64,000 nt of DNA from Laetmonice hystrix. Lineage: Eukaryota. Under the pieces are notes generated by a model. That model worked only from the letters and a program-made list of their open reading frames with translations, was not told the DNA's origin and made no database searches. Shown one piece after another: positions 1-64,000 of this stretch. The translations under genes were made by a program, and so were the position numbers. Numbering within the stretch: the first letter of the stretch is position 1; each line of letters begins with the position of its first letter. Location of the stretch: assembly GCA_965235115.1 (NCBI GenBank), contig OZ249436.1, positions 36,210,001-36,274,000 on the forward strand, written 5' to 3'.

Positions 1-370
1 TGGACGTTACAGGGCGCTAGACTCATTGACTCATCAGGGTTTGGCGTGACCTTTTCCTAGACCTCTGTACGGAGGTAAATATTGAATGAGCTATAGTGCC
101 TTGAAGCCCTGACACTGAAGGTAGTTTCTTCCACCTTGGCTAATCAGGCCCGACCAAAAAGTGCTGACAGCTGCCTCATTGACCAATTAAGTCCCTGCTT
201 TGACACCACAGCCGCCGTCGAAATAGATCAGGCCCGGCGTGAATTTTTTATCCGCCTCTGTCCCTCTCGCTTTCCGTTGTGAAAGTGACGGTTCTTGTCT
301 GCAACTATAGTCAGTCACGCAGCAAACAATGGGGTCGGTTTCTCATTCGTTGGGCAAGTCGTTTGCCATA

Positions 371-1363
371 TGCCACTATTCCACACAGACCACGAATCCC
401 ACGAATTGCCAGGATTTGATAAATTTTAGGATTCGTGAGGATTCGTGATATTTTGCAAATTTCTTGTCCAATTCGTGATGATGTACGATTCTGTTACGAT
501 AAAGCTACGATATAATTACGAATATTCGTGGGATTCTGCTCGAACCGCTGAAATATTGTCAAGAATTCATAACGATTTACAAGAATCCATTACGAATACT
601 GCAAGAACGTTAGGAATCAGTTACGAATCAGTTAAGAATATGCCGAATCAGGTACGATCAAATTTGAATTCGTGACTATTCTTGACAATTCGTGGGATTT
701 TCCCTGATTTTCCCTGAGAATAGGTATAAAAAGGCCTTCACCCCTGCTTGGCCATCAGTACCAAAAGTCCCCTTGCCCTTGCCTGCAACTTTTCTTGGCA
801 TCTTGTAACTGATCTCCTGGAGTTCGTCTTCACAAATGACCTGAAGTCAAACGTTAAACTCCTTATATACCCAATTCGCCGGCAATCGTAGCTCATTCGT
901 GATTGGTTCGTGGGAATTCGTAATAGATTCGTAGCTGCTTCGTACCCTATCGTGAATTCGTAGATATTTCTTACTTGCTTCGTGCCTGCTTCGGTGTGTA
1001 TTCGGGGGATTCGTGACAGATTCGTAGTCGATTCGTGGTCAAGTCACGAATTCCTGAATGAGTTAAGAATACCTACGAGTGCCTACGAATCTATTACGAC
1101 TCAGTTACGATGCCTAAGAATGCACTACGAATTTGTTACGAATTAACTACGATTTTTTGGAATCAAGAGTTCGGGGCCAAAATTTTGAACAGCTCAAAAC
1201 TTTTGCCACAAATTCCCGATCACTCAAGAATTGAAAGAACTCACTACGAATAAATAAGAATCAGTTAAGAACTTCACGAACTGATTAAGATTAAACTACG
1301 AATCCGAGAATTCATCAGTTCGTAGGGATTCGTGAAATTCGTGGTCGGTGTGGAATAGGGGCA
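371..1363. mobile_element. Non-autonomous TIR element (PIF/Harbinger-like) with ACGAAT/ATTCGT subterminal repeats
   Basis: TIRs TGCCACTATTCCACACAGACCACGAAT ... ATTCGTGGTCGGTGTGGAATAGGGGCA; flanks ATA/TAA. Confidence 0.8.
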
Positions 1364-1366
1364 TAA

Positions 1367-2250
1367 AGGGCCTGATCCACTAAAGCCCCTCTTCAACCAA
1401 AGCGGAATTAGCTACGATGTGTCACGATCTGATAAATCGTGTAGAATCGGGAAAGGTTCTAACGCGGTCGTAGAGTCGTCTTGATAGATCCTCATAGGTC
1501 GGGATAGGCCACGATTGCACCCCGACAATTGTGAACTGTTCAAAACAATCGGTATTGGTCGGGAAAAAGCTCAAATCGGGGATATACCGTAGGTCAAACG
1601 TTCCTCAGTCGGGAATAGTCGGGGGACAATCGGGATAGTTCGTTGTTCAGTCCTGGTTGATCGTAAGACAATCGCCAGAAATTTTCCAAAGATCTAGCCC
1701 TGACGTCATCATGACAGGTCGTATCTCGGTTGGGGCTCAGAAGGCATAGAACGTTGCTACATCGTTGGTCAATCTTCGTATAGGTCGCCATACATCGGGC
1801 CGGGATCGTAATAAGACGTAGCTCAACCTGCATAGTCGGCATAGAACGTTGCTAAGTCGTTGCTCGGTAGGGAAGGTCGGGGCGATGTCGGAATAGAACA
1901 TGCTAGAATGCAGCGTGATCGTTGAAAGATCTTTGTGTACCCGTGAACGTGACAATTTGTAGGTCTTCGGATTGTCATGATCGAGAAGGAGCTAAAAATG
2001 ACTGAGCGCTGATTTTCTCACGATTCATCACGACTTAAAAATAAATTTCAGATCTTGATAGAACGGCATAGAACGTAGTGCGGTTTTTTATTTTATCTTG
2101 GAATTTCACTCTGAAATTTGTCCTGGGTGGCCTTCCCTGTTTAAGGAAATGGGTTCCATCCTTTAATCTCAAAATCACAGTAAAATAACAGGGCGATGTC
2201 AAAATCGCATGGACGTCGCAAGGAAAATCGCCTTTAGTGGATCAGGCCTT
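1367..2250. mobile_element. Non-autonomous TIR element (Harbinger-like) abutting the previous element
   Basis: TIR GGCCTGATCCACTAAAG at both ends; flanks TAA/TTA. Confidence 0.8.
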
Positions 2251-3653
2251 TTACTTGGGCCATGAATCAACTGTCCAACTGCCTGACCCCCCCCCCCCCA
2301 AAAAAAAAAAAAACTAAATAAAAAAAAAAACTAAAGAAAATCCGGTTAGGTATAGGACGGTCTCAAACGTGACAAAGAAACCAGCACCAGCAGTTCGAGC
2401 AAGACGTATCAGCACTTCTTTTTATGAACACTCTACACCTTCACTTGACCGATTACTGAAAGCCACTGATAGTCAATAAATCAATTATACCATAAGTCGC
2501 AATCATTTTATTTAACTCGTCAAGAAATGCATATTTACTCATGTTTTTTATCTTTCTTTTAAAAAACTTAATTAAACTCCTGATATATGGGCCTATAAAT
2601 GCATGGTAGAATCGTTTATATTCCTGGCATCTATTAGGGTAGAAACCTTCCTGCTTGCAATTCAGCTATCGGCTTACACAAAGCACCTGTAGCATGGAGA
2701 ATTTGGGGGTTACGCCTTGTCTGCAGTAATTCAGCCATTCTCAGGACAAGAATAAAACCTTCAAACTTGTTTAGTTATGGGGTCTCCCGTTCCCTCGAAT
2801 CCCAGAGGGGCGATGATGAGGACGATGTAAGAAAGAACCCATGCAACCATCGAGGCAATCCGGCTGCATAGTATATTAAGGCCTTATGAAAAGTGTCCTT
2901 AATATGGGCCTTTGAGCCTCACTTCACGTTCATCTGGCAGAGCCTTAACGTCTGTGAGAGAGAGAGCTGTAGTCTAGTGCAGAGTCATTGCCATGCTCAT
3001 CGTCCACATCTTTCTATGTCGCCATACGGTCCATATTGCTGAGAAGACTGCTGATGGCCCGTTGTTATATACTAAAAGGAGTCTATATATGAAACGAGAT
3101 CTATCAGACTGAAATACGAGACAATAAAGGAGATTTCGAACGCGAACGTTCATATTACATGTCCCTATATTTAGATGACCTTCTGAAAAACAAACTCCTT
3201 TACAAACACGCCCTTCATCGCCAATCTCCTTTACCGTATTGGTGGTGTTCTTCATCTTTCGGATTTTTAAATTTAGTTATATTTTTTCTCTCATGTCTTT
3301 TTTATCTGTAGACTACGGAACGATAATCAGCCTACCTATATTCATCCTCTAATACGGCGTGCGTAATGTCTCTGCTGCCACCATTAGATGTTGTTTTAGC
3401 CATTTAACCTCGCTGTGACAGTCGTGCAAGTTGGCGATGTGAAGCCGCTGGAAACGCCCATCGCTTTAAGCCACTCCATAACGGAGTAATTGGACCGAGT
3501 GAACAAAGTATGGTCACGGAGGGGGCGACCTGGGGACAGGCCGTTCGTTAGGAACTTGATCCTTTCTAATATAGACAATAGGAGTGGCGATCTGGGCTCC
3601 TGACGGGCCCGGCCGACAGGCGCGCAAAAACAAGGTGGTTGCTTCAGGGAGCG

Positions 3654-3883
3654 CTGGTGTCAGATAGAAAATCGCACCCCATGGAAAAGTGACCCATGGG
3701 TCACTTTTCTATTATGGAAATTTGTCCCTGGAATAAATTAAGGTATTTAAGTTTCTTTTCATTCTCAATTAATTTACTTTAGCTCAAACCTAGTTATAAA
3801 AGTGACCCGGGGGCTACTTTTCTATGTAGAAGGGTGACTTAGCGGTCACTTTTTCATGGCGTCAGATCTCTATATGACACGGG
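3654..3883. mobile_element. MITE-like element with AAAGTGACCC palindromic motifs
   Basis: Ends GTGTCAGATAGA ... TCTATATGACAC; internal AAAGTGACCCATGGGTCACTTT. Confidence 0.55.
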
Positions 3884-4671
3884 CCTGGTTACTCGTATTC
3901 CCGGCCCCATGTCTGACTTATCTGTACCAGGGCACGCGTCCGGTAATATCCCTCAGAGGAGCACCCTCTTCTGCAGATATCCCGACGCAAGAGAAATGTC
4001 TGTCTTTCTGTTCTTATTGTCATGGAATTACAATGTAAGGTGTCAGAACATCATAGTGAGCTAATCATGCCCTAGGTGACTGATTTTGTAGACTTTAATG
4101 ATGTGCCAGTTGTAGCCTATACTATAGTACACTTTTCTATATCGACAGATTCATAACTTTGCGATGAGAAAGCACAAAGTTGCAATTCCTCATGATTGGC
4201 TTCACCTTTTATTCAGGAGACGCGAGGAAGGTCAATTGCCCTTTCAGCCTCTGAATGCAAACGGCAGATTTCATGCTTTCATACTTGACCTATCTGTCGA
4301 CCTGCATTTCACAATGCACTCAGATTATCGGACACGTTTCATTCCCTTCTGCTGTATATTGGACAGGAATGGGAACTATATAACATGGGGAATTCGGCAA
4401 CAATCTTGACAGCGAAATTCATTTTCAGCCGTCTATAGTGTCCTGTACCTTGAAAAAAAACAGTCACAAAGGAGGCAAATGTTTATATGAACGTCTTTGC
4501 TTTATCTTCATAACATAGCTTGACCTGACTAGAGTGAAGAGAAGCCACATTTGGACGTGAACTGAAAGTTGAAATAGGGGACCAACGATAATCATGGAAA
4601 CGCCCGTGTATAGTATTCAGGACGTTGAAACAGGTCGGACTGATCCTCGCCCCCTGTATCATCGTCTACCT

Positions 4672-4841
4672 GGTTATTCCCCATGATAACTTCCCCACCA
4701 ATTTATTGGACAAGGGTTCAGGTTAAGGTTAGGGATATGTTTTTGGGAGGTGTAGGGACCGGGGTTAGGAATAAGGTCAGGGCAATGTATCTATACTTTC
4801 GACCAACTTTTGTGGGGGTTAAGTTATCACGGGCGATGTAG
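4672..4841 (+). mobile_element. ~200-bp interspersed repeat with GGTTAG-like core, copy 1
   Basis: Homologous to 5771-5976 (inverted) and 35048-35254; ends GGTTATTCCCC... Confidence 0.75.
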
Positions 4842-5770
4842 CAAAGGTCGAACCCCCTATACACAGCCCATACTTCTCCAAAGTGTCACTTTCGATCAAA
4901 GTATAATTTTGCAAAGAGACACCAAAGTTTGGAGTAACTTTCAGAAAGTGCAGTTTGGAAGGCGTATTAAAACTACAGAAGCATCGGAAGCAGTCCAACA
5001 TTAGTCTGGCCCACCTTGCCATGGAACCTAAAATAATTTTTTTAAGTTATTATATTATAACTGTTCTACAACAAGGCTGTCCTACCTTTTACCTTGGGGT
5101 AAGCCTGGATCCGAAAACAGACTGACTGGCTGGGGCCCCTTCTGACACCCCTGCTGAATTGTATTCAGTCGTGAAGCAACCATACAAACACATCGAACTG
5201 ATCGAAGGTGGTGTATGCATATACCAACAGAGTGAAGTAAGATGTCTGCCATTACAAGAAACCTACCAAGAAACCACTTTTAGCAAACGAACACGAACAG
5301 TTGCTGTGCATCATTTTTTTATGTGTCTAACTAACTGAAGGCGAGTGTTGACAGCGGCAGAGCGAAAAGTGATGTTCCATGTGACGTATATCTTAAGAAT
5401 CTGTTTTCGGTTCCCTCTCCCCTTGGACATCAGGAGTAAGAATGCCCCCCCCCCCACACACACACACACACCCCTGGCTGTTCGTAAGAGGCCAGGAAGG
5501 AGCAGGAAGGAGGCGAGTGATGGTTTTGCGAAGTGGTTGAGCGTCGGATTGCAGAATGAACTGATGGGTTTCCAATACCACATCTCTCATTGGCCGCTCC
5601 CAGGTGTCCTTGTATACTGTCAGTTGCCGAAACCAGTAGGAGATTTCCTGCAGATGGTATCTGTCTTTTTCACGTTATCCTCATCAACGCCCCCTGCACC
5701 CCGCCCTCCTTCCGCACAAACAATTACGTAATAACTCAATTTCCTAACACATTTCTTTGGTCCATAGTTG

Positions 5771-5976
5771 GGTACATCCTCCGTGGTAGCTTAAAACCCA
5801 CGAAATTTGGTCGAAAGTAAATATCCATAGTCCAGACCTTATCCCTAGGGGAACCCCTAACCCCGGTCCCTACACCTCCCAAAAACAATTCCCTATCCTA
5901 TCCCTATCGCTATCCCTGATCTTAACCCGAACCCCTGCCCAAAAATTCTGTGGGGAAGTTACCATGGGGAATAACC
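5771..5976 (-). mobile_element. Same repeat family, copy 2
   Basis: Reverse complement of 4672-4841 and 35048-35254. Confidence 0.75.
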
Positions 5977-7499
5977 CATAGTGGCAACCATTATAATCGC
6001 CTTCAGTTAGTCAGACACAATAAAAGGAAGAGTTATTGCAGTTTGATCCGAATGTCATCATCTCGTGAACGCTGTTGGATTTCAAGAGCAGCAGATTTAA
6101 TTTGACTTTTATTATCCTCCCATGGACGAGGTAAGAAAGGCAAGAAAAGCCCGAAAAAATAATAAGTAAGAATACTCTGCAAGTCGCAGCTTTACAGCAA
6201 AAGGCGTGGTCTACCCGCGGAACTTCGACGACCACATCTGGGGAGCACCTTTAGACACTTTTACATTTTGGAGATTTTAATTTGAGTTTTATTCTGGGCC
6301 GCGTGCCTCAGATTATTTCTCCTTCTTTAACTTCAAGTATAGCATTTCACTAATTAGGCTCTCTATTGACAATGGAAGCTAATCAACTTAATAGCTGTGA
6401 CTCTTCCAATACATTATATCTGGATTGGTGTTGGATATTCTGCACAATCCTCTATAAGAAGTGTATTGTCTTAGCGTGGCGAAATTATTGTTTTTTCTTT
6501 AGCCTACTGATTATGGTGGAAAGTCCAATGTAAGAAAAATATCATTTTCCGTTTCGATAACCGTGATTGAGCTTGATAGATATGCCATGCATGGAAATAC
6601 CGTTTTTATTTTTCATTTTTGCTTATGGCCTCCTGAAAAATACAGCGGCAATAATCTCATCATAAGCAACGCCGATCATTTCAGATGAAAATCATAAAAC
6701 CGGCTGAAAGGAGGTTTCATCTGATTCATTAGTCTAATTTCATTTTCTATTGTCACTGTGCAGCTGAGCAGGAGGAACGGAAACGCATCACACCAGGTAC
6801 ACACACATGATATATACAGTGGGTTTCTTTATGTCCAGTGTGAAGAGCCTGATGGGATCTAGCTCGTTTGCTAAATGTAAGGCGATAGATGACAAAATAC
6901 GGTATATGTTGTAAATGGTAATTTTAACATCGTTCCTTTGTTTTTGAATCCACGCAGAGATCAGACAAAAGTCTTCGAGTAATAGATCTAGTATAATTGT
7001 TCTTAAAGTCATCTGAATAGCTCACTAAATCTCTCGATGTATTACATGGGCTGGTAGGTATAGGATAGTTGAATGTTGATTCTTGAAGGAATGCAGAATC
7101 ACCACTTGTTCCTTGTATGGTATGTTCACAGGGATTGTGGTAGTTGTTGGAATATAAATGTCCGTATAATGTTGTGAACGATGGGAGTTTCACTGGTCTG
7201 TAGGCCTATACAGTTCAAAACTTGGCAGTAAACTTTTACAAGTTCAAGTGGTTAGAGATGGTTTTCCATTGCTGTGTTCAGACAGAGGCAGTATATATCG
7301 GCTAGCAGGACCATGCAGTAATCTGGTCTATCCTGTCTGAACACAGTATAATATAGTTCCCCATACCGCCTATAGCGTTCAGACATGGGCGATATACTGG
7401 CAGCGAAGCTACCTGTCTTCTTGTAGAGGTTACTCCAGCACGCGTGTTCAGACAGAGGTCTAGCCGCCTGTGTCTCAAAACAGCGTTAGACCAGTAATA

Positions 7500-7749
7500 C
7501 TGCCGTGAAATGACAAAAGGAAGCAGGTCCAACTTTCATAAAAATCGACTTAAGTGTAAATTTGTTTTCAGGGAAGTAAGTCCTATCTATCAATGGGTGT
7601 ATTTCTGTTAAACATCCTTCTATAAAGGTATCAGTCACAATGACAGAAGGAAGCATGCCCATCCAACTGCACTGTAGAGACAACTTGTTTATGTCCATTT
7701 CTCGAAACTTGAACTTTTGGACTTGCTTCCTTTTGTCATTTCACGGCAG
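7500..7749. mobile_element. MITE with TA target-site duplication
   Basis: TA|CTGCCGTGAAATGACAAAAGGAAGC ... GCTTCCTTTTGTCATTTCACGGCAG|TA. Confidence 0.85.
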
Positions 7750-7992
7750 TATAGTCCAACAGCCGGGGTAGGCCCCATCCCTATAACGGAATTACAAAAC
7801 TGTTTAGATGGGCACGATTTTTTTGTCAAAAATTTAATATTATCTTACAAGCATGCGAATGTTCAATAAACTAGTGCTCTGCATTAATGCAGTTATATTT
7901 AATTTTCAATGTCTTGCTCACTCGATTCCTATTTATCACCCATACTTACAAAAGGATATTGTTACTCTTACATTGTATTTATCTACACCCAC

Positions 7993-8213
7993 CAGGGGCG
8001 GATCCAGGATTTTGCAACTGGGGGAGGGGGCTACACCCAGCATTTTGCAACTGGGAAGGGGGGCTACATCCAGGATTTTGCAACGGGAGGGGCTTGATGT
8101 ATGTATAAAACCTCTTAGGTGCGCCGTAGACACACTGCAAAGTGATAACCATGGAGTCAGCTGGGGGGGGGGGGCTTAAGCCCCCAAAGCGCCCCCCCCT
8201 GGATCTGCCACTG
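7993..8213. mobile_element. hAT-like poly-G/C MITE
   Basis: CAGGGGCGGATCCAGG ... CCTGGATCTGCCACTG; related copies at 21151, 25775, 36316, 38095, 55056. Confidence 0.65.
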
Positions 8214-10955
8214 CGCCACCATGCCCATATTCTAGAAGATACGAAAGAAAGTATCTGCAATGAAGAAACTTACTTTGGGGGGTTCAAAACCAACTTTCGA
8301 AAAAAAGAGGCGTTGCTGATCACTCGGCCAACTGTCTGTCCCTCAGATGGGATATTTGTAGTTCCTAAAGTACCATACAGGTTGTGCCACATGGTTATCC
8401 ACTGTAAGGAAAGACACTCAAAATCAAACTTCTCATGGTGCCCCAGTACTCATGGTGCCCCGGTCTCCACGACCATTATAACGGATACAAGAGACTCTGG
8501 CATTGCGGTTTTGTTAAACTGACTGAGTGTCATAACCTCTTAGTGCTTGCTGTGGGATTAACTGCGGAATTAATGAATATGAAAGCAGCTGTCGCACAAC
8601 AAAATTGCAGAAATATTTCCAGGGACAATGAGTCATAGAATCTTGTCACAGTATAAGCGCATTATGGCCCAGAGTGACATAAAATTGTAGCACCATCGGT
8701 GAAACTACACGTAGAGTTCGTGATGAAGGGACATCAGGTTGTGGAGATAGTCACAGATAACCTCTATAGGCAACCATATTCAGAAGAATATATTAGCCCA
8801 GACCTGTTTTAACGTCTGTTGTCACAGCAGCCCTTAAAATAAACGACCACCGCCAAGGTGTACAGGCCAGACAGACAGGCCGTGAACTTGTAAGCAAGTT
8901 TAAAAAGATTTGAACACAACTGGTGCTCAAATAGTTAAGATATAAGCACTTTAGTGCCGGAGCCTGCTGAGAGCCTGCTCAGCTGGTGGAGGCCGCCATA
9001 GCGTCTGCTCGTTGGGCTAAACCCAAATTGCGCATGCTCGACCTAGGCCTGACCAATCACAGCACGACTGCTCTCCAGTTTGGGAGGAACTAAAAACTGA
9101 CGCATATGTTGCGTTGAACGATTCGGAAGGTAGCGAACGTTGACAGCTTACAAGCTAATTTTGTTAGAACATAGACGAAAACCATCGATACTGATGATGA
9201 ATGGCTAGGAATTAAGCCTACCGATATCCGAATGTATAGATATATCAGGGTGGACACGGATCTGGGCAGCCGTGGGTTTCGGCCGCCTGCATTCAATTCG
9301 TCCCGCTCGGAGGTGTGATGTTGACGGAGCTCAGCCCTGCTGCCGCTGGGCCCCCACTCTGACTACAACCGGGCACTGAGATCCGGGCAGTGTCAGCACA
9401 GACCTGTTGCGTTTAGTTGTGACTGTGACTATGACTGTGGGACTGACCCCCATCAATTCGCCCACCCGCCTCGGCCGCCTTTAGCCTAGTATAGCCTAGC
9501 CCCGACAACCCCGGCCTCAACTGATCAATTCAGCACATGGGCACAAATTGCTGCGCCGCTGAAGCCAGTGATTTTGACACGTTTGTCATGTTCGACATAT
9601 GACTTCTTGGAATGTGGGGACATTTATTTCCAATCACTACGCTGAAAGGTGCGTATAGAGGTCTTGCAGCTGTCCAAATGTGATTTTTGACTGGACTTCT
9701 CCTTTAACATAGCGTAGCGTGTGCGTTTGGCGTCATGCTTTATGCCCGCCACACTATACGATTCCCAGTCGGCGGCAAATCACACGCCCCCGCACACTAT
9801 ACGACTCGAGTCATAAGCCCCCGCACACTTTGAGATCCGGCTGTGGGTGACTGTGATCCGATCCAAAATTCGAATCGGCTGTTTGGGGCCTTGCGACCCC
9901 TTCCGATCATCGTAGCCCCAGAATGTGATCGGATCATAACAAAATAGGCTAGTGTGTGATCGTAAAATTTTTTTGAACCGTCCAAAACTTTTCTACGATC
10001 AACACGATTGCCACGACTGACCTCAAGATCTGATAAGATCTGATAGGATATCACCTCGATTACTCCACGATTAAGACTACGATTTCAATCGTAACACGAA
10101 TTCGTGATACTGGGAACCTAGCATCAATGGCCAACGTCGACGTAGGCCTATATCGCGTATACTGCTGAGCTGATAGTGACAGGACTGGTGAAGATAACCC
10201 CTTCACCCACTTTTGTGATCGCTATGGTAACTGTCTCGATCAGCTATGCCAGTGGTTGGAGCTGTAGCCTAATTGGGCCAGCCCCCCGCCCTCTGCCAGT
10301 TCATCCTAAACTCCCTGTAGGGCAGGTCACGTGCACATATAGATGGCGGAATGTAAAAAACACCTGTTGCCATTTTCCACGCCGACGTCGACGCACAACG
10401 CTTAATTAGGGCCTACATGGATGCCTAGACTCTATAGTGTTCTTTTGAAGTGGCTATTTTAGGTCACAGGCTGCCAACCTGACCCATTATACTCTCCCGC
10501 CCCAAGGGCTCGGCATGGTGAATTTGATGCCAGAACTGATAAGGAAGCCATAGATCAAGTCATTCGGAACGACCGAGCCATTTCCGGTTTACTTTGCTTT
10601 CGGAAACTAGACTCGGACAGTGAAAGTGTAGAAATTCTACGGCCATTTACCGGATGAATTTTCAATCCGCCGGATATATGTGGTGTGGCCTCTGATCCGG
10701 CCGACTGAAAATTTAGTGCAGTCGATTGACCGACTGTTTTAGGTGTTGTGTGCATATAAACAAGTTTTCATCGACTGTATACATGTTGATAATGAGCAAA
10801 CAAGTAACAAGCTCACATAATTTGATGTCACAATACGAATTGAGCAGTCCGACTTTTACCATTAATGGCGGCGCCCAAACGATGACAACGTCATGTCATA
10901 GCCATAGCCATGGCATAGGCCCGGTGCACATGTGCGCGATAGATTACGAATTTAA

Positions 10956-11284
10956 AGGGTATTTGAACCTTTGAACACCAGTAACACCATATAAAGTGTC
11001 TAAGGTCACACCGATAAGTGGAACACTGTCAACGGTGACTTTTTAAAAATACCGCCCGGGTCATTCGCTATTTCCCACGCGAGACAGCGGGAGCTATATC
11101 TATTAATAGATTGAGATAAGGGCCAAATAGGGTAAACAAACCGACGAAGCCAGCGGGAGAATGTCTCTACATTTCGGTTGATTATTCCTTTATTAAAGAT
11201 CAGATAATCACAGAATTGTAGGTAAGAACAAGCTTGTTCATGCTGAACACCCTTATATTGATAGTTTGAACTTTTCTATTCCCT
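10956..11284 (+). mobile_element. Kolobok-like non-autonomous element, family A copy 1
   Basis: TTAA|AGGG ... CTATTCCCT|TTAA; near-identical to copies 2-4; left end altered. Confidence 0.85.
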
Positions 11285-12081
11285 TTAATGGAGACTCCCT
11301 TGGAAGAATTTCTAAGTGCCCCGCAATATGCGAGTGGTAGCCTTCGTTTGCCCTTCAGCGTTCGACACAGACAGCATGTAACACTGGCAGGCGCAGTGTC
11401 GCTTCTCCCCGAACACATGTCTGTGTGTACATCCCCTGCCATTCTGAAAATAGTTTTGTGACGTCAGCTAAGCAAGATGGCGTTCTTACTATCCGAGTCT
11501 TTTTCCCGAAATGGACTCGGTCGTTCTGATTGAGGTCAAGTCAGTAAATAGGGGGCTGTCACCTACTTCCGTTTTTTGGTTGTGAGTTCTGAATGTCGTT
11601 TCGCAATGTTTTTTTCCAGTTGGGGTTACTGCATTTCGCTGGCTGAGAGCAAGACTATTGTAGGCCCCTATCTGCAAATGGGTTTAATGAAACATTTCAA
11701 TATGTCTCATGAATACGCATCTGTGCAGCTACATATTTATGTACAAAAGAGTTAAGGTGGTATAATGTGTTGCAGAGTATTGCATCTCCAGAAAATGGAA
11801 TTTGTTTTGAGCAATGATGCCAGTTCTTAAAACATCAATTTTGCACTTACGATATTCTTGCTCTCAGCCAGCGATTTGTTCCCTGAATTTGGTTTGCTGT
11901 GGTTTCTGCATTTCTTTTTCCTGAATGTCGTATTGCCATTGCAGTTTGAAGCTATATGCGTGTTTTTGAAATGTCGTTTTGAGAAATGTGTTCTTTCCTA
12001 ATGTAAATTTGTTGATTTGGCCTTACTACATAAGTGACTAGAAATATCTGACTAGAAAAAGGAAAATCAATTCGCCTTCGT

Positions 12082-12516
12082 ACCATCCGAGTGACCTTCT
12101 ACGCCCGAGAAAACCATCCGAGTGACCTTCTACGCTCGAGAAAACCATCCAAGTGACCTTCTACGCCTGAGAAAACCATCCGAGTGACCTTCTACGCCCG
12201 AGAAAACCATTCGAGTGACCTTCTACGCCCGAAAAAAAACCATCCGAGTGACCTTCTACGCCCGAGAAAACCATCCGAGTGACCTTCTACGCCCGAGAAA
12301 ACCATCCGAGTGACCTTCTACGCCTGACAAAACCATCCGAGTGACATTCTACGCCTGACAAAACCATCCGAGTGACATTCTACGCCCGACAAAACCATCC
12401 GAGTGACCTTCTACATCTGAGAAAACCCTCCGAGTGACCTTCTACGCCTGACAAAACCATCCGAGTGACATTCTACGCCTGACAAAACCATCCGAGTGAC
12501 CTTCTGCACCTGAGAA
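12082..12516. repeat. 31-bp minisatellite, ~14 copies
   Basis: Unit ACCATCCGAGTGACCTTCTACGCCCGAGAAA. Confidence 0.95.
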
Positions 12517-15500
12517 GGCTAATTTTCGGGTCTAAAGGCCACACAATCAATAGCCGGAAGGGGGCGCTGATAGAATCGTATCCGAACTCAGCCGAAACCG
12601 TCTGTCGGCAAATGAGAGTTGACGTCTGTGGGCGAACAGTCTGCCAGGGAGAAATGGTCTGGAGACCTAAAACTGATTGTCATGAATCTGGAACAATTAT
12701 CCTTGAGGCTTGGCAAGTATCCATTCAATAATATTGTTAAAGTGAACATGGAGAGAGAGAAAAATACAAAATGCCTTATAAGTGATTTAATATGGCATTC
12801 TGTGATGCGCCGATGACAAACAGATTTGTCTCGATGTTAGGTGCCGATGTCACCCGATGTTACCCCGATGTCACCCTGATATCACCCCGATGTAACCCTG
12901 ATGTCGTCCAGAAGAAACGGAAGCTGGCGTAGCTAGGGTGTTCTCACTGAGAAATAGTTGTCCGATGTTGCCCCATGTTTCCAGATGTATCACGATGTGT
13001 CCCAATGCCCCCATGCATGTTACCCTGATTTTAGAAACATCTGGAGATTTTTCAACGTGTTCAAAATTTTCCCGATGTTTGTGTATTTTGATGGGTAGCT
13101 ACGTGACCTAACTATGGCGGCCATCCTTATGTGCATTCTCCTGGGCATTCGGAACACTGACGCTGCTTCTGATTGGCTGTTTTTTAAGTCATATCCGGAG
13201 GCGAACCAGGCCTCGGATGTATGAAACAGCCATTTTCTCAGGATTTGCGCAAAGTCTTGTGAAGCGGGTGAATATATAATGAGCACATAGGCCTAGTTTA
13301 AATCAAATTTGTGGGTGGGTGGGGGTGGGGGGTTGTGTATGTTTTGTGTGAACCTTTTAAGCAGAAAAAATGAAAGATTACTCCCCCCCCCTAAATCCGC
13401 CACTGCTTTTGTACAGTGGGTGTACATGTAGACCTCAGTGGTGTATCCAGGAGGAGGAATGCGGAGGCGTCCAGTCCGTATATCCAGCTTGCGGATAGGA
13501 CTGGTGGTCGAGTCTAACTGAGCAATTTACATTCAATTCGTGGAGCTTCCGTCGAAACCAGTCTGCCACAAAGCTAATGTGAAAGGATTGCTCCAATAAC
13601 ATTCCACGATTTCATTTTTATACCGTGTACTAAAGACATTAGACTCGACCCTTGTGATTGGGCCGGCCTGATTCATACCATCATTCTCATAGAGATAGCG
13701 ACATTATCTATGAAGACTCATAATAAACATTTATACATGTAATTGTGACCTGATTTATAAGGTAGCATGAGATAAAAAAAAGAAAAGAAAAGAAAAAAGC
13801 GAAGCGCTATCAGCTATTTTGCGAAAAAAGAACTGGGGGGGGGGGGGGGGTCTTCCTCAATGGCAGGAGGGGTCGCCATCGAGACCATATAATAAAATAG
13901 GTTAAAATGACAATTCCATGCAGTGATCGACGGACTTCATAAGTTCATATCAATTCGTGAAACAAAGGGACTCGTGATGATGTAATGAATATGGCATTTG
14001 TTTGCCAACCCCATGGTTTGACACCCACTATACTCTGGGGTTGTCTGATAATCGGGATGGACCCCTGTCTATATGTGCCTCGTGACCTTTGGATAGACTG
14101 GCGACGCTGTCCGATGTGACAGACGACAATTCGAGGGATACACGTCCTCCGTTCCCAGTGATTAGACGACCTATTTGCCAAGAGCAACCGAGGCCCAGAC
14201 AATTATTGGTTCACGTTTGTCTCACACCAACATCAAATAACTGAATGAGTTTAAAATCTACTCCATGAAGATGGCCAGGAGTGGCCAACAGGACGTCCAA
14301 AAACCAACACGCAGCCGTCCACTATCCCAAATACCACCTGACCAGCCGGCCTCAATTCGCACGATTCGGTTGCGACATGCCAAGCGTCCCCAGCGGCCGA
14401 GTGCATAGCGGTCTTAAAGTGAATGTAAACTAGCAAAAAGATCTCAAACCGACATTCTTAAAGTGGCACAATATTTCGACTGACTCTGCGTTTTTCTGAT
14501 TATGATGGCGTAAAGAGGTCCGGGAAATAAATATTCCTACCCTGAAAATAGCGTTGACTGGCCTGTAATCAAGCCACAGGCAGCCCCCAAAGTTCGGGGT
14601 ACCCTGAAATTCGGTAGTTAAGCATTGTGTCTGTGTGTGTGTGTGGGGGGGGGGGGGGGGGGGGGGTGGCCCCAAATGACCCCGTTGGAAGTTCTGCCAT
14701 TTCTCGGCCAAGACAACGGTTTTCTCCCACAATTTTTATGTTTTGTATTTAACCATAGAATGCCTCACAAAAGATTAAAAAGCAGGTCGAAAGTGATTCT
14801 TCCAATACATTATTGTGCCCCTTTAAAACACACTCATATGATACTACCAGTACTTCATTTTGTGTATTTCCTCGCAAACTTTGCGGGCAAAATCGGATAT
14901 TCCCCAATCGTCTTTTACCCGGGTTGTTTTGGTTCTTTTAGTCATTCGTCACTATATTTGTACCTAATTTGTACCAAGGTATAAGATGAATATCTTATTT
15001 GTGATATTTGGACCAATGTCATCGCTCCTTTCGGCAAATTACTATGTTTGAACCTTTTCTTTTAGGCGTGCGACCGACGTACCCCAGTCACTAAATAAAG
15101 GCACAAAATAACGTCGAGTGCATGAAACAGACGTAGGACATGCAGGCTCTATCTGCTCTATGAACGGTGCGTATTTATGCTTGTGAAAAGGGATAATGTA
15201 TCACGATAAATAAATACGCACACAAATTGACTTAAGCCTAGTATGATATTATGGTCCCATTTTCTAATGTCTTTTGTAATTTTGTTCTTTTCCAATTCAA
15301 GGTTTTTCGTTTCGACCTTTGCCTTTCCACGTAATTACGTCCGACAAACGAGCGCTCCTATATGACGGACGTATGTCACCTCATCTAACAATATACGCCT
15401 GTTTTATGCACTGATCGGTCACTCACACCGGTCTACTGGACATCCCGTAGCGCCAAGGGATATTGTTCCCAACAACAATCAGATCATACAAATCATTACC

Positions 15501-15534
15501 CTCTCCTGGGAAGCCATAGCGGCAACCTGCTTCA

Positions 15535-15718
15535 CCCCCCCCCCCCAACACACACACACCAGACACACACTGCATGACGGAGACTGAGAGAGACACACAC
15601 ACACAGCGACAGAGAGGTGGGATACTGACAGAGACTGAGAGAGATACTCAGACACACCGACATAGAGAGAAGTGAGAGACTGACAGAGACTGAGAGAGAG
15701 AGAGAAAGAGAGAGAGAT
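15535..15718. repeat. Degenerate CA/GA microsatellite
   Basis: Poly-C followed by ACAC and GAGA runs. Confidence 0.8.
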
Positions 15719-16496
15719 TTCATATACATAATTGGACAAATTGGTGGCAACATTGCTTGAATAGTGTATTGTAATTATGTTCCATAGTGCTGGCTACTTG
15801 CCTGACTGAATTTCCCAGGTATTTTTAAACAATATATGCGGGGCCGTAATTCGGGGGGGGGGGGGAATAGCCCCCCCCCCCCAATATTTTCAGTGGTGAC
15901 TAATAACTAGTCTATTTTACTACGGAAACCTTTCGACTCTGTTCGTCTGGCCACCTCAATAATTTAATGGAAATTAGGGACCTGATATTTTATCCCGAAA
16001 ATCTGGAAAGACGCGCGTCTTTTCCACGCCCCCACCTTCGAGACAGAGTTTTAGCCGGAGTTCTCCGGAGTAAACAAAATAGTCTCGTTATTTGCACGAC
16101 AGATTTTTATAATGAATTAAGCAGCGATGTACTGCCAAATAGCTATTCGCGTGAATATGTTGTGATTTTTACATAAAATAGTTACTATATACCCCTGTAA
16201 CTCAACAGTCCTCGCAGTACATATTTTATAAGAAATAGTTACTACCATCGGTAACCCAGCAGCCCCCGCACATATTTTACATGAAATAGTTATTACCCCC
16301 GGTAATTGAGACCTATTGTCATTACAGTTAAAAAGAGCATAATATTTTTTTAAACAGAGAGAAACATTGAAAATAGAAAAAGAAAATCCACAGGGGATAT
16401 CTAACAATTTCGTTGTCTCGACTATCTTGTTGACAAAGGAACCTGTCCCAACAATATAGAGTTTTCTTTACCAACCGGAATTGCCATATTCCTTAA

Positions 16497-16937
16497 AGGC
16501 AGGGTAAACACCCACGGCAAATAAGGTTTTATACACCAAATGAAACACCAGCATTTAACTCAGGGCAATAAATGCCACAATTACGTTGTCAGAATGAAGT
16601 AATTAACGTGTAACCGCCTGATGTGTGACGCCGCTGGTTCTTACCTTGACCTTCTTGTGTGTTCATCAGAGCCGAATGCTGCACACCGCGGCGTATTGCG
16701 TAACATTACGTGTTACTCTGCTCACAGACCTTGTCTACACGATGTTTGGAGTCCCAACGTTTGTAAACGTCCGAGGTGTTGAACACACAAGCAGAACCAG
16801 TTGCGTCACACATCGGGCAGTTACACGTTAATTACTTCATTCAGACAATGTAATTGTGTCATTTATTGCCCTGAGGTAAATGCTGGTGTTTCATTTGGTC
16901 TACGAAACCTTATTTGCCGTGGGTGTTTACCCTGCCT
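16497..16937. mobile_element. Kolobok-like MITE with ~145-bp TIRs
   Basis: TTAA|AGGCAGGGTAAACACCCACGGCAAATAAGG ... CCTTATTTGCCGTGGGTGTTTACCCTGCCT|TTAA. Confidence 0.9.
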
Positions 16938-16949
16938 TTAAAAACAGTA

Positions 16950-17982
16950 CACTGAAAACTTTGAGTCGTCGATTCCTTGTCAACTTATTGTCAAAATGAC
17001 GAGTTTGGCCTCGTCAAGCCCAGTGACAAATTTTTGACGAGGTACCTTGCCAAAAAGTCGTCAAAAAGTCCGTTGTAACGGCAAGCCGACGCGTGTTTTT
17101 CTCAAACCGGAAGTCGGAAGCTGATGCAAGCATTCAATTCCCAGCACTTAAAGGGGAATAGAAAGGTTCCTCACTATCGTACCTTTGAACACCAGTAACA
17201 CCATATAAAGTCACACCGGTAAGTGGAACACTGTCAACGGCGACTTTTAAAAAATACCGCCCGGGTCATTCGCTATTTCCCACGCGAGACAGCGGGAGCT
17301 ATATCTATTAATAGATTGAGATAAGGGTCAAATAGGGTAAACAAACCGGAGAAGCCAGCGGGAGAATGTCTCTACATTTCGGTTGATTATTCCTTTATTA
17401 AAGATCAGATAATCACAGAATTGTAGGTAAACAAGCTTGTTCATGCTGAACACCCTTATATTGATAGTTTGAACTTGTGTATTCCCTTTAACGGACACAA
17501 GGTCGATCTGTCGAGACTGGTACGTAATAGCTACGTCTGCTTTTTAAAAGTATTTAAATATCTCGCTCTTCAAACCTGTTTTGAACATGTTAATCTTTGT
17601 TCATGTTAATCATTTCATTTCTTATTTTAATAACTTTAACAGTTCTTGGTACTTTATTTGTATCAGGACATGCAGGACTCCGGGAGGATTGCGGCAGTGA
17701 CGGTCGGGAGGACTCACTAAAGACCAGGACAGGAAACGGTTCGCGGACGGAAGGGCAGGAAAAACCTTGCAGTGAGAGTCAGGAGGATCAACTAACGACG
17801 GGAAACAGTTCTCAGGCGGAGGAACATGACCTGTACATTTATTGACAAAGATATGACAAGCGAGTTGGGCCTATTGACAAGGCTATGACAAGCTAGTTAT
17901 TGACAAGGATATGACAAGTTGACTTGTTGTTTTCGACACTGTCAAATTGACAAGCCTAATCTTGTACTCAAAGTTTTCAGTG
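16950..17982. mobile_element. CACTA/EnSpm-like non-autonomous element
   Basis: TA|CACTGAAAACTTTGAGT ... ACTCAAAGTTTTCAGTG|TA; TGACAAG/CTTGTCA subterminal repeats. Confidence 0.75.
17152..17487 (+). mobile_element. Kolobok-like family A copy 2 (nested in a CACTA-like element)
   Basis: TTAA TSD, AGGG(G)AATA termini. Confidence 0.88.
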
Positions 17983-19311
17983 TACAATGTATAAAACGTA
18001 CATAAAACTGTATAAAACGTATATATAGAAAGCCAGCTTTAAGCTGGCTTTCCATATATGTAGGTTTTTCAAATCCGTCACCCGTCATCCGACATCCGCA
18101 AAATACGCGTCCAGTCCATGCTATAGCTAGAATTCTATAGATTCGGACTGCGCTTTTCATCCATCTGAATAGGTCAGATTCCAAAGGCCCGTACCTGCGC
18201 AAATCCGCATGCGCATGTCCGCACAGATACGCCTCGGGAGTGATTCCTACGCACGACGTTCACAGAGGCCGATCCAAAGGGGTCATTGACGGGGTGGGGT
18301 ACCGGGCGTTAACGACCGAGAGGGCACCGGGCCTGGGCGAGCACAGAAGGCTTAATTTCCTGGGCAATACGAAGGAGGTTCTCATTTTTGCCAGGGGCAC
18401 ATGCCCCCAATGCCCCCAATTAATATATCTCATACTGTAGCTGTTGGATAAATTTGATAATATCCTCATATAAAATTTATTATTTATCTGGGGGAATAGG
18501 GACAATTTTCTGGGCCCAAAACACTTTGAGCTGACTGATGACGAAATGTTGTCAACATCTTGTTAATGCATATATCAAACAAAAAGGAAACAGAAAAGGA
18601 GACACCAGTGGTGGGTGCACATCATTACAGGCCTACTACAGTAGAGTAAACAACACAGAGCATTCTATCATCCAGTGAAAAAGCTAGAATTTGATCAAGA
18701 ATTTTTTTCTAACCGCCTTTGGACACTCTTACCATCCGGTATATGGAAATCTAGCCGTGTGTTTAGTAACGCCGTTATTATACTAGTGTCTGTTTTCCAT
18801 CGAGTGACACAGTGACATAAACCACGACTATGTAGAATACACAATATGAATCTTTCTGCGTGGCTCTTTTAAAGTTATTAGCATTGTCAGGAGACCATTG
18901 TCTCGGTATACATCATGCGCCAGCGCGCCATTGGTCAGTACCTAAATTCATGGGCGGAGTCTGCCGCTCTATCGGTATAGGCATGTTGGCAGGGGCGCGC
19001 CACAGCCAGCAACTTCGAGCAGGAAAGAGGTGGGTGCAGTCCTGAAGCTCATCTATTGGCAGTGCTACCCCTGCCTCCGCCTGAGTCTCTCTCATTCTCC
19101 AGATGCTGCTGCGTGTCCTAAATGTCGCTCGTCAGTATAGGCTTACATCCTTAAGGAATAATACTGAGCACGTTCCTTCAGAGGCAAACTTTAATTCAAT
19201 TTCAACACCAGGCAAAAATTTCAAGTAAAGCAAATTAATCAACTTTGACAAAACTTGCTTTCCCAAGCTCCTTGTCTAATCTAATTGCTCGGATTCGTGG
19301 CAAAAGAAGGT

Positions 19312-19817
19312 ATGGCCCCACTTCACCCAGAAGGCCAGTCACTTCCGACAGAAGACGTATTGGATAGGTGGAGTGGAACCCCAGACAGCAGTGTTACATC
19401 AGTGACACTGCACTCCGCCTCTTGGGAATCTGACAACAGCACCCGACTCTCCTTCACGGACACTGCTGAGCCGCACTGGTCAGAAACGGACTACCCCGAC
19501 TGGGAGTTACCTTATGATGCTCAGGCTGTACTCATTGCCCTTTATTCAATCACCACCCTCCTTGCAGTAGTCGGAAATATCCTCGTCATTGTTGTTCTGG
19601 TACTTGGAAACCGCGTCAAGACCGAGCTGACTGTGTTTATCGTGAACCTGGCCATTGCCGATCTGATAATGGCCTTCTTTTGCATGCCGTTTACCTTCAC
19701 AAAGGTCATGCTGGGACGATGGATCTTTGGTCCGTTTATGTGCACCTACGTGTCCTTCATGCAGGTGACAAGCGTGGCGATAAGTATCTTCACAAACATG
19801 GCAATCGGCATTGACAG
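19312..19817 (+). CDS. Neuropeptide GPCR (class A; tachykinin/NPY-superfamily, leucokinin/luqin/GPR83-like), coding exon 1 (N-terminus to TM3)
   Basis: ATG at 19312; TM1 GNxxV (VGNILV), TM2 NLAIAD, CMPFTF, TM3 ending ...MAIGIDR; AG|GTGAGT donor, phase 2. Confidence 0.93.
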
Positions 19818-20124
19818 GTGAGTGCGTAAACTCAAAACAATAATGTAATCACGTTAACAATCAAGATTTATACTCGGACTAATATCCGTCTAGTTAGAGC
19901 CGAAGAGCACATCGCAGGGGCAATATTTAGAATACATCTGAGAAGCTATTTAACCCTTTCACGAATTTAAGCCAGGACGACATTGTTATCACAAAATTAA
20001 AGAGTCTGAAATATGAACGTTACTGCAGTTACAGGCAATGTCTTAAAGGCTGGACAATATGTTTCCTGGATACGTAAAGCTTTTGATTATTGTCTGGTTG
20101 GTTATCAATATAAAATCAGACATA

Positions 20125-20976
20125 TCGGGTGGATAAAAAAAAACGCCCCGAACTTTAAACTTCAATATTTCAGACAGTAATGATTGTAATTCAATGAAAT
20201 TTTTCGTAATATCACTTCATGATGTTGTCTCTTAGTTGTTCATGTTACAACTCAATAGCTTGGATAAGATTTCTGTGGGGCTAAAAACAAAAATCATTGT
20301 ACAAAAGCGCAATGCCGGGCTAAAGCGAGTTGTAGTCGCAGTCCCTGGCCTCACACTGGAGTAGGTGGTCAATCAGTCCCCCGTTTTCACTCCATACTGC
20401 TCTCAGTCTCTTTTTCCATGGGCAAATGCACTTCCTGATCTCTGATAGGGAAATATCTTCCAAACATTGGGAAATACGCAAAGTTCTGAACGTGTTGTTA
20501 AACGTGATAATGATACGATTTCCCTTGAACTTCTCGTTACGAGTCATATCGTCCTAATGTTGCAGTTTCTCTGTAGGGTTTGGCACATTAAACATATGTT
20601 TTTCTCTAAAAGTGCTAGGAATAGCACATATTTTATTTTATTATATCTAGTGGTCCACGACATGATACATATTGTAAAACACGCAAAAACTAAATATTGA
20701 TTTTTTTTTACCCAAGGTACAATGCGGTGCATCAAACAGGTGTTAAATTGGACACCTGGCAGCTGCATGCTATTTGACCTAATTCCGGCATTGCGTTTTT
20801 AGACACTGATTTTTGTTTTTAGCGCCACCGGATTAGTATCAAAGCTATTGAGCTGAATCTTTAACATACCAGAGATAATATCATGAAGAGATATTAAGAG
20901 AAATTTTATTGAATTATAATGCATAGTTTTTGAAATATTAAAGTTTAAAATTCGGGGCGTTTTTTTATCCACCCGA
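20125..20976 (-). mobile_element. Internally deleted Tc1/mariner element with ~190-bp TIRs and a transposase C-terminal remnant
   Basis: TA|TCGGGTGGATAAAAAAA ... TTTTTTATCCACCCGA|TA; minus-strand EDISLSEIRKCICPWKKRLRAVWSENGGLIDHL resembles a Tc1/mariner C-terminus (RL.AV...NGG.I.HL). Confidence 0.8.
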
Positions 20977-21150
20977 TATAATGGTAAAAACTTTAATTAA
21001 CGAAAGTCTGCATAAAACCTGCCGTTGTAAATATTCACATCGCCTTCGTTTGTTAGAAAGGCGGGATACCGATATTGAAACGTTAAATGGCGATGGTTTG
21101 AACAGCATGTGTTTCCTGACACAGTACAAGATTCATTCATTATGCCATAT

Positions 21151-21313
21151 CAGTGGGGAATCCAGGATTTTGATAGGGGGGGGGGGCACCTAAAAGAATT
21201 TTTTCCCTAGCTTCGTTCGGCTTTTGATTTTGACTGTACTAATGCATCTTTATCCAAAAGAAAAGGGAAAGTCTAAGGGGGGCCGGACCCTCTGCCCCCT
21301 GGATCCGCCACTG
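21151..21313. mobile_element. hAT-like MITE with 5-bp TSD CATAT
   Basis: CATAT|CAGTGG...GGATCCGCCACTG|CATAT. Confidence 0.75.
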
Positions 21314-23675
21314 CATATGAACAAACGATAACCGTGCAATAACCCAACCAGTGCGCCTTCCGTTGATTTGTTCAAATGTTTTCACAGAAGGTGACGGTAT
21401 ACATCGATTACAGTATCATAGAGATCTAGGCCTAGGCCCGGTTTCTCGAAAATACTTAAGTCTGAGTTTCACTCAAATCTACGTACCTCAGGAATGGCGC
21501 CAAAATGGAATGAAATGGAGCTACAGAGGATTTTGTGTTCGGATTTGTGATGACCCAATGAACAGTCTATAAAGAAGAGCAGCTGTTTGTCCGTCATCCC
21601 TGATATAAGAATGTCACAGGACAATCTAGCGCCGACATGAGGCGGTTCGAATGACAGGTGTATGGATTGAGTATGTACGATAGAGCAGAACTAATGAATC
21701 AACGTCAGCGCTACGAAGGTGAACGGCTACAATCGATAGAGATGCATGTCTATTTGACGGTGAGGACAACATATATGAACTGTTGAAAAAAGTCTAAAGG
21801 CCGAAGGAAGTCTACTGATTGCGAGAAGCTATCCCCTCAAGTCCCAAGCACAGGTCGAGAGTGAGACACTTGAACTGTACATTAACCACTGTCGTACATT
21901 TAGCGTCTAATATCGACTCTTTCTGTCTGTTTGTCCTCGAGTAGACCGTACTTTATTCACTTTTTTCATTAACTTTGGGCGACTGCTGTTAGAAGGAGAA
22001 GCGCAAAAGTGGATCAGCCGCCACTCTAATATATAGGAGTACTTACTTGTGAAACTGATTCTAGGATTAGTATTGAGTAAGGGATTAACCCTTTCACAAT
22101 CCTTACCTGTGGTTGAGCTGCCGCCGACTGATGCTGGTAGACATATCGCAGCCGCAAACAGCAGGCTGTGTGTGCGGAACCTCCGGGGGGGGGGGGGGGG
22201 GGAGAGAAAATGTAGGGCCATTCTATTCCCCGGAAATTATTTTTTCGAAACGAAATAATTATTACATTATCACAGAATTATTGTCAGAGTGATTCGCACA
22301 TTTTCTGCTAACCAGCTAGTCGACTATAGACACAGACCCAACTTAACTTTGACTTCGTGAATAGTGAGTGAGTGATTTTCTTGTAGATTGGAAGACTATT
22401 TCCACTGTGCCCAGGCATCAGGCGTAACCCAGTTCACGTTCAGAATGTCCGGAAGGAGTAAACTGTTTAGCCTTCTTCTAGAATCGAACTGTCGGCAGTA
22501 TTTCAACCATATATTAAGGGCGAGAAGAAAACTTCAGGTGTAGAGTAATGGAATAATTGCATAGGCTTACCAAGGGCTACTCTTCTAGATCATGGTTGAA
22601 CGTGACTGCAATAGCAATTTACTTTTTCTTTGGTTTGACTCCTCCAAGACCCCAAGACTGGCACAGTCGAACCTGTCTGTCGTTGCTGCACCGATTAGAC
22701 CGACGTTCCCGCCGAATCAGTAGTGTCGCTGTGGTCGACGCTGCCGAATAACGAATGAGAGTGGATAGGTCTGTAGAGATTCTGGATTACCCAGTCCAGC
22801 ACAAGGGCCCAGATGTGGCTCAACGACGAAAATAATTTGGGACAGAGGTAGACTGGGAGATGGGGGGGGGGGGGGGGGGGTAAACAGCAAAGAGCAAAGA
22901 ACATTACGTGGGGCCAAATTGAGGCCCTATACCACTACACTTCTGTTCGTTCTGGCAATGACTATAGTGTTTGAAAGTTTGAAATAATACTGCTCATACT
23001 GTAAATAGTCCAAGTCCTGTAAATAGTCCAAGGTAATGCCTATTCTCGAAATGTAATTAATTAATTAATTAACGTAATGTAATCTGGAATATGTCGAGGA
23101 GGGATAACAAAAAAAATACCCCGAACAACAAACTTGTAAATGAACGAATAATGCCCATGTCAATTACTTGCGCGGAGATTAGTACACCGAGCGACAGATA
23201 AACATGTATAGCTAAATCTTGTTTCAGAGGGAGGAATACTCGTCCCAAAAAGGATTAGGCCTAATGCGACAGCAGCCTGGCAATAATAATAATACAGATT
23301 TTGATGCTCTTAGTATACTGCTCTTATTGCAGCAATCAGATATATATATATATATACATTTAATAGGTGAAAGCTGGTAAAGAAAAGAAGTAAATTCAAT
23401 AATTAATGCTGTTTTAAATGCACTTACTAATTGCAATCTATTTTCCAGCTTTTTACTGTGACTTTAATGTTGAAACAGTTCGGGTGAGTGATGTTTTTGA
23501 TGGTATATAAAGCTGCTGGAATAGAACCTGAAATGACAAGTATCATAATATTGTGACACGGCTGTTTTCTCTTCTTAAAGGTATACAGCGAACATGTTTA
23601 TATAAAACTTTCTTTATTTAAGGACAAGGACCACCACCACAAAAATAATCTAAAAGGCTCTAAAGACGAGCTTAA

Positions 23676-24048
23676 AGGGAATAGAAACTTTCCTCACTAA
23701 CGTACCTTTGAACACCAGTAACACCATATAAAGTGTCTAAGGTCACACCGATAAGTGGAACACTGTCAACGGCGACTTTTTAAAAATACCGCCCGGGTCA
23801 TTCGCTATTTCCCACGCATGACAGCGGGAGCTATATCTATTAATAGATTGAGATAAGGGCCAAATAGGGTAAACAAACCGACGAAGCCAGCGGGAGAATG
23901 TCTCTACATTTCGGTTGATTATTAATTTATTAAAGATCAGATAATATGTCTCTACATTTCGGTTGATTATTAATTTATTAAAGATCAGATAATCACAGAA
24001 TTGTAGGTAAGAAAAAGCTTATTGATAGTTTGAACTTTTCTATTCCCT
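23676..24048 (+). mobile_element. Kolobok-like family A copy 3
   Basis: TTAA TSD, AGGGAATAGAAA TIR; internal ~48-bp duplication and a small deletion. Confidence 0.88.
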
Positions 24049-26533
24049 TTAAGTCTCCAGTTTCAATCCCTGAACAGGATGATGCCAGCAGCTATATATC
24101 CGTTTCGACCAGTAACAGTTGACTGCCATAACTTTCGCCGAATCACATGCGAAAAAATTGCCATCAATCAGGCACAGGACCTCTCCAACGACGTGCCCGT
24201 ATGCGGCGGCAGACTGGACTGCTTCAGCCATCAAGTGTTTAAACGAGACATCCTCATTTCCGTCTCGATCGATGTAATCTGAATCCTATTTTTGTCCGAA
24301 TTGCCACCTGAAACTACTGTGCATATTTACCACCATAATATCTGGCATTTCTGGGCCAATTTACATTCACACGACGAAGGGCGTCTTGGAAGGATGTCTC
24401 CCTCGGCAAGACAAGTCCCTCAGTAAGACAAGTGCCTGAGTAAGACAAGTGCCTGCTGCAGAACTCATCTCCCGTGGACGCACGTTGAATTGGATAGATG
24501 ATGGGCTGTTTACCCGAAGACGATCATTTCGCTCGGTCGACATTATTGTCCCCCTTTCTGGTTATCCTATAAACCTTTCTTATCATCGCGAGGCATTTAT
24601 TAAAGCCCCATTCTTAGATATAAATTACTTAGAATGCGAGGACGCCCTTGGGCCCCTTTGTTCGTTTCCTTCGGATGCATCGTCCTTTAAAGTATGGTAG
24701 GTTAAGCTTAAATTATGTAACAATTATAAGGGCCTAATGTAGCCTAAATTTCCCAGGCAGTGTGCTAACATATAGGAAATGTCTATGGCGGCCACGCTGG
24801 CATCCTATAGAAACCCTCTCGGTTCCGACTCCTATCAGGGCATGACAAACATGAACCGTCGGTCTGACGTTCAGTATGGCCGAAATTCACATGTTATCGC
24901 ACCAATGCAAGGGTAGGGTACTCCTTTGACACTTAGTCAATAGCTAAGATCCTTGCGAAGGGATAGTGGAATGCGGCATAAGGGTCGAGTATGCTTTCCT
25001 CAATTTACCGAACATTACATCTGAATATATTGATTGCCATCGTTTGTGTACTTCCGTATTCGAAAGGTATCTGATACATTTTCCAATTATCCTTGCTGTT
25101 TTTGTAGAAAAGTCAAAATGATCCCATAGAACCAAACAGCACATTTATTTTACTGCCCTAATACTGCCGACAGGGCGACCCCCCAACTCATTCACCCAGT
25201 AAGTTTTGTAGATACAGACTTTGGAAATATGTTTCGCCATTAACACTGAGTAGAAATGTTTATTACGGCCCGCGCTATCAGAACACTGATGACAGGTGAT
25301 GATTAAACAGTGTGAACGATGGCTCTTGATGTCTTTTCACTTATTTAATTGGCAATGGCTACTGCCAAAGTACTTTGGGCGGAAGACCACCAAAAGGCTA
25401 TCGCCAAAGTACCAATCAAAATACAGTATTTGTACAAGCCAGGGTAATTGCTGCCAAAGTACCAATGGGCGACTGCTTACAAACTGCTTGTTGCCTGATC
25501 CTTTGGAAGCAAGAAACATGTATACGGTCAACTCGGGGTTGATGCATGTAACAAAGTACTGTGTCCGCATTATAAAGCCACACGATTGTGCAGAAGACCC
25601 TGGGCTTCAGTATCAAAGTACTTTGTCAGCAACTTTATCAGGAACTCTTATTGCACATCTGGACGAAGAACTTTGTCTGGAAGCGCTGTTACCAAAGTCT
25701 ATGGGTACACATGCACTGAAGTGTGAAAGCACAAAAGTTGTTAGGGGACGTTCAGACTATTACCGCGTTATATCTGGCGGATCCGGGGGTAGGGAGTTAA
25801 CCCCCCTAGCCAATTTTGTCTTTTTTCACCATTGAACGGTCTTAATTGTCCATGACTACTCCCCTCCCCCAGAAAATTCTTCCCTTAACCCCGCCCCCTT
25901 CCTAAATCCCACATCCGCCCTGTATCAATACCGTTTTTAATACCAAAGTAGGCCTACTTTGACAGGAAAAAGTGTGATTAGGCCTATACTACAATTTCTT
26001 AGCATGACCTACTGAGCCAACGTCCTTTTTGTCTGGAAACATGAAATCTCTGGACCTGAGATTTAGTCTTGACACACCTTTTCATGACACACAGGGACAT
26101 TTTCAATGGCGAAGTACTTTGTCAGGTGACGCTGTCTTAACATGACGTTTATTGACAGAATAAAGTCAGGAAGTCAAGTGGTACTATATTTTGAACATGA
26201 GCTTTATTGCCAACGACCCTTCACATTGGACATAGAGAACTACAACTGTCGGTGTGGAGAAAATCTTAGGTGTAAAAGCAAAAGGTATACTCGTAGTTTG
26301 CTGACGTAGTCAAGGTAATGTAGGCCTACTTATATACATGTAGGCCTATATAATTTGGAGATGCCAATTAACATGCGAAACTGTGTAACCCTGAAAAAAA
26401 AGCCTTTCAGAACTTCCTTCGCGAGTTACAGTAAAACAGCCTGCGGTAATTTGGCCTGAATGTATAGTAATATGGAACACACTATGGAAAAAGTGGACAC
26501 CAGTGGCAACAGTAATTTGGTAATCGCAAAGCA

Positions 26534-27560
26534 GCCAAAGTAATGTGGCAGCAAGGGCCAGGGCGTTAGGCTGCATTGTTATTACCAAAGTACTGTGGCA
26601 GCAAGGGGTAGGGGGTTAGGCTGCATTGTTATTGCCAATGTACTGTGGCAGCAAGGGGTAGGGGGTTAGACTGCATTATTATTGCCAAGGTACTGTGGCA
26701 GCAAGGGGTAGGGCGTTAGGCTGCATTGTTATTGCCAAAGTAATGGTGCAGCAAGGGGTAGGGGGTTAGGCTGCATTGTTATTGCCAAGGTACTGTGGCA
26801 GCAAGGGGTAGGGGGTTAGGCTGCATTGTTATTGCCAAGGTACTGTGGCAGCAAGGGGTAGGGGGTTAGGCTGCATTGTTATTGCCAAGGTACTGTGGCA
26901 GCGAGGGGCAGGGGATTAGGCTGTATTGTTATTGCCAAGGTACTGTGGCAAGGGGCAGAGCGTTACGCTGCATTGTTATTGCCAAAGTACTGTGGCAGCA
27001 AGGGGCAGGGCGTTAGGCTGCATGGTTATTGCCAAAGTACTGTGGCAGCAAGGGGCAGGGGGTTAGGCTGTATTGTTATTGCCAAAGTAACTGTGGCAGC
27101 AAGGGGTAGGAGGTTAGGCTGCATTGTTATTGCCAAAGTACTGTGGCAGCAAGGGGTAGGGCTTAGGCTGCATTGTTATTGCCAAAGTACTGTGGCAGCA
27201 AGGGGCAAGGCGTTAGGCTGCATGGTTATTGCCAAAGTACTGTGGCAGCAAGGGGCAGGGGGTTAGGCTGTATTGTTATTGCCAAGTAACTGTGGCAGCA
27301 AGGGGCAGGGCGTTAGGCTGCATGGTTATTGCCAAGGTACTGTGGCAGCAAGGGGTAGGGGGTTAGGCTGCATTGTTCTTGCCAAAGTAACTGTGGCAGC
27401 AAGGGGCAGGGGGTTAGGCTGCATTGTTATTGCCAAAGTACTGTGGCAGCAAGGGGTAGGGCTTAAGGCTGCATTGTTATTGCCAAGGTACTGTGGCAGC
27501 AAGGGGCAAGGCGTTAGGCTGCATTGTTGGCAAAGTACTGTGGCAGCAAGGGGTAGGGCG
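26534..27560. repeat. 50-bp G-rich minisatellite, ~20 copies
   Basis: Unit TACTGTGGCAGCAAGGGGTAGGGGGTTAGGCTGCATTGTTATTGCCAAAG (26591, 26641, 26691...). Confidence 0.97.
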
Positions 27561-27688
27561 TATCACAATCACATCTGTAATAGCCAAGGTCTGGCCTTGT
27601 TGCACCCCTGTAACAATCATGGCAAAATGATTTTAACTTCGCTCTGAGTTACCGTTAATCATGTCAAATAATGTAGAAATGAACTAAC

Positions 27689-27855
27689 CTTATCCCCTCT
27701 GGGATCCGTATGTCTTGTCTTCCTGGGTGTTTTTGTAGATACGTCTTCACAGTTTCTGAGGCGTATATGTGATAAACAACATTCTGACCCTGCTTGTACT
27801 GGTCAAATGCCTCAGAAAAGCTATGGTCCGTCGGAAACGTGTCACCCAGCTTCAT
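27689..27855 (-). pseudogene. First-exon remnant of a MULE-type transposase (ZSWIM3-N/FAR1-like N-terminus)
   Basis: MKLGDTFPTDHSFSEAFDQYKQGQNVVYHIYASETVKTYLQKHPGRQDIRIPEGIR followed by AG|GTTAGT; resemblance judged by eye. Confidence 0.5.
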
Positions 27856-29616
27856 TATAGTAGGACTAGTCAAGATGGCACCTCCTGGTCCTAGACTTGG
27901 CGCCAAAAAATCTAGGTCATATGTAACAAAGCTTCTGATTGGTACTTTGACGATAGCGTTTTGGTCGTCTCCCACCCAAAGTACTTTGGCAGTAGACACT
28001 CCGATTTAATTACTTAACAAAAATGATACACTTCTACATAATTTGGCCACATATTACGCACTTATATCAATTCAGCCTATGTCGGTGTCTGGTAATTTCA
28101 TTCAGCATTATACCGGCAGCGGAAACATTGCTGCCCAGAACTTTCAAGTTTGTTTCTGCACAGTTTTGTCGATGACTTCCCGACTGTTTTGATGAACTGT
28201 CAGATACCTCGTTGACCTCCTAGTTTCCACCAGAAGAGGTTTGGCGACTGGCGAACACACAAAAGCGGCAAAGGGTCACATCTGTATGTTGCTGGCGTCT
28301 TCAAGGAGACTTCGGGACACTGCAAAACAGGATTTTGTAATGGTCTTTTACTGTTCCGAGCAGAAATTGGGAGCGAAGCCAATGCGTTGATTGTACGACA
28401 AGCCTGACAGTGCGGGGGAAGTAGCACAGACGCCTGCCAAGGGTCAGGCATTTGGAACAGTATAGTCCTAAAGTAATAACCCAAAAGACCTGGAATGTGC
28501 TTCGCGGAGAAGGTGGAGAATAATTCCATTCCGTGTCTGCTATCATTGTCACGCATGAAATATATTTCTGCTACATATATATTAAAATGATAATTTTCTT
28601 TAGTTGGTAGAGAAAACCTTTCGGTCCATGGCAAAATTACTCCCAGTGGAAGAACTGATAGCTATTAATATCGGACTCAACTAGTAATGAGATAGTGCCA
28701 TGGACGATTTCACAAACAATCATCTTTGATGACCTCAACGGTACGTATTGACCTTCAAAGGACTATCAGTCTTTATTATCCTGTCGGTAGTATGACATAA
28801 CGTGAATGATCTATTTATCTGAGCAAAACTGCATTCCGTGTAGGAAGCCACACCAAGCAATACAGGTTCCTGTCAGAAATGGGAGAATGACTTATTATGT
28901 GGCGAAGAACTGCACGTGCACATATAAACATAGAGTCTGATACGGCGGAGAATAGGACAAAAGGGCTCATCAACAAGTAACCTACATATCAGTGTCTTAC
29001 AGATAAATCACGTTTCTCTTCCAGTTGGCTAGACTTGCTATGAAGGGAATTATGCCTATATATGTCTCTTCTACGTCTATTGATTTGGGGGTCCTACAGT
29101 AAGTTGCATCCCTACTCGACGCTTTGGACACAGACCATTTTGTTAGCGTGTCCTGGGAATTGTGGTTTACTATGTTTTGACTGACAGCGACTTAGGTAGC
29201 TTTCACTCCCGTCTTTCGCCATACACACCACTGAGAGACAGACGCACGACGTCTATTACAATGTATCTGGAAACCGGCACTAAGAAGTTCATCAACTGCA
29301 TTGTTCTATACGCCACCAGGCATTTCTTTTAAGGAGTCCTGCACGTCATTTGACACGAGAATATAAAGAAAGCCGCCATCTGGCGTCAGCTGAAAATGAT
29401 GTCCTCAGTTCTTACTTCAGCACTTCTATAGGCATTCGTTTGAGTACCAATCTAAGTCGTCTAGTTCTATACCACGAAAACATATGTCTGCAAGGTAGAC
29501 CTATCGGTCCAACCATACGGTTTCTGGTATTAAAAAGACGACTGAAATTATTACGAGAGTGGCATAAAAGGTCCTCGCCCAGACATTATTTTGGATAGGT
29601 TTTAAGAGTACATTAA

Positions 29617-29888
29617 AGTTATCATCGAGTAGGCCTATACTCTCATTTCAATGACTCCAAAATGGCTGGTCATTGACCTGGCGTTGACTTGAACAACCAA
29701 TGAAATTCATCGGGCGATGAACCGATGAGACGTTCGCTTCATGGCGACTACAGGCAATTGGAATGTTAAATTTCATTAGATTTCTCCATTTCTGTGGGTA
29801 AACATATAAATATTGATTTATATAGTCTGCTTTATCTAACCTAACATTTTTTTGGAGTCATTGAAATGAGAGATACTCGGTGATTGCT
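29617..29888. mobile_element. Kolobok-like MITE family B
   Basis: TTAA|AG...CGAGTATCTCTCATTTCAATGACTCCAAAA TIR...CT|TTAA; second copy at 51194. Confidence 0.75.
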
Positions 29889-30193
29889 TTAACAATAAAG
29901 CATTTCTTGAAACTAAGCTTTGGCAGGCCAGGAGCGTGGGACATGATTAACTTGAACCTTTCCAGACTACAGACTTCCATGAACTATTGATTCTTGAGTC
30001 TTTCATGGAAGATTTTACCTTTATACGGCTTTGGAAAATCTATTGATATAGCAGGTGCCCTCCGTTCCGCCGAATCAGTCCATCGTGGATTACAAATCTT
30101 CATTGTCCGCCTGAAAATACAGCTTAGAGAGTAAAGTCTAATGACATCCATCGGTCGCTCCTAACTCTGTCGACATACACTTCTATATTGTAG

Positions 30194-30545
30194 GTTCTGG
30201 GGTGTCATGTATCCGCTGAAGGCAAAACTTTCAAAGACTCGCGCCAAAGTCGCCCTCCTCGCCATTTGGTTCGCAGCAATGACACTCGCATCACCGCAGG
30301 TATTCATCGCTAAATCAACTTCACAGATGATCAACGGCAACAGATACTGGGACTGTGATGAGAAGTGGCTATCAGAGAGATCACGTCATTCCTACACTCT
30401 AGGCGTCGTTTCACTGACATATATATTACCACTACTAGTATTGTGCTTTACCTACTACAAAGTTGGTACAAAATTATGGATTCGAAACGCGCCAGGAAAT
30501 GCCCACCAGTCACGTGACCAAATTATGTTACGTTCTAAGCGAAAG
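30194..30545 (+). CDS. GPCR coding exon 2 (DRF, TM4, ECL2, TM5, ICL3)
   Basis: TTGTAG| acceptor completes DR-FWGVMYPLK; TM4 W..P, ECL2 Cys (WDCDEKW), TM5 YILPL, PGNAHQSRD...SKRK; AAG|GTAAGT donor, phase 0. Confidence 0.93.
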
Positions 30546-32067
30546 GTAAGTAAAAGTCATATCCTTCAGTCAGAACTTTTTAGAAAGTTAAATGTAAGCA
30601 GGAACATGGCATTTTTAGTTTGACCAGAGGTCAGATCTTTCTTCGAAACTGCTGTAAGAACCAACGTATTTACCAAAATGGAGTAATGAGTAAACGACTA
30701 GGATATTTATCTTCTGCATTTAGCCAATATATCAACCTACTGCACTGCGTTACACTACGTTACTTTGTAGGTGGACAACATCGTCATTGAAAAAAATCAA
30801 AAACACTGAAGGAATTGCACAGATTCCTAAAAACCTTTTTTGAGAGGAGTCACATCTTCTGTAATATATTATGGCCTCTTTTGTAAACGAATGCGGCCAC
30901 TTCCAAACATTATTTCAGCTCGTCGCCATATTGTGTTCCGGTTCGCGCATGCGCAGCATAGCGCTTGTATTTTCAAAATGGGCGTGACGTGACATTTGGG
31001 CTTTTTTCCTATGGTGATGTGCACATCCTTCTCCACAAGTATAGCGTTAGAAGGATGGTCATCTAAGTCTCCATCAGCTTGCAATTAAAGACAAGTGATG
31101 CACTCCTGAGGCATATCGGTATACTGATTGACTGATACTCATGAAGTGTATAAATAGCTGATCTTACAGTCATATGTTAAGCTTCATTACATACTCCCCC
31201 TCTCTGTCTGCCCATCTGTCTGCCAATCTTTGATAGAAACGTTCCTGATTTAAAGCGAGCTATTGACTGCGCAGCAAGGTCCTCAGGGAAATCACAACGG
31301 GTCACCTTGATATAGGGCTAAAAGGTTTAGTCAATAACTAGATATCCAGTGTAGCATGACCAGCGAACGCTCAGTTACACGTCTCATGGCCAACACTGGG
31401 GGTCCTCGTCCTCCTCGACATTTTATCGTTTAGATCTGGCAGGTTTTCTAACGGAAGCAGGACATCTTCTCCTTAATGGCTCCCGCCAACAGGGACACGC
31501 CGGACCTAGGACATGCAACCAACTCTAACAATTCTCTTGGTAATGTCACTCTCGATCAGCGAATGTAGATGTTTCATGTTGGAGGTAAAGAAAACACTCC
31601 ATCTTTGGAAGATCAAATAATCTGGTCCGGTGGTCTACTGTCACAATTTTGGATATCTACCTTAACTGTAGAGAGAGGAAGAGACAGACAGACAGAGACA
31701 GAGACAGAGACAGAGATAAATTATGCACTAGTATTCATGCATATTATAATCTACAATGAGGTCAGCAGACTCAATAAATTAATAAAATTGGAGTAAATAT
31801 TCTCACGCGTGGAATCGACCGCTATCATCAAATTAATGCTTACCCCCAGACTTTATGGCACTGGATATTAACCCTTTGATTCTGATAACACATGCTATGA
31901 AGAGAGTATATGTCAATTCACATTTAGTAGAGGTTGTGAGCTCCAGTGATAACTCGGTTATCTTCCTCCAGTCATTTATCACTGAGCACCAGTGGCTTGA
32001 AAATGGCAAGTGAAATCCTGCTTGGAACAGTTCCACTGCCTTCAACGCTAAGACCATGCAGTTGAAT

Positions 32068-32205
32068 GACCCCTACTCGCCTGATTTTACACCGCTTGAC
32101 TTTTTTTTTTGGTGGGGATATTTGAAAGATAAGGTATTCATGCAGGCCTCACCCGTCAAGGTTCAGGATTTACACACCCGTATTCAACATGAAGTCAACT
32201 TCTTC
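32068..32205 (+). pseudogene. Tc1/mariner transposase fragment
   Basis: PYSPDFTPLDFFFWWGYLKDKVF...DLHTRI matches the SPDLNPLDFFLWG.LK..V motif around the third catalytic D. Confidence 0.8.
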
Positions 32206-32884
32206 AAGAATAGCAAGAAGAGCAGTGTTAGACACAATTCCAAACTCCTTACTGCAATATTTCACGGCTGCCACATTTCATGGCACACCTGCATGTCGAC
32301 AGTCTGTCTGCTGTCGTGGTATAGAGAACATCATCTATAATAGTTATCATTGAACGATTGAAGTTCAGGAAATCTTCAAAAGAAAGTACGTGATTTTTTC
32401 GCTAATTATGCTGACATTATTGAAAATCTATTTTTCCTCGCGCGACGATCGACGTTTGCAGTTCACCTCTTGGATGACCATATCCTGTTGAATAACTCAG
32501 TAGGCCTACAAACAAACGGATTGGCGGATTGCTGATATTAAATACAGTAAAACATTCTTTTTCGGGGGGTTTAGTCAACCATCCTCCCACGCTCAGGGTT
32601 GAACCGCTTCCAGTGGTTACCCCCTCACGACACCATGTCTGATTCTCGTTGAGGAGTGCTTCACAGCGTCACCTAGATCCGTACATTTAGTGACGGGAGG
32701 CGGCATTCATAAAAATTAGCTGCATTTCTGGTTAGCCAATAGGATCATCCCGAGTAAAGTTGTTGTGGTCGAAGCATTCAATCCAGACAGTGGGAGGACA
32801 ACTTTCCCACGGGTACGGCAGAGCTATTAGGCCGCTATTAGTTATTAACAGCTCGCCGCGCTAGCTTGCGAAGCGACGGTCTAT

Positions 32885-33215
32885 GGCCAGGTTCACATCT
32901 GGCTTAATTCTTATTCTTAAGCGATTGCGATGGCGGACGCGTTTTGCGACCGAATGTCCACATCAGGCGTAGAAGAGCCATGCTAATTTTAGTGCCACTC
33001 GCGAATTGACGTCACTTCCCTGCAGAATCCTTCAGGCGAGCGCGGCAGCAGTGGCGAAAGTTTGGAAATTTCCCAATGCTTCGCGTTAAGAACGCGGTAA
33101 TCGCAAACGCCTAAGACTAGTCTGAACACTGTAATGATTCAAGGTAGAAGGCAATCGACCGCAAACGCGTCCGCTTAAGAATAAGAATAAGATTAAGCCA
33201 GGTGTGAACCGGCCC
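32885..33215. mobile_element. Harbinger-like MITE
   Basis: GGCCAGGTTCACATCTGGCTTAA ... TTAAGCCAGGTGTGAACCGGCC; ~60-bp TIR. Confidence 0.8.
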
Positions 33216-35047
33216 TATGCTGAAATCAATTTGGAATTTCGCGTGTTAAAGCGGCATCGTTAGTATCTTCGAGAATAAAACACTTACCTCTCCCCTATAG
33301 CAACCTATTGACATATATATGAAGACACACTCTTACTGCAATACTGCAGTATGATGATTTTTGTTAACTAAAACTCGGACCGAAGCTAAAACATGATAAT
33401 TAGCAGGAGTTTGAATTTGCCGCCGCTCTCCGAAAGGGGCGCTGCAAATGACGTCGAACAACATCCCATAATAGTCCTAGGTCTTCAGGTATCGCTCCAC
33501 CATATTTGATCATCATTGCTTTGTAAATATGCCTCCGAGGGACGAAAGTCGATGTATGCAACAGAATCAGCTAAAAAGCTGAGAAAGAATGAGTTGGACA
33601 GAAGACGTGACAGTGCTCATGGCGTTGAAATAGATCGGTGGATGGCCTTGAAACCCCACCCTCCGACTAGTCAGTGCGTCACCTAAGACTGTGAGAGTCA
33701 CTGAAACCATAGACCTAGACTCTAGCTCTATGCTGAAACTCACCGCGGGAATGTCGCTGTTATACCGTTATCCACAATGGCCAAGCGGTTCTAAGGTAGA
33801 GCGTTAGATTGCAACGGAGCCAGCTGAGCGTTCTCACATTATACATTTGGTTGGTCTCACTTCAATTTATTTGAGTTTTACATGTGAGACTAAGCTGATT
33901 TATATGGCAGGGTGTCGATATTACAGTGGACCTTTAAACCGTATATCAAGTCAGTGTCCTACAAACTGTATTGTCAGGGAGAGACATATTTGAGACACCA
34001 GCAAACTGGGCAAGGCAAAAGCATAGGCTAAGGGGCATTTTCGTGAGAAAGCCTACGCCACGGGGAAGACCGTTTAGTGTTACTGGCGAGTCCATGACGC
34101 TGATGCCAGGTCCTATTAATATTCATGAGGTTGACTTCAAGCTCAACCTCCCACGGTTTAGCCTGCGCCTGTCCGCAAGGGGTAGAATACAGGATACGCG
34201 ATGCCCCTTGACAACTCAAGATGACTGTCAACAGTCATTCTATGACTCGCCTTTATACGGAGACATCACAACAGAGCATTCGCTGCACGCCAACTGCCGT
34301 GACGGTTGGACTGATGGACACCTCCGGTCTCTGGGCAGGGGACTCACTAAAGCTCTTCCAGGAGACAATCCAGAAATAACCGTATAGAAGATTTATGCTG
34401 TGTACATTTTTTTCTTCTGTGCGTGTGTGCTGTTTTGTTAAAGACACAGTTTGAAACTTCCGTGGTATAAGAACATTCCACACTGTTCATGAAGGATTGC
34501 AGTATGAAGCCAAAAACTGTGAGGCTGCACATAGTAAAACATTTCCCGCTATATAACAGACAAAAGGAACGAAAACAGCTGAATGTATATTGCCAGACCA
34601 TGAGAATATTAGATCATTCACGAACAATATTATTCCCTAAATTAAAACAAACTTTAAAGGCTTTTCTGGCAAAACAATTTGCGGTGGGCAGACACTGTCC
34701 ACTTGCCCAATCCATCACTATCTGTAAACAAAACAGGCCAAGAAATATCGTCACCCGGTCATTGCTTTCAGCAAAAACTCCTCATCAAAGCAATTTTAGC
34801 GAAACTGGAAAACCTGCAGTGTTTCCGGCTATATGATAGGTTAACTGCAAACATATGGGTTTACGAGTTTTACAGTCATAATATAAAAGTTATGACTCCA
34901 CATCCGCCAGCAGACACATGCCTTCCGGTCCAAGACGACATCAACCCATATATCCAGGTTTACAGACTCTACGATGTTCTAGGCGGTCCACACATGTGCT
35001 AGATCCCACTCGCTTGATTTCCATCCCAGATATGGGAGACATCTATA

Positions 35048-35254
35048 GGTTATTCCCCCATGGTAACTTCCAGTCCCAACGAATTTTTTTGGGTAAGGGT
35101 TAGGGTTAAGGTCAGGGATAGGGCTAGGGATATTTATTAATATGTCTTTGGGATGTGTAGGGACCGAGGTTAGGAGTTAGGGATAAGGTCAAGGCTATGG
35201 ATCTTTACTTCCGACAAAATTTCGTGGGTTTGAAGTTACCGCGGGGGATATAAC
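35048..35254 (+). mobile_element. Same repeat family, copy 3
   Basis: TIR GGTTATTCCCCCATGGTAACTTC ... GAAGTTACCGCGGGGGATATAACC. Confidence 0.75.
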
Positions 35255-36445
35255 CGATCTATACCACATGAAAGATACGTCACATAAGGCAATCGATCAG
35301 TTACTGTGCCGGTATACTTGGAGTTAACTCCTGTCAAACTAAGGACCTAAACCCGGTTTCTTTGTTGTTGCTCACCCTGAGCTGAGCTGAGCAAGGTTAA
35401 TCAAGGTTTTCGTGTTCACCCCTTGACCCCTATAGCCTTACTCACCAAACAAAAAAACCGGCCCTGTTTCTTGCACTGTTGAAGTGACACAAAGCCAGCC
35501 TAACACGGTGCGATTTTGCTGGAATATCGTACAACTATCTACGATACGTCACGATATCCTTGGAAATGAGTTTGTAAAGAGCACTCGATATCGCATACAT
35601 CCATTTAAAGATACATGAACGTCAAACCATGCAGTGTTTATTTGCCAATAGTACATTGTAAAAAGTTTTTGTATTTTGAAACATAAAGATAAGCTTTTCT
35701 GTAGAGACCGCACTCTGACCAGCTTCCCGGTTAAAATGCGCATACTTGGAGCTGATTTAAATATCTAGCAATGTCCATATAACATCAAAATCCCATCATC
35801 GCCAACCAACATTTCACGAACGATGTATGCTCCCAACGGCATCGATCCCACAGCCGCGCGACAACCACAATTTGGATCAGTGTCTATACCTATAGTCTTT
35901 TATGCGTAGCAGCTTACGGTTAGGACTAGATAGAAAGCCGTGGAGAATGTCAACATCACCACCAGTAATGCCTGCAGTTCAGCACTGTGTAAATGCCAGC
36001 CACAATCTACGGAACCCTTGTACTGCAAACAAACCATGCATGGTTAATATTATTAGGTACAGCTCGACAATGGGACCCATGACGGTGTTCTTTTGGATAT
36101 TATATTATTATAGAGCCATCCCCACACAATCTAGGTGCAGGCAAGCTGGAATCCTACCCAATTTATATACTAAACCTGGGTAGCGAGAGGTGCCGATTTT
36201 ATATACTGATATTGATATTGGAAAAAGGATCAGGATTTGAATACAAAATGCCACAAATATTGCATATTGCATTGATAATTGCTCTTGTAGGGGGTGCCTG
36301 TTTATCACTAGGCCGCAGCGGCGGATCCAGGGAGAGGGGTTAAACAAAGCCCCAAGCAAATTCTCCCCCTTACCAAAATCCTGGATCCATCCGTAACTAC
36401 TGAAGCAAAACTGATACAAAAATACAAATTCTTTCTTTCCTTCAG

Positions 36446-36667
36446 GTCATCAAAATGTTGGTCACACTGGTGGCAGTTTTCGCCGTGTGTTGGCTGCCCC
36501 TTCACCTTTTCATCCTTCTTCTGGATTTCGTCCCACATCTATCCATTCTATTATCGCCCACAGAAGAACACATTTTCTTCGGCATCTACTATAGCTGTCA
36601 TTGGCTTGCTATGGCAAACAGCTTCGTCAATCCTATAATCTACAGTTTTCTAAATGAAAGTTTTAGG
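36446..36667 (+). CDS. GPCR coding exon 3 (TM6-TM7)
   Basis: Polypyrimidine TTCAG| acceptor; VIKML...FAVCWLP, CHWLAMANSFVNPIIY (NPxxY); AGG|GTAAGT donor; 222 nt, in frame. Confidence 0.93.
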
Positions 36668-37264
36668 GTAAGTAAATACCACTTATCTGTCATATTCCCT
36701 ATCGCATAAAATTTCAAATTTCAAACAGCTCAGCATGTCTTATTCAAAATGTGACAGATACACGACCTGGTTTTGATAGGGCTTAATTCTGTTATCGGTT
36801 GTTACCCACGACCAATGGAATATATAATGTTGCTGTGTGATATTCAAGATTATGATACCGGCTTTCGCTATACGGCAAAGAAAGCCGTGTCAAATCTGCT
36901 AATCTGCAAGATAATGCATCGATGGACTTAAAGTAAATTGATTTCTGCCTATAGGGAGGACAGCATAGTGTCGGATACCTTCCAGCTTGCACATAAAAAC
37001 GCCACCCCTAACAGCATTATCCCACAGGCATAGATCCGAATGTTTCTCGTTCATTATCCATGTTCACAGGCTAACTGCGCTCCAAATCCTATCAGATCAG
37101 AATGAGATCATCTTTGTAAATGGCACTAGTCCGGTGGCAGAAGCCCATTTTTAATCAAAACCTTGCAATCTCTGGTTACAATCGTTTCTTTGCATTTTTC
37201 AGTACTTTAGACCATGTAGTTCAAGAATCCGTCGGGTGTAATGATTACCCCCGCTTGGCATGTT

Positions 37265-37745
37265 CAAAATTCAAGATGGCGTCCAAAATGGCCGCCAAAT
37301 CACGTTTTTAGCTATAACTTTTGAACCATACAACATAGAGTCCTGATTTTGGTGTCTAACATGGGGTTTTGGGTGTCGGGGAATTCATTTATGGTGGTAA
37401 AATAATAATTTGATGACTCCTATGCCTGCTAATGGGGGCCTACATTCAAGATGGCGGCCAAGATGGCGGCCAAATCACGTTTTTAGCTATAACTTTGGAA
37501 CCATACAACATAGAGTCCTTATTTTGGTGTCTAACATGGGGTTTTGGGTGTCGGGGAATCCATTTATGGTGTTAAAATAATAATTTAATGAGTCCTATGC
37601 ATGTTACTGGGGGGCCTACATTCAAGATGGCCGCCAAGATGGCAGCCAAATCGCGTTTTTTAGCTATAACTTTTGAACCATTGAACTTTAAAGTTCTGAC
37701 TTTGGTGTCTAACATGGGCGGTTGAGTGCCGGGGGAATCCATGAC
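37265..37745. repeat. ~176-bp tandem repeat (~2.7 copies) rich in AAGATGGCGGCC
   Basis: TTCAAGATGG at 37270, 37445 and 37621, with shared downstream sequence. Confidence 0.88.
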
Positions 37746-38318
37746 AGCTAATTAAGGACCATTTATCAAGCAAAATTAGGAATATTCAGCAAAATTTAAT
37801 ATTTCTTTGAGCATCAAGACCTTGCGATACACGTAAATTAAATAAGGTAAAAAATACAAGCAGTAACAGTATGTAGCTAGACCGGATGATTTATCCCATT
37901 TCCAACTACATTGTATAATAGATAAGAAGTTAAAGTTTCTTAATCGACCAGTCAGGGCTGGTCCTAAGCGGTTGTCCGTTTGTCCGAGACAACCTATATA
38001 CATCACGAGACGTTTGGCTTGTAATGAGAATAGACGCCTTTTGACAGACAAACATTGCAGTGATTGATTACCCGTCGAATATAGCAGCGGCAGGCAGTGG
38101 CGGCACGGGGGCCACGCCGCCCCCCCCCCCCCAGTCATAATGCTTGCCCCAAAGCCCCCCCCCCCCGTCGGCTCCAGGAAAAAAGTATAACTGAGGCGTA
38201 CATTGAGAGGGTTGCCACCCTACTGTTTGCTTGCCTTCCATTTGCCCCCCCCCGTTTGGAAATCCTAGTGCTGCCACAGGCTCTCGCATCTCGGCGATGC
38301 TTACATTGCTTACTTTAA

Positions 38319-38664
38319 AGGGAATAGAAAAGTTCAAACTATCAATATAAGGGTGTTCAGCATGAACAAGCTTGTTCTTACCTACAATTCTGTGATTATC
38401 TGATCTTTAATAAAGGAATAATCAACCGAAATGTAGAGACATTCTCCCGCTGGCTTCGTCCGTTTGTTTACCCTATTTGGCCCTTATCTCAATCTATTAA
38501 TAGATATAGCTCCCGCTGTCTCGCGTGGGAAATAGCGAATGACCCGGGCGGTATTTTTAAAAAGTCGCCGTTGACAGTGTTCCACTTATCGGTGTGACCT
38601 TAGACACTTTATAGGGTGTTACTGGTGTTCAAAGGTACGTTAGTGAGGAACATTTCTATTCCCT
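38319..38664 (-). mobile_element. Kolobok-like family A copy 4
   Basis: TTAA TSD, AGGGAATAGAAA TIR, reverse orientation. Confidence 0.88.
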
Positions 38665-38937
38665 TTAATCGGGCGATAAGCAAAAGTAGGCCTATTTTAC
38701 AAATGGAATTAGCCCCGAGTTACCGTTCGACATCTATTTATAAATCATAGGGTATGTCCAAATATGGCAGCGGAAGCGGAGTAAAAGCCATGACAGCTGC
38801 AGAGACATTTTCCATTCCATTTTTAGAATACTTTAGCTTATCGCTCGAACATGAAAGTTTAGCATGGTGTACCTGGGGTAAATTTGAGGAATTTAGGATG
38901 CCACTTTAATGCATACTTATGTTGCCGTTCCTTGCAG

Positions 38938-39164
38938 GCTGACTTAAAGATGTTGTGTTCGTGGCTGCCCTGTGATGAGAGCTCGAGGGACCCGCCCACG
39001 GAGACGCTCGCATACACGATGTCGACACGGTCGTCCAGGAGGACCGCCTTCTCTCGAGTCGGTAGCAGGAACTCGCGACCTTTGCCTTTGGCATGCGGAA
39101 CTACCGGCAGAACTGGGCGTACAAGGACAATCTCAGAAACGAGTGCCTCCACGTCCAGCTTAAA
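38938..39164 (+). CDS. GPCR coding exon 4 (helix 8 and S/T-rich C-tail; ends at stop 39168 if the next intron is retained)
   Basis: TTGCAG| acceptor in phase 0; ADLKMLCSWLPC...SETSASTSSLK; AA|GTAAGA donor overlaps the TAA stop. Confidence 0.8.
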
Positions 39165-39486
39165 GTAAGAGCTGAACGTTTTCATTCTTAACCCGTTAAA
39201 TTCCGCTGGATGTGGCGTATCCAAAAGATATGTGAGAGAAGGGCTAGGCAATAATGTTCACCAAGATATAAGATCGGTATTACAAAATTGAAAAAGCATG
39301 ATGCCCTATAATGATGGATAGGGCTTAATTGAAATACATGTTCCAATTCCCGAAAATGCATTCCGTGTAGTGTGTACCGTGTAGCCTATATTTCCATTTT
39401 TACGAGTTCGACCTTAGATCCCCAGTACCCTCGCTTAAGGATAAAAATAATCCATGAAATAAAAATATCGTATGTGTTCTCCGCAG

Positions 39487-39688
39487 GTGCATGTTCAAAA
39501 TGCAAAGTGAGGTGGCGAGTCGCCTTGATTTCTCGCCGACTAAAGCAACATCTCTCGAGGATTCGTACCGTCATGCAGGCACAAATGATGAGACATCGTA
39601 CCAAATCAAACTGCTCAAAGCTGCCGACAAAAGGGCTGATGGTCCCGAGGAACTAACGAATGCTGAGCGGTCCCACTTCAGGATGTGA
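39487..39688 (+). CDS. Probable GPCR terminal exon 5 (C-tail extension)
   Basis: TGTTCTCCGCAG| acceptor; joined to the phase-2 donor at 39164 it reads K-CMFKMQSEVAS...SHFRM* without a stop. Confidence 0.6.
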
Positions 39689-40066
39689 AGGCTGCGACCT
39701 GGGTAGAATGTTCACATTTCCAAGCCATTGCTTGGACAGAATCCGATGTGGCATTGCAAGGGGCACAGTAAACCCTCTACAGCGATTCCCCATAATTACA
39801 TGCGACATCGCTTTATGTTGAAAAACAATCAATATATTCGACGATCCTGATTGAAAAGGCTAAAAAGTATCTGAGGATGCACAGCCGTCGACTGAAATAA
39901 AGCACATAATAACTATCACTTTCTTCATAATTATTTTTACTGGTTAACTCTAGGTTCCAGGAGCATACACCGTTCCTGATTGTATAAATAAGGTATAATC
40001 CGGATATGAGCCGGGCATATCCTACTTAGTTTGCCGCTCCTTATTATAAGATGAATTTTGGGTGCT

Positions 40067-40351
40067 GCGGACGGATCCTGGTCCAAGCGAACGGATCCCG
40101 GTCCAAGCGGACGGATCCCGTTCCAAGCGGACGGATCCCGGTCCAAGGGGACGAATCCCGGTCCAAGCGAACGGATCCCGTTCCAAGCGGACGGATCCCG
40201 GTCCAAGGGGACGGATCCCGTTCCAAGCGGACGGATCCCGGTCCAAGGGGACGAATCCCGGTCCAAGCGAACGGATCCTGTTCCAAGCGAACGCATCCTG
40301 TTCCAAGCGGACGAATCCCGGTCCAAGGGGACGAGTCCCGGTCCAAGGGGA
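40067..40351. repeat. 20-bp minisatellite, ~14 copies
   Basis: Unit ACGGATCCCGGTCCAAGCGG with variants. Confidence 0.95.
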
Positions 40352-42229
40352 TGAGAGATACGGAGCCATGCACACTTCATCTCACCGATTATCCAATATT
40401 CCTGGCCTATATTTAGCTTGAGGAAAATATTGAATGTCTACCCGGACAGATACATTGTTACATTCACGGAGAAAATAGTATTCCAGCGGCAATCCAACCA
40501 CTGATTGGGCATTAGCAAATTGCGTTTGACGTGCGTCGCCTTGAAAACAGGATTACACGTAATCCGACAAGCCTCCGTCCGTATACAATTCAAAGGACTA
40601 ATGAATTTCAGGAATACAATTTGAACATTTGGATATTGTATCGAGGCTCGAAATTGACCCTTTTAGAGTAGTTATTCCTCCATTACGGGTGCTCCTCCGA
40701 CGAATGGATATTCCTGGCACATTGTATATGGCACATTTTTTCTACGCGTACTTTGTAATCAACCACGCCTGTTCCCCCAGAGGTTTTCGTGCCACGTTGC
40801 CATGCCCTGGACGCTTGAGTTTTCGGTGGCATGAGTAGAACTTTTTCTTTCGCATGCCGAATTCGCCACGGGTAGCTTGCCAGATTCGGCGGGGGGGGGG
40901 GGGGGGGGCACCCGACCCGGCCCCCCCACCTTTTTCTAAACTCTTGCCTTCTATGTTTCATGCGTAAAAATAATGGAATTTCGTTGAAAGATTTGGGAGA
41001 AATTTCTACTTACATGTTCGGAAAACACGTCCCCGACGTTCCTGAAAATAAAATTCATGGGGAGGGCCCCAGACCCCCCCCCCCTCCGAAAATGGGCCAC
41101 TGATTATCCACCAGAAGATGCGCCCCCCCCCTTCTGAATTCCTGGATGCGCCACAGGGTTGACTATGCTCTGTCGTAGTTTACCTATTTAATGGGCCATC
41201 ACCTGCAACAGCATTCGGGAATCCTCGGCCATATCTTCGAAAGTAGCCTCGGGTGAAACAGGTGCCATTTTGAGCATTGCATCTCGGGTACATTTAGCCG
41301 GGACTCTCGACAGCATGGCAGTGCTTGCAGTATTTTGTCTGCATCAGGCATGGAAGCAACTAAAATAGGCCTACAATGCTTTCCCCGAAGTCAGTGGGCA
41401 ATATTACAATAGTATCATGTCATGATACAACTTAAATTACAACATGATTACAAGTAGTCCTACCATGTGTCGGGCCAGTGTCGTACGCGTGTCGTATATG
41501 GGCGCGGCCATATTGCTTCCCAGAATTTAATAAATTACCGTATTGACGCCCATTTAGGTAAATTGGGTGATTCATTTTTCTTCTTCAAACGTTCCCCTTC
41601 ATACCAGAAATTTATATTTGCACATACAACGCCGAAGGAGCGGGTGTCAATAATGCACTACTTCCTGGCTCGATGGGATATGACGGTTCACTCAGTGCCT
41701 CGCTACACACCTCCATTTGGCGGTGTATCTGGTTGCCAAACATGGCCGCTATTCCACCCGAGGGTATATTCGAATAGCAGGAAGTGACGTCATATGCCCG
41801 AGGGAGTCCCGAATGCTGCAACAGGAAGGGGCGGTGGGATGGGGGTGTCACCTGTCACATGGGAAAATATAATCCTTCTCCGACCACGCAAGAAACTCAT
41901 TTAACATCCGACATGGGCGGCATTTTAGGGGTTCTCTGTCACCTCTGAAACGCCCTTGTAATTGGTTATACGCCCCGTGTTTGGCCCGAGTTTCCAGCTA
42001 ACCCGAGAGAAATGTGATATAATATCAGAGGTGATTCCACATGGACCAATGAAATCAGGCGGCTGGCAGTATTGCGTGCACTCGCGTTTATCTCCTGCAT
42101 GGTGCCATTATTGTGACATTTAAGTGAAAGATTTTGTTTCAGATACTGTGATTGCAGCAACCCCCAGCTGTAGAATTAGTTCAGGTCTCAGAACAAATAC
42201 AGGTCTGCATTATAAAGGCCTACTGTTAA

Positions 42230-42539
42230 AGGGAGCCGTAAAATTCATTTTTTCAATTTATGGCAGTCTTAGAAACATATGATTCGCATACTTTGGACTC
42301 CCAGTAACATCATGTGAGACTGTTATGGCCCAGCGACCAGTATTTAGTAAGGAAAATATGCCAAATCTCTCGCAAATACGTAGCTCAGAATTAGCGAGCG
42401 GCCCACAGGATATTTGAGTTGGCCGCGGTCGGGCGATGATGACGCGTGATCACGTGACTTCCGGGTGTACATGCGGTATTTAGGTCAACGCTAGACTAGA
42501 GAGAGATTCCCTTCCACACCCGGAATTTTACGGCTCCCT
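42230..42539. mobile_element. Kolobok-like MITE
   Basis: TTAA|AGGGAGCCGTAAAATTC ... GAATTTTACGGCTCCCT|TTAA. Confidence 0.85.
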
Positions 42540-45485
42540 TTAACTGCATGGTGAAAGGTAACCTAAGTAAAATCTGAATGGCCATTAAGGAAAACTATAA
42601 AGGGCAGAAATGAAATGTATGTCTTGTGCAAACGTTCTCAGATGCAGGTAGCATGTCAAAGAGGACAACAGCTAAACCTCGCCTCTTGTCGTAACCGTGA
42701 AACCGAGGTGCCAAAATCCACCACTCACATGCATGCAAAGACTGCGTTAATTGGTCTCGCCTTACGTGACTTCCGGTCAAAGGTCTGACGTATTCTCCTT
42801 GCCTCCTCCTTCATGAAAGATTTCGTCAAGGCAGTGGAGGTTATAGAGAGCCAGGGTATAGCCCTTTTGAAGCCAATTAATATTCTCTCACTTATTTCCC
42901 TGGTAAACCTGCCTATCCCTAATCCTAGTTGCAGCCCTCCAAGCTTCCATTATGTAAACATTCGAAGGGGGGGGGGGTCAGTGTTACTCAATGAAAAAAT
43001 TGTTTTGTGTTTAGGCCTATATTAAATTAGAGACCATTAAGACCGCACGACGTCATCTCTAAAAGAAACAAAACCAGAAACGTCCTGATCTGAGTGATGA
43101 ACGAAATTCTGGTATTTGCACTATTTTAAAGAAACATCGATATTTCAACATCTAATGAAGACAAGACTCTTTCAAAATACACGTTTGGTGAACGTGCCAA
43201 TGCATGTGGGTGGCTGAGCCTCACTGAGGTGCATGCGATTTCTACTGAATGTATAGCCATATAAATGTGTTGAAGCGCACATAACGTCCCGCCTCCAGGT
43301 TACTGGTATGATTCTAAATGATCTCTTTTTACACTGACGTCCTATAGCGTTGTTATATAGTTTCCGGGGTTTTCGGGGTGAGGGTTATCGGGGGGGGGGG
43401 GGGGGGGCAGCCCCCATAACTCCCTTGATTCGCCACTTTACATAATAGGCCCCTAAAATACACTCGCTGACTTAACATATCCCCACGCCTACCTGCTCTT
43501 TCTGATATAGTTTTGAACACATGGCCTGCCTCACTCGTCGCGTGTCTTGACGGCTCAGTCAGTCCTTGTTGGAATCCCCCTGAAAACCCGATGTCAGTTA
43601 GCCAGCGGATATGTCACACACCCATGGACGAGGTAAGGTTTCTTCTCTTCAGGCTCGATGATTGGAGCAGTAATCTGGCGCCGTCCTCCAGATGGAGATA
43701 GATGAGTCGGGCAAGGATGCACACGATGCTTTGGATAATCCGCCCTTAAAAACAGGTTCGAAAATTCGAGCCTATTCACACAGATCATCGAAGATTTGTG
43801 TATCTATTTTCAGCTTGAGATTGCATTTCATGTAAGAATACAAATATCTTTTGTTTCTACATTTATTCACGTAATATTTATTTACGTAATATCCCGGGAG
43901 GATTCGTCTCCGATTCTCGGGAGGGATTAATATTACACCCGTTGGCGTTTGTTATTCTAACCGACCTGCTCTCGGAAATGATTCATGGTAAGAATTTGGC
44001 ATGCAGTGACGTGTGAATGAATTGAAATTGTGTTTCAGTCGGGCGGATTAAGAATACCTCGTTCATAAATCTCTGACCTATCAATGATATTTGGCAAGCG
44101 CGAAACAAGTTTTCCACGATTTGATATAACTTTAACATTAAAATTTCAGTTATTTTTGAATGGTTTATTCTGCGGTACCTTGAGATTTTTAAAGCATGGC
44201 ACATTGACACAACAAACGTAGACTTTCTCACGAAAATGCCCCTTAGCATATGCTTTTGCCTTGCCTAGTTTTCCGATACACAAATATGTCTCTTCAGAGC
44301 ACTGACAATACAGTGTGGAGGACACTAGCTGACTTTATATACGGTTTAACACGCGAAATTCCAAATTGATTTCAGCATCGACTGTCGCTTCGCAAACTAG
44401 CGCGGCGAGCTGTCGGTCTCGGCCTAGCTCTGCCGTACCCGTGGGAAAGTTGTTTCTCCCACTGTCTGGATTGAATGCTTTGACCACAACAACTTTACTC
44501 GGGATGACCCTGGCTAACCAGAAATGCAAGCTAATTTTTATGAATGGCGCCTCAGACTTAGTTTGGTTCCCTACCCCTAGGTGGCTACGCACAAATAGGG
44601 TTAGGTACTGGCCACCATCTTGGCTCTGGATTCCTGGCACTTTCGAAGATATGGCCGAGGATTCCCGAATGGTGCCATATCAGCCGTACCCTTGCCCGCA
44701 CCGCAGCCGGACCGCAGCCGGACTGCAGCCGCGTTAATGGAAACTTAGCTTCATGTTACGATTCGAGCACAGCTGCAGATGAGCCGCATGAGGGATCCCC
44801 TTGATCCCTAGGGGGTTCCCACCAATTTCGTGCGTGTTCGTCACGCAAAAAAATGGATGACGCCTCGCGTGGTCAGCAAGCAAGATCTCGAAAAACTTCA
44901 TGGCAGATTATATTTGATCTCCTTCTCCTCATCTCTGCAATAGCTGCAGCGAGTCGAGAACTTCCAGGCCGTTCGTTTCCATCAACTGATGAGGGACTCT
45001 GTTGTGGTTCTAGAGATCAGCAAGTCCGTACTTTTCATTCTCGAGTGAATACCCCAAGGACGAAGACGGCGTGTGCATGCATACTCAATAGGAACATGAC
45101 AGATTCCTGCGTCTGCTACAATCTGCTGTGTTCTTTTCCCTACCGTCTACTGTGTAGCCTATATAATTATGTCACGCGACATCGGTCGATCCGACCGTGG
45201 TGGGCGACCAGTTGGTCGTTCCACCCTTGTGTCGGACCCATCGACCCGATGGGTTATGTATCTGTCGTGTTCAGTGCTAGATCTTCCAGTTCCTAAAACA
45301 TAGGCAATTCTCGCACAACGACATCGTTAAACGGCTCTATAGGTCCCTTAATCCGACAACCCAATAGTCCGGCAGCCTACTTAAATTTGGCCTCAGACCC
45401 AATCATAGGCGCCGGAACCGGGGAGGGGGGAGGGGGCAGGGTGGCCTGTTGCCCCCCAGCTCATAAGCTGGGGGGGGGCAAGCAT

Positions 45486-45948
45486 ATATTGTTTGCATGA
45501 AAACAACATTTCTTTGCGTGCAAACAATTATTGTTTGTCCGCAAACTAACTTTTCCTTTCTGCATGAAAGGTTCTCACAAACATAGGCCTACACAACCCC
45601 CCCCCCCCGCACCCCACCCCCCGCCAAGCTGGATCCACCCATGTAATAGACCTCTTACAAAATCTCTTTGCACGCAAACAATTATTGTTTGCGCACTATT
45701 ATTGTTTGCGCAAACAATTATTGTTCGCATGCAAACAATTTTGCATGCAAACAATATTCTTTGTGCGCGAACAATTATTGGTTGCATGAAAACAACATGC
45801 GCGCAAACAATTATTGCATGCAAACAATATTCTTTGCGCGCAAACAATTGTTTGCATGCAAACAATATTTCTTTGCGCGTAAACAATTATTGTTTGTGCG
45901 CAAACTAATTTTTCTCCGCCAAGCCGGATCCACCCCTGTAATAGACCT
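45486..45948. repeat. Array of palindromic GCAAACAATTATTGTTTGC units, partly duplicated
   Basis: Repeated GCAAACAA/TTGTTTGC; the end segment CCGCCAAGCYGGATCCACCCMTGTAATAGACCT occurs at 45621 and 45916. Confidence 0.85.
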
Positions 45949-46199
45949 ATACAGTCTATTGCCACGTTCTGATATGTAGTCGAGATGCCACGTGGTAAAA
46001 CGTTGAGTGAGGAAGTGATAAAAACAATTAGTGGAAATCATTATGGAGTGCCCGCCTTTTAATAGTTTCCTTTATAATATGATACCACTGCCAGACTGTG
46101 ATGAAGGTCACATGGAAGCCCAGGTAAAGCAGCTTATTATAGACCCCCTATATAGGCCTATAGCGCGGAACTTTCAGCTCAACTCTGTGATCTGGAAGT

Positions 46200-46442
46200 T
46201 CCGCTTGGCAGAGCTTCACGCCTGCGCATGCGCAGAGCTCTTAAGTGGAACATTTGGGCTCACAGCACCGGCCGTGCTGTATACATATCGAACATCGATT
46301 GCAAGACGCTCTGTGTAGGTCCTGCACGTGAAGCGGGTCGTGCACGTTTACACTGGTGATGCTGAGTCCCTCTGCTTCAGAAAAATAGGCCGAGGGCGTG
46401 GGCCTAAATCGAAGATGTTCACGGATACGGTGTACACTACAG
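46200..46442 (+). promoter_or_regulatory. Putative promoter and non-coding first exon of the SLC46-like gene
   Basis: CpG-rich patch; perfect NRF1-type palindrome TGCGCATGCGCA at 46223-46234; CAG|GTACGT donor at 46442; the coding exon has an acceptor (TTTTCAG at 49422) just before its ATG. Confidence 0.45.
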
Positions 46443-48129
46443 GTACGTGGGGTTGTGCCCAAAACCTGTATGGAGGGGTCGTGCCCGCGTTCTGAACGGG
46501 AGCTCAGGCCGAGATTTCTATATGTATAAAACTGTGTCCCTATATGGTTATATAAGAGACATATGCCTATGTATCACACCTGTAGGGGCTACCTCCATAA
46601 TACTGGTTAGGCCTATTCTGGATTCGGCTTATTGAGAGAAATATAGTCTGCATAATCTGCCAGAAAGCGGCTGCCATCACCATAGTAGGCATAGAACTGT
46701 ACGTAGTGATTCCACTATACAGTTCTGCATATAACACTAACCGCATAGGAAAACCAGCTGCTGCATGCACGCAGGCCCAGCAGTGCAGACGTTGCACTCA
46801 ACCCTCAAGGCAAGGTCTTGGCCAAGGCTACTAAACGTCGTCCTGTCCCTCCAAAAACAAATCCCAGAGGCTTCGAAAAATACCTTTATTAGGAAGAGTA
46901 TAAGAAATAATAGGCCAACACTACATATATAGGCCTACGGTATGGAATGGGGAAGGGAGAGTGCAATGGCACGACATTATAATCTAGGTCATCCGGTCAC
47001 CTCAGGTCAGATTATATGCAAGTCAGGGCCTACACTATACAGTACACATTGCACCAAAATGCCTGCTGTTACCAGTTTCGGGATGCATTTTATAATGTTT
47101 TGTGGAAATGAGTGACGCATGTTGTAGTAGATGTCTTTTGTATGTAGCTAGTCCTACACGGTTGACAACTCACAAACCACCTGGTCCACTGGATGGCCCG
47201 CCGGGCCGGCCGACTTGTCTTTGGTTGGCCTATATGGTTGACGGTGGAAAGAAAATCAAGAATGCATCGATGTATCTTTAAAGATATATACTTGTCACAT
47301 ATGTTAACGTAGAGATAAATACAGTATATTCGAATAAATAAAATCATGTATTCGAGATTTTTTATTTTATTTTACGACCAATCATAATGGTAAAAATCCC
47401 AAATCGACGGGCGAGTGGATCACGCCCCATGCCTTGTCTGGTTTCGCATGTGTTTTAATATCGCGAATTACAAACGTGTGTGGACAGAATTAGACCTGTT
47501 TTGTGACACAAAACGTAGGCCTAATATTTGATATTTTGAGGCAAACATTCTAATCTAAAGACTGCAATCTTTATACCAGCATCTATAAGAGTCTAATCTC
47601 CAATCCCGATAGTCCCCACATAGCCTTAGAGTAGCCAACATTTAGAAGCAAAAAAAAAAAGGAAAAGTAGGCTATGTATGGAATACTAGTATTATTTTTG
47701 AATGGAGGTCAACCGTACAATCATGTAGACCTATGTTTCTGGGTATCTGATTAATTCATGAAGGTTCAAACCACCTCGCATTCAAACATCACCAAGCTAT
47801 TTTCTGACTATACGAAGAAATCCCTCGTAAATATTGAGTCGATAGCTAATTTCTGCTTGAGACGTCAGCAAAAATGATAATGTTACTTTCAAAAAACACC
47901 TTCATGTACACACCTCGAGACGGAGAAACAATGTGCAATGATCATTCCGGTCACAAGCCATGGATGCCGTGGAAGACAGCCTGCAGCAAACGACACTTGT
48001 AAAACATTGCCCTCCAGCGCCTGTGGTAATATAACATGCGCGCGTGATACTGTCCATTGAATTGGAGATGTGGTCACCCAACTATATTCTCATTCTTACT
48101 CGTATTTTCTCTGCATGTATCCTCGTCTA

Positions 48130-48707
48130 TGGGATGCCTTTGGTACTTTTATTCAGCATTTACAGATATCTTCAAATATTTGAAGATATCTTCAATTAAT
48201 TTGAAGATATCTTCAATTAATTTAAAGATATCTTTAAATATTTAAAGATATCTGCAAATATTTACAGATATATAATGATATCTTCAAATGAATTGAAGAT
48301 ATCCTCAAATGATTTAAAGATATCCTCAAATGATTTGAAGATATCTTCACTTCTTTTAGGGATATCTGCAAAACAATTAAAGCTATACATTTAAAGTGAT
48401 GTTCGCACATAACCTTAATTCTATTCAAGATATCTTAAAAAGAATTACAGATATCTTCAATTGAATTACAGATATCCACAATTCATTTACAGATATCTAC
48501 AATTCATTTACAGATATCTTCAAATCATTTGAAGATATCTGTATCTAGATGCTTATTTCCAGATAGGTGTAAATGAATTATGGATATCTTCAAATGAATT
48601 GTGGATATCTTCAAATGAATTGAAGATATCTTCAAATGAATTGAAGATATCTTCAAATATTTTGAAGATATCTGTAAATGCCGAATAAAAGTACCAATAG
48701 CATCCCA
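48130..48707. mobile_element. Foldback-type TIR element built of GAAGATATCTTC repeats
   Basis: TGGGATGC...GGTACTTTTATTC ... GAATAAAAGTACC...GCATCCCA; ~21-bp internal GATATC repeats. Confidence 0.85.
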
Positions 48708-49436
48708 TGCATACTCGTCCGCATGGTGTCTCTACGTGTTGATATGGAAAACGGACTTTGTAGAATGACAACTTGATGCACAGATGAATTACCATTACAG
48801 ATATTTGCATTTCCTAAAGATTTTAAATGAATGAAAATCTATTCATCGTATAGGCCCCCCCTACCAGAGTTTTGTGATATTATTTATATTAACCTTTGAA
48901 TAAAAGAGAATTTATATAAAAAGCTTAGAGAATACTAGCACATGATTTGCCAAAGTTATAAAAAGTTGAGAAATATAGACCTGAAAGTGGTTGTCTCACG
49001 AATTTCAAGTCATACGTAGCGTTTCCCCAGAAAGTATGTCTGCATTGGGGGTCTCCAATATGATCCAAAGCTCCCGTACCTTTCGATGTAAACCTGGCGG
49101 TTATTATGTAAAATACGTTCAAAAAGTCGCCAAATCTTATTTCAGTCACTGAAAATGAGCTACTTGGCTTCCGAGACTGCGGTAGTTGTTTTTTATATCC
49201 CTATGTACACTGCTATGCAAATTATTTGTACTAACGAAAATAGATTTCGAATCTACACCACAACACATCATTCAATCGATTGGGCGACATGCCAAAACGT
49301 CGGCATGCATTCATCGTGTTAGCGTGCACTGTTGATTCTGTTGATTAGTGTCAAGCTGTTACCCCATGGCAAAACCTACGGAATCTTGTCATTGCCTAGG
49401 GTCTGTATTGTTCTGTTTTCAGCGGGCGGCAGCGCC

Positions 49437-50391
49437 ATGCAGTACGTCACCTCCCTCGTGGAGGACGGACCGGCCGACTGGGATAACGCGATTTCCAAGT
49501 CTCCACAGGAAAGAGAGCTTGATGAAGTTGACATTGGTGATGACGTGGCCACCGTAACTACGCCGTGGAAACCCAAACTGGTCACCATTGAACCTGTGTT
49601 GATTCTCTTCGGCATTGCTGCATCTTTGATGGATTTGACATCAAAACCTCTCATCTACCACAAAGTGTGCTATGAACACTTTCCCCAGAACATCTGCGAG
49701 AATCTACATAATAAAACATATGAAGAGGAGGAGAAAGAGGTGCAGGGCTCAGTGTCACATTGGCTTCTTTATACTCAGGTTCTTTACTACGTGCCTTCGT
49801 TTGTGTTAACATTTACCGTCTTTGGAAATTTTAGCGATAAAGTAAGTCGACGTGCCGCCATCGCTATACCAGCAGTTGGACATCTGCTGCAAGCTCTTAC
49901 GTTACTTTTTACGGCGGTTTTTATAGAAAGTCACGTTGGTTACATCCTGATTGGGGCACTGCTCAGTGGCCTATCAGGTGGCTGGGTGTCGATATTTATG
50001 GCTATGTTCAGTTACCTTGGAGAGGCTTCCTCCCCAGGGCGTCGTACCTTCAGGGTTTCCGTTGCCGAGGGCGTCGCTAGCGTCTCCGGTGTCGTTGCTC
50101 TGCTCGGCGGTGGCGCCCTATTGGACCACACAAATTACCTCACGGTGTTTTCCATTGTCTGTGGACTATTCCTTCTCTGCCCTATCTATGTTTACGCGTA
50201 CATGCTGGAGCCACCAAGACGTGCCAGCAGTGTGCCTCGGACGAGCGTCGGCCAAGGAGATTCCTGCTTCCGTTTATGGATGAGTTTGAGGGAATCTTTT
50301 ATGTGCGTCCTTCGTAAAAGACCACGAAATGGGAGGGCTCATCTTCTGGTGGCATTTTCAGTCGTGTTCACCGCTACTGCTGTGATATTAC
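49437..50391 (+). CDS. SLC46/proton-coupled folate transporter-like MFS protein, coding exon 1
   Basis: GCCATG; VTIEPV, YHKVC...C, FSDKVSRR (MFS motif A-like), GLSGG, FSYLGE..S...RTFR; C|GTAGGT donor, phase 1. Confidence 0.9.
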
Positions 50392-50656
50392 GTAGGTTTC
50401 ACAGTATATATTGACCCACTTTATACTCCAGAAATGTTATTAGGATATTTTTGTGCCAAACATTGCTTGATGTGAACTCACCTTAGATAGGCCTATGGGC
50501 CAACACACATATTAATATATATCACAATTGTTTAACATGTATATCTTTCCTGAGAATAAGATAAAAGCCTGCCGATATGGGAACATTGTAGGATAGCAAT
50601 ACTTGTGGGATTTAGTTAAAACTTTATTGTTCCCTTAACATTTTACATTAAACCAG

Positions 50657-50902
50657 ATATATATGCCGCCATTGGATACCTCTTCCTCCGACGACAGCCC
50701 CTCAGCTGGTCACAGACCCTCTACGGAGTTTTCTCCGCCGTCCTTGAAGGGTCGTCGGCTTTGGGGTTTCTCCTCATCATCCCACTTATGAAGACATATC
50801 TCCACACTTCAGACACAGCCTTAATGATCATAGGGCTTTTATCGTCGATCGTATCCGCTGGATACTTCGGCTTTTGTACCAAGACATGGATGGTTTTTAT
50901 AG
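50657..50902 (+). CDS. SLC46-like exon 2
   Basis: CCAG| acceptor; (H)IYAAIGYLFLRRQPLSWSQTLYG...SDTALMIIG...TWMVFI; G|GTAGGG donor. Confidence 0.85.
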
Positions 50903-51064
50903 GTAGGGATTTCTGATATAATTTTCTTTAAATAATGTCTACGTGGCATTGATAATTTTTGATAATTTTAATTATAAAATAATCCAACGATAGGCTATCA
51001 ATACAATGTATCGCGAAGGATATCTTCCTAGACCGGCCTTATATAAATTTTATTTGTGTTTCAG

Positions 51065-51145
51065 TACCAGTTTTAAACCTGTTGAACGGGGGTTTATGGG
51101 CAATAAGGTCATTTGTCTCACAGTTGGTGGAGTCCGATGAGCAAG
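51065..51145 (+). CDS. SLC46-like exon 3
   Basis: TTTCAG| acceptor; VPVLNLLNGGLWAIRSFVSQLVESDEQ(G), matching the SLC46 RS..S..V...EQG motif; G|GTACGT donor. Confidence 0.85.
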
Positions 51146-51193
51146 GTACGTTATTATAACCACTTACATCCCAAAGTATTATATTTTAGTTAA

Positions 51194-51445
51194 AGCAATC
51201 AGCGAGTATCTCTCATTTCAATTACTCCAAAATGAGACATGGGTTATTAGGTTGTTAGGTAAGATAAGGCCTTAGACTACATAAATCAATAAATGTATAC
51301 CCACAGAAATGGAGAAATCTAATGAAATTCAACATTCCAGTGGCCATGCAGTTGTCGCCATGAAGCGAACGACTCATGGCTGGTTGTTGACCTGGCATTG
51401 ACTTGAGATCCCATCAAAGATATTCGTATAACGATGCTGTAACTT
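51194..51445. mobile_element. Kolobok-like MITE family B, inverted partial copy in SLC46 intron 3
   Basis: TTAA|AGCAATCAGCGAGTATCTCTCATTTCAA; body is the reverse complement of ~29730-29888. Confidence 0.7.
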
Positions 51446-51528
51446 AATTTTTAAGAATTACTTTAAGGATTCTGGCCTCGGATATCAATTGTGTTAAGTC
51501 ACGATTATGTTGGTGTCTACTTGAGCAG

Positions 51529-51685
51529 GTCGAATGTTCGCCGTCTTTGGAACAGTTCAGGCGGCCAGTGGAATTGTTGCCCCAGTTATCTTCAACGGCA
51601 TATATCCACCTACTCTCAAATTCTGGCCAGGATTCTCGTTCTTGTTGGGAGCTATCCTAGCTTTCATACCACTCGCTATGTTATG
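51529..51685 (+). CDS. SLC46-like exon 4
   Basis: GCAG| acceptor; GRMFAVFGTVQ...IFNGIYPPTLKFWPGFSFL; TG|GTAAGT donor. Confidence 0.85.
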
Positions 51686-52037
51686 GTAAGTCGTAGTTTA
51701 GGGAATGTTAGTCAAAGGGGCTTTGCCGTTTGGCAGTTGGAAATGAGTCAACAATGGTGGCCATCGTTTATTTGTAGGCATATGTCGGAGAATAATCGTG
51801 AGATTTTTTAATTTCTGAATGGCGTTGAGCAATGTCATAAACTACCTGCATGGACTGTAAAAGTAATTTCTGAATCACGTGTTAATGTCATAAAGTGTGG
51901 TCTGAGCCGTGTCGGATTCGTACATTAAAATCATGACTTGTTACTACCACCCCACCCCCCCCTCCCCCCAGCCCGGTCAGAATACAGGGTGTGACGCACT
52001 CGCCAACCCTCAATTATTATGTTCTATCTTTAACCAG

Positions 52038-52105
52038 CTGGCTGCATTGGGACGTCAGGAGAACAGCGTCCTTTAAAGACCGATCGTCGGGCGCAGATGC
52101 CAGGG
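52038..52105 (+). CDS. SLC46-like exon 5
   Basis: CCAG| acceptor in phase 2; CWLHWDVRRTASFKDRSSGADAR; G|GTAGGT donor (read-through gives GRSSIKRIN*). Confidence 0.65.
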
Positions 52106-53170
52106 GTAGGTCTTCGATAAAGCGTATTAATTAATGATCATTTATTACAACTAACACACTATTAAACAAACAACTATTTCTGGTAACCCACTGACCGTAA
52201 CTGTAGGTCTCGACGCCAGGTGGCGGATCAATCAGTGTTATTTTCAGGCTGCATGTAGATACAACGTTTCACGACAGGTGGTTCACGACAGGCGGCAGTG
52301 CCAAAGCATGGTTTTCAAACCAGGTCTTCTTGCATGCATTCAAGCGATAGGTTAATAAAAATTGTTGATGAAAATATAGTCATATTGTCGGCCAACAGAC
52401 TCCGACGTTGTGCCTCTGGTGGATCCCTCTGCAGAGTTTGATGATGAATAGTTGGAGCCCGTAGGTGTTCTCTCTTCCTTCATGCCGGTTCGTATTCATA
52501 CCTCCGTATGATAGGGGCCATTCAAAAATCATTCTCTCCTTATATGTAGTTAAGGTAGTAATAGGGTCCAGGCATAGGCTACAGCCATCTTTAATGGTTA
52601 CACGTCATATTGGTGGTGATGGTATGGTGGTGGTGTACTACTTGTAGTGATGGTTGTAGCACATTGTGTTGCATAACATGGTACAAGGCTTGATATAGGC
52701 TAACCTTCCCGTCAGAAACGTTACATTAATTAGTGCAGTTCAACTCAATTTCGTTCAGTGTCATTCTTGAATGGCCCATCACCTTTAGCCTCCGGCATCG
52801 TTGTCGTATATATTGTCACGTAACCACTGTACCGGACACCTCTATATATCAAGTTCAGTTGCACCCAGATGAAAATATTCTCCTTTTCTTGCTTTAAAAA
52901 CTGTATCTGTTGTACGTGTATTTTGGCCTGGAGATTTAGACTCATTATTCTACGTACAACCATACCAGGTCAGTTCGCAGAATAAGAATTTAAGAACGCA
53001 TTCTAACTTGGCAATTGGGGGTTTAGGGTTTTCTCGCAGATGTTGCAGCTGTGTAGCACTGACTCTCACCCACCCAACACACCTATCATGGGCTATAAGT
53101 AAGTATAGAGTTTGGAGCAATGAAATGAAAAGTGAAGATTAAATTTTAAAATGTCGCCTTTTTATTTCAG

Positions 53171-53235
53171 AGAGGATAGAAATTACAGATAGGGTCAAGC
53201 GCTACGGTCTGTGGACTCCTTCCGAACGATTTTAG
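53171..53235 (+). CDS. Possible SLC46-like terminal exon
   Basis: Strong TTTTTATTTCAG| acceptor, phase-compatible; ERIEITDRVKRYGLWTPSERF*. Confidence 0.4.
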
Positions 53236-55281
53236 AAATGTTACCCTCATTGTTGGAGCGGAGCCTATCACGTTGGAAATGCACATCAAGGAGCTGTATT
53301 TGCCAGTGTTTAATCCGAAGATAGGAAATTGTTGGGACCAGGTATGGGCTGCCTAATGTTTGTAAAAATACTTTTGCCTAGGGCGTTAAATAGGATAGAG
53401 ACTGAAGTCACTGCTGGACATTCTGATTTGCTCACCAAGAGGCTTGCGCTATCAGTTCTGTAAAATGGCCGAATTGCTATGTTATTCAAGACAAGCCTTA
53501 TAAGTTCAGTATAACTACAGTATGCTACATGTTTAAAAAGGCAACAAAGTGATTTACAAGTATACTGTAACGTAAAACTACGTCAGATCCAGATGGCTAA
53601 AAATTCATATTATAATTATACTTGATATTGGAGAAAAAAGGTGAAGAGAAGTCTCACAGAACAATTCAGCCGTTAGCATTCTTGAAGAGGATGAGAAGAG
53701 ACACTGATCCGGATCTCTCAGATCTTTCTTATCAATACTTACGAAGTGTAAAAACAGTTGTTGTTTCACAAAACGTTATGTATGGATGAGGCACAGTATT
53801 ATGTATGGGTGCCTTATAAATGTGTCTTATGTAAATGAGACCCTGTAAAATTCAGTATCTTCATGTATTGCTAATTTAATTGAGGATCAAACTACACCAC
53901 AGGCCTTTAACAAATTCTTCACATTCAGAGATCTGCTGGACAGAATTGCCCAAAACCATGCTTTCAGTAGGCCTATATTATGTTGGACAGAGAAGTATAT
54001 TATAGGCCCTATAGGCCCCAACGTACGCCCTATATCTGCATAGGCCCCTATCTGCATATAATGTATGCTGGGTTGAACTGCCATAATGTATTACATGTAC
54101 AAGGCACTGTACAGACTTTCCTCAACCGTTCCCCTTGTCCCCAAAGTCTAGGTGACGCCCTCTATGGGATTATGAAGATCCATAATTTTTCAACGATTTC
54201 TGTATGTTGTGAATATAATCTTGCCTTGAAGTAAATGTTGACTGTGGTGAAACTTGCCAAAAATACAATGCTGGGGGGGGGGGGGGCTCTTGGAGATAGA
54301 CAACACCCGTTTCATAATACAGTTCTCTAAGTATCCATGGGTGGTTCATGGGCAAGTCTATACATAGCCCCGTTAAAGATACATGTATACTAATGAAGTG
54401 CCTCTCGGACCTTGCGTCCTCCAGTTGTAAGCTGGGCCTACTCATAATATAGATGTCTGATGACCCGTGACGCCCTCCGTTTATTTGAATCTCGCTCCGC
54501 CATTCTTACTGTCCACCTGCTACAGCAATGGAGGTGCAGGATAGGCCTATACAAACAACAACATGTATCGAGAAATGCCTACTCCATATGCAGGTTATAT
54601 TAATAAATATACATGTACTCATACCAATTCCAATGTATTGTTGGGCCTGACGATCCTCAAACTGACTGATATGTATTAGGCCTGTAACAACACCCGTCCA
54701 GGACATTTAAAGGTGTGTACCATGACTTGTGTATGAGATACTCAGTGCTTCTCACCTAACTACACCTGCAGAAATAATAATAAAAAATAAATAAATTTTA
54801 TGCCTGTGTTTTTTTTAATTCAAACTCTGACAGAAGGATATAGTCTGTGTAAAATTGTAGTAGATCTAATCGTAAATGAATTCTGAAGAGAACAAATTAA
54901 AATGGTTGGTGGTGGTGGCGGTGGTGGTGGTGGTGGTGGTGGTGGGGTGGGGGTGCGTCATTACGACAGCGGCCCAGGGCAACTCCTTGCCAATTAAAAT
55001 AATTTTGCCTAAAGTCTAGGCTATATAATGTCCCATTGTTATGTTGGGCTTATAGCAGGGGCGGATCCAGAAAATCTCGGGGGTGGGGAAGAGGGCCCGG
55101 GCAATCGGACGAAGCACAACTTACGAGCCCTGAAGGCAGAGTATAGGGCCGGGTCCTCCCCCAGAAAATTTTAAAAGTAGCCACTCGTTCCTAGCGCTAT
55201 GGCTTTTGGGGGCCGCTTTGTCCTTTTGGCTGTTCAATCCACACTCTCAGGCTTTTTTTGCTTGTTTGTGTGTCTGTGTCT

Positions 55282-55312
<31 letters not shown>

Positions 55313-55547
55313 GGGTCCAGGGTGACCGGGGCCTACATAACATAGATCTTTAGGCCTGACATGTAGGGACTTAGGCCTAGCTTATTTTCGTTTTCCCTGT
55401 TTATCCAATAGCCCCTTCCAGAAGAGTCTGGAAGAGTCTATAAAATTAATATAGGCCTATAGACTTCCAGAAAAACAATCGACCGATGACATTTTTAAAG
55501 AGTAGAAGCCTCTGGAACCCAAACGGTCCATTTCCCTATATATAGTC

Positions 55548-55875
55548 AGGCCCGTAACCAAGGGGGGGGGGGGGGGGGGGTCCATGCATAGGCCCATCCA
55601 ATACTAACCAGTGTAAAAAAGTTTTCTATGTTATAGGCCTATGGGTCTATGTTAAAAAATAAGTGTGGCATAAAACATGTGCACAGTGAAATAATAGGCA
55701 GGTTATAAAAATATAGGTTTTAAGACCTATAGTGTTATAGATCTAGGCCTATGTTTAAAAAAAAATAGGCCTATGGTAAAAAGGTTCAGCTCCTCCCGAA
55801 AACCGAAAAGACCCCCCCCCCCCCCCTTTAGGCCTAATTGGAAATCCTGCGTAGGGGCCTAGATCTACGGGCCTG
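55548..55875. mobile_element. hAT-like MITE upstream of the ABCC gene
   Basis: CAGGCCCGTA ... TACGGGCCTG, with poly-G and poly-C arms. Confidence 0.6.
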
Positions 55876-56430
55876 CTTGATCGCGAGTTCTAGCATGCAT
55901 GAACCCCCTTCATTTGGGGGGCATGGAGCCAGGGGCGTATAGAGCTCTTGGCTGAATTAAATGTGTAGATCTAGGCATTTTTTTTGGGGGGGGGGAGGGC
56001 ATTCTTTGTTGGCAAATCACATGTAACTTTTGGAGTCTATTTGAGCCTAATTTAATTTTAGGCATAGATAAACATAGAATCTAAGGGCCTATAGGCCTAT
56101 TGCATTTTTGGCAAATCTAGGCCTATTTGTTATCTGGGCCAAAAATTGTATGGAAGCTACGCGCCTGGGCTGACCACGCCCTGGGGGACCACGTGCACGC
56201 GCGGGAAGTGCTTGCTGCCCTGAGTCTACACTGGTTCCCAAAGGTACCACTACGCTACACTGGCGCTGCGTTGCGCTCGCTCCGTGGCTCCGTGGTGGAC
56301 AGGGGACCAGTCTACCCTGAGTCTATGAAACTCCTCACAGAGGAGTTCCAGATTCCGCTTCCTGTGTGAGGGAGGCGCATGCTCATCGAGAGGCCATTTG
56401 TCGCTGGAGTCAACCCCTTGTGGAGGATGA

Positions 56431-56511
56431 ATGCCTGACAAGGTGAAAAGCTACCAATCCTGGGCATTGCATTCACCGATGATGGATTCGTTTTGTGGGT
56501 CACCGTTATGG
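56431..56511 (+). CDS. ABCC1/MRP-like ABC transporter, exon 1 (start at 56431 or 56479/56482)
   Basis: MPDKVKSYQSWALHSPMMDSFCGSPLW|GTCAGT; the FC...PLW|D junction is typical of long MRPs; in-frame TGA lies immediately upstream of 56431. Confidence 0.8.
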
Positions 56512-56957
56512 GTCAGTATACATTGGTACTTGTAATAATGTCATGATGGTGGGCAGGTGATGTACGCCGCCGAAAGTGTTGATCGTTTCGTTGTTGTTGC
56601 GTGTTGGTGTCGCCTGTCGGCATGGTCGGTGAACGGAATCGTGCGTCAAGCCACACACAGAACGCAGTCGGTGTGGGTTTGTCGGTGCCGACTGAGCGTG
56701 CTGTGGATGGGGTTGGGAGGCGGGTTGTATTTAAAGGTGGCCCTAATCGGAATGACAAATGACATGGAATAACGAATGACCAAACAAATTTGGCATTTAG
56801 GACTGCCAAGGGAGCAGGCCTTATGTTATGATAATGATAATAACAGTTAGACCGTCTATCATACTCTATGCCATTCTTTTTAGACATTCGGTAATGTGTA
56901 ATGTGCCTAGAATCTACATTAAATTTTGTTGACTGTTGTGTAGGCATTCACCATCCG

Positions 56958-57164
56958 CAGACCTGAAATTAAGGGAAATTTGCGTAACCCATTTTTCATT
57001 CCCCTGTTTTTTATTTTAGGTAACCGACAGGGGAACGAAAAGACCGTTCACCTGTAAAGTTAGTCTCAGGCTTGCAAAATTTGCAGGTGAACGGATTTTC
57101 GTTCTCGGCCTTTCCATTTTAGGTGAACCATACGTGTTCGCGTCTTAAATTAAAATCAGGCCTG
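56958..57164. mobile_element. hAT-like MITE with 6-bp TSD CATCCG and an internal hairpin
   Basis: CATCCG|CAGACCTGA ... TCAGGCCTG|CATCCG; internal GAACGAAAA..CCGTTCACCTG / CAGGTGAACGG..TTTTCGTTC. Confidence 0.7.
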
Positions 57165-57311
57165 CATCCGCCCTACTGCTTTTTGTGTCGAATCTAACAA
57201 AATACTTGCAATACCTGTAAGAACAATATTATTAGAGAAAATCATAAAGTGGAGCCTTTATTTCTATAGTGCCTTTAACAGGGAGCAATTGTCATTCGGT
57301 TCTGTCATCGA

Positions 57312-57660
57312 ATACACGACATGTCCGCCCCTCGGTACTATGCCCGCCCGCCCGCGGTGCCTCTGTGATAGACACTCGACTCTGCCAGGCCACCCTGTCC
57401 CTGCCGCCCGTGGTCCCGGGGAAAGCCGTCAACGTGACTAGGACAGTCTACTGAGTTAGAGTGTATCAACAACTCGAGATCAACTGTTGTAATCGCTAAG
57501 TACCCAACAAATGAGAGCCACCTCGTCGTAGGTAACATGTCCCTTGCCGGGCGCCTCTTGAGCGAAGCGGCGAGTGCCGGACATGAAGGGGGACATGACC
57601 GGGGGTAGGGGCCTCCATCCCGGGGGGCGGACATGGCGACGGGCGGACACGTCGTGTTAC
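57312..57660. mobile_element. GC-rich TIR element
   Basis: ACACGACATGTCCGCCC ... GGGCGGACACGTCGTGT. Confidence 0.55.
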
Positions 57661-57999
57661 CCTGTCATCTCCTGAATCAGTTCAAATTGGTGATTACCAC
57701 TCCAGCAGCTAGTAACTAATAATTATTTGTCAGTTTAGGATTTTGGAGTGGTCATGTACAGACACTGAGACAGTCCCAGCCTGGGGACCTCCCAAGTTTC
57801 CAGTTTGTGGTGCTGATCTAATCCTCTCCATGTAGGCCTATAGTAGTCTAGTGTGTCGAGGCACTATCTAGGACACACTGTTGAGGCACTATCTAGGACA
57901 CATTACCATTCCAGCAGCTAGTAACTAATAATTATTTGTCAGTTTAGGATTTTGGCAAAAGGAGGGGTCATGCACAGACACTGAGACAGTCCCAGCCTG

Positions 58000-58197
58000 G
58001 GGTGCGTTGCATAAAAAATCCCCGCCCGTTAAATCTGACGCTAACGGTCAGTTAACGAGATGTAGCGTTGCATAATAAATTCCCATCTGCTACAGTTCCC
58101 GTTAACTGTTGTTTTTTAACGGGCACCTAAAAGGGCCCCGCTATTTTAACGGGGCATTTAAAAGGAGTGGGCGGGGATTTTTTTATGCGACGGGCCC
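58000..58197. mobile_element. Harbinger-like MITE (CWG flanks)
   Basis: CTG|GGGTGCGTTGCATAAAAAATCCC ... GGGATTTTTTATGCGACGGGCCC|CAG. Confidence 0.8.
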
Positions 58198-58995
58198 CAG
58201 GGGAGAGATTGAGCTGAGCCTGGGGTGCTCTAGAAAATGCATATTTCTAACAACGTAATAATTTTTTTTTTTTCAAATTTAGTTCTACCTGTACAATTTA
58301 TGCAAATGGTAAGGCTAAATTCTCAAATTAATATAAAGTAGAATGATAAATTAACAAACTGTTGTTTTTATTGGGGGTTGAACTGGGTGACCTCCTAAGT
58401 TCCCAGTTTGTGGTCATCTCCATGTATAGTACTAGTGTGTCGAGGCACTATCTAGGACATAGACACACTGTTGAGGCACTATCTAGGACACACTTTCAAT
58501 TTCTGTTTCTGGAAGCTTTCAGTTTCAAGTTTCTCTTTCAACGTTCAGTCAATGTTTATAATATCCACCACTTTCACTAATGTAATGTCAGTGATATAAA
58601 GAGTACCACTACTAGTACACACAAAGAGAAATACAAGTGTACCCAAAGAAACCTGCCATATAATTAATTAACTTAAGCCATTCTTGGATAACACTTTAAA
58701 AAGACTGCAGTTCTGAAGAGACACTGATTTATCCTAAAATGTGCATGGCAGAGTTGCTGCATCTTCAGTACAGATATTAGTTCTCTGCTCAATCATGAAT
58801 TCATGATATAGGTATGGTAGTGAGGTGCTCATGTCATGAATTAGGCAAACTTTCCAACCAAGGCCTATCTGGATATGATGAAAGATTTAAATACAAATAC
58901 GGTTAGAGACAAATAAAATGGCATATTTTTTTGAAACACATTGTATGAATTCAGAAATGATTTAAATCCTCACTGAAATTATGTTTTATCTGCAG

Positions 58996-59172
58996 GATTC
59001 GCAGCTGACCCTGAACACCACCAGTCCAGACCTCACGCCATGCTTTCAGCATACAGTGTTGATATGGATTCCTTGTGGCATCTTGTTCTTGCTCTCTTTC
59101 CCCTACTATTTGAGCCTGCGTCAATCAACATGCGAACCCATCAGGCACAATGCCTTCAACATTACCAAAACA
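58996..59172 (+). CDS. ABCC1/MRP-like exon 2 (TMD0)
   Basis: TGCAG| acceptor; DSQLTLNTTSPDLTPCFQHTVLIWIPC...NITKT, matching MRP1 PD.T.CFQ.TVL.W.PC; ACA|GTAGGT donor; 177 nt, phase 0. Confidence 0.9.
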
Positions 59173-59227
59173 GTAGGTGACAAGAAGTTGGCCATATTAT
59201 TAACATGATCTAATATTAACTAAATTA

Positions 59228-59314
59228 CCGTATATGTCCCTTTAGCCGCACTTGTGCGTGTGCAGAAAAGGTGTGCGGCAAATAGGTAGAGCGCGGCTAA
59301 AGGGACATATACGG
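59228..59314. mobile_element. 87-bp TA-flanked MITE (Tc1/mariner/pogo-like)
   Basis: TA|CCGTATATGTCCCTTTAGCCGC ... GCGGCTAAAGGGACATATACGG|TA. Confidence 0.85.
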
Positions 59315-59482
59315 TACAAGTTTGATTAGTGATATTTAGAGCAAAATTTGTATTGTGCAGACTCTCCCTGGGTTTTGTTACTTCTATTCTAAAGTTTAAA
59401 AAGGGTAATTTGCTGAGATGTTGCTGTAATAGCATTAATTCCCAGTGCCTAATTAGTTAATTTAGACAATTGATTTTTACAG

Positions 59483-59608
59483 GTGTTGAGCCTTATTCTG
59501 GCAGTATTGGCTTTGGCTGACTTATTCCGTCGTGTTCACGAGCGCACACAAGGTCAGCATGTTTATGGGGTGTTCATACTCGCACCATCTCTGCGCTTTG
59601 TTACCATG
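59483..59608 (+). CDS. ABCC1/MRP-like exon 3
   Basis: TTTTACAG| acceptor; VLSLILAVLALADLF...FILAPSLRFVTM; ATG|GTAAGC donor; 126 nt. Confidence 0.88.
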
Positions 59609-59916
59609 GTAAGCAATTTTGTTAATTTTGAAATTACAACTAAAATAAAAATAGAAAGGAGCAATTGAGTTGCTATAATTATAAAACTAAAGACTTATCT
59701 TAAATTTTTAATTACTATGTGGCAAATTAATACAGCTTAAAAGTTAAAATCCAACTCTTATAATAATACCTTATAATGACTTTTATTTATTATATAGTAA
59801 AAATATCGAGGTAAATACAATAGGTTAAGATCATACACTTATTCTATTGTATTTACCTCACATTTCTAACCTAATGTTTTCCCCAAGTTCATAGATATGG
59901 TGGGTGACTGTTGTAG

Positions 59917-60048
59917 ATCCTAGCTGCTTTGGTGCAACAGTTCAGTCGTTTAAAAGGCAAGCGATCGTGTGGAATACTCTTCATCTATTGGTTATTCTCA
60001 TTGTTCAGTGCCATCTTCATCCTCGCCAGCCATATCAGAGGAGTTGTG
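59917..60048 (+). CDS. ABCC1/MRP-like exon 4 (TM3 end to TM4); alternative in-frame donor at 60060
   Basis: TTGTAG| acceptor; ILAALVQQFSRLKGKRSCGILFIYWLF (MRP1-like KG..SSG.L..FW); GTG|GTCAGT or CAG|GTTCAA, both phase 0. Confidence 0.85.
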
Positions 60049-60421
60049 GTCAGTAAACAGGTTCAATGGGATTGTTAATTACATCAAATTGGGATAGCAA
60101 GCTGTTTTCATAAGGACAAGACCACTTGCTGGCACTTTATCACTGAGGTGTGTTTGTAAACTTACTGAACTGGAAGGACCTGTTGCTGGGCAGATGTGTT
60201 CACATCTTGGCAAACCTAAGCAGGCTTTTCATCATTGCAGTAACTGGGTGTACAAATAAGACAATACATCATGTTAAGACATGTATAACTTTAACCTCAT
60301 GCAATAAAAAGTATGACATCCTTGTATTCCCAATAAAACTGGAATTATGTCTCCATGTATTTCACAGCCAGTGGTTAAGCTGTATATCATGTGATTCCAT
60401 TTCTTGTTGTTTTTATTTCAG

Positions 60422-60565
60422 TTGTCACAGTCAAGCAGTCTTGAAAGCATTACCACTGGTAATGGCAGCAGTGTGGTGTACAGTTCCCTCCCAGTCAATG
60501 GATCAGGACCACTTTATAATCCTAACAGTATCACACCTGAAACAACCAGGGAGACCCCGCTCCAG
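60422..60565 (+). CDS. Putative extra ABCC exon (S/T/P-rich, two NGS sequons) with tandemly repeated donors extending to 61038
   Basis: Strong TTGTTTTTATTTCAG| acceptor; 144 nt, phase 0/0; LSQSSSLESITTGNGSSVVYSSLPVNGSGPLYNPNSITPETTRETPLQ|GTAATT. Confidence 0.6.
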
Positions 60566-61044
60566 GTAATTATATCATTGTCAGGACCACTTTATAATCC
60601 TAACAGTATCACACCTGAAACAACCAAGGAGACCCCGCTCCAGGTAATTATATCAGTGTCAGGACCACTTTATAATCCTAACAGTATCACACCTGAAACA
60701 ACCAAGGAGGCCCCGCTCCAGGTAATTATATCATTGTTAGGACCACTTTATAATCCTAACAGTATCACACCTGAAACAACCAGGGAGACCCCGCTCCAGG
60801 TAATTATATCATTGTCAGGACCACTTTATAATCCTAACAGTATCACACCTGAAACAACCAAGGAGACCCCGCTCCAGGTAATTATATCATTGTCAGGACC
60901 ACTTTATAATCCTAACAGTATCACACCTGAAACAACCAAGGAGACCCCGCTCCAGGTAATTATATCATTGTCAGGACCACTTTATAATCCTAACAGTATC
61001 ACACAGGTGCTGAAACAACCAAGGAGACCCCGCTCCAGGTAATT
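60503..61044 (+). repeat. 78-bp tandem repeat, 7 copies
   Basis: Unit TCAGGACCACTTTATAATCCTAACAGTATCACACCTGAAACAACCARGGAGACCCCGCTCCAGGTAATTATATCATTG starting at 60503, 60581, 60659, 60737, 60815, 60893, 60971. Confidence 0.97.
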
Positions 61045-61199
61045 GTCATATGTGTGACAGTCACAAATAAGGACCACTACCATGTCAGTTATGTGGCAAA
61101 GGGAAGAAAAATTTGGAAAAGTGCCAGCAGGCTGTCTGCTTTCTTCAAAATAGCCTAGTTTAGACATAATGATGACCCAGAGTTGGCACAGAGATCAAA

Positions 61200-61517
61200 C
61201 AGGGTTCCCACGGTCATGAAAAGTCATGGAAAATGGAATATGGTTTTCCAGGCTTGGAAAAGTCATGGGAAATAGAAAAACGAGGGAGAGTCATGGAAAA
61301 GTCATGGAATTTCAGATTTCTTTTGAACCACATTTCAGTTTCTGCACGTTGGGTCTAAATTGTAAAGTTTTTAACATACTATATAGGGGACAGTTGTAGA
61401 ATTTTAGTCTATTTTGTTAATTTTATCTGGAATTGGTAAAGAAATTTGGGAGCTTTGGTCTGGAAAAGTCATGGAGAAGTCATGAAATTTCAATATAGCC
61501 AACCTATGGGAACCCTG
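61200..61517. mobile_element. hAT-like MITE with AAAGTCATGG repeats
   Basis: CAGGGTTCCCA ... TGGGAACCCTG; flanks TCAAA/GCAAA. Confidence 0.75.
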
Positions 61518-64000
61518 GCAAAGGTTTTGACTCTGAGAGACTATATAAATTTCCACTCAAGCTGTTTTTTTTTCTGGTACAAAAAAAAGAAGTTTTATAA
61601 TAATAATGGCGACTAAGTACAATGTACAAGCCTACTACAAGGAAATTATTTATCAATGAGATCTTCATTTTGCCTTGTTGCAGTTTAAGGAAATTGCAGT
61701 TCTTTAAAATAACATACCATACCCCCTCAAAAATGAAAGACTTGAAGTACGTGTATATAATTAGTTAGTATCTGTGGAGGACGGGCTGAAGGCATGGCAT
61801 TGCCAAATCTAAATGTGTGTACAGTGTGTGTGACCCAATATCTGTCTGTGTCACTTTAACAACCTCTATGTCCTTTGTAGATGGGCCAAACTTTGATTGT
61901 TGTTTGTGATGGCTGATAGCAGTGACCCGAGCAATCTGGCTGAATTGACTTAGTCAGCAGCGATCCCTCTAAATATTATCTGGCACTCTCTTTCATCATT
62001 GGCAATTATATAAACAAAGGCTCAGCAGGCCAAGTGCCAGAGACCGTGGGAATGTTATGTATAAAAGCAGGGCAATAGACTGGTGTTATCGTGCCCCAAA
62101 TACCCCAGACTGTAATAATACACAACTAGATAGGATGTGGCGATGGCCACATTATGAATCCCATCCCCCTGGGGCGTTCCCGTTCTACTAATTTTCAACA
62201 TGAAACATGGCTCCGTCTTGCACCTATCACAAGTTATAATCCTTGCCTTAATAGATGCCAATAATGTCATTATGATGTCAGACAGTACGCTGCTGTACAT
62301 CATGAATCTTGGCGTCAAATGAAAGCAGGGTTCCCTGCTTTTTGTGAACATCCAATTCCCTAAGTGTTTTCCTGAGAATTCCCTGAGAAATTTCCAAAAT
62401 TCCATGTGATATATATTTGTGTTTTATAGGTAGCATAACCGATTATAACGGTCCGGAGAGGTGCATTCTTCACACTCTATCAACATTACAAAGCCACGAT
62501 ATAAATAAGTCATTTTTTCAGGGATTCCAATACCGTCATAATATGATCATTATGGTCTCCGGTCGATCTGGCCCATGACCGATATGGCCTGGTTGATATG
62601 GCCCAGGTAGTTGGTCAATATGGCCCACCCCCGGTCAATATGGTACACTAGCTAGCTTTTCACGGTAATGCCATCATGAGTTGCTAGTCTGGGAATATTT
62701 CCCTTTGAGGCTGAAGGTGGAGATGTCAGCACCTGTACCTGAGTGTGAGAAAGCTTTTGACGGCACGCTGCATAAATAATATTGGTATCAATTGAAAGAG
62801 CATAATCTTTCCATTCATGTTTAATAGTAACTATGAGAGTATCTCGCACCGTTTAGCAGTTTTACTTACAGGCCTCTGAAAATCGTTATAGTACTCCACA
62901 ACATATCTAGTGCAACTCTCCTCCTATGTAAGATTCAAAAACATCTATGTATTAGACAGTTATACCTACAGTTCAGAACCACAGTTAATTCAGTTATGTC
63001 TGTTCTGAATACACATAGGCCTAATCCTCCAACCCTGCCCTGATTGGGAGGAAAGGGGGAGTATAGTGACTCACGACCCACCGGCCCAAACTGTGAAATC
63101 TATCCACATCAATCTGCTGGCTCACTAAACCAAGGACAGCTGGCCAAGAGTTGTTTTGTAACTTTAAGAAGACAGCCTTCATGAGAGTTTTGTTTTATTG
63201 CTTTCCTCCAATATAAGATTAAAAAAATATGAATTAGACAGTTACACATACAGCTCTAAAGCACAGCTAATTCAGTTGGGGCTGTTCTGGACATACAGAT
63301 TCCTCCAACCCCACCCTGACTGGGACGACCGGGTAGTCGACACCAGCCGGCCTTATCAGCAGCAATTACATAACTCTCAGCCCCGGCCAGCGCCGGGCGG
63401 CACCAGCTCACACTGCGGGCGGTCTGTGTATACAGAGACTGCAACCATCCTAGTGCCAAACATAATAATTTGTGAAGACTATACCCATGAAAACTTATGA
63501 TTTTGGCTATATTGCCTTTCGAGAAAAAGAATTAAACAATCAGTGGTATACCTGACTCTATGCACTTTATAACAGACGTACTTGCATATGGTCAATACCT
63601 TTCAAGATACAGCCCGTAGAAGTTCGGTTACATAAATCAGAAAGATGACGTCATAGATGACATCACAAGTCTCGTGATACAAAAATTATGGTACGTAATT
63701 AAAGAGGACATAAACCTTTATAAAGTTAATGAACAATTAAGGCTCTGTCTTAAATCTTTCAAAAGTTACAGCAAGGACCTTTCAAAATGACCGAAGTTCA
63801 AAATTTCAAGGTCACGTGGTTCAGTGAAAATAGGTCAAATTGCTAAACCCGATGTACCAGTTTTTGGAGCTTTCAGTGGAAAATGTTTCTACCAGATATT
63901 GTCAAATTTCACCAAAAAATGGGGAAGAAGACTCGATTTAACCGATTTGTGACCTCAGACCCAGTTCTCTCTAAGCTTAAAGGTCAAAGGTCAAATCAAG

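Follow-up and report, generated by a model that had tools for sequence, protein, structure and literature searches.

What are the short palindromes that pile up just upstream of the first exon of an ABCC transporter gene, and why do they gather there? We analyzed this locus within the whole 64-kb stretch of DNA in which it lies (the window). The main word, TAGGCCTA, is an eight-letter palindrome built as TA-GG-CC-TA. It occurs 32 times in the window, where 0.89 copies are expected, and is the top over-represented non-homopolymer 8-mer of the window as a whole. A second word, TAGATCTA, is present in 5 copies against 0.74–0.96 expected. A previous sequence-only reading of this DNA had reported 8 copies of the former and 3 of the latter in front of the ABCC gene, and our motif count of the 754 bp from 55372 to 56125 gave the same numbers: TAGGCCTA at 55372, 55452, 55634, 55744, 55766, 55829, 56092, and 56118, and TAGATCTA at 55738, 55860, and 55966. 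Other scar-like words in the cluster are TAGGGGCCTA at 55852, TAGAATCTA at 56075, and one-mismatch copies of the main word at 55343, 55351, 55589, and 56059.

When 32 motifs were placed on random TA sites, the best span of this size held at most 7, and 8 was reached in 0 of 20,000 trials. The outcome was unchanged after TA sites were weighted by the flank preference of the motif, which was learnt from sites outside the cluster. The cluster also holds 3 of the 5 copies of TAGATCTA, where 0.09 are expected (P 5e-5). The co-clustering of two different words at ABCC suggests a feature of the locus, not the hopping of one element, as the cause. In the 1.7-kb stretch that separates the 3′ end of SLC46 from the start of ABCC, TAGGCCTA reaches 4.8 per kb compared with 0.16–0.68 per kb in five other regions; scars are 10 times denser in this intergenic stretch, at a TA density similar to that of the regions compared. 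The remaining 24 of the 32 copies lie outside the cluster, and none of the 32 falls in coding sequence (about 2.9 kb, approximate coding sequence). The copies in the cluster are not local duplicates, as likeness among their flanks is no greater than among the remaining sites (8.25 vs 7.75 of 24, P 0.12). The CpG observed/expected ratio is 0.2–0.75 in parts of the cluster, which is low and unlike an unmethylated island, and an Rfam scan of 44000–60000 gave 0 matches. Three pairs of scars share one TA (55738/55744, 55852/55860, and 26335/26341). We do not claim that scars attract scars, since such chaining is about what local density gives (by a hand estimate, about 1.5 pairs are expected in the cluster). 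Contigs of the other allele of the animal carry 19, 10, and 22 gap letters over 54960–55908, some of which homopolymer runs could explain; elsewhere, the count is 0 in 52013–52755 and 58463–59300 and 10–19 in the 3′ UTR region. With gap letters that total at least 51 in about 840 bp, the cluster zone appears to be actively varying.

The window contains three genes on the + strand: a rhodopsin-family GPCR, an SLC46/PCFT-like transporter, and an ABCC1/MRP1-like transporter. A protein homolog search returned 4 relatives, the best with 61–67% identity. The first coding exon of the SLC46 gene (49437–50396, +) matches the proton-coupled folate transporter in the PDB (E 6.8e-23) and MFS_1, and its last exon plus 3′ UTR spans 53171–54800 (+), with X4 contigs over 53170–54749 and AATAAA at 54779–54790. 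Four runs of one sample contain this stretch. X4 has the properties of a spliced library, in that one of its contigs (depth 10.7) begins at the acceptor at 53170 and carries 74 letters that do not align, and the depth over the 68-nt SLC46 exon at 52038–52105 is likewise 10.7. We place the end of the gene near 54.8 kb because X4 cover ends at 54749, adjoining AATAAA. The ABCC first exon that had been proposed from the letters alone is real. Its coding part (56479–56511, +) reads (M)MDSFCGSPLW, is followed by a donor GT at 56512, and resembles MRP1 exon 1; exon 2 (58996–59172, +) matches MRP1 structures in a phmmer search (E 7.6e-9). An X4 contig spans 59048–59174 and then diverges from the genome sequence. 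X4 cover is absent over ABCC exon 1 and over 54928–55903 and is uninformative on the TSS.

An 88-bp MITE (56227–56314) that is high-copy in the genome separates the candidate ABCC core promoter from the first coding exon; its 9-bp target duplication lies at 56218 and 56315, and its bin has a depth of about 3000 vs about 50. What had been called a CpG-rich leader is therefore in part a dispersed repeat. ABCC intron 1 is packed with high-copy repeats over 56880–58600, among them an element at 57310–57661 that is flanked by an 8-bp target duplication and whose right end is of the GG type; we take it to be Merlin-like. Farther downstream, a 78-bp tandem repeat (60395–61042; 6.9 copies, 96% alike) has an open frame on the ABCC strand; it may represent an exon enlarged by repeats or lie in an intron. 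Two foldback-like elements, at 25342–28012 and 48129–48708, combine terminal inverted repeats with internal arrays of 50-bp or 21-bp units.

Comparison with paralogs shows each TAGGCCTA to be a TA site that gained GGCC and a second TA. For this comparison, we computationally deleted six bases from all 438 TA-N4-TA sites and scored the short and long forms against paralogous sequence in the window. The short form (plain TA) fits at 4 of 4 informative TAGGCCTA sites, the other 28 of the 32 having no paralog, compared with 10 of 76 for other TA-N4-TA words (Fisher P 6e-4). By look, these 10 non-palindromic sites are mostly tandem-repeat or alignment artefacts; they were kept in the count. At 29630–29637, TAGGCCTA stands in one arm of an inverted repeat, while the other arm and a third copy have a plain TA. 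Insertions are likewise seen at 38687–38694 relative to the opposite arm (38814–38848), at 57833–57840 relative to a paralog at 58414–58454, and at 63016–63023 relative to a paralog at 63268–63328. Looser alignment, in which six paralog comparisons agree with an insertion, adds the sites 29630 and 45584, the latter relative to a paralog at 13311–13367, and an 8-nt variant at 11661. In the strict test, 0 of the 8 cluster copies has a same-genome paralog. We rejected one further candidate insert, TAGGCTA at 34024, which is native to its own repeat; short variants are thus not all inserts.

Within the cluster, the order of events can be read from a MITE. The sequence-only reading had placed such an element here, and we confirmed it as a 329-bp, CAGGCCCGTA-ended unit at 55547–55875 by terminus pairing, with CAGGCCCGTA at 55547, the right end at 55875, and no recognizable target duplication. 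It contains 4 TAGGCCTA, 2 TAGATCTA, and one TAGGGGCCTA. Its right end carries 14 extra bases in the form TA-GGGGCC-TA-GATC-TA, that is, two chained inserts (8 + 6 nt; 55852–55867) at the single TA of the terminus, while the left end of the same copy has a plain TA. We scanned metagenome contigs for this MITE end, allowing a variable gap at the terminal TA, and obtained 38 hits, which are copies from other species and not from the family of this genome. The terminal TA is plain in 15 of the 38, mostly in AT-rich contigs, and 12 of these 15 have the expected C-run 5–9 nt upstream. The remaining 23 are chance-like, apart from one, a MITE end whose 4-nt insert is different. In MITE context, 0 of the 38 hits has a GGCC- or GATC-type insert at the terminal TA. 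Because the 14 bases are extra at an otherwise plain terminal TA, the two motifs at the MITE end are younger than the MITE. The motif at 55829 was probably inserted too, judging from a spacer of 15 nt in place of 5–9. The comparison of this MITE with its consensus that had been proposed, done here on the right terminus, found no such motif at that TA in other copies (15 plain TA). Two parts of the idea that the words are scars stood, namely that they are insertions at TA, from the paralogs, and that at least two are younger than the MITE, from the terminus comparison.

The CAGGCCCGTA-ended terminus recurs in unrelated metagenome contigs, including L006, L009, L014, L015, L020, and L039, and two of the metagenome copies have near 8-bp target duplications (7/8 and 6/8). 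A viral scan for the MITE end returned 1 match, judged to be chance, and a viral paired-motif scan was set aside, as 93 of its 121 loci held just the two query copies. A GTDB scan gave 7 matches in GC-rich bacterial contigs, one of them plain, so that plain matches can arise by chance.

We then asked where promoters may lie, using five housekeeping-promoter motifs; the list was picked after both regions had been read, and the scan is thus not blind. Only two 300-bp patches in the window hold at least three motif classes, near 46.2 kb and 56.19 kb, and the two densest scar zones coincide with them. The patch near 56.19 kb is the candidate ABCC core promoter (56174–56209, +), with motifs at 56174, 56190, and 56203 that we take to be a GC-box, an E-box, and an ETS-like site. 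The other is a candidate SLC46 promoter with a non-coding first exon (46224–46442, +); it holds an NRF1-type site at 46224, an E-box at 46325, and a GC-box at 46394, and we infer a donor at 46443. This candidate is surrounded by the second scar-dense zone (45584–47523). A looser cluster of 5 exact copies (45584–47516) had been pointed out here; taken alone, it is not significant, as 5 is reached in 1915 of 20,000 trials (P about 0.1), whereas counting TAGGCC or GGCCTA sites gives 10 sites, reached in 35 of 10,000 trials (0.0035). Within 1 kb of the SLC46 NRF1-type site, there are 4 exact copies vs 0.76 expected (P 0.006) and 7 one-mismatch copies vs 0.87, a number reached in 0 of 1000 local shuffles. 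At ABCC, the one-mismatch excess is weak (3 vs 0.95; 72 of 1000 local shuffles).

Measured from the core motifs, the closest exact scars are found 71 and 73 bp upstream, followed by others at +384 and +1642. Such spacing is compatible with scars that accumulate in the flanks and are not retained in the cores; the putative SLC46 exon 1 does, however, contain two one-mismatch copies. The zones are shaped differently: at ABCC, 13 of 13 sites are upstream, and at SLC46, 6 of 8 are downstream. No pile-up was seen at the GPCR gene, where the 1.7 kb ahead of the ATG contains 0 exact copies; likewise, 0 lie within 1 kb of the ATG or of the NRF1-like site at 18205. This would be compatible with a germline-silent gene, but it may also simply be a miss. 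A third promoter-like patch (9030–9520) has an NRF1-like word and CCAAT, and the 9–11 kb region holds five scar length variants vs 0.14 expected. A Pfam search of 141 ORFs of 1–19300 found no credible gene, and the patch is therefore tied to no gene.

In this non-blind scan, scars are raised at 2 of 2 multi-motif patches and absent at the GPCR ATG and at 18205. We consider the promoter association, at two loci with candidate promoters, reasonably probable. The sequence-only reading had ascribed it to an insertion process that prefers accessible chromatin. A bias at excision or in retention would be at least as likely in our analysis, given that insertions of Minos and Sleeping Beauty show no TSS enrichment. 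Mu and P are TSS-enriched, unlike these two elements (PMC7337890), and ZB shows slight TSS enrichment only (PMC7913693).

As a whole, these observations are best explained by excision footprints of the Tc1/mariner type that are enriched in promoter-flanking DNA, a reading to which we give a probability of roughly 0.5. Its first part, the footprint origin of the scars, is likely in itself. A TA-targeting cut-and-paste transposon with GG...CC ends would insert and duplicate the TA. On its later excision, two terminal bases would stay on each flank, and end-joining would fill these in to leave TA-GG-CC-TA. TAGATCTA may be the equivalent scar of a family with GA...TC ends. The bias would arise where elements land in the promoter-flanking DNA of broadly expressed genes, or are re-cut there; in open DNA, more frequent re-cutting would give an excess of scars. 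Alternatively, selection may remove whole elements and tolerate a 6-bp scar. By any of these routes, the density of scars would mark germline-open DNA that flanks promoters.

The flanks of the scars favor Y after the TA, then A/T, then T; among the 64 half-sites, T or C stands at +1 in 48, and A at +3 in 4 vs 27% background. Length variants of the form TA-G(m)C(n)-TA are also in excess (GGC/GCC 16 vs 6, GGCCCC 4 vs 0.15, and GGCCC 2 vs 0.5), as a GG- or GGCC-ended element with a variable stagger would give. The related word TACATGTA occurs 6 times in the window vs 1.4 expected. TACAATGTA/TACATTGTA occurs 8 times vs 0.8; it may be a repeat word or else a 2+3 scar left by a family with CA ends.

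A matched TA|GG...CC|TA element was not found in the 64-kb window. The sole GG-ended candidate seen is a degenerate, TA-flanked 336-bp inverted-repeat element at 32882–33217, with ends GGGCC and TGGCC. Other TA-flanked TIR elements, at 16948–17984, 20123–20978, and 59226–59316, have CAC, TCG, and CCG ends, and TACCGGTA, the 2+2 scar predicted for the CCG-ended element, has 0 copies in the window. An intron of the GPCR gene contains a fragment (32014–32340; SPDFTPLDFF...WGYLKDKV) that has no Pfam hit and that looks to us like the C-terminal part of a Tc1/mariner transposase. Tc1 scars in the germ cells of C. elegans are rare and variable (PMC4490562), and this animal would therefore need clean end-joining in its germline.

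The words might instead be footprints that gather in a local hotspot unrelated to the TSS, produced by local hopping, by a heap of MITEs that serve as preferred targets, or by an open SLC46 3′ end. We hold this to be rather unlikely, although just two promoters are positive and the exact copies at SLC46 give a P of only about 0.1. The cluster begins about 570 bp (about 0.6 kb) past the SLC46 end; lying in the 1.7-kb intergenic stretch, it has the end of one gene and the start of another close by, and the 3′ UTR is scarred too, with TAGGCCTA at 53968 and 54542 in the SLC46 3′ region. Local hopping is reported for ZB, SB, P, Tol2, and Ac/Ds (PMC7913693), and Ds and piggyBac favor both gene starts and gene ends (PMC7337890). 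A hotspot of this kind fits poorly with the co-clustering of two different words, with a second-densest zone that falls at the other promoter-motif patch, decayed copies included, and with a density that climbs toward ABCC and halts at the core motifs. A transposon-free origin, in which a nuclease makes 2-nt staggered TA breaks in nucleosome-poor DNA that are then filled in, tailed with 1–4 G on each 3′ end in a TdT-like manner, and joined, is improbable. It would leave the excess of TAGATCTA and TACATGTA unexplained, and the 2+2 form outnumbers the variants beyond random tailing. What speaks for it is that TdT prefers G, that no parent element was found in the window, and that the enriched variants made of G and C only are G-then-C and not C-then-G (TACCGGTA 0; TACGTA 12 vs 10).

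Whatever its origin, a palindrome flanking promoters could also be a selected transcription-factor site, for a ZFX-like factor with consensus AGGCCTAG or for a dimeric factor. TACATGTA is treated as a Phytophthora promoter motif (PMC3520976), and a MYB-related factor is reported for it (PMC11134190). We find this quite improbable here: the AGGCCTAG consensus is read at just 5 of 32 sites on either strand, fresh insertions lie within intronic repeats, 24 of 32 copies lie outside the cluster, and variants of other lengths exist. An origin of the motifs by local duplication, or as repeats native to the sub-terminal part of the MITE, is very improbable, as 4 of the 8 TAGGCCTA lie outside the MITE, its terminus is plain in 15 other contigs, and the likeness of the flanks is not above background; a weak similarity between 55632–55674 and the 55744–55766 region (E 0.03–0.11) is what favors it. 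We retain promoter-enriched excision footprints as the preferred reading.

Footprints of Tc1/mariner elements consist of the terminal 2–4 nt flanked by TA, such as TACAGTA/TACTGTA for Sleeping Beauty (PMC6943129), and taCATGta is a Tc1 footprint cited in PMC3520976. The scars in the window resemble these in the TA duplication around 2–4 extra bases and in their length variants, and they share the AT-palindromic flank preference of ZB and SB (PMC7913693). They differ in being GG/CC and GA/TC, in occurring about once per 2 kb, and in having one dominant form; unlike insertions of Minos and SB, they are concentrated at promoter-like DNA. In enrichment just upstream of starts, with old insertions purged from gene bodies, they are like promoter-targeting transposons (Mu and P; Ds and piggyBac at both gene ends; PMC7337890). 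Unlike for Mu, P, Ds, and piggyBac, the record here consists of scars and not of resident elements. To our knowledge, none of these four duplicates TA alone.

The nearest printed case in our literature search is TACATGTA in Phytophthora promoters (motif-1 / M93; PMC3520976, PMC3597505), likewise an abundant TA-NNNN-TA palindrome upstream of genes. There, it is read as a transcription-factor site and the footprint reading is explicitly set aside, whereas the related word studied here is seen as an insertion relative to paralogs. The ZFX/ZNF711 motif AGGCCTAG shares AGGCCTA and is promoter-proximal (PMC5848610); by contrast, the final G is present at 5 of 32 of our sites, and the ABCC cluster lies upstream, while ZFX binds downstream of starts. 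In our literature search, which covered the text of openly available papers, we found no report of TAGGCCTA or of footprints piled at animal promoters. The main text of two annelid chromatin preprints holds no GGCC or palindrome passage, and their supplementary motif tables could hold TAGGCCTA. New here are the controlled paralog test, the use of a MITE end for dating, and two candidate promoters that coincide with scar-dense zones.

Overall, the feature is real, its insertion origin is directly visible in paralogs, a footprint mechanism is likely, and the promoter bias at two loci is suggestive. Footprints are known from excision assays; they are not known to form a dense layer with a positional bias in the non-coding DNA of animals. 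Tentatively, and with more doubt than confidence, we propose that stereotyped, TA-bounded scars left by hit-and-run transposition gather in the germline-open, promoter-flanking DNA of invertebrates and of eukaryotes more widely. If this is true, scar density would be a sequence-only map of germline accessibility, the scars would be a steady supply of small promoter indels, and they would be the true origin of some catalogued promoter palindromes, such as TACATGTA in oomycetes. Should the promoter bias hold genome-wide, sequence alone could suffice to locate promoters and germline open chromatin in unannotated invertebrates, and studies of motif enrichment would have to tell mutational scars apart from binding sites.
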